From Trueperaceae bacterium (GTDB lineage: Bacteria > Deinococcota > Deinococci > Deinococcales > Trueperaceae), in the NCBI GenBank assembly GCA_965215565.1, contig CBDCDZ010000004.1, positions 3,655,185 through 3,687,184 of the forward strand: a DNA stretch of 32,000 bases. The letters run 5' to 3'. The translations under genes and the position numbers were made by a program. Positions within the stretch are counted from its first letter, which is position 1. Each line of letters begins with the position of its first letter. Positions 1 to 32,000 of this stretch are shown here, in pieces. The notes beneath the pieces were generated by a model, which was given only the letters and a program-made list of their open reading frames with translations, was not told the DNA's origin and ran no database searches.

Positions 1-786
1 CAGTTTTCACTCGGTGAAGAGGTCTACACGCTTGCGGCAAATGAAGGCGAGCACAGTATGCACGGCGGCGCTCGCGGCTTTGATAAGCGGGTCTGGCAGG
101 CTCAAGTTTTGGACGAGGGGCTCGAGCTTCGCTACACCTCACCGGACGGCGAAAAGGGCTATCCAGGACGGCTCCGGGTGAGCGCACTTTACACTCTGAA
201 AGAGGGCAGGCTGAGGCTCGAGCTGCGCGCCGAAGCGGACCGAGCCACGCCCGTCAACCTCACGCAGCACAGCTACTTCAATCTTGCCGGAGAGGGCTCG
301 GGTGACATTCTGGACCACGAGTTGACGCTGAACAGTCGCTTCTACACGCCGACGGATGAGACCTCTATCCCAACGGGAGAAATTTTAGAGGTTGAGGGAA
401 CGCCCTTTGACTTCTCGGTAGCGAAAAGGATAGGTGCAGACATCGAGCAGCCAGCCGTGCAGCGCATCTCGGGCGGCGGCTACGACACGAACTTCGTCAT
501 CGCGGGCAGGGGCGACTTGCGGTTTGGAGCGCGGCTCCGTGACCCCTCTTCAGGGCGGACGATGGACCTTTACACAACGCAACCGGGGCTGCAAGTCTAC
601 AGCGGCAACTTCCTAGAGGGAAAGTTGAGAGGTAAAAGCGGCGCACTCTACGAGAAGCACGCAGGGGTGGCGCTCGAGCCCCAGCACTACCCCGACGCCG
701 TCAACATCCCGCACTTCCCTAACACTATCTTGCAGCCAGAAGAGGTCTACCGCCAAGTGATCGAATACAAATTTTCAGCTCGGTAA
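1..786 (+). CDS. galM: Aldose 1-epimerase (galactose mutarotase), 5' end outside window
   Basis: Frame is open from base 1 (QFSLGEEVYTLAANEGEHSMHGG...) into the listed ORF; motifs NLTQHSYFNLAG, HALTLNS-like HELTLNSRFYTPTDETSIPTGE, GLQVYSGNFL and ALEPQHYPDAVNIPHFPN are typical of GalM. Confidence 0.93.
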   Translation, partial: QFSLGEEVYTLAANEGEHSMHGGARGFDKRVWQAQVLDEGLELRYTSPDGEKGYPGRLRVSALYTLKEGRLRLELRAEADRATPVNLTQHSYFNLAGEGSGDILDHELTLNSRFYTPTDETSIPTGEILEVEGTPFDFSVAKRIGADIEQPAVQRISGGGYDTNFVIAGRGDLRFGARLRDPSSGRTMDLYTTQPGLQVYSGNFLEGKLRGKSGALYEKHAGVALEPQHYPDAVNIPHFPNTILQPEEVYRQVIEYKFSAR

Positions 787-1049
787 AGGTGGAGTAGAGG
801 CGGAGTGGCTCGAGCTTTATCCGGTTCTCCTACCGCGTCACCGAAATACCTAGCGTCTCCGCGGAAAACTCACAGTCGGGATAGAGACCTCTTAGGTTGT
901 GGGCTGCTCGCGCAACTGACCGCAGGCCCGTGGTGCCCGTGTGAAGTTCGCGATACTGGGCTCGTCACCCCGGCGAACGCCGAGAAAGTGCGGCGCTAAT
1001 GTGGACTTTATCAGGTCACCTCGTGAGGGGGGCGCGTTAGACTGACGGG

Positions 1050-1808
1050 GTGCGATTAGGGCAGATAGGTCACGGTTCAGATGTCGGCAGGGTGAGGTCT
1101 CTCAACGAGGACTATCACCGGGTGTGGCAGTTCCCTTGCGCGGACGGCTTGGCGCTGCTCGCCGTAGCAGACGGCATGGGCGGCGCGGCGGCGGGTGAAG
1201 TCGCGAGCAAGCTGGCGATGGAGGTTATCGACGAGGCGTTCAGCCGCTACGTGGGCGCGCTCCAGCAGGGGCAACCCGTTGTCGGCATCGACAAGCTGAC
1301 CGAAAAGGCGCTGCGCTTAGCCAACCGCCGCGTGTTCGAAGCGGCCACCTCGAATACGGGGCGGCAGGGCATGGGCACGACGCTGACCCTAGTCGCGGTG
1401 AGCAACCATAAGGCGTACTTAGGGCACGTGGGCGACTCGAGGGCGTACCTCATTCGCGGCGAGCAGATTTACCAACTGACCAAAGACCACTCGTGGGTGG
1501 AAGAGCAGCTCGAGCAGGGTCTCTTGAATGAGGAGCAGGCGCAGAACCACGCCTGGCGCAACCTCATCACCCGCGCGCTCGGCACAAGAGCGCAAGTCGT
1601 GCCGGACATCGCGCAGATCGAGGTGCAGCAGGGAGACGTATTTATCATCTCGACAGACGGCCTGCACGGGCTCATCCAACCCGGCGAGATTTTGGATGAG
1701 GTCAGGAGGCGCTCGAGCCGTCAAGCGTCGGTGGAATACCTCATCGACTTGGCTAACGAGCGCGGCGGTCCCGACAACATCACGCTGGTCATCGCGGAGG
1801 TCGGCTGA
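1050..1808 (+). CDS. PP2C-family serine/threonine protein phosphatase (Stp/PrpC type)
   Basis: Motifs GxxRSLNEDY, VADGMGGAAAGEVAS, GMGTTLTLV, GHVGDSRAYLI, QLTKDHSWVEEQ, STDGLHGLI, GGPDNITLV. Confidence 0.95.
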   Translation: MRLGQIGHGSDVGRVRSLNEDYHRVWQFPCADGLALLAVADGMGGAAAGEVASKLAMEVIDEAFSRYVGALQQGQPVVGIDKLTEKALRLANRRVFEAATSNTGRQGMGTTLTLVAVSNHKAYLGHVGDSRAYLIRGEQIYQLTKDHSWVEEQLEQGLLNEEQAQNHAWRNLITRALGTRAQVVPDIAQIEVQQGDVFIISTDGLHGLIQPGEILDEVRRRSSRQASVEYLIDLANERGGPDNITLVIAEVG

Positions 1809-3802
1809 TGCCCTGGTTGCTACTAGGTCTCGCCCTCATCGCAATTATCGCCTTGTTGCGCGCGCCGCGCTGGGTGAGCGCGGCTTTGTTCGGCTTCTCG
1901 CTGCTGCTGAGCGCCGGGCTCATGGTGCTCTCTGGACCGGAGCGGGCGATCGCGCCGATCTTGCTGCACGCTTTCGCCTTAGGGTTGTTCGTGCCGGCGG
2001 GCGCACGCGCGACGCGCATGGCGCGCGTCGCGCCCGCGCAGCGGCGCAGGGAGGCGCGCGAGGCTGAGGACACCTCGTCACCTTTTGATATTTCCGACAT
2101 TCCCGGCTACGACGTGTTGGAAAAGGTCGGCTCGGGCGGCATGGCGAGCGTCTACCGCGCGCGCCGCAAGCGCGACGGGAAGACGGTAGCGCTAAAAATT
2201 CCGATGGAGCAGTACGTCGCCGACGCGAAGTTCATCCGCCGCTTCCACCGCGAGGCGGAGGTGGCGCAGCGCTTAGACCACGTCAACATCGTGCGCACTT
2301 TTGAGCACGGCAGCGTCGGCGCGAAGCACTTCATGGCGATGGAGTTCGTGGACGGGCGCTCGTTAGAGAGCTACGTCGAGGGGCGAGAGCTGAGCCTCGA
2401 GTCGAGCGTCCAGATCATGCGCCGCGTGGCGGACGCGCTGCAACACATCCATATGGCGGGCATCATTCACCGCGACATCAAACCTGCCAACATCATGATT
2501 ATTAGAGGGGGCGTCGACGAGGGCGACGAGTGGGACGACCCTTACGTCGCGCCCGACGCCGTGAAGCTCATGGACTTCGGCATCGCGGGCGGCAAAATCT
2601 TGTCGCGTCTCACCATGACGGGCGCGCGCATCGGCACGCCTATCTACATGTCGCCCGAGCAAGCTAGAGGGCTTAAAATCGACCACCGCAGCGACATCTA
2701 CAGCTTAGGGCTCGTCTTTTACGAGATGCTCACGGGCGAAACAGCTTTTAAGGGCGGCTACGAGGTCATCGTGCACCAGCAGATTTTCCAGATGCCGCCG
2801 CCACCTAGACAGCTCAATATTGCGATTCCGCAAGCGCTGGACGCGCTCGTGATGCGCATGGTGGCCAAAGACCCCGACGAGCGCCCGGAATTAGAGGAGA
2901 TCGCGGCGCTTTTGGAGGGCAACTTAGAGGTGCCTCTCGCAGGCGTCGCAGCGTCGAGCGACCGCCTCATCTTGGCGGCGAGCGCGCGCCAAGGGGTGCT
3001 GCGTGTCCTCGATACGAACGGCAACTTGTGCGCGTCTTTCGGTGAAGTGGGCGCAGGTGAGGACGACTTCTCCGCTGCGCCGCAGTCCGTCGCGGTGGAC
3101 CGCAGCGGTAACTTCTACGTGGCGATTTTCGAATACCGCGTGGGTCAGGCGAGTTGTCCGATGATCCACAAGCTGAGCCCTTCAGGGGCGCGTCTCCTCT
3201 CCTTTGGGCATTACGGCATGAAACCCGGAGAACTGCTCTACCCGACCGCCGTTTCAGTCGGACCCGACGATACGGTCTACGTACTCGACGCGGAGACCTG
3301 CACCGTGCAGCGTTTCGACGTGGACGGAGACCACCTGGGTAGCTTCGGCGGACGCGGCGAGGGACACGGGCGCTTCAACGATCCTAAAACTCTGATTGCC
3401 GATGAGCGTGGCGTCTACGTACTCGACTATGGCAACCGCCAGATTCAGCGCTTCGACGCCGGGGGTCATTACGAGACCCGCTGGGCGTTCAAGATGGACG
3501 AGGGGATGCGCACGCTGAGCGGTCTCGCGCCGGACGAAGCGGGCAACCTCTACATCGCGGAGCGCTCGAGCGGCAAGGTGCGCAAAGTCACCCCGGCGGG
3601 CGATATCGCGGCGTCTTTTACCGTTCAACCTCTGCAAGCTGACAGCGACGCGCTCTTAGACCTCGCGGTAGACAGCGCGGGCAACCTCTACGCAGCGCAG
3701 CGCGGCGAGCAGCTCATCTATATCTACGACGCCGAGGGCAATCTCACCGACACAGCTGAGGTCTACGCGCCCATCAGTCAGATGATTTTGGCAAGAGGGT
3801 AA
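1808..3802 (+). CDS. Ser/Thr protein kinase with N-terminal transmembrane segments and C-terminal NHL-repeat beta-propeller
   Basis: Hydrophobic N-terminus; kinase motifs GSGGMASVYRA, VALKI, IIHRDIKPANI, DFGIAGG, GTPIYMSPEQ; C-terminal repeats such as SVAVDRSGNFYVA, VSVGPDDTVYVLDAE and LAVDSAGNLYAAQRG. Confidence 0.93.
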   Translation: MPWLLLGLALIAIIALLRAPRWVSAALFGFSLLLSAGLMVLSGPERAIAPILLHAFALGLFVPAGARATRMARVAPAQRRREAREAEDTSSPFDISDIPGYDVLEKVGSGGMASVYRARRKRDGKTVALKIPMEQYVADAKFIRRFHREAEVAQRLDHVNIVRTFEHGSVGAKHFMAMEFVDGRSLESYVEGRELSLESSVQIMRRVADALQHIHMAGIIHRDIKPANIMIIRGGVDEGDEWDDPYVAPDAVKLMDFGIAGGKILSRLTMTGARIGTPIYMSPEQARGLKIDHRSDIYSLGLVFYEMLTGETAFKGGYEVIVHQQIFQMPPPPRQLNIAIPQALDALVMRMVAKDPDERPELEEIAALLEGNLEVPLAGVAASSDRLILAASARQGVLRVLDTNGNLCASFGEVGAGEDDFSAAPQSVAVDRSGNFYVAIFEYRVGQASCPMIHKLSPSGARLLSFGHYGMKPGELLYPTAVSVGPDDTVYVLDAETCTVQRFDVDGDHLGSFGGRGEGHGRFNDPKTLIADERGVYVLDYGNRQIQRFDAGGHYETRWAFKMDEGMRTLSGLAPDEAGNLYIAERSSGKVRKVTPAGDIAASFTVQPLQADSDALLDLAVDSAGNLYAAQRGEQLIYIYDAEGNLTDTAEVYAPISQMILARG

Positions 3803-3859
3803 TTGAGGTCAAGGTTCTGCCGTTACATCTTTGAAACTACGTGCGTTGTCGTTAAGCTA

Positions 3860-4800
3860 GCACTTCCAAAACATATTGAGACAGAGTGCCGCAGGTATCA
3901 CCTCACAATGTGCGTGCTAAGTACTTCGACTTCAATAATCTAAACTATCTCGAGGAAGTTTTTGCGCTCAGAACGAACTTCGTTGACATTCTCTAGTTTA
4001 GGTTATTTCGACACATCTACTTAAACAGTGTTTTCTACAGTGAGGGTGTCTCAGACCAGATGATACCTGCTAAGCTTATCAGCCCCGGCTGAAGGCTCCT
4101 TTGCGCGCAGAAAATAGCAGGTATCATCTGGTCAGCTACACTCTTACTTATAAGAACATTGTTTAGCACGCACTCTGAGGGATGATATCTGCGGAGAAGT
4201 GTAGCAATGAAACGTGGAAATGCTAAAAGATACGGATTCCGATGAGCTTCACGAAGTACCCCTGAAAGGGACGGAATCAACTCCGACTCCGTAGAAGCGC
4301 GAAGCGTCTGCTGGTTACGAAGTTTCCCTCCGGGAAAGCAAAATTTCATAACGGAGTGTATGCAGTAATCAATCGGAATCCATATGAGAAGAGACATTCT
4401 GCCTTCTGTATTCTGCCTTTACTTAGCACTTCCAAAACATACTGAGACAAAGGGGCGCAGATCTCTGTCCGCAAGGACTAGCGGGATTTCATCTCATAAT
4501 GTGCGTGTTGATTACGGAGTTTTCGCAAGGCGAAACAGTGTTTTTTATAGTGAGAGTGTTGCTTCGCAAAACTTACGTATACTCAAACCAGATGATACCT
4601 GCTAACTCTATTCAGCCGGCTGCTTTAGGTCTTTCGCCAAGTCTCACGTCGCGAAGCGTGAGCTAGCAAACAGTGCGTTAGATAAAGCAGTTCACAGAAG
4701 TACTGAATTGGAATAGCGCAAACATCATTTAAGAATGTGTGTGCTCGTCGGTGTTCTCCAACGTGAGACTGGCTCAAACCAAATGATACTTGCTATAGTA
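3860..4800. repeat. Non-coding tract with several diverged direct and inverted copies of short repeats (degenerate mobile element or MITE-like)
   Basis: 'agcacttccaaaacatattgagaca' (~3860) recurs as 'agcacttccaaaacatactgagaca' (~4425); 'accagatgatacctgct' recurs near 4055 and 4588, inverted near 4116, and diverged near 4778. Confidence 0.7.
4054..4133. repeat. 18-bp perfect inverted repeat (gaccagatgatacctgct / agcaggtatcatctggtc) separated by 44 nt
   Basis: Arms at 4054-4071 and 4116-4133 are exact reverse complements. Confidence 0.9.
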
Positions 4801-4808
4801 TCTGAACG

Positions 4809-5585
4809 TCAGGCGGCGATAGGTAGCGCCCGGGTGAGTGCGCCGAGCATCTCTTCAGCGCTGCCGTAGCGCTCGCAAGGGTTGTGTAAGAGCGCCTTTT
4901 TGATGATAGGTGCTAGAGGCGCAGCCTCGTTTGGCAACGCGCCGAGATGCACAGTTGGGTCGCCCATGAGAAAGCGAAACACGTCTTTGCCGTAGGGGGG
5001 ACCGCCCGTCACCATGTGGTAGAGCACCGCGCCTACCGCGTAGAGGTCACTTCTTGGATCGCGCCGCTCGCCCGCGAACTGCTCGGGCGGCATGTAGTTG
5101 GGCGTCCCCAAAGACACGCCCTGCTGGGTGATCGCCGCGAGCGCTAAGTCTTTGGCGAAGCCGAAGTCTGTCAGGAGTGCCTTCTCGCCGTTGATGAGGA
5201 TATTCGACGGCTTGACGTCGCAGTGAATAACGTCACTCTTGTGGGCGTAGGCGAGCGCTTGGAGCACGTCCGTAGCAATCTTGATGCTCCGCTCTAAACT
5301 GAGCGTGCCTTGATTCAGCGCTTTCTCGAGCGACACGCCGGGGCAGTACGCAAAGATGAGGCTCATATCTTGCACAGCTAGGAGGGGCACGATGTTGTCG
5401 TGCTCCAAAAAGGTGACCACCGCAGCTTCGCGCCCTAATCGGTTGGCGAGCGAGGGCGAACCCCCTCTAAGCTCTTTAACCACCACGAGTTTATCGTGCC
5501 AGCGGGCTAACTCGACCCTCATAGGTCCGTGGTCCGAAAGTACGCGAATGGGAGTAAACATTGCCATAAGGTTATCATGTTTCAC
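4809..5585 (-). CDS. Small soluble Ser/Thr protein kinase-like protein
   Basis: Motifs VVVKEL (VAIK Lys), VIHCDVKPSNILI, LLTDFGFAKD, SLGTPNYMPPEQ, DLYAVGAVLYHMVTG. Confidence 0.9.
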   Translation of the reverse strand: MKHDNLMAMFTPIRVLSDHGPMRVELARWHDKLVVVKELRGGSPSLANRLGREAAVVTFLEHDNIVPLLAVQDMSLIFAYCPGVSLEKALNQGTLSLERSIKIATDVLQALAYAHKSDVIHCDVKPSNILINGEKALLTDFGFAKDLALAAITQQGVSLGTPNYMPPEQFAGERRDPRSDLYAVGAVLYHMVTGGPPYGKDVFRFLMGDPTVHLGALPNEAAPLAPIIKKALLHNPCERYGSAEEMLGALTRALPIAA

Positions 5586-5588
5586 ATC

Positions 5589-6278
5589 TTAATAATCTTC
5601 ATGGACAACGTGATTTTTCTTACTTTGAGTCTCAAGTGCGAGCTTCACCGCGCCCCCAACATGAGTTTGTAAGACGCGAACGCCGTGAGCCTGGAGCCGC
5701 TCCAAAACGCCCGTGTGTGGGTGCCCGTATCCATTTCTGCCGTAAGAAAGAACCGCCTGCTCGGGCTGCGCGGCCCTCAGGAGCGCGTCGGACGTTGAAT
5801 GTTTCGAGCCGTGATGCGCCACCATTAAGATATCGACGTCGGGCACGAACAGCTCCCTTTCGACGGGGCTCGAGAGGTCCCCCAAAAAGAGCGCCTTAGT
5901 GCCTTTTACGTCCAGCACAAAGGCCACCGAGTTGTCGTTGTCGCTCTCGTAAGGGACGGGCGGCGGGTTGAGAATCTCGAGGTCAGCCTCGCCTACGCTC
6001 AGCCTTTCGCCGCGCGTCACCTGCATCACCTTGACGCCCTTGCGCGCCGCAACCTCTAGGAGCGCGTCGAACACGGGTTTACCCGGTGCGGGTGCGCCGA
6101 TGAGGAGCGTTTGCACGGGCATGCCCTCTAATACACTGACGAGCCCTTCGATATGATCGGTGTCAGGGTGCGAGGCGACGACGAGTTCTAGTTCGTCCAC
6201 CCCTTGCGCTCGCAGCGCAGGCAGCACCGTGCCCTTCCCCACGTCGAAATCGCTGAAGGGCGTCCCGCCCCCGTCCAC
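5589..6278 (-). pseudogene. ComEC C-terminal-like metallo-beta-lactamase-fold hydrolase, probably 5'-truncated
   Basis: Motifs VVASHPDTDHIEGL, LFLGDLSSPVE, ILMVAHHGSKHSTSDALL. Reading upstream gives *-Q-R-I-E-I-L-V-D-G-G-G, so the usual first strand (HFxDVGQGDAxLI) is missing and is replaced by the repeat array at 6295-6361. Confidence 0.75.
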
Positions 6279-6294
6279 TAAAATTTCGATGCGC

Positions 6295-6361
6295 TGTCAG
6301 ATACAATAATCTATGCGACTAAACAATAATCCTTGCGACTCTCACAATAATCTCTGCGACT
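6295..6361. mobile_element. Probable end of a DDE-type (Tn7/Tn5053/CAST-like) transposon: TGTCAG terminus followed by three direct repeats CAATAATCNNTGCGACT
   Basis: Repeats at 6304-6320 (caataatctatgcgact), 6324-6340 (caataatccttgcgact), 6345-6361 (caataatctctgcgact), spaced 20-21 bp, as expected for transposase binding sites; terminal TGTCAG at 6295. Confidence 0.55.
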
Positions 6362-6378
6362 GACGTATACTCACCTGA

Positions 6379-8161
6379 GTGAGTGTCGTACCGCCTATCG
6401 ACAAATTTGTTTTGGGGGACCAATTATACTTCCTCGACTGGATAGGCGGTGTGACGCACAATCCAGGAAAGTCCAGCGAGCCCCTCATGCAGGTATTCAC
6501 GAGCCCGGTCATAACGAACAGCGGCGGCATGTCTTACGGAAAGCAGTTCGCTATGAACGTCGGCGTCGGTTTACTCCCTTACATGAAGATCGGCTCCCTC
6601 TGGTATGAAGGCAACCGTATCGGCCTGTTTCCTCTCCGCAAAGTCACCTTTAAGTTAAGAATCGCATCCGACAACCCCATCGTCTCGACGCTTCAGGAAG
6701 CTCTGGGAGATGAGCCCGGTGCGAGTAGGGGCGGGCGTACAGTACTCGGCACCGCTTTGTTCGACACGATAAGTCGAACGAACTGCTTGGTTTACCGTTA
6801 TGACACGACGCGCAGAAAGAAGAGCATACTCAGTAGCATCATCTTCCCGGTCATGGAAATTGTCAGGTTCTACTACGCGACCGGGACGAGGCTTAGCAAC
6901 GCCCTCTTCACGGGCGAGGTGCAAGGGGAGGACTTGTCGCGACTGTGCAGTGAGGGTTCGGGTCTCTATGACGACGTCGCCATCGTCAAGCTGAAGTCCG
7001 AATACGCCGACAGCTCTGCTTACATCATCGGCAGATGGCTGGGGTCGCCTCACGCCAGGGCGCAAGCGATTAAAATCTACCAGACTGTCCGCAAGGGAAC
7101 CATCAACCGGCGGGCCGACCCTTCGAGCGATCTGCACGTGTCGCCGGAAGTCACCTTTCCCTTCCTCGGACCCACCGATCTGAGTGTCCAAGGCACTTAC
7201 CTTACCCGAGAGAACGGCGAGCGACATTTCCTGGTCAGTCGTCTCCTACGCTGCACTGCACCTTTTCCCTACGAGGCGGTCACAGTCGAGCGTCCCCTCG
7301 GCAAGATCGAAGAGACGTTAGAAGGAGAAGAGGGTAATCCCATCTACAGGCGACCCTTTACTCGGAAGCGCAAACCTAAAGGCAGAATCAAACATCACAA
7401 CGAACCGAACCTCGGACTCCGAACCCTGAGCATCGACCTTTACGAAGAGAACTTCCCCGACTTAGAGAACAAACCCCTCCACAAGACCTACGGGGAAGCC
7501 TATATCCACCGCACCAAGAAGCGGAAAGAGGGCGAGGAAGGGGACGATTTCTCGAGCGGCTCCGGCGTCCACGGCGGCTCGGGTCCTAGAGGTATCAGGC
7601 TCAACACCGATCCTGCGGACGAGCCTCCTAAAGCGCAGAAAAAGCGTGCCACGCCGGTGCAGTTGGCGTTCACTAAAGACGCGCTGGACACGCTCAGGGA
7701 CGCATATAAAGTTCCCTATACGCTCCTCGATGCCGACGGTCAGGAACTATCAGAGGGGGAAGGATTCGCACTTCTCCCTAGCGAACTTCGGCTGCTGAAC
7801 GACTGGGCGGAGTACGAGGTGGGTGAGGAACAACACGCGCCACGTCCTCATCGCCGAACTCGAGCACGAATCTGGGCTTTTCACCATCTTCGAGGTCGAG
7901 CGGCGACTGAGCGGCGAGAGCGGTCGCTACCGGATGCTCATCGCCCATCTGATCACGATGGGAAGTTTGCGGTGGAATGTCAAAGCGATGCTCCAGGTCT
8001 TTGCAGAGGAGCAAAGGGTGTTCCTACCCGAAAAGAAAGCGTTGCAGGCGCTCAAGCCCAAATATTTCAATCATAAGATCGGAGAGACTGCGCCGGAATT
8101 TGCCAAGAGAGTATTCGACTACATGGAGGCACTAGCGAAGCGATCCCGTAAAGAAGGGTGA
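6379..8161 (+). pseudogene. Large uncharacterised protein split by a frameshift (565-aa ORF 6379..8076 continuing in another frame at 7823..8161)
   Basis: Frame +1 is good coding until ~7820 (NDWAEYEVG), then becomes R/H-rich low-quality sequence. The overlapping frame gives a plausible continuation, RNNTRHVLIAELEHESGLFTIFEVERRLSGESGRYRML... Confidence 0.65.
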
Positions 8162-8219
8162 TTCCCTCATCTTTAGGCGTGTTAAACTCCCCCGAACTAA
8201 ATCAAGGGGGATAATTTTC

Positions 8220-8501
8220 ATGGCAAACATCTCGAAAGCCGACCTCGTAGACACGCTCGCCGGGGAAACCGAACTCAACAAGAGCCAGGCGAAAGACGCT
8301 TTGGAAGCGGTTCTGAGCACCATCACATCGCACCTCGAGAAAGAGGACAAGGTCACTTTAACCGGCTTCGGCACCTTTGAGGTGAGAGAGCGCAACGCCA
8401 GAGAAGGGGTCAAGCCGGGTACGAGCGAGAAGATTCAGATACCCGCGACTAAATACCCGGCGTTCAAAGCAGGAAAGAACCTCAAGGATCGCGTGAAGTA
8501 G
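8220..8501 (+). CDS. HU family DNA-binding protein
   Basis: MANISKADLVDTLAGETELNKSQAKDALEAVLSTITSHLEKEDKVTLTGFGTFEVRERNAREGVKPGTSEKIQIPATKYPAFKAGKNLKD is classic HU/IHF sequence. Confidence 0.97.
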   Translation: MANISKADLVDTLAGETELNKSQAKDALEAVLSTITSHLEKEDKVTLTGFGTFEVRERNAREGVKPGTSEKIQIPATKYPAFKAGKNLKDRVK

Positions 8502-8534
8502 GCATTTATCTCGTTCAGCGCTTAAACTGTAAAG

Positions 8535-8801
8535 GTGACCAAGCCTTCCCTCTTCGACCCTGCCGTGCTCGATCAGTTGGAAGGCTTGAACGAGCGCTAC
8601 GCCAAGCTGAGCGCTCGCATTGAAGAGCTGGAGGCCAGGATCGACGCGGGCGTAGCGTTCGACCTGCCGCCCGACACCGCGCAACTCGGCAGCTTGGTAG
8701 ACACGCGACGTAGAGTCGAAGTTACGAAGTTTTCCGAAGGAAAGGAGGCTGTAGCGTTGCTCGAGACGCTCCTCAACGAGTTGAGAGAAGCAGCCCCTTA
8801 G
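8535..8801 (+). CDS. Small coiled-coil hypothetical protein
   Basis: ORF between two well-supported same-strand genes; helical Glu/Leu-rich composition. Confidence 0.5.
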   Translation: MTKPSLFDPAVLDQLEGLNERYAKLSARIEELEARIDAGVAFDLPPDTAQLGSLVDTRRRVEVTKFSEGKEAVALLETLLNELREAAP

Positions 8802-8860
8802 TTCTGCTGCCACCTTCCCCAATCGCATCCTATCTAATCGTCTAGTTTAGGGAGGTTCTC

Positions 8861-9547
8861 ATGGCACTTCAAGTCATCGGCGCAGGCACAGGACGCACCG
8901 GCACTATGTCGCTCAAGCTCGCCCTAGAACAACTCGGCTACGGCAGGTGCTATCACATGGTCGAGCTGCTCCAACATCCCGAGGACGTGGTCCACTGGGA
9001 GCGGGCGAATAGGGGCGAGCCGGTGGACTGGGACACGCTCTTCGCAGGCTACCGTGCTACCGTGGATTACCCCGGCTACCTCCACTACAAGACGCTCATG
9101 CAGCGCTACCCTAATGCCAAAGTCATCCTTACCGTGCGCGACCCCGACGCCTGGTATGAAAGTGCTCTCGCGACGATCTACCGTGCCGAGCCCGGTTTGG
9201 CGCAAAAGCTCAAAATGGGCTTAGCCCTCCCTTTCTCCCCGAAGCTCCGCAAGCTCCTGCGCGTGTTCCAGCTCTCGGGCGAGGTTTGGGAGCGGGAGTT
9301 CGAGGGCAGGTTCGAGGACAAGGACTTCGCGGTAGCGAGGTTCGAGCGGCACAACGAAGAGGTCAAGCGCACTGTGCCCGCCGACAAACTTCTCATCTAT
9401 GAGGTCAAGCAGGGGTGGGGACCTCTTTGCGAGTTCCTGGAGGTATCCGTAGCCGACACGCCCTTTCCCCGCTCTAACGACCGACAGGCGTTTCAGGCGC
9501 AGCAGAGGCGGGGATTGCGAGCCTTACTCAGGAATGACATCGCTTAG
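8861..9547 (+). CDS. Sulfotransferase family protein
   Basis: N-terminal VIGAGTGRTGTMSLKLALEQLG (PAPS 5'-phosphosulfate-binding-like loop) and KVILTVRDPDAWYESA (3'-phosphate-binding-like). Confidence 0.87.
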   Translation: MALQVIGAGTGRTGTMSLKLALEQLGYGRCYHMVELLQHPEDVVHWERANRGEPVDWDTLFAGYRATVDYPGYLHYKTLMQRYPNAKVILTVRDPDAWYESALATIYRAEPGLAQKLKMGLALPFSPKLRKLLRVFQLSGEVWEREFEGRFEDKDFAVARFERHNEEVKRTVPADKLLIYEVKQGWGPLCEFLEVSVADTPFPRSNDRQAFQAQQRRGLRALLRNDIA

Positions 9548-9579
9548 CGGAGAGGTTGCTCAAAACCGTTCTTCACATG

Positions 9580-9616
9580 AAAGAACACCCGCTACTCGGT
9601 GTAGCGGGTGTTCTTT
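9580..9616 (+). terminator. Perfect hairpin (16-bp stem, 5-nt loop) after the sulfotransferase gene
   Basis: aaagaacacccgctac - tcggt - gtagcgggtgttcttt. Confidence 0.8.
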
Positions 9617-9720
9617 CGGTTCGAGTCGACATGTGGTGTCATTGTTGCGAGAAGCAACTGTAGAGCGTTGTTCCAACCTCTCATGCTACGGTCGCTGCTA
9701 GTCGATGCCTTCTGGCATTT

Positions 9721-9761
9721 ATACCTAGGCGCTCCGCAAGCAAAGCGGAGCGCCTAGGTAT
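9721..9761 (-). terminator. Perfect hairpin (17-bp stem, 7-nt loop) just downstream of the minus-strand lipoprotein gene
   Basis: atacctaggcgctccgc - aagcaaa - gcggagcgcctaggtat. Confidence 0.75.
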
Positions 9762-9764
9762 TTA

Positions 9765-10823
9765 CTATTGGAAGTTGAAAGAATCAGAGGTATTACAGGT
9801 GCCGGTTCTACCTCTATCCGACGCCGTGTGAGTCGTCGACTCCGAGCCGGACACTTCGATGTTCAAGCCTGCAACCCAGTAAGGGATTCTAGGCAGCGCC
9901 GAACCGTAGCGGCTGCTGGTGTAAGTGCCTGTCCGACTGCCCACCTCTTTAACAACGGTTCCTGAAACTGTAACGTTTTTCCGAACGCTGAGGCTCAAGT
10001 CTCCTTTGTTGGGCGTGTATATCCGACCCACATTTCCGGTTCCGGCGAATAAGCCGTATACCGAGGGGTTTCCTGGTAACTTGATCCAGGTGAATTTTGC
10101 CGCGCCGCTTGCGCCCACAACACGTCTGGCCCGGAGCCGTTTTTTGTAGTAGGTATCTACGCAGCTATCGGCGGCTAGCTCAGCTTTGGGGATCAGATAT
10201 TCTTTGATGAAGGAAATCAACCCTTGCGACTCCAAAACCGACGTACTCTCTACTGCGGCTGTAGAGCGCTCGATAGGGCTGTAGGCGACACCTAAATCCC
10301 TATTTGCCTGGGTGCTGAGAGACTCAGGCGTAGCAACAGCGCTCAGGTCGACCTGGGATAGAGAATCGACTGGGATAGCAACAATGTTATCGTCAGTGAC
10401 AAGGTAAACGATGTCCGCGATCTGTACTAGACCCTTCTCGTTTAGAATACTTTGAAGGTAAGGGTCGTGAATGATGGTCCGGGGTAAGAGGTCTTGATCA
10501 GCGAGAGATTCACGCTCCTCTGCACTGAGTTGAGCGAAATCCTCCTCCATAGAGAGGTTTTGCTGCTCAATTGTGTGTCTTTCCGAAGTGTAGCCCATGC
10601 GTTGCTCGAGACTATTCAAGAACGCTTCATCCTGATTGATGAGGCTACCCCAATAGGTTGCGAAGGCGTCGAAATCCGGAAATGTAAGGCGACCGTCGAC
10701 AAGCGACGCTTGAGCGGCAGAGTCGTATTCCTCTGGGGTTTGTACTGAGTTTTGCGTACCACACGCAGTTAAACCCACTGTTACAGACAGTAGTGCGACT
10801 AGTAGTAAGGATGTGCTTTTCAT
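9765..10823 (-). CDS. Predicted secreted lipoprotein of unknown function
   Basis: Restarting at the internal Met gives MKSTSLLLVALLSVTVGLTACG, a signal peptide with a lipobox; the remainder has no recognised motif. Confidence 0.75.
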   Translation of the reverse strand: MKSTSLLLVALLSVTVGLTACGTQNSVQTPEEYDSAAQASLVDGRLTFPDFDAFATYWGSLINQDEAFLNSLEQRMGYTSERHTIEQQNLSMEEDFAQLSAEERESLADQDLLPRTIIHDPYLQSILNEKGLVQIADIVYLVTDDNIVAIPVDSLSQVDLSAVATPESLSTQANRDLGVAYSPIERSTAAVESTSVLESQGLISFIKEYLIPKAELAADSCVDTYYKKRLRARRVVGASGAAKFTWIKLPGNPSVYGLFAGTGNVGRIYTPNKGDLSLSVRKNVTVSGTVVKEVGSRTGTYTSSRYGSALPRIPYWVAGLNIEVSGSESTTHTASDRGRTGTCNTSDSFNFQ

Positions 10824-11262
10824 AATTATCTCCTGTTTGAAAGAACTCGGGTCAGTCAAAGCTGAATCCAACAGACGGGACTTTGGAAACTCAGGGGTGT
10901 GAGTGCCGAATGTTAGATACTCGAACGAATCATGCTTACGGTGCTAAACGTAGCGTTGCTCCAGGCGCTTTGCAGCAAGGTGTCGAAATTTAGGTAGGAT
11001 GTGCCCGCTCTACCTATGCAGCTATGTACCGTGAAGAAAGCTTCCCTGCACCTACCTCCCTTTCTTTAGATTTAGGCTGTAAGCGTTACTAGTAACTTCA
11101 GCGATCAGTTGATCCACTAACAACCTTGACCTAAATCAAAAGCCTTCGAGGGTTCCCGGACGGAGCCACAAATCCTGGAACCTATTTGGAACCAAATACA
11201 AGTAAGGCTGTAGGCAACTTCGTTGAACTTGCGAAGCCGACAAGTAAGAAAGGATGACGACC

Positions 11263-11535
11263 ATGAAATATTTGCGCTTAGTTTGTCTTGGTATCCTCTT
11301 ATTAGGGTTTGGTGCACAGGTCTACGCCGAGCCAGCGCCCCCTTCGCAGGCTCAACACGAGAGCGAAGCGAGCGAGCATACCGACGCCGAAGACGCTTCT
11401 GGGCAGCATGAAGGTGGCTCGGACGAATCTACCGACCCTGAAGACCCAGGTGACTCAGTGGGGATGCCCTGTCCTTCAGGGGTCTGTGACAATAACGGGG
11501 GTGGCGCACGTAATCCGGTCGCTGCCGACCCGTGA
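11263..11535 (+). CDS. Small exported Asp/Glu/Ser-rich protein with a Cys/Gly C-terminus
   Basis: MKYLRLVCLGILLLGFGAQVYA signal peptide with A-x-A cleavage site, acidic linker, then MPCPSGVCDNNGGGARNPVAADP. Confidence 0.55.
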   Translation: MKYLRLVCLGILLLGFGAQVYAEPAPPSQAQHESEASEHTDAEDASGQHEGGSDESTDPEDPGDSVGMPCPSGVCDNNGGGARNPVAADP

Positions 11536-11597
11536 GCCTCAATTCAGTCCGCAGTTGAGGCGAAGCAGGACGAACCGAGCGCCCAGGCTGGCTTCTT

Positions 11598-11786
11598 ATG
11601 AACACGGTCGGAAAAGCGACGCCGGACGAGCAGGTTACCGAGCAGAGCACTGAGGACGAAGGACACGACGATTCCAAACAAATTCTGAAAGACCTCGAGA
11701 TTGAGAAAGCTAAGGCGAGGGTGAAGGTTGCAGACGTCACCCTCGCCGCTTTAATCAGGCGACAACGCGAGAAAGATGAACCGTAG
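11598..11786 (+). CDS. Short charged hypothetical ORF
   Basis: Open frame MNTVGKATPDEQVTEQ...RREKDEP downstream of the small exported protein; weak evidence. Confidence 0.3.
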   Translation: MNTVGKATPDEQVTEQSTEDEGHDDSKQILKDLEIEKAKARVKVADVTLAALIRRQREKDEP

Positions 11787-11791
11787 GTGCG

Positions 11792-14302
11792 CTAAAGAGC
11801 TAACTCGGCTCTCAACTGCTGAATGCGGCTCAACACAATAGGGGTGCGCGGGTCGCTGGGCGACAGACGTTCCGGCAGCGTCTCCCACAACGCCAAATCG
11901 TCCACCATGACGGTCGAGAGATAGTATTGCGCCTCGAGGTCTCCTGTAGACATTACGGCCTCTCTCAGGGCGCGTTCGAGGAAACCCTGCTCCTCGATGA
12001 GCCGTGGCGACTCCGCTGCCGCCAACAAAGGACCACGGTAAAGCTCTATCGCCTCGGAAATGTCGCCGCGCTTCAAGTGTGAGAGGAGCGCATTGAAATC
12101 GGCCTCGACTTGCCCGCTCAGGCGGTAGGGACGTGTCGAAATCGGAACGTGTTCGCGGAGCCGCGCAAGCAGGGATTTGATACTCGCCGCCGCTGCGTCC
12201 TCGCCGTATAAGTAAGAGGCCAAGCGCTGTCCGCTCAGACCCTCCGGGTAGAGTGCGAGCAGGGCGAGCACCTCGAGTTGGCGGGTGGACAAGGTGAGTA
12301 TTTGACCATCGAGCCGGACTTGCGGCGGTCCGAGGAAGGTCAGCTCGAGGTGCGCCTTACCCTGCTGCGTCCCGGCAACGACCTTCTGAAAGATCGTTGC
12401 GGGACCGACGAGGTAACGCTCGCCGCTCGTGCCGAGCGCACTGAGGTAAGGCTGCACGTCTTCCATCACACGGTGCGCCGTCACCGTGTCGCCGCGCTCG
12501 ACGTAGGTGAAGGCCAAATAGCTACAAGCGCGGGCATAATGTACGGCTTGAATAGGCGACTTGTAATGGTCCACCGTCCGCTGTAGGTAAGGCTCTGCCG
12601 CTGCTGCGTCGCTCAGAGAAAGTGCCATACCGAGGCTGAGGTCGGCTGCCGCGCGGTCTGTGGCAAGGTGCTGTGCGCGTTGCGCCCACTCCAGCGCAGC
12701 TTCGTGCTTGCCGAGTTCGAGCAGTGTACGCACGAGGTTGATGGCGTTCTCGCCGAACTGCGCCCTGTCCAAAGATTGCGCGTTGGCTTCGTAGTAGGGC
12801 AAGGCCCGGTCTGCCTGACCTTGCGACAACCAATAGTCACCCAAGGTCGAGCGGACTAGGGCCGCGAGCCCCGGCACGCTGGAGGCGAGATGGGCCTCTG
12901 CCTCTTCGAGCAGTGTTTCGAGTCCTGCCGTTTTACCCGTTAAAATACGCCCGAACGCCCACTCGTTGGCAGTGACCAACCACCGATAGGTATTTTTCAA
13001 ATCGTGCTTATCGAACAGCTCCAACGCCCACCCCGCCCAGGTCGTCCCCACATCGTAGCGGCCGACTAAAATGTAAGTCGCAGCGAGCGACCAAGCGTTT
13101 CTGACCACAGCGTACCCGTCCTCTTCCGCCTCGGCTTGCTCGACTGCCTCGTGCAAAACCTCGATGGCTCGTTCGGGCGCGTCGTAGTTCAAGGCCAGAC
13201 CATACTCGTAAAGCGTAAAGGAGGTCCGTGCGAGCGCGACCGCACGTTCCGCCTGTGTAAGGTGGGTGTCGCCGCCACTCAAGGGTGCGTAGAACGCACG
13301 CAAACGAGGGGCATCGTGGTGCTGGAGAAAAGTCTCGATACGCGCCAGAAGGGGTGCGACTTGACCGACACGTCGCGCCGCGACCAGGAGCCAAAACAGC
13401 ACGGCTTCGTTCTCTTGGTGCGTTTCGTCTAGCTGATTCAAGTGGCGCCACAACTGCCGATAGAGCCCCTGCGCTAAAAAGTAATTGCCGGACGCCTCGA
13501 GGATGGTGGGCACTTGCTCCGGTTTGAAGCGCACCGACAATTCCAATGCTTCAGACCATCGTTCCGTGTAGAGAAGGCTGGTGAGCACCTCACCGATGCT
13601 CGCTTCCTCCTCGAAGCCTTGTACGTACCAGTAGCCCTTCGCCGTCGGACGTAACGGAACGGGTCCGCCGTAGTGCTGATGGAGGAGCGCGAGAAAAGGC
13701 TCGAGCGCGCTGCGGCTTTCGGCCAGTAGGTCTGCGAGTACTGCGTCCGGAAGATCGGGGCTCAACTCACGTGCGTCGCCTAGCGACAAGGTGAGGGCGT
13801 CGCGGTCGAGGACGAGGCTGTTCGGGTAGGACAGCGGCAGCGCCTCATCGCTCGTCAAGATTAGGGAAGCCGTGCCGAGCGTGTTGCCTACGTCGGCGAC
13901 GAATTGGGGGTAGAGGTCGGCGTAGGAGATCGCGATCTGGAAGGGGTCGAGGGCGTCGCGGCAGCGTTGCAGGACCGATAGCCCGTAGGGGTAGGGCATA
14001 CCGTGCTGGAGGAGCGGACGACCGAGTGCACGGGTGAGCGCGTCGGCGAGACGGTTACCCAAGTAGACGGGGTCGCCCTGATCGTCCGGCTCCAAACTGA
14101 GCCAGGCGAGAGGTCGGTCCTCGGTCGGTAGACGATGGATGATCTGATGACTGCCCCAGGCCGGGTCGCCGGTAAATAAAACGGGCCCCTCGTGGTGCCG
14201 GATGCGCTCGGTATAGCGCGTGAGCCATGTGCTGTCGGCAAGGCGACCTAGAGTGACTGGCGCGGCGGATTCCCCTTGTCCGTACGAGTGTCTGCTATCC
14301 AT
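11792..14302 (-). CDS. Large MalT/SARP-like transcriptional regulator (degenerate NTPase-like N-terminus, TPR-type repeats, C-terminal winged-helix)
   Basis: C-terminus LELTFLGPPQVRLDGQILTLSTRQLEVLALLALYPEGLSGQRLASYLYGEDAAAASIKSLLARLREHV is a typical Trans_reg_C/BTAD-associated wHTH. The middle is TPR-like. Start placed at the internal ATG (MDSRHSYGQG) rather than the 14479 start next to the IS. Confidence 0.8.
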   Translation of the reverse strand: MDSRHSYGQGESAAPVTLGRLADSTWLTRYTERIRHHEGPVLFTGDPAWGSHQIIHRLPTEDRPLAWLSLEPDDQGDPVYLGNRLADALTRALGRPLLQHGMPYPYGLSVLQRCRDALDPFQIAISYADLYPQFVADVGNTLGTASLILTSDEALPLSYPNSLVLDRDALTLSLGDARELSPDLPDAVLADLLAESRSALEPFLALLHQHYGGPVPLRPTAKGYWYVQGFEEEASIGEVLTSLLYTERWSEALELSVRFKPEQVPTILEASGNYFLAQGLYRQLWRHLNQLDETHQENEAVLFWLLVAARRVGQVAPLLARIETFLQHHDAPRLRAFYAPLSGGDTHLTQAERAVALARTSFTLYEYGLALNYDAPERAIEVLHEAVEQAEAEEDGYAVVRNAWSLAATYILVGRYDVGTTWAGWALELFDKHDLKNTYRWLVTANEWAFGRILTGKTAGLETLLEEAEAHLASSVPGLAALVRSTLGDYWLSQGQADRALPYYEANAQSLDRAQFGENAINLVRTLLELGKHEAALEWAQRAQHLATDRAAADLSLGMALSLSDAAAAEPYLQRTVDHYKSPIQAVHYARACSYLAFTYVERGDTVTAHRVMEDVQPYLSALGTSGERYLVGPATIFQKVVAGTQQGKAHLELTFLGPPQVRLDGQILTLSTRQLEVLALLALYPEGLSGQRLASYLYGEDAAAASIKSLLARLREHVPISTRPYRLSGQVEADFNALLSHLKRGDISEAIELYRGPLLAAAESPRLIEEQGFLERALREAVMSTGDLEAQYYLSTVMVDDLALWETLPERLSPSDPRTPIVLSRIQQLRAELAL

Positions 14303-14488
14303 ACATTCCCCCAAAGACCGTGCTAGAGCACATGAGTACATGGAAGATACGAGGCTTGCCCTGAATTTCATCTGACTGCAAGCCTGTGGAGGCTGCTTCA
14401 TACGTCTGAAAAAGTATGTTGCGGTTCGCAACAGGTGGACGCAGACACCTGGGCTTGGTCTAAAACCTTGGACACTCAAAGTATACAG

Positions 14489-15362
14489 CTAAGCGGCTAG
14501 GCTCACCTCCTGAGTCTCTTTTCGCTGCTGGGATAGTTCAAAGGTGTCAGGCGTCTCATAGCCGAGCGAGCTGTGCAGCCGCTCGCGGTTGTAGTAGACC
14601 TCGATATATTCGAACACCGCGACGCGGGCGTCATCGCGTGTGGCAAAGCGCTCAATGGGATAAACGAGTTCGCGTTTTAGTGTCGCCCAAAAGCTTTCAA
14701 TGATGGCATTGTCGAAGCAGGCTCCTTTGCCTGTAAAGCTCGGCAGCATCTTGTGCGCTTCGAGTTCGCGCTGATAAGCGTAGGAGGTGTATTGAGAACC
14801 CCTGTCGCCTAGGTGAAGGCTAAGAGCCTTTGAGCTTCGCTCTAACCTTGTGATGAATCAAACCGGGCTGGGGCTTGCGCCGCGTCGTGGCTGAGCATAG
14901 GGCTTGCAGCACGAGGTCAGTCTTCATATTGTCACTCATGGCGTAGCCCACAACGCGCTTAGAGAAGCCGTCAATGACGCCCGCTAGATAAAGCCAGCCC
15001 TCGGCGGTCGGCAGATAGGTAATGTCAACATGCCATACCTGATTGATCGCTGTTGGGCGTGGTTGTTCCAGCAACAGGTTCTGGGTCTCGAGATCACAGC
15101 GCTCATACTTAGTGCGGTGTTTCTTGTGACTCACAGCGTAGAGCCCTTCACGACGCATAAGACGTTTGACTCTGCCTAGCGAACACGAAACCTGCTGCTT
15201 CTTGAGTTCGGCGTGGACACGGGGGCTGCCATATCTGCCCTTATTCTTCTCGAATACCGCTTTGATCTTCTCCAACAGCTCGGCGTTGCGCTTTTCGCAT
15301 TTGCTCGGCTCCCGCTGCTGACGAGCCCGCCAGTGATAGTAGCTGCTCCTAGCCACGCCCAA
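14489..15362 (-). pseudogene. IS3-family transposase OrfB, disrupted by a small (~37-40 bp) insertion in the catalytic region
   Basis: N-terminal part 14820..15362 (RYGSPRVHAEL, WHVDITYLPT, GLIHH) and C-terminal part 14489..14749 (GACFDNAIIESFWATLKREL, YNRERLHSSLGYETP) are in different frames. Confidence 0.9.
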
Positions 15363-15421
15363 GACCTTGCACAGCGCCGAGACGGAGAACTCGCTCTGGT
15401 GCGCCTCGATGAACGCGCACT

Positions 15422-15745
15422 TTAGGTTGTCTGTTTCGCAAAGTAAATGGCGGCCTTTTTTACGATCGCCAACTCTGTTTCAAGTCGCTTCACCTCCGCC
15501 TGGAGCCGTTTCAGTTCGGCTTCGTCAGCGGTCGGTTGTGCTCTTTTATGACCCATCACGAGTCGTCCCTCGCGGTATTGTCTACGCCACTTATGGATGT
15601 TCGACTCAGCAATACCCAAGCTCCGTGCCGCCTCGGTGATGCCGTAGCCCTTTTTCTCTACCAGTTCCACCGCATCGATCTTAAACTCCATTGGATACTG
15701 CCGAACCACCCTCTTGCCTTCTGCCATCGTCTTCCTCCTTAGCAA
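15422..15745 (-). CDS. IS3-family transposase OrfA (HTH_Tnp_1)
   Basis: KRVVRQYPMEFKIDAVELVEKKGYGITEAARSLGIAESNIHKWRRQYRE and leucine-zipper-like LKRLQAEVKRLETELAIVKKA. Confidence 0.95.
   Translation of the reverse strand: MLRRKTMAEGKRVVRQYPMEFKIDAVELVEKKGYGITEAARSLGIAESNIHKWRRQYREGRLVMGHKRAQPTADEAELKRLQAEVKRLETELAIVKKAAIYFAKQTT
15455..15461 (-). promoter_or_regulatory. Probable programmed -1 frameshift slippery site A6G for OrfAB
   Basis: Minus strand reads gtAAAAAAGgcgg near the end of orfA; a -1 shift moves exactly into the OrfB frame. Confidence 0.75.
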
Positions 15746-15783
15746 AGTCTATTCCTACTAACTTTGTCCAAGGTAGTGGGCCA

Positions 15784-16080
15784 ATGCCAACCTTAGCAAG
15801 CGAAGGTGCTCGAGGAATAGTACGTAAAATCACAAAGAGATGTACTTTAACGTTTGATGAACGCTCAACGGGAGTTGACGAGGAGAGGCTGCGAAAGCGA
15901 ACACTCGCCCGTTCGTTGTCTGGATTGAAGGGGGTCGAGGCTCTCCTCGACGACGCTTTCAAAGCGCTCTATCCGGACACACTTTTCCTTCGTAAAGACG
16001 AATTTTGCGGAGGTTGCCCGGAGACGAAATCGCTCAACGCCAACCCTTTAGCGACCACTGAGAAAGCCGCCAGGTCTTGA
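15784..16080 (+). pseudogene. Remnant of an uncharacterised ORF cut by the IS3 element
   Basis: Frame runs in from the IS end (VQGSGPMPTLASEGARGIVRKITKRCTLTFDERSTGVDEERLRKR...GGCPETKSL...); no independent start signal seen. Confidence 0.35.
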
Positions 16081-16100
16081 ACCGATCCGACGGCTTTCTC
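16060..16100 (+). terminator. Possible terminator hairpin
   Basis: gagaaagccg ... cggctttctc at 16060-16069 / 16091-16100, overlapping the end of the preceding remnant ORF. Confidence 0.5.
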
Positions 16101-16396
16101 TCGTTGTAGTTCCCCCGGCGGAGCACTCTTATTTTAACGCCGTCGTCATATCGAGAACAGGTGTGTACGGACTAGCTAATTCGGGGTTGGAGAACCTACA
16201 AAGAAAAAGCTCGAGGGGACCTCCAACCGGGGGGCGGGATGTAGAAGGTACGGTCCTCGAGACTTTCCTCAGCCTAGCCGCTCTCGGTCCCTCCGAATGA
16301 GCCATTGCGTTACCGAACGTCACTGTGAAAAGGTTCACTCTTTCCGCCGAGGTGTAACAAATAATCGGAGTAGAGCACAGATTTACTTGCTTTCAC

Positions 16397-16690
16397 ATGT
16401 CTATAATTGTAAACAAAAGTATGATGCTAAAGGTGAAAAAGTCGAGTAAGCGCACCTCTTACGAACGGGCATTCTTTCGAGCAGTAGGTGCACGCATAGA
16501 GCTGTTCAGGTTGCGGCGCGGGCTGAGCTTGGAGGAAGTTGCTGCCCATACAGTGCATCCGCCCGAGTGGCTGAAGGGGCTCGAGGCGGGAGTGGAGGAA
16601 CCGAGGCTCGACGACCTATTCGGCATCGCCAAGGCGTTAGGCACCGACCCCAGCGAACTCGTGAGGGTGGAGCCGAAGGTGTTTTCTTGA
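16397..16690 (+). CDS. XRE-family HTH regulator
   Basis: IELFRLRRGLSLEEVAAHTVHPPEWLKGLEAGVEEPRLDDLFGIAKALGTDPSELV. Confidence 0.8.
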   Translation: MSIIVNKSMMLKVKKSSKRTSYERAFFRAVGARIELFRLRRGLSLEEVAAHTVHPPEWLKGLEAGVEEPRLDDLFGIAKALGTDPSELVRVEPKVFS

Positions 16691-16740
16691 TACGGTCAGC
16701 TCTCACGGCAGCATAGGGGAACGTGTGACACGATGAGGGC

Positions 16741-16980
16741 ATGTCAGGACGCCGCAAGGACCCGGAATACCAGGCTTACAACCGCAAGGTCGGGGAGAGG
16801 ATCAAGGAGCTGAGGCGGGATAAGAACCTCTCTCAGGAGGAGTTTGCTGCCGAGGTCGGACTCAGCCGCTCGTACCTGAGTTTGCTGGAGACGGCTAAGC
16901 AGGACCCGTCGCTCTCGACGCTCTTTAGGGTGGCGAAGGTTTTGGGGTTGAGTGTGAGTGAGTTGCTCGAGGTGGAGTAG
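16741..16980 (+). CDS. XRE-family HTH regulator (second, adjacent)
   Basis: VGERIKELRRDKNLSQEEFAAEVGLSRSYLSLLETAKQDPSLSTLFRVAKVLGLSVSELL. Confidence 0.92.
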   Translation: MSGRRKDPEYQAYNRKVGERIKELRRDKNLSQEEFAAEVGLSRSYLSLLETAKQDPSLSTLFRVAKVLGLSVSELLEVE

Positions 16981-16996
16981 CGTCACCAGAAACTCT

Positions 16997-18664
16997 TCAG
17001 TAATCTATATTCATAGCTGCACTATCGGCGATTTCGTCTGCTGCTAAAGATAGAGCGTGCCTAAGTGCTTCCTGATTTTCATTCTTGAGCAAGCTGAATC
17101 GCGATTGACTCTGTTCGGGCAAGAGGGTTACGCCCGCCTTTTGAAGAAGTCCTCTATACGCAGGATTAGCCACGAATCCTATCATGTTGGAATAATCGTG
17201 CTTATACTTTTCTATGAAATACATAAGCCTTTCGTAAACCCGCGCTTGAGCTGTTTTATCGCGTTTAGATAAGAGGAAGTCGTAATTCAAAACAGCGGGC
17301 TCTTTCACGTAACGCAGAGGAACAGGTCCGTAAAGCCCGGATAAGAAAACAATGTCGATATCGTTCTCTAGTCCCTGTAAACTTTTCACGACTCGCTTAT
17401 ATGACGATGAGTCGGTGTACGGTTTAGCCTGAGAACAGGTGAGAATTAGACAGATAGGTTTCTTGGCCTTAAAACGCCTTTTACGTATATCGAAGGCAGT
17501 AGGGTCATTTCTGACTGGCTTCACCTCCACTGCTTCCGGTAGAGGCTCGCCCTCAAGCAAGGCGCGGAGCTGGGCTCTTGGACGAGCTAGTTCAACGAGA
17601 TAGTCTTCCAGTACGCCTTTCTCCCGAGCAGCAATTGCCTTATCAAGGATTTGCATATCCATTTCAAGATTGTGAAGTGCAGTCGCAGCATAAACGACAC
17701 TCTTACGTCCCCGCTTAACCTCACCTTTTTTGGCTCGCATTACGAAAACATCTTCATGCACATCGCGCGAGTAGCAGACTTGACATGTACATGGATAGGA
17801 CAAAAGTTCCCAAAGACGTCGTTCTTTGTAATTGGGGGTGATGTATTTAAGTGAGCGAGCTTTCTGAATATAACCACTAGTGTCGAAAGTAGTCGCCCCT
17901 GCATGTAAGAGGAAAGGGACGAGAAGTCCGGTGACACCAAAAACATGCATCGGTAACTCTCCTGCAGCGCCACGTACAGCGCGGACATAACGGACGATCT
18001 CCTGCTGTCTCCCCGCCTTTCTTAACGGAACTATGGAACCTAGCCCTACCCCGTGAACGATCTGCATGAGATTTTCCTTGTCGAGACGTTCAAGCACCTC
18101 CTGCGTGAAGATGGCAGCTTGCTCGGGTGTATTCCCGTGAACAGGAACTACAAGATTTATATCTTTATCCGGTCTCTCAGAAAGAATTCTTGCGCAGTAA
18201 AGTGCATTTTGAAGTGTCTTGTTCAGTCGGTTACGCGACTCTTCTTCAGTTAATCCAGGCGGTATCGGGTAATCTAAAGACACAATCCTCGAAGCGCCTA
18301 AAGCTAGCTGGAGTTCGAGAATCTTTTCCTGCATGTTATGTTCAAAGAAGCCGTAGCGATCCAATCCAGCGGGTGGACCCTGCATGAACACGTAACCACC
18401 TGAGTCAGCTAAAATGTGTGCATGATAATCTAAGTCGAAATTGCCATTGTAGTGTTTACGCAGAGGTTTAGACAGCCACATCTCGAGTTGTTTTGGTAGT
18501 ATGGCACCGTAGTTCAAAAAGTGTAGTGCTTGAACCATCACGGGTATATTACGCCTCAATAAACCTTGTTCCATGCCATGCAAGAGTTGCTTATACATGC
18601 CGCCGCCGTTTGGCGTTGTACCTGTCATCATAGCCGTAACTGGGTATAGGATAGAATTGTGCAC
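16997..18664 (-). CDS. dpdA: TGT-paralog, probable DNA deazaguanine (preQ0) transglycosylase (DpdA-like) with extra C-terminal domain
   Basis: HILADSGGYVFMQG (TGT DSGG), IVSLDYP, NLVVPVHGNTPE, IVHGVGLGSIVPLR, HVFGVTG, TFDTSGYIQKARS, zinc-site-like CTCQVC; neighbours PLD, helicase, yhhQ and queC match the Dpd context. Confidence 0.85.
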   Translation of the reverse strand: MHNSILYPVTAMMTGTTPNGGGMYKQLLHGMEQGLLRRNIPVMVQALHFLNYGAILPKQLEMWLSKPLRKHYNGNFDLDYHAHILADSGGYVFMQGPPAGLDRYGFFEHNMQEKILELQLALGASRIVSLDYPIPPGLTEEESRNRLNKTLQNALYCARILSERPDKDINLVVPVHGNTPEQAAIFTQEVLERLDKENLMQIVHGVGLGSIVPLRKAGRQQEIVRYVRAVRGAAGELPMHVFGVTGLLVPFLLHAGATTFDTSGYIQKARSLKYITPNYKERRLWELLSYPCTCQVCYSRDVHEDVFVMRAKKGEVKRGRKSVVYAATALHNLEMDMQILDKAIAAREKGVLEDYLVELARPRAQLRALLEGEPLPEAVEVKPVRNDPTAFDIRKRRFKAKKPICLILTCSQAKPYTDSSSYKRVVKSLQGLENDIDIVFLSGLYGPVPLRYVKEPAVLNYDFLLSKRDKTAQARVYERLMYFIEKYKHDYSNMIGFVANPAYRGLLQKAGVTLLPEQSQSRFSLLKNENQEALRHALSLAADEIADSAAMNIDY

Positions 18665-18704
18665 AGGAAGACCTTACCGTACGAAGAGCGATAAAGCAAG
18701 ACCT

Positions 18705-19151
18705 TCAAGTAGGAAGCAGGAATTCGTACCGCAACATTTTGCTTATATTCCTATGCGGGTTATCTACGATAAGAACGGTTTCAGCGTTGCGGTAAAAGCT
18801 GCCCCAGAGGAAGTTTGCTGACCCCACTAGAGCGATTTCATCAGTGATCAAACCCTTGCTGTGCAAGTGAGGAACAATGTGGTGTTTATCAGGCGTAAAG
18901 CGCGATAAAAGTGCATTGAGCCTCCGGTCCGGTTCTCTCGTATAGATTGAGGTTCGATGCCCCTGTCCTTGTAGATAAAGTAGCAAGGTGCTCAGTCGTT
19001 GCGGTCCCGATTTATTGACAGGATAAGGTAGCTGTAGGGGTAGATCGTCCATCCAAGGGCTGACAATTGCGATGTCACCCTCGCTACTCAACATAATCTG
19101 AGGAACCAACCACGGCAGCTTCTTAGAGGCTAAGAACACGGTTAGGTGCAC
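18705..19151 (-). CDS. dpdK: Single-HKD phospholipase D-like protein, DpdK-like
   Basis: IAIVSPWMDDL, HLHSKGLITDEIALVGSANFLWGSFYRNAE (HxKx4D motif); sits between DpdA-like and DpdJ-like genes and overlaps the helicase ORF. Confidence 0.72.
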   Translation of the reverse strand: MHLTVFLASKKLPWLVPQIMLSSEGDIAIVSPWMDDLPLQLPYPVNKSGPQRLSTLLLYLQGQGHRTSIYTREPDRRLNALLSRFTPDKHHIVPHLHSKGLITDEIALVGSANFLWGSFYRNAETVLIVDNPHRNISKMLRYEFLLPT

Positions 19152-22100
19152 CGCTCTCGAGAACCATCGGTAAGTTTTTCCCCTCTCTAGCCCTTTCGGA
19201 AAGTTCTTTGTTGCTCATCTCTATTATCAGCCTCGATAGTATTGACTCAGCGAGTAACCTTGAAGGCTCCTCGTCACCGATCTGCTGAGTACCGACACAA
19301 ACGGGGCAGCCATCAGTTTCTAAACAGGTGTATTGGAATGGCTCCCCACTCGCTCGTTGGTTGATCAACCGGGTAAGTTCGTTTGAAACTTCGACGAAAA
19401 TATCCTCTGGTAGCGTACTCTGGGGATCGGGTAGGTTGAGGCGTGCCACCGTACGCGTACGTAATAGTTGGGCGTCTATACCATCGCGCAATGCCTCTTC
19501 AGCTAAACCGACAGGGCATAGCACAACACGTAGCAGTTCTTGGTAAACCTGAAGTGCATCAGCCTCAAGTGCTTTCTGGAAAACTTCGATAAGACCCGCG
19601 CCCCCCTCAAAAACTTCCCACACCGAAACGTTATTGTCGCCGATCGCAGACTCTAAATCTTCACGGTGCACGCCGACGACACTTGCTACTGCCCGATGAA
19701 GCAGCTCTCGAGCGGTGGCAAGTGCCACTCCTCGGAGTTGCTGCGGCTGCGCTCGTCCCTCACTAAGCTCGTTGAGCAAGTCATCGAGCTGCCATCCAAG
19801 TGCTTGCGTGTCTATCGTATACACCATTGGCTCAAGGTAACGGACTTCAAAGCGGTCTGGATCGCCGCTAGCCCTGAAATACTCTGCGTCCGCGTCTCTA
19901 TCGTTTGAGTTACTCTTCAGATAACGATGTGACTCAACGTCAGAACCTAAAACTCTGGTCCTCCCTTGTCCCTCAAATACACGCAGTCGCTCGCTAATAC
20001 ACGTTCCCGTATGATTTTCGAAACGCCTCTCTAAGTAGGGCTGGGCGTAGAGCTTTCGAAATTCAAGTTGCCCGCCACATTCACAAACCCGCTTACTAAG
20101 ACTGTGAACCTTGTAGCATTGCTTACAAAATTTAACGACTTGGCGTCCTTGACGGTCCGTACGGACGCCGCGTAAAGGTACAATCTGAGGACGTACACCC
20201 CCTTCTACACTTAAACCCTCAATGGGTAAACGCACCCTGACCCTGCTTCCGTCAACCCAATCAGGGTGGTGTTCCGTATCGAGGGTTGCCAAAGTCGTGT
20301 CTCCATAATGACGATAAGTCAGTCTATACGGTAAATAAAGACTCGCTAAGTTGGAAACTTGCTCCTCTATGTAGTCAGAGCTGCCGCTAGAGTAACGCTT
20401 TTCGAAACGCAAAGGCTTTACGGTTTGAAAGTAAGATGAGGGTAGGAGAGAGCTGATGGAGACCGGACAGTTGTTCTCTACGCAGGTGTGGCTAGGTTCG
20501 CTTACTGCGTCGACGCCAGCGTGTAAATAGTAAAGCGAACCTAGCGTTACTTTTATGTCTTGTGGAGACGATTGGAAGGACCACCCTTTATTCCAGTGCT
20601 CCTTTAACGTGAAAAAGAAGTTGTGGAGCCGCTCGTAGTCAGAGATGCTTCCTTCGCCTGTTCGTCTTAGGTTATAGAGGTGAGCCCTAAGGTTAGTAAG
20701 CAAGGTCACTACTTCTGCGAGATGCTCGGCACGTTCAGGTTCATCAACGAGAATCTGGCTTACTTGGCTGATAAGACTATTGGTAGTAAGACGCTGTGTC
20801 GGCTGTGCTCCTCCAGCGAGGTAGTTGTCGATCTGCTCTCGGAATGCATCTAAGTCATTCATCAACTCGGTGGGAAAAGCGCTTCGAAGTTGAGTCAAAT
20901 GGCGTCTCAAATCGAGGATAGGTCCGGTTCTCTCTAATTCTCTATCAGCCCAGCCAATCAAAGCATCTTTGAATCCAGAAAGATCGAAGTAGCCTGCAAA
21001 TCTGTCTCTAAAATTGTCAAAGTCTTCCTGATACTTAGCACTCAATGTTGGGCAGGCTTCGAGCTGGTCGAGGATGTAACGTGCTATGGCCTTAGGTGGA
21101 AAACTTTCGTTTTGTTGGTAGTACTTGGCATATTGACTACGGTCCCGCTCCAGTCTCTCGTGTAATTGTTGAATAACCGCATTGTCCGTATTGAGGGGGA
21201 TGTCGAAAACGCCATTTAGTAACCGTTGACGTCTAAAAAGTGCGAAGTTATCCGGAGCGTCGTTACCCAATATAAGGATGCTATGACTTAGATCGCCTTG
21301 CTTTCGTCCAGCGCGTCCGCGCCTCTGAGTAAAACCTGCTAGAGAACGCGGTGGTCTGTATTGGACAACAGCTTTGATCTGTTCATTGTCCACGCCTACC
21401 TCCAGTGTAGGCGAAGCGACAAGAAGATTGGGACTAAGATTTTTACCCGTCTTCGATGTGACTTGAGCTACTGAGAGAGGCTCTTCACTAACTACTTCTG
21501 CTGGTTCATAGCAATCTTTGCCACCATGTATTCCTCTCCAGCACTCGCCCGCACTATAGATATCGCAGCGCATAGGTTCCTTGCGAGGGCAGGGTTCATT
21601 ATTCCCATTTAACGGGTAAGAAATATCTTCGACTACCGTGCGGAATGCCCAAAGCCCTTGATTGTGTTCAGCGTCTCGAAGCTGATTAAAAAAGCGCCCC
21701 GTCTGATCGAGAGAATCCGCAAAAATGATAACCTTCTCTTGAGGGGTCAAAAAAGCGTGCCCGAGTGCCATAGCGCACTGGATGAGTAAGGAAGACGGAG
21801 CAGGGCTTGACTCATCAGTTGGCGTCTGAAGCGTGACAAACCCTTCTATTCCTCCCAACTCTTGCTCTGCTTCGTAGGCACTTGAAAGAGCCTCGTGTGC
21901 TCGGACTCCCTGGTCACTCCCGTAAAATAATCGGCTCGCGAAACGTATAGGGTCCGAAATGGTTGCGCTGGCAGCAATGAGCGTGAGTTCTTTGCCAACA
22001 AGTTTCTTCAGCCGATTGATGAGCTGATGAACGTGGACGCCGTAAAGCGAATCGTACAGATGCGCCTCGTCGATAACAATTCCGCTGAGTCCTGTAAGGA

Positions 22101-23010
22101 ACGGTTCAAACTCCGGCCGAAGGTAGAAGGAATCGAGCGACTCGGCTGTCGTTACCATTATCGGTGGGTTTGCCTTGATATGCCCTTCACGCGATATTGA
22201 CACCGCAAAAGTTTTTTTGCAATCTGGGCACTCAAGTTCTCGGTAGGGTTGCTCTCCTTTTGGAAGGAGTCGCAATTTGACCTTCGCACCACAGACGGGA
22301 CATTCTTCTAGCGATTGAAATTCTCCTGATTCGAAGAGGGGAGAGCCATCATCGTCATATTGATTATCGACCGTTAATTGGTCAGAACGCTTGACGGAGC
22401 CGAACTGAATTCCTACCGGAATGACATGACCTTGCTGTCGCGCGAAATAGGCTGCGCTCAACACCCGCGCAAGTTGATCCTCAAGCAGGGCGATGCGAGG
22501 ATAGACTAAAATGAAACGCTGGGTGGGGTTCTTCAAAAGACTGTAGATAAGAGGAAGTACGAAAACTTCCGTTTTTCCGGCTCCCGTAGGTGCCGTGATG
22601 ACGAGTCCAGAGCGATTCTCCACTGATCTCAAAACTTCAGCCCAACCGTCGACCTGAAATCTACTAAATTCTGGGTACGGGCTCAGTTTGGCGACAGCTT
22701 CCTGTTCGGTCGTAGGAAAAGTGCTTACGCTGCGAATAGGTCTTGTGCGAGGTATGGCGTCAAAACGGAGGCGTCCAACAAGAACATTGCCGCTTTCGCT
22801 CGCTCCAAAGCGCTGTTTTACCGTCTCCAAAATCCGCAGTAGCTCAAGCGTTCGTGGCACCTTGACACTAGGGGAAAGGGCGACCATATGTGCATCTGTA
22901 CTGATAGCATTAGAACGCCGCGCCACAACCGCCGCATCTGGCGTTGTGTTGTTGCGATTTACTTCTGTGCTAATTCGCTCCAATTCTGCGAGTAGTTCAG
23001 GCAGCATCAA
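19123..23010 (-). CDS. dpdJ: Large SF2 DEAH-box helicase with Cys-rich clusters, DpdJ-like
   Basis: Walker A TAPTGAGKTEVF, IVIDEAHLYD, AASATISDP, QRRGRAGRKQGD; Cys pairs ECPVCGAK/ECPDCKK, FCKQCY/CECGG, GCPVC. Confidence 0.75.
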   Translation of the reverse strand: MMLPELLAELERISTEVNRNNTTPDAAVVARRSNAISTDAHMVALSPSVKVPRTLELLRILETVKQRFGASESGNVLVGRLRFDAIPRTRPIRSVSTFPTTEQEAVAKLSPYPEFSRFQVDGWAEVLRSVENRSGLVITAPTGAGKTEVFVLPLIYSLLKNPTQRFILVYPRIALLEDQLARVLSAAYFARQQGHVIPVGIQFGSVKRSDQLTVDNQYDDDGSPLFESGEFQSLEECPVCGAKVKLRLLPKGEQPYRELECPDCKKTFAVSISREGHIKANPPIMVTTAESLDSFYLRPEFEPFLTGLSGIVIDEAHLYDSLYGVHVHQLINRLKKLVGKELTLIAASATISDPIRFASRLFYGSDQGVRAHEALSSAYEAEQELGGIEGFVTLQTPTDESSPAPSSLLIQCAMALGHAFLTPQEKVIIFADSLDQTGRFFNQLRDAEHNQGLWAFRTVVEDISYPLNGNNEPCPRKEPMRCDIYSAGECWRGIHGGKDCYEPAEVVSEEPLSVAQVTSKTGKNLSPNLLVASPTLEVGVDNEQIKAVVQYRPPRSLAGFTQRRGRAGRKQGDLSHSILILGNDAPDNFALFRRQRLLNGVFDIPLNTDNAVIQQLHERLERDRSQYAKYYQQNESFPPKAIARYILDQLEACPTLSAKYQEDFDNFRDRFAGYFDLSGFKDALIGWADRELERTGPILDLRRHLTQLRSAFPTELMNDLDAFREQIDNYLAGGAQPTQRLTTNSLISQVSQILVDEPERAEHLAEVVTLLTNLRAHLYNLRRTGEGSISDYERLHNFFFTLKEHWNKGWSFQSSPQDIKVTLGSLYYLHAGVDAVSEPSHTCVENNCPVSISSLLPSSYFQTVKPLRFEKRYSSGSSDYIEEQVSNLASLYLPYRLTYRHYGDTTLATLDTEHHPDWVDGSRVRVRLPIEGLSVEGGVRPQIVPLRGVRTDRQGRQVVKFCKQCYKVHSLSKRVCECGGQLEFRKLYAQPYLERRFENHTGTCISERLRVFEGQGRTRVLGSDVESHRYLKSNSNDRDADAEYFRASGDPDRFEVRYLEPMVYTIDTQALGWQLDDLLNELSEGRAQPQQLRGVALATARELLHRAVASVVGVHREDLESAIGDNNVSVWEVFEGGAGLIEVFQKALEADALQVYQELLRVVLCPVGLAEEALRDGIDAQLLRTRTVARLNLPDPQSTLPEDIFVEVSNELTRLINQRASGEPFQYTCLETDGCPVCVGTQQIGDEEPSRLLAESILSRLIIEMSNKELSERAREGKNLPMVLESGAPNRVLSL

Positions 23011-23449
23011 CGTCGACCTCTACTCAACTCTGTATTCAGTTGCTTCGAAGCGGTGCTCACTTCATCGGAAGTCTTTGACATTTTATTGAACTCCTCTAGC
23101 ACTCCAGCGCGTTCGCTCTTTGCGCTCCCCAAGCAGAGATTGTGGAGAAATAGTCTGAGAAAGGTTACTCCACATTCCCTTTTCTATCTGCTAGCTCTTT
23201 CCCCTTCCTTCAGGAACTCATCGGTAAAAATTCACAAGAACTAAATGGAAGCGTAACACGACGTAACGACCTGATGCCATAGTGGATTAAGGGCGTGAGG
23301 AACTTCACAACTACCGTTAGAAATGGCCCTAATCTTCCGCTGAACCAAAGGCATTACGCACAGCATCTTGAGACTAGCTTCTTATATTCGAAATAGGTTA
23401 GCGTTATGAAGCTTACGGCGACTTCAAAGTTTGAGAGAGTGAGATAAGA

Positions 23450-24061
23450 GTGCGAAGAGACGTGTTGATAACGGTTTTAGTAGCCATCTATATCGCTACT
23501 GAGTTAGTTTCGAACGCCACAGCGGGCCGCCTCGTGCAGCTAGGCGCATTTGTCTTCCCTGGAGCGATTTTTCTCTACTCCCTTACCTTTACACTGCGAG
23601 ATGCGGTGCATACAGCGGGCGGTTGGCGCGTCGCCAAAGCGCTCATTTGGGCTGGCTTCATCGCGAACGCTATTCTCGCGCTTTACGGGTTGTCCATTAA
23701 CGCATTTCCTAAACCAGTCTGGTTCGATGACTCAGCTTACCAAGCAGTGTTCGGAACGACGGCAAGGGTAGTCGCCGCTTCTCTGGTTGCTTATCTCGCG
23801 TCCACCTGGCTCGACGCTCTCATCTTTGAACGTTTCAAGCGCTCGATAGTCAACCGCGTGCTTGCCTCAAATGTCGTTTCTACGTCTGTCGATTCTGTCC
23901 TCTTTATTACTATTGCATTCGCCGGCACAGGTGCCCCGCTGCTCAACCTCATTGTCGGACAGATAGTCGTTAAGATGATCGTAAGCACCCTACTCATCCC
24001 TGTCGTATATTGGGTGCGGGACACTTTACGTGAACAAGGGTTGGCGATGGAGGGATACTAG
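23450..24061 (+). CDS. VUT/YhhQ-family queuosine-precursor (preQ0/preQ1) transporter
   Basis: Multi-TM; IATELVSNATAGRLVQLGAFVFPGAIFLYSLTFTLRDAVHTAGG, SVDSVLFITIAFAG, QIVVKMIVSTLLIPVVY. Confidence 0.9.
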   Translation: MRRDVLITVLVAIYIATELVSNATAGRLVQLGAFVFPGAIFLYSLTFTLRDAVHTAGGWRVAKALIWAGFIANAILALYGLSINAFPKPVWFDDSAYQAVFGTTARVVAASLVAYLASTWLDALIFERFKRSIVNRVLASNVVSTSVDSVLFITIAFAGTGAPLLNLIVGQIVVKMIVSTLLIPVVYWVRDTLREQGLAMEGY

Positions 24062-24757
24062 ATGTCAAGAGCAGTCGTTCTACTCTCGGGTGGACTCGAC
24101 TCCGCTACAGCAGCTGCACAGGCTATCGCAGACGGCTATGATCTCATGGCCCTTTCCTTCCGATATGGTCAACGTCACGAACGGGAACTCGAAGCTGCTA
24201 AAGCGGTAGCCGAAGCGCTGCACATTCAAGAGCACTTCGTTAGCGACGTCAACTTGGCACAGTGGGGTGGGTCGTCTCTCACCGATGAAGATATAGACGT
24301 GCCTACAGGAGGGAGCGACGCGAATGCCATCCCCTCGACCTACGTTCCCGGACGCAACACCGTCTTCATTGCGATTGCGCTCTCGCTCGCCGAGGCGAAA
24401 AACGCTGAAGCCATATACCTCGGTATCAACGCCGTGGACTACTCGGGTTATCCTGATTGTCGACCTGAGTACTTAGAAGCGTTCAAAAATCTCGCTGAGC
24501 TTTCGAGCAAAGCAGGACTTGAAGGTAATGCGCCTAGGCTTGTTGCCCCACTCGTTATGGACTCGAAGGCAGACATCGTCAGGCGTGCCCTCAGGCTAGG
24601 TGTGCCCATCGAGAGTACATGGTCCTGCTATCAAGGCATGGAGGAGCCGTGTGGAGTCTGCGATTCCTGTCGTATCCGTGATCAGGCTCTTATTAAAGCA
24701 GGGAAAGCAGACTTAGTCGGCTCCTTCAATTTATCTCGCGCTGTCCCGAGTTGCTAG
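24062..24757 (+). CDS. queC: 7-cyano-7-deazaguanine (preQ0) synthase QueC
   Basis: [18 protein letters not shown] (PP-loop), [47 protein letters not shown]...[14 protein letters not shown] (zinc site). Confidence 0.97.
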
Positions 24758-25457
24758 CCCCTGGTTCATTGTCCGCTCCAATAAGGTTCTTATAGCTTTC
24801 GGCAAAAAGTGAAAGCGCAAATATAGTTTCATCAATAACTTCAATTGTCAGGTTGCTTGCTTTCTGAATGGAATCGAATTGAGGTCTCCAACCATTTGCT
24901 TTACTAATAAGTGTAAGTTTAGAAATTAGTTCGGGGTTCATTGTTTCTTTAGTAATTTTCCAGTCATCATGGGGATCATGATCAACTATGTAGCTATATA
25001 ACGGAGTTATTCCCCCACCTCCCGGTCGATCAAAACCGTAGAAGGTATATAGCGATGTTTCCCTGCCTTCAGGTAATGTGTAGAGACAGTTTCGCGCTCT
25101 TTCCTCTAACCATTTAGCCATCCAAGGATTAGAGCCATGTTCGCGCTCACTAGCAACCTTGATCAATTCCCTCAGAATACTTTGGAAGTCTTTGAGGACC
25201 CGCTGAACTAAAGAACAATAATTTAGCAGATGCGTAGCAACGGGGTAGTAGACAGTTTCTTGGATCAAATACCACGCAGCTATGTCTCCTCCCAGAACGC
25301 CATCTTCGTCAACGAACGTTTTAGCATGTCGCTCAATCATCACCGAATACATCTGTTCTAACGCCGACGCACGAGGGTACCAATCTTCATGACCTAGTTC
25401 TCTAATGTCACTAAATACAGAATTATCTGACTCGTCAGGGATCATTTCGTCTCCCAA
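24726..25457 (-). CDS. Uncharacterised 243-aa protein at the edge of the Dpd-like island
   Basis: Well-formed ORF convergent with queC (32-nt overlap); acidic and Trp/Tyr-containing; no motif recognised. Confidence 0.65.
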
Positions 25458-25547
25458 TCTAAACGTGAGAACTTAGAGTACAATATCTACAATTACAACA
25501 TTTTCGCATGGTCCAATTGTTTAGGATTTCGAGAAAAGTAATACAAC

Positions 25548-25737
25548 TATGGCAATGACTCACAAGCCACTCCAAACGGTGCGGGTCGCCCGGCCCCGCA
25601 GCTCCGTAGAACGCTTGCGCCTCAGCCTGCGAGGAAAAGTTGCCACAGTCGTGATCCATCCCTTGGGGGTCGCAAGTGAGGCTTGGTGGACTCGAGACCT
25701 CATCAGTAATATTCGGTACGACAGGCTCAAGCTGCAC
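25548..25737 (-). pseudogene. Excalibur-like (calcium-binding) domain remnant
   Basis: DPQGMDHDCGNFSSQAEAQAFYGAAGPGDPHRLE, followed in another frame by F-G-V-A-C-E-S-L-P-stop (25548-25577): the conserved C-terminus is split by a small deletion. Confidence 0.65.
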
Positions 25738-25973
25738 CTGCTGCGTCGGTAGAGCCTCCGCCGATACCTCGTGAATCCCATCCTCCGACGATCACGAACC
25801 CGCTAAGCTCTACGCCCTCTACGCGGCAGCGAAAGCCCTGCGTGACGAGCACGAAGATACTATCTTCGACCTCGTCGCTGAGAAAGAGGTCGGGTTGACG
25901 CTGACCGTCAACTCGAGCCGCTTAGCTTTCACGCTCGCCTACTTGCTCGCAGAAAAGGAATGAGGAGCTAGAC

Positions 25974-26838
25974 TCAGTAGAACGCCTCCGCAAAGAAGAT
26001 GAGCACGTCGTCCAGCGCCTCAGACCAGACCGCCCAGGTGTGTCCGCCGTCGGTGACGCGTAGTTGCGACTCTATCTCCGCTTCTTGGAGCGCAGCGTAG
26101 AACGCGGTGGAGCTCTCGAAGAAGTCGAAGACATCGTCATCACCAACCGTGATGTAGACAGGTAGGGGGTCCTCTGCTGACGCAACCTCAGCGATGAGCA
26201 TGAAGGGGTTGCGTTCCTGCTATAACGTCGAGTTAAAGGGCTCCGAAGGCTCCTGCAAGCAGCTCCTCGCGGCTCAGGCCCGCGTTGTCTTGCGGTGGCA
26301 CACCCTGGAACAGTGCTCCGCTCATCACTCCCACCGCCGCATAGGTATCCGGATGGCTGAACGCCAGGTACGCCGCGCCGTAACCGCCCATCGAGAGCCC
26401 GCCGATGGCGCGGGAGGTGCGCTCGGGAATGGTGCGGTAGGTCGTGTCGATGTGGTCGATCAAGTCTTCAGTGAAGGCCGTCTTAACATCGCCGAACGCC
26501 TCTGAAGGGACGTACCAACTGTTCTCTCCGTCGGGCATCACGATGATGGTTGGTGGGATGAGATTCTCGGCGATGAGCCGACCTGCTGTATGCGCCACGT
26601 CGCCGAAACGCACCCAGTCGGTGTCGCTGCCGCCGTAGCCGTGTAAAAGGTAAACGACGGGGTAGGCGCGGCTGTCACTGTCGTAGCCCTCGGGTAGATA
26701 GAGACTGTAGGTGAGCGTGTCGCCTAAGGCGTTGCTCTCAAAGCTCTGCCCCTCGAGCACCGTCCCTGCTGCCGCTCGGGAAATGAGTAGAAAAGCAATG
26801 AGGACAAAAAGAGTGGTGCGGAAGCCGTGACGTTGCAT
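25974..26838 (-). pseudogene. Secreted esterase (esterase D/feruloyl esterase-like alpha/beta hydrolase), disrupted
   Basis: Signal peptide; LTYSLYLPEGYDSDSRAYPVVYLLHG, DLIDHIDTTYRTIPER, AIGGLSMGGYGA (GxSxG); C-terminal part in another frame, VYITVGDDDVFDF...GGHTWAVW. Frameshift near 26235 plus in-frame TAG at 26220-26222. Confidence 0.87.
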
Positions 26839-27152
26839 AGGTGCTCCTCTCAATATTTTAGGTTGCAGCAGGATACCGCCTCGTCCCCGACACCGCGGCC
26901 AGAGAGGACACCTCGGAGTACTCAGTCCGCCAGCCAAACATAGTCCACGTGGGTTGATTGTGCCAATCCCTTCGACCATAGGTCACGTTCGAACACGAGC
27001 GCTACCTCACCGTGTCGGAGGCGGACCTCGGAAGTAACCTTGACCTAGTCGCGTGGGGTGGCGCGCTACCGCTTGAGCGTCACAACAGAATAATTTCAGA
27101 AAGCTCACCCGAGGTGTATGGAGTTAGGCCAACCCGTACGAAGCTCGGCGGG

Positions 27153-27776
27153 TCACGCCCTCGCCTTAAAGAGCCGCAGCGCGAACTGCATCAGCGGTCC
27201 GATGAAGAGCGCGAAGAGCACCGTTCCTAAGCCGACCGAGCCGCCCAAGAGGAAGCCGGTCACGAGCACGGACAGCTCGAGCAGCGCCCGCACCTTCCGG
27301 ATGCTCAGCTTCAAGGTCTGTGAAAGCCCCAACACCAGCCCGTCCCGAGGTCCCGCGCCGAGCCCCGCCGTGATGTAGAGCCCGCTCGAGAGTCCGACAA
27401 AGACGATGCCGAGTAGACACTGCGCCGTTCCCCAGAGGAAACCGTCGGCTACCGGAAACCATCCTTGTGCCACAAAGAGATCGACCCACAATCCAACTAA
27501 GACCATATTGAGCAGCGTGCCGAGCCCCGGCTTGACCCCCGAGAGGAGATAGCCGAGCACAATAACGAGGAGTCCCGTGAGTTGCATGACCCGCCCGAAC
27601 GAGAGACCCGAGCGTAAGCTGACACCCTCGTGGAAGACAGGCCAAGGACCTAAACCGACGTTCGCGGTGAGAACCAACGCAACGCCTAGAGCTAAACCGA
27701 CGAGTCCGAGGTTGAGTTGCACAAACCGCCGCCAGAAGCGGCTCGAGGCGAGTCTGTTGAGAGGGAGGGTACGCAC
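27153..27776 (-). CDS. YczE/YitT-family integral membrane protein
   Basis: LGLVGLALGVALVLTANVGLGPWPVFHEGVSLRSGLSFG, GLGAGPRDGLVLGLS, GFLLGGSVGLGTVLFALFIGP. Confidence 0.85.
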   Translation of the reverse strand: MRTLPLNRLASSRFWRRFVQLNLGLVGLALGVALVLTANVGLGPWPVFHEGVSLRSGLSFGRVMQLTGLLVIVLGYLLSGVKPGLGTLLNMVLVGLWVDLFVAQGWFPVADGFLWGTAQCLLGIVFVGLSSGLYITAGLGAGPRDGLVLGLSQTLKLSIRKVRALLELSVLVTGFLLGGSVGLGTVLFALFIGPLMQFALRLFKARA

Positions 27777-27965
27777 GGCTGACAGTCTAAACCGTCGGGG
27801 CGCAGCGCGATGTGCCGGAGTAAGTTAGCAGCGACCCAGGGAAAGCCGATGCGTTTCACCCTACAAGGGGTCTCCGGCGTTTGGGGTCTGCTCGAGCCGA
27901 CGTTGCGCTCGCTATCTTTTAGCTCTGCGCCTGCCCCAGTGCTACCCTGAGCCGAGGAGGAAAAC

Positions 27966-28721
27966 ATGGCAACGTATGATTTTGCGAACAAAGTCGCCCT
28001 CGTTACGGGCGCAGGCTCGGGCATCGGCGAGGCGTGCGCACTAACCCTGGCACGAGGTGGCGCGAAGGTTGTTGTAAGCGATGTCGACGCGACAGGCGGT
28101 GAGCGGGTGACGCAGGCAATTCGAGAGGGCGGAGGCGAAGCGACGTTCGTTAAGACCGACGTGTCCGACCCGGAGCAGGTCGAAGCGCTGGTGCAGCAGA
28201 CCCTAGACAATTACGGTCAGCTCGACATGGCGGTCAACAACGCAGGCATCGGCGGCGAGTCCAAGCCGACAGGCGAGTACAGTTTGGAGAGCTGGCATCA
28301 GGTTATGGGCGTCAACCTGCACGGCGTCTTCTACGGGCTGCGCTATCAGCTTCCCGCCATGCAAGAACGTGGCGGCGCGATCGTGAACATGGCGTCGATA
28401 CTCGGCAGCGTCGGTTTTGCGCAGTCGCCCGCCTACGTCACCGCGAAGCACGGCGTCGTGGGGCTCACCAAGAATGCGGCGCTCGAGTACTCCGCGCAAG
28501 GAATTCGGGTCAACGCGGTCGGTCCCGGTTTTATCAAGACGCCACTCTTAGACGAGAACTTGGACGACGAGACCCAGAAGATGCTCGCCGGGATGCACCC
28601 CATCGGGCGCATGGGTACAGCGCAAGAGGTCGCCAATTTGGTCGCCTTCTTGTGCTCGGACGACGCCTCGTTTGTGACCGGGAGCTACTACACGGTGGAC
28701 GGGGCGTACACGGCGCAGTAG
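27966..28721 (+). CDS. SDR-family NAD(P)-dependent oxidoreductase
   Basis: KVALVTGAGSGIGEA, VNNAGIG, YVTAKHGVVGLTKNAALEYSAQGIRVNAVGPGFIKTPL. Confidence 0.96.
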   Translation: MATYDFANKVALVTGAGSGIGEACALTLARGGAKVVVSDVDATGGERVTQAIREGGGEATFVKTDVSDPEQVEALVQQTLDNYGQLDMAVNNAGIGGESKPTGEYSLESWHQVMGVNLHGVFYGLRYQLPAMQERGGAIVNMASILGSVGFAQSPAYVTAKHGVVGLTKNAALEYSAQGIRVNAVGPGFIKTPLLDENLDDETQKMLAGMHPIGRMGTAQEVANLVAFLCSDDASFVTGSYYTVDGAYTAQ

Positions 28722-29936
28722 CTACTCGATGATTTCTAGCACGTCCTTAGGCTCAATCTTGCCCTTAAACCAGATCACCTTGGCGCGGGTCTTGCTCACG
28801 TCCACACCCGCACCCTCGAGGTTGAGCCGTTCGGAGACCGCCAAGACCAGGTCGTCCCTGCCCGACTTCTCCACCTGCATAAACTTTTTGCGCAGATACT
28901 CAGGACGCCAGTAGCCCACGATCTCGAAGAGAAAACTGCGTCCATCGGGGTGGACCAGGCGGAAGTCTGGGATCATCACACTGCCGGGGATGGGGACGAG
29001 GTCGACTTCGCGCTCCAAGCGCCACTCGGTCTGTTGGGTGTCCCAGCGCTTGGACAGGGCTTGCTCGAGGATGGAGTCGTAGACCTTCCCCTTCTTGTAG
29101 TGGGAGACCAAGCCACTGTTGGGCTCGAGTGTATACCTCGCTTCTTCGGGCACACCGTCGTAGGTCTGCTTAGGATTCAAGACTGCCGTCATCTGCCAGC
29201 GGGTGACATGTAAAAGGGCGGGGAGGAACTTGGCCAAGTCCACACCATAGCGCGTGGAGGCTTTGAACAAACTATTCGGACCGTCCACTGTAATGGTGAA
29301 GCCGTGCTCAGGGTCGCCCTCAATATAGGCGAGTAAGCGAAAGAGCTTCAGGTAGCGGAAGAGCTGCTTGTACTCGCCGGGGTCGTTGCGATACGCCGTT
29401 AGGACGAGCTCGCTGGCGCGGTAGAGGACGCCCTGCGCTTGCGAGAGGTTGTAGCGGTGGATGAGGGCGTCAGGGGTAGGGGACTCGAAGCTCACCATGA
29501 TCTGGTTCTCCGCTAGGTCGGCATAGAGTCCGGCTCTGACTTGACTGGGTTCGACGTGGGTCTCGAGTTCTCGGCTCAGGGCGTCGGCGACTTCGCTGTG
29601 AATAGCCGTCTCCACCGCTTCGTCCGGTGCTTGCCTTGCAGCCAAAGCGAAGGCCCGCTCCCTAAGCTCTTCCGGTTCTAAGGGGCTGACCGTCTCGAAC
29701 TCAGCAAAGCCGGAGGTAAGGAGATGGGCCAACCCTCGTTTGACCCGGTAGTCCGTCTCTTCCCCCTCGAGCAGTTGCAACTCGGTATCGAGCACGTGAC
29801 GCGGCTTATTCAAGCAAGCACAGAAGACCTGAATGAGTTCTTGCGCCGTCGCCAGGTTCCCTTTACTCAGCTCGAGCCACTTGGGGACGATCTCCTCACC
29901 GTTGTAGCGGTGCATCAACAGCTCGCTCGGCAGCAC
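28722..29936 (-). CDS. DUF790/Bax1-like nuclease
   Basis: Starts MLPSELL...RYNGEEIVPKWL; YNLSQAQGVLYRAS; nuclease-like C-terminus PDFRLVHPDGRSFLFEIVGYWRPEYLRKKFMQVEKSGRDDLVLAVSE; 1-nt overlap (TAGTG) with upstream XPB-like helicase. Confidence 0.82.
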   Translation of the reverse strand: MLPSELLMHRYNGEEIVPKWLELSKGNLATAQELIQVFCACLNKPRHVLDTELQLLEGEETDYRVKRGLAHLLTSGFAEFETVSPLEPEELRERAFALAARQAPDEAVETAIHSEVADALSRELETHVEPSQVRAGLYADLAENQIMVSFESPTPDALIHRYNLSQAQGVLYRASELVLTAYRNDPGEYKQLFRYLKLFRLLAYIEGDPEHGFTITVDGPNSLFKASTRYGVDLAKFLPALLHVTRWQMTAVLNPKQTYDGVPEEARYTLEPNSGLVSHYKKGKVYDSILEQALSKRWDTQQTEWRLEREVDLVPIPGSVMIPDFRLVHPDGRSFLFEIVGYWRPEYLRKKFMQVEKSGRDDLVLAVSERLNLEGAGVDVSKTRAKVIWFKGKIEPKDVLEIIE

Positions 29937-31381
29937 TACAGATCCTCGAAGCTCAGACTATCTTGGATTGGCACGTGCTCCATCACTGCTTTAGTCGGCT
30001 TCTTGAGGGGTTGCCCTTCACCCCGCCTGCGCCTTGAGACCCCCTCCTCGCTGGTGTTCTCGGCGATGACCTCATATAAGACCGCGAGCTTGCCCTCACC
30101 CTTGCGCAGGATTCTACCTAAGCGCTGCACGTACTCCCGTGTCGTGCCCGTCCCCGACATCACGATGGCGACGTTGGCTTCGGGTACGTCAACGCCTTCG
30201 TTCAGAACCCGCGAGGTCACGATACGCGGGTAAACCCCTTCTTTGAACTTCACTAAGGTGCTGTGCCGCTCTTTAACCTTCGTCTGATGCGTAATCGCAG
30301 GAATCAGATAGGTCTGCGACACCTTGTAGACCATCGCGTTGTCGTCTGTAAAGACAAGTACCCTATCGTGTTCGTGCCGTTGCAGCAGCTCAAGCAACAC
30401 CCTCAGCTTCCCTTCAGTTCCAAACGCAATCGAACGTGCCTCGCGGTGCGCCAACATCGCCGCCCGTCCCTCTTTACTCCTCGCACTCTCCCTGACGAAG
30501 CGTTGCCAGCCCTCGAGCGTCCCGAGACGGATACCGCGTCCTTGCAGGAAGTTGTTCCTCAGCTCCATATATGCGTCGTAACGCTTGCGTTCGTCGTCCG
30601 TCAGCTCGACCTTGATCTGCTCGATGCGGTGCTCGGCTAGGGCGTGACCGGAGAGTTCTTGCGGTGTCTTGCTGTGAACAACGGGGCCGACGAGCGTTTT
30701 TAGGTCCTCATGCTTACCGTCACCACGCTCTAAGGTCGCGGAGAGCCCTAAGCGGTAGGGTGCGAGTGAATACTCGGCAATCACTCGGGTGAAGTCCGCC
30801 GGTAGGTGGTGACACTCGTCGAAGATGAGTAAGCCGTAGCGACTACCGAGCTTCTCTGCGTAGATGGCGGCGCTGTCATACGTCGCCACTAGAATCGGAC
30901 TCTCGTCTTTACTGCCGCCACCAAGCAATCCTATCTCCGTCTCCGGGAAGGCGACCTCGAGCCCGGCGTACCACTGGTGCATGAGGTCCAACGTCGGCAC
31001 AACGATGAGCGTACTCCTGGGCGTGGCTTGCATTGCCAAGTAAGCGACGAAGGTCTTGCCTGCGCCTGTAGGTAGCTCAGCGATACCTCGGCGTCCTGCC
31101 CTGAGCCAGGCGTCTAAGGCATCTTGCTGGTGCTCGTATGGAGCGTGTTCGCTGATTAGCTCGAGATTAAGCTCGCTCCAGCCCTTCGCCTTGTCGTTCA
31201 CCTCTATCCCATCGCGCTTCATCATTTCCAAAAAAGCACGGTACTGCATAGCGGGCAGGCGGAACTTCTCGATGCGGTCGTCCCAGGTGACAAAGTCGAG
31301 CCAGGCTCTGCCCTTGGGCGGGGGATGCAGGATCAAGGTGCCGCGGTCAAAGGTCAGGGTAGAGGTACGGGTGCGTGCCAC
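29936..31381 (-). CDS. XPB/Rad25-like SF2 DNA helicase
   Basis: YEHQQDALDAWLRAGRRGIAELPTGAGKT, LLIFDECHHLPA, RLGLSATLERGDGKHEDL, GVDVPEANVAIVMSGTGTTREYVQRLGRILRKGEGKLAVLYEVI. Confidence 0.93.
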   Translation of the reverse strand: MARTRTSTLTFDRGTLILHPPPKGRAWLDFVTWDDRIEKFRLPAMQYRAFLEMMKRDGIEVNDKAKGWSELNLELISEHAPYEHQQDALDAWLRAGRRGIAELPTGAGKTFVAYLAMQATPRSTLIVVPTLDLMHQWYAGLEVAFPETEIGLLGGGSKDESPILVATYDSAAIYAEKLGSRYGLLIFDECHHLPADFTRVIAEYSLAPYRLGLSATLERGDGKHEDLKTLVGPVVHSKTPQELSGHALAEHRIEQIKVELTDDERKRYDAYMELRNNFLQGRGIRLGTLEGWQRFVRESARSKEGRAAMLAHREARSIAFGTEGKLRVLLELLQRHEHDRVLVFTDDNAMVYKVSQTYLIPAITHQTKVKERHSTLVKFKEGVYPRIVTSRVLNEGVDVPEANVAIVMSGTGTTREYVQRLGRILRKGEGKLAVLYEVIAENTSEEGVSRRRRGEGQPLKKPTKAVMEHVPIQDSLSFEDL

Positions 31382-31435
31382 CTCGTTAGGCTAGCATTTG
31401 TAAGCGGACGGTTCGAGGGTCCGAGCAATTTCGAC

Positions 31436-32000
31436 TCAGAAAGTTTCTGTAACAAGCTCCGCTATCTCACAAGGAATAGTTGCCGCGACAATTGCGCCAA
31501 GGTTATATACTTCTTCCTCGACCCCGTCGAAGCGTTCCAAGCTGACATACCTGAGCAGCTCCGGGTCGAGGTCGCTCGCATCGCAAGCACACCCAACACC
31601 CTTATGACAGGTATAGGATCGGCTGATACAGCTATTCCCACACGCCTTACCCTTGCTACAAATTTTGCAACAACTCCTGACCTGCTGAGGCGGTTCATAC
31701 GTTGGCTCAGGCTGAGGTTCGGTCATTGTTGAGGCTTGAAGCTGGTCGTAAGCCGAGGTGCCCAGGAGGGCGAGGTTCTGCGCCACGTAATCAACGGCTC
31801 GCAGATCGTCCTCGTTGCGCACGCTGGGATCCGCCCCTAGCTCGAATAGCCTGAGTACCACCTCAGGGTTGGGATTATCCCGAACCGCGTACATCAGCGC
31901 CGTCCAGCCCGCTAAGCTGGTCACGTCAAGCGCTGCGCCCGCCTCAACTAGCAGCGAGACGACCTCCGGGTCCTCGTTGCCCGCGGCGTACATCAGGAGA
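31436..32000 (-). CDS. Ankyrin-repeat protein with Cys-rich C-terminal motif, 5' end outside window
   Basis: Repeats LMYAAGNEDPEVVSLLVEAGAALDVTSLAGWTALMYAVRDNPNPEVVLRLFELGADPSV; then CCKICSKGKACGNSCISRSYTCHKGVGCACDA; frame remains open to the window end. Confidence 0.88.
   Translation of the reverse strand, partial: LLMYAAGNEDPEVVSLLVEAGAALDVTSLAGWTALMYAVRDNPNPEVVLRLFELGADPSVRNEDDLRAVDYVAQNLALLGTSAYDQLQASTMTEPQPEPTYEPPQQVRSCCKICSKGKACGNSCISRSYTCHKGVGCACDASDLDPELLRYVSLERFDGVEEEVYNLGAIVAATIPCEIAELVTETF

Follow-up and report, generated by a model that had tools for sequence, protein, structure and literature searches.

The window analyzed, a 32,000-nucleotide stretch of DNA from a Trueperaceae bacterium, contains an 8.8-kb cassette that was gained by horizontal transfer and that probably encodes, to judge from the homologies of its genes, a minimal Dpd-like restriction-modification system of three genes, along with genes to supply its precursor. 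The three core genes encode an arcTGT-like/ArcS-core fusion protein (here called TD), a YprA-family helicase and a small PLD-family nuclease, and they are accompanied by genes for YhhQ and QueC (Table 1). If this reading is correct, the cassette represents a new and much smaller variant of a known bacterial immunity, in which a modified guanine in the DNA of the host would serve as the mark and invaders without it would be destroyed. An initial annotation had described the region as a reduced Dpd-like variant, which is still a fair label for its probable mode of operation given that DpdB, DpdC and SNF2 are absent, but the TGT-like protein at its center is not DpdA.

Table 1. Positions of the cassette and of the features within and beside it
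Feature	Position	Strand	Size and evidence
Low-GC acquired cassette (island)	16977..25785	.	8.8 kb; comparison with L090, GC content
XRE-type HTH protein, like restriction-modification control proteins	16741..16980	+	PADLOC Control_protein 7.9e-15, HTH_VI 5.9e-16
TD, arcTGT-like transglycosylase + ArcS-core/DUF5591 fusion	16997..18664	-	555 aa; Pfam TGT 4.4e-12, DUF5591 3.8e-6
Small single-HKD PLD-family nuclease, DpdK-like	18705..19151	-	148 aa; PLDc_2 1.8e-7
YprA-family (DpdJ-like) DEAH helicase with Cys-rich zinc modules	19123..23010	-	1295 aa; PADLOC/NCBIfam DpdJ
Divergent intergenic region between helicase and YhhQ-QueC operons	23011..23449	.	439 nt; presumed promoters
YhhQ/Vut_1 queuosine-precursor transporter	23450..24061	+	Pfam Vut_1 4.2e-34; TIGR00697 80.6 bits (cut-off 50.95)
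QueC, 7-cyano-7-deazaguanine (preQ0) synthase	24062..24757	+	Pfam QueC 5.2e-73; TIGR00364 229 bits (cut-off 150)
ORFan inside the cassette	24726..25457	-	243 aa; role in the system uncertain

The limits of the cassette were obtained by comparison with a contig of a sister strain (L090), which is 98 to 99% identical to window positions 11840 to 14450 and 28721 to 32000 and about 89% identical to positions 15790 to 16976 and 27145 to 27761. Between 16976 and 27145 the sister contig has another cassette, one with a C5-methylase. On the left, homology ends at 16976, whereas on the right it returns from 25786 in rearranged pieces and is collinear from 27145. The comparison shows that the segment from 16977 to about 25785 was swapped, as a cassette, into a defence hotspot of variable content. 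Its GC content was 0.491 (0.489 for positions 16997 to 25457) compared with 0.58 to 0.61 in the flanks, and counting thus bears out the visual impression of the initial annotation. The stop codon of the XRE-type HTH gene falls at the left junction, and this gene is kept in the sister contig, where it lies beside the different cassette; it is part of the conserved flank and a possible regulator.

The five genes named in the initial annotation were all found where it had placed them, with those for the TGT-like protein, the PLD protein and the helicase on the minus strand and divergent from those for YhhQ and QueC. As it had also noted, no ParB/DndB-like (DpdB), DUF6884/DpdC-like or SNF2 protein was detected with Pfam among the window ORFs of at least 150 aa. 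The helicase (GAGKT at residue 143, DEAH at 314; 21 Cys, four CxxC motifs) best matches DpdJ (PADLOC, 5.1e-53), and the best PDB match of its family profile is YprA/MrfA (6znp, 1.3e-34); 7 of 13 family members matched Pfam MZB/DUF1998. The PLD protein, which has the motif H97-x-K-x4-D (HSKGLITD at residue 97), best matches DpdK (PADLOC, 3.3e-10), with weak PADLOC matches to DrmC as well. The earlier assignment of both proteins as Dpd-type partners holds as far as best matches are concerned, but both lie far under the NCBIfam equivalog cut-offs (168 bits versus 800 for DpdJ, and 36.8 bits versus 100 for DpdK). The two genes overlap by 29 nt, and this order, helicase then PLD with overlapping ends, is the same as that of the canonical DpdJ-DpdK pairs in control loci. 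A PLD homologue of 146 to 180 aa comes after the helicase in most related loci.

The YhhQ and QueC genes abut, and QueC is a canonical preQ0 synthase above its equivalog cut-off rather than a Cap9/QatC-like variant. FolE, QueD and QueE are missing from the island, so that the precursor must come from the rest of the genome or from uptake. The intergenic region between the two operons matched no Rfam family, preQ1 riboswitches included, and showed no convincing sigma-70 consensus. The ORFan had no match in Pfam, NCBIfam, PADLOC or PHROG, matched itself alone among 5.8 billion proteins and was absent from every related locus examined.

On the basis of its domain matches, TD is a rare fusion of an arcTGT-like transglycosylase (residues 1 to ~372) with the ArcS catalytic core (DUF5591, residues ~400 to 555), and it is predicted to be a DNA-guanine transglycosylase and preQ0 modifier. 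Its true start is likely an ATG 11 codons downstream of the annotated one (P0001, 544 aa). The initial annotation had treated this protein as DpdA-like, but it is not a DpdA: none of the DpdA models (PADLOC, NCBIfam NF041059 and Pfam PF23859) matched it, whereas genuine DpdAs in control loci scored 433 to 614 bits; hhalign aligned no more than 116 columns with canonical DpdA; and the best matches are to archaeal arcTGT (TgtA, 83 bits; PDB 1iq8). The profile comparison with the Dpd families that the annotation had proposed gave Dpd families as best matches, under the cut-offs, for the helicase and the PLD protein but no DpdA match for TD. The annotation had also named what would speak against it, namely, a best score against tRNA or archaeosine TGTs and no relation to DNA-modifying members; half of this applies, TgtA being the best score. 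TD lies far under the NCBIfam equivalog cut-offs (83 versus 350 bits for TgtA, 43 versus 440 for ArcS) and marginally above that of Pfam DUF5591 (27.3 bits, cut-off 26). With the AF2 model of TD (pLDDT 91.6), arcTGT 1iq8 was the top Foldseek match, and separate domains of the model matched a TGT-like protein (1.2e-8) and a DUF5591 protein (5.6e-4) of Vibrio phage nt-1. Across 86 TD homologues, D87, D261, C410 and K414-P415-Y416 are unchanged, as are S442, G443, Y445 and G446, the window TD included, and the Zn site C292/C294/C297/H331 is kept in 84 to 86 of them. In the arcTGT-like domain the two catalytic Asp residues (D87 and D261) and the Zn site are thus kept, and so is a hydrophobic pocket of the preQ0 type, where the arcTGT pair GGVVP aligns with GSIVP in TD; how this pair contributes to specificity is set out in PMC5699537.

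Because TD carries the C-terminal ArcS-core domain, which had gone unnoticed in the initial annotation, the predicted chemistry changes. YhhQ would import a queuosine precursor and QueC would convert CDG to preQ0, which the arcTGT-like TIM-barrel would exchange for guanine in host DNA, the presumed substrate rather than RNA. The ArcS-core domain would then probably turn the nitrile into an amidine-type derivative, the putative base being 2'-deoxyarchaeosine or an amino-acid adduct. The helicase would scan DNA and, with the DpdK-like PLD protein, degrade what is unmarked, a predicted split between modification and restriction that may confer anti-phage activity. Phage nt-1 provides a two-protein precedent for the insertion and conversion steps, as its DpdA2 by itself inserts dPreQ0 into DNA and together with ArcS2 generates dG+ (PMC10516641). 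Furthermore, a preQ0 nucleoside suffices as ArcS substrate, and the tRNA shape is not needed (PMC11298593). Several findings count against this reading. TD is not recognized by DpdA models, and its nearest characterized relatives are tRNA enzymes. Its partners in cyanobacteria include a HEPN protein, a fold usually linked to RNases, and the island has no RaSEA-type radical-SAM partner, which archaea require to complete G+. The DpdB-like ATPase, on which Salmonella DpdA depends (PMC10164549), is also missing from the island, as are FolE, QueD and QueE.

Of the seven positions that the ArcS motif PCX3KPYX2SX2H specifies, two differ in the window TD, with T409 in place of P and Y422 in place of H. 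The changes P409T and H422Y/F are seen in the window TD and its nearest relatives (L004 and L008), and 75 to 84 of the 86 homologues keep the motif residues at these two positions; the second, ArcS-type activity may be altered or lost in the window TD's own clade. These changes, the marginal DUF5591 score and the lack of a RaSEA-like radical-SAM gene in the island would suit a system of the same restriction-modification logic in which DUF5591 is no longer an amidinotransferase, acting perhaps in dimerization or substrate binding, and in which dPreQ0 is the self-mark. We consider this unlikely, since the eight ArcS-core residues unchanged in all 86 homologues speak for an active site that is maintained, and since ArcS2 of nt-1, the motif of which is also described as degenerate, still made dG+ (PMC10516641).

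Loci with the triad of TD, YprA/DpdJ-like helicase and small PLD protein number about 20 and come from Chloroflexota, cyanobacteria, Deinococcales and, in one case, a haloarchaeon; most of them also carry preQ0 genes (YhhQ/QueC or QueD/E/C). The helicase clade is sharply bounded, with a score drop from 552 to 125 bits. Among the 20 loci examined from this clade, which span four phyla and differ in gene order, about 19 have TD beside the helicase; in the single exception the contig stops at the helicase. This recurrence in unrelated loci, along with the other cassette at the same site in the sister contig, indicates that the island is more than a chance assembly. In other genomes, TD also occurs beside different defence effectors, namely, NsnA/PD-T4-2-like DUF262 with HEPN proteins, and NurA with HerA, as well as in haloarchaeal BRIGADE-like clusters with DpdA/DpdC-like proteins. 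Around 45 homologues from Poribacteria have neither a nuclease nor a helicase next to them and lie among housekeeping-looking genes, and TD is therefore not always part of a restriction system. These homologues, the RNA link suggested by the cyanobacterial HEPN partners, and the top sequence and structure matches to arcTGT and ArcS, both tRNA enzymes, would fit an enzyme acting on tRNA or other RNA in a bacterial archaeosine pathway, with the helicase and PLD genes merely sharing a mobile island. We regard this as quite improbable: TD has neither a PUA nor a C2 RNA-binding domain (Pfam; AF2 model, whose last domain is DUF5591), its adjacency to the helicase is unexpected by chance, and the family is very rare, with a patchy distribution (58 clusters in 1.84 billion representatives; 135 matches in 185,579 species genomes) of a kind typical of defence genes rather than of a tRNA modification pathway. 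In type IV CBASS, the TGT-like protein Cap10 probably conjugates a 7-deazaguanine base to protein. We give little credence to a TD that is an effector or regulator instead of a self-marking enzyme, whether it conjugates 7-deazaguanine to protein in the manner of Cap10 or excises or replaces invader bases, the helicase and PLD protein acting after it. The TD profile does match Cap10 (9ntn, 3e-5) a little more strongly than it matches DpdA of Salmonella (7ui4, 1.5e-3), a DpdB-like loader is missing, and the very different effector sets coupled to TD would also fit a sensor or effector, but both alignments are short and partial, QueC is canonical, neither a CD-NTase nor another obvious protein target is encoded, and the helicase and PLD protein are homologues of the pair that forms part of the restriction half of Dpd.

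Among known systems, the preferred reading, a Dpd-like restriction-modification system, can be compared with dpdA-K of Salmonella enterica serovar Montevideo, reportedly described by Thiaville in 2016. Both have a TGT-superfamily enzyme beside preQ0-pathway genes and a YprA-family helicase followed by a small PLD nuclease, and the predicted logic, a 7-deazaguanine self-mark with restriction of unmarked DNA, is alike (Gedara 2023, PMC10164549). However, the Salmonella system has eleven genes, compared with three core genes in the window, where DpdB, DpdC and DpdD-I are missing; the window transglycosylase is of another, arcTGT-like lineage; the helicase and PLD protein remain under the DpdJ and DpdK cut-offs; and the ArcS core replaces a separate DpdC, so that the predicted final base is not dADG. 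The phage nt-1 pair DpdA2 and ArcS2 (Cui/Hutinet et al. 2023, PMC10516641) shares with TD a TGT-like inserter and a DUF5591 core, there stand-alone, and both proteins structurally match the corresponding TD model domains. They are nonetheless two separate proteins serving restriction evasion and show no detectable sequence similarity to TD by tblastn, whereas TD is one polypeptide encoded on a bacterial chromosome with a helicase and a nuclease.

In both sequence and structure, TD is closest to archaeal arcTGT (TgtA) and ArcS (TgtA2), which act in tRNA archaeosine formation and with which it shares the Zn site, the two catalytic Asp residues, a hydrophobic pocket for preQ0 and the PCX3KPYX2SX2H core. 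TD differs in that a single polypeptide joins the arcTGT-type catalytic domain, predicted to be active, to the ArcS C1 core, in lacking the C2 and PUA tRNA-binding domains and the RaSEA partner, and in its occurrence in bacteria and in defence contexts. BRIGADE likewise combines a 7-deazaguanine cluster with a YprA-family helicase and a small PLD nuclease, and TD homologues of 27 to 30% identity occur in haloarchaeal clusters of this type; it is reported from haloarchaea only and usually has two YprA helicases, DpdG and BrxC-like factors (YprA-family preprint, 10.1101/2025.09.15.676423). The haloarchaeal loci examined add a short DpdA-like TGT, a DUF6884/DpdC-like protein and a GHKL ATPase, whereas the window system is bacterial and consists of the triad alone. 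DISARM (DrmA/DrmB/DrmC) also unites a YprA-type helicase bearing a DUF1998 module, a PLD nuclease and a DNA-modifying enzyme, but its DNA mark is set by a methyltransferase and DrmD or DrmE belongs to the system, and the window helicase scores much higher with DpdJ (178 bits) than with DrmA (52 bits).

ORF calling showed that the region consists of two divergent operons, one of which encodes the 555-aa TGT-like protein referred to here as TD (see table). The ORFs lay where the initial annotation had placed them, and its visual impression of a low GC content was borne out, with values of 0.489 over 16997-25457 and 0.58-0.61 in the flanks. Both products of the plus-strand operon qualified as NCBIfam equivalogs: QueC scored 229 bits against TIGR00364 (cut-off 150) and the YhhQ-type protein 80.6 bits against TIGR00697 (cut-off 50.95). 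No preQ1 riboswitch was found upstream of their genes in 22900-23600, either at the Rfam gathering threshold or at E<=1, and a promoter and terminator scan was uninformative, because the number of sites was below shuffle expectation. The 243-aa ORF had zero family matches, and its sole match among 5.8 billion proteins was itself; a second minus-strand ORF of 92 aa within the low-GC cassette (24726-25737 region) was also devoid of family matches.

ORFs of the island and their arrangement, in window coordinates
Feature	Coordinates	Strand	Remark
TD, TGT-like, 555 aa	16997..18664	-	40 nt past the PLD gene
PLD protein, 148 aa	18705..19151	-	overlapped by the helicase gene by 29 nt
DEAH helicase, 1295 aa	19123..23010	-	from ORF calling
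YhhQ/Vut_1	23450..24061	+	439-nt intergenic gap separates the divergent operons
QueC	24062..24757	+	directly abuts the YhhQ gene
243-aa ORF	24726..25457	-	last ORF of the initially annotated interval; overlaps the queC 3' end by 32 nt

The boundaries of the cassette were set by comparison with L090, a metagenome contig from a very close relative. Both sequences share 98.9% identity over window 11840-14450 and 98.4% over 28721-32000, and approximately 89% over each of the segments 15790-16976 and 27145-27761. At the site equivalent to window 16977-27144, L090 harbors a different 5.5-kb cassette (6157-11687), which encodes an ORC/Cdc6-like AAA protein, an HD-CE protein, a C5 DNA methylase, an HhH-GPD glycosylase and a 161-aa ORF. 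Given these identity breaks and the swapped cassette, the island is a discrete, horizontally acquired cassette that extends from 16977 to approximately 25785, and the insertion site holds alternative DNA-modification/defence cargo in related strains. The L090 cassette, for which PADLOC returned one weak mad8 match and nothing else, may be an uncharacterised methylation-based defence system. Two XRE-type HTH genes stand in tandem on the left (16397..16690 and 16741..16980), and the junction falls at the stop codon of the second one, which matches R-M control-protein models (7.9e-15). No tRNA gene was found as an integration site, and the flanking direct repeats detected were short and at chance level.

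Further differences were observed around the insertion site. Window segments 25786-26199 and 26566-26673 are 81-86% identical to L090 806-1328, on the far side of the ankyrin gene, which indicates a local rearrangement at the right cassette edge. Segment 14450-15790 is an IS3-type element, located at the 5' end of an 895-aa ORF, whose terminal inverted repeats are imperfect and 25 nt long. It contains an HTH_Tnp_1 orfA (15422..15745) and rve fragments split over 14820..15362 and 14489..14749, and its absence from the near-identical L090 shows that it was inserted recently. A second strain-specific indel is segment 27966-28721, an SDR/enoyl-ACP-reductase-like gene between the DUF790 and DUF6198 genes that is absent from L090. 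Segment 28722-31993 encodes an ankyrin-repeat protein, an XPB-type helicase (XPB_DRD; PADLOC PbeA 3.9e-53) and a DUF790/Bax1-like nuclease; at the metagenome locus L004, genes for an ankyrin protein and an XPB-type helicase are likewise neighbours of the TD module, in the opposite orientation. The 895-aa protein (11792-14479, in the conserved left flank) had no Pfam or PADLOC match, and its L090 orthologue had a weak YTH3_C match. In L004, too, the protein encoded after TD (11949-13274) matches YTH3_C weakly, in addition to having an ABC_tran domain, and such YTH3_C-matching proteins may be modified-base readers near the site. Two more low-GC patches (0.48-0.50) are present in the left flank, namely 3500-5000, with an apparently truncated Ser/Thr kinase gene (4809..5585), and 9500-11500, with a 368-aa ORF (9765..10871) that had no family match.

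The initial annotation had described TD as TGT-like and DpdA-like, and we assessed an identity with DpdA by means of NF041059 (cut-off 200 bits), PF23859 and the PADLOC DpdA models. TD matched none of these NCBIfam, Pfam and PADLOC models at E<=0.01, and control DpdAs from metagenome Dpd clusters scored 433-614 bits on DpdA models. PF23859 was matched by 1 of 33 TD family members, and the hhalign comparison of TD with canonical DpdA aligned 116 columns at 92.7% probability. TD does belong to the TGT superfamily (46.2 bits against Pfam PF01702, cut-off 26.3), its TGT domain covering residues 80-361, and residues 397-509 match DUF5591 (27.3 bits against PF17884, cut-off 26). The best NCBIfam match was archaeal TgtA (83 bits), followed by the ArcS alpha subunit (43 bits, C-terminal domain only); TD thus scored below the cut-offs of both tRNA-enzyme equivalogs, which are 350 and 440 bits, respectively. 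A profile of the 33-sequence family matched arcTGT best (1iq8, 4e-31), followed by the DUF5591 protein AF0587 (4e-11), eukaryotic and bacterial TGTs (1e-9 to 1e-6), Cap10 (3e-5) and, in last place, Salmonella DpdA (7ui4, 1.5e-3). The lack of any DpdA-model match and the top rank of 1iq8 ruled out the DpdA assignment. Judged by its sequence, TD is a fusion of an arcTGT with an ArcS core. A literature search retrieved no paper that describes a bacterial TGT::DUF5591 fusion or a triad of TD, helicase and PLD protein.

Pairwise alignment placed D87 and D261 of TD opposite the catalytic D95 and the nucleophile D249 of arcTGT, GSIVP opposite the preQ0-pocket motif GGVVP, and CTCQVC opposite the zinc motif CSCPVC. 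Residues D87, D131, H176 and D261 were invariant in all 86 homologues compared, and the zinc ligands were kept in 84-86 of them. The ArcS motif PC-X3-KPY-X2-S-X2-H was also well represented in these sequences (P in 84, C-KPY in 86, S in 83 and H in 75), with all seven specified residues kept in the family consensus. The window protein (T-C-SQA-KPY-TD-S-SS-Y) keeps five of the seven, and shares T409 in place of P and Y422 in place of H with its nearest relatives.

The AlphaFold model of TD, based on the family alignment (pLDDT 91.6, pTM 0.85), comprises a TIM barrel (residues 1 to ~372), a flexible linker and a Rossmann-like domain (~400-555), with nothing beyond. No C2 or PUA tRNA-binding domain was seen in this model, and a Pfam search of the sequence revealed no PUA domain. 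In Foldseek searches, arcTGT was the first PDB match (4.7e-19). Matches in the viral library were phage TGT-like proteins, including that of Vibrio phage nt-1 (1.2e-8); the C-terminal domain matched the DUF5591 protein of nt-1 (5.6e-4). No phage relatives were found by tblastn; the predicted likeness of TD to phage DpdA and ArcS2 is visible at the structure level only, and TD is evolutionarily nearer to arcTGT and ArcS than to the DpdA2 and ArcS2 proteins of nt-1. The matches to nt-1 matter because DpdA2 is by itself sufficient for dPreQ0 insertion into DNA in E. coli and, in combination with the stand-alone DUF5591 protein ArcS2, gives rise to dG+ (PMC10516641). Thermococcus ArcS takes the bare preQ0 nucleoside and adds lysine, and the radical-SAM partner RaSEA then finishes G+ (PMC11298593).

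The first PADLOC match of the helicase was DpdJ (5e-53, 178 bits), ahead of SngC (87 bits), DruE (64 bits) and DrmA (52 bits), and that of the PLD protein was DpdK (3e-10). Scores against the NCBIfam models were 168 bits for the helicase on NF041067 (DpdJ; cut-off 800, residues 98-572 only) and 36.8 bits for the PLD protein on NF041068 (DpdK; cut-off 100), DpdJ and DpdK still being the best-scoring families; the control loci reached 1466 bits for DpdJ and 166 bits for DpdK. On these scores, both proteins are classed as DpdJ-like and DpdK-like, and not as orthologues. Canonical DpdJ (~1470-1590 aa) is directly followed by DpdK (~175 aa) in the control loci, and the helicase-PLD pair is therefore homologous as a unit. 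A metagenome scan with the helicase profile yielded, owing to its generic search patterns, mostly canonical DpdJ and other YprA helicases, which served as controls and were not counted as new members of the family.

The helicase contains the motifs GAGKT, DEAH, SAT and QRRGRAGR as well as 21 cysteines, including four CxxC pairs. Its clade is small and sharply bounded, with approximately 30 clusters of at least 32% identity, after which scores fall from 552 to 125 bits. The profile of 13 clade members had YprA/MrfA (6znp) as its top PDB match (1.3e-34), and Pfam detected the MrfA zinc-binding domain (DUF1998/MZB) in 7 of the 13. The window helicase did not reach E<=0.05 against Pfam MZB; it keeps the conserved cysteines of the clade (C962, C965, C976, C1229, C1235 and C1238). 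The family profile thus places it among the YprA helicases, which combine an SF2 DEAH core with a C-terminal MZB/DUF1998 module. The PLD protein scored 31.5 bits against Pfam PLDc_2 (cut-off 27), and its motif H97-S-K-GLIT-D-EIALV-GSAN fits the HxK(x)4D...GSxN pattern that defines PLD/HKD proteins.

TD is rare: a search of 1.84 billion representatives gave 58 clusters at E<=1e-30, and one of 185,579 species genomes gave 135 matches. Carriers of the family include Thermosporothrix hazakensis, Allocoleopsis franciscana PCC 7113 and Thermogemmatispora carboxidivorans. We analyzed the gene neighbourhoods of 87 TD loci by our own ORF calling, clustering and HMM searches. A triad of TD, a DpdJ-like helicase and a PLD protein of 146-180 aa was present in the window, L004/5, L007, L009 (Deinococcales), L010 (Thermoflexus), L014 (Microcoleus), and also in L026, L028, L029, L076 and L085 (haloarchaeon). 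TD and the helicase were found in L017, L020, L022, L027 and L091, where the PLD gene was lost to the contig end or undetected. A search that started from the helicase provided four new contexts, three of which (L172-L174) have the arrangement [Vut_1]-TD-helicase-PLD-[QueC-Vut_1]; the fourth contig stops at the helicase. The gene order varies: most loci start with TD, and the window ends with it. As supply genes, the loci contain YhhQ, alone or together with QueC, or else QueD-QueE-QueC. The three genes of the triad form a unit. In Crocosphaera sp. XPORK-15E (L171), a helicase of the window clade is preceded by DndB-like, UvrD-like and PD-(D/E)xK genes, and the contig ends directly after it.

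Other TD partners were identified as well. These are, in cyanobacteria, a DUF262 protein matching the defence proteins NsnA (1e-58) and PD-T4-2_A (1e-37), followed by a HEPN protein, and, in Blastocatellia and Thermosporothrix, NurA and HerA upstream of TD. In haloarchaea, including their megaplasmids, TD is accompanied by QueC/E/D, a second short TGT (weak DpdA match), a DUF6884 protein (weak DpdC match), a GHKL ATPase and sometimes the helicase-PLD pair. The megaplasmid region L088 (Haladaptatus plasmid NZ_CP119784) encodes three TGT paralogues (352, 654 and 673 aa). Its other products are a DEAD helicase, a PLD protein, a DUF6884 protein, a GHKL-type ATPase and a 1493-aa AAA protein, and the region resembles a BRIGADE-like cluster equipped with several enzymes for base exchange. 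The TD genes of Poribacteria (~45 genomes, L031-L070) have no adjacent effector, helicase or nuclease gene, and the gene in front of them is sometimes a DNA methyltransferase-like (N6/N4) or QueD-like one; this homologue may be an orphan DNA-modification enzyme. One Poribacteria genome contains two TD copies (L054 and L068).

TGT-family enzymes (DpdA and phage DpdAs) can swap guanine for preQ0 in DNA, a DUF5591 core can turn preQ0 in DNA into dG+, and the Dpd restriction phenotype is carried by dpdD-K (PMC10164549, PMC10516641). The observations made here comprise the parts list, the conserved active-site residues of both TD domains, the lack of tRNA-binding domains, the close genomic coupling to a Dpd-type helicase and nuclease and to preQ0 genes, and the cassette nature of the island. 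From these homologies it appears fairly probable that TD marks host DNA and that the helicase and the PLD nuclease destroy unmarked DNA. TD would write a 7-deazaguanine mark, preQ0 being inserted first and then probably converted to an amidine-type derivative, and the helicase may double as the ATPase that Salmonella DpdA has in DpdB. In a host devoid of queD and queE, the system would rely on salvage through YhhQ. The least secure step of this mechanism is which base finally results: the window protein departs from the ArcS motif at two positions, and a RaSEA-like gene is missing. We consider it unlikely that the mark is dPreQ0 only, which would imply that the second TD domain is inactive or repurposed. 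There is even less reason to suppose that TD modifies tRNA or another RNA and is linked to these genes incidentally: it has no PUA domain, it is adjacent to the helicase in approximately 19 of 20 loci, and its distribution is patchy and defence-like. A role of TD as an effector or, like Cap10, in conjugation to proteins, as a short profile match alone would suggest, is similarly improbable in view of the canonical QueC and the Dpd-type partners.

An extension of the DNA-marking mechanism, which we put forward tentatively, is that TD opens a lineage of DNA-guanine transglycosylases descended directly from arcTGT/ArcS stock, independently of DpdA. A single chain would insert preQ0 into chromosomal DNA and then turn it into a base of the archaeosine type (dG+ or a lysine/amidine adduct), and this portable self-mark would be plugged into at least four effector sets (DpdJ/K-like, DUF262+HEPN, NurA+HerA, and haloarchaeal BRIGADE-like). 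To our knowledge, an archaeosine-type base in DNA has so far been reported for phages only. If correct, TD would add to the DNA base-exchange enzymes a second family of independent origin, and would be the first 'insert and then tailor' writer predicted to consist of a single chain; cellular, non-phage DNA would be predicted to contain an archaeosine-type base. The 11-gene Dpd would shrink to a tractable three-gene core, in which the discrimination of 7-deazaguanine-marked from unmarked DNA by a YprA-type helicase and a PLD nuclease would be much easier to examine. One writer combined with four unrelated effector modules would also mean that hypermodified-base marks are swapped between immune systems in a methyltransferase-like manner, and a compact sequence-specific guanine-exchange enzyme could be of use for DNA labelling. 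The architecture is unexpected and lends itself to testing, the functional steps all being computational inference.

The initial annotation had described the island as a reduced Dpd variant without DpdB and DpdC. The latter two were indeed absent, since a Pfam search of the island ORFs and all window ORFs of at least 150 aa revealed no ParB/DndB/DUF262 or DUF6884 domain. The proposed kinship to Dpd was upheld in that DpdJ and DpdK are the best families for the helicase and the PLD protein, whereas membership was not, as none of DpdA, DpdB, DpdC, DpdJ and DpdK could be assigned in the window system. It would work like Dpd without being a member. A degraded or remnant Dpd island was rejected in view of the intact ORFs, the conserved catalytic residues and the recurrence of the triad across phyla.

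BRIGADE, reported in a 2025 preprint on YprA helicases (10.1101/2025.09.15.676423), is defined by a haloarchaeal host, usually two YprA homologues, DpdG, a BrxC-like factor and a 7-deazaguanine cluster. The haloarchaeal TD arrangement fits BRIGADE, whereas the window, with one YprA-like helicase and no DpdG or BrxC-like ORF, lies outside this definition. Its flanks have a bacterial appearance, and the homologues closest to TD come from Chloroflexota and Deinococcales. The window system is related to BRIGADE, and TD is the fused counterpart of DpdA2 and ArcS2, which are two separate proteins in Vibrio phage nt-1.
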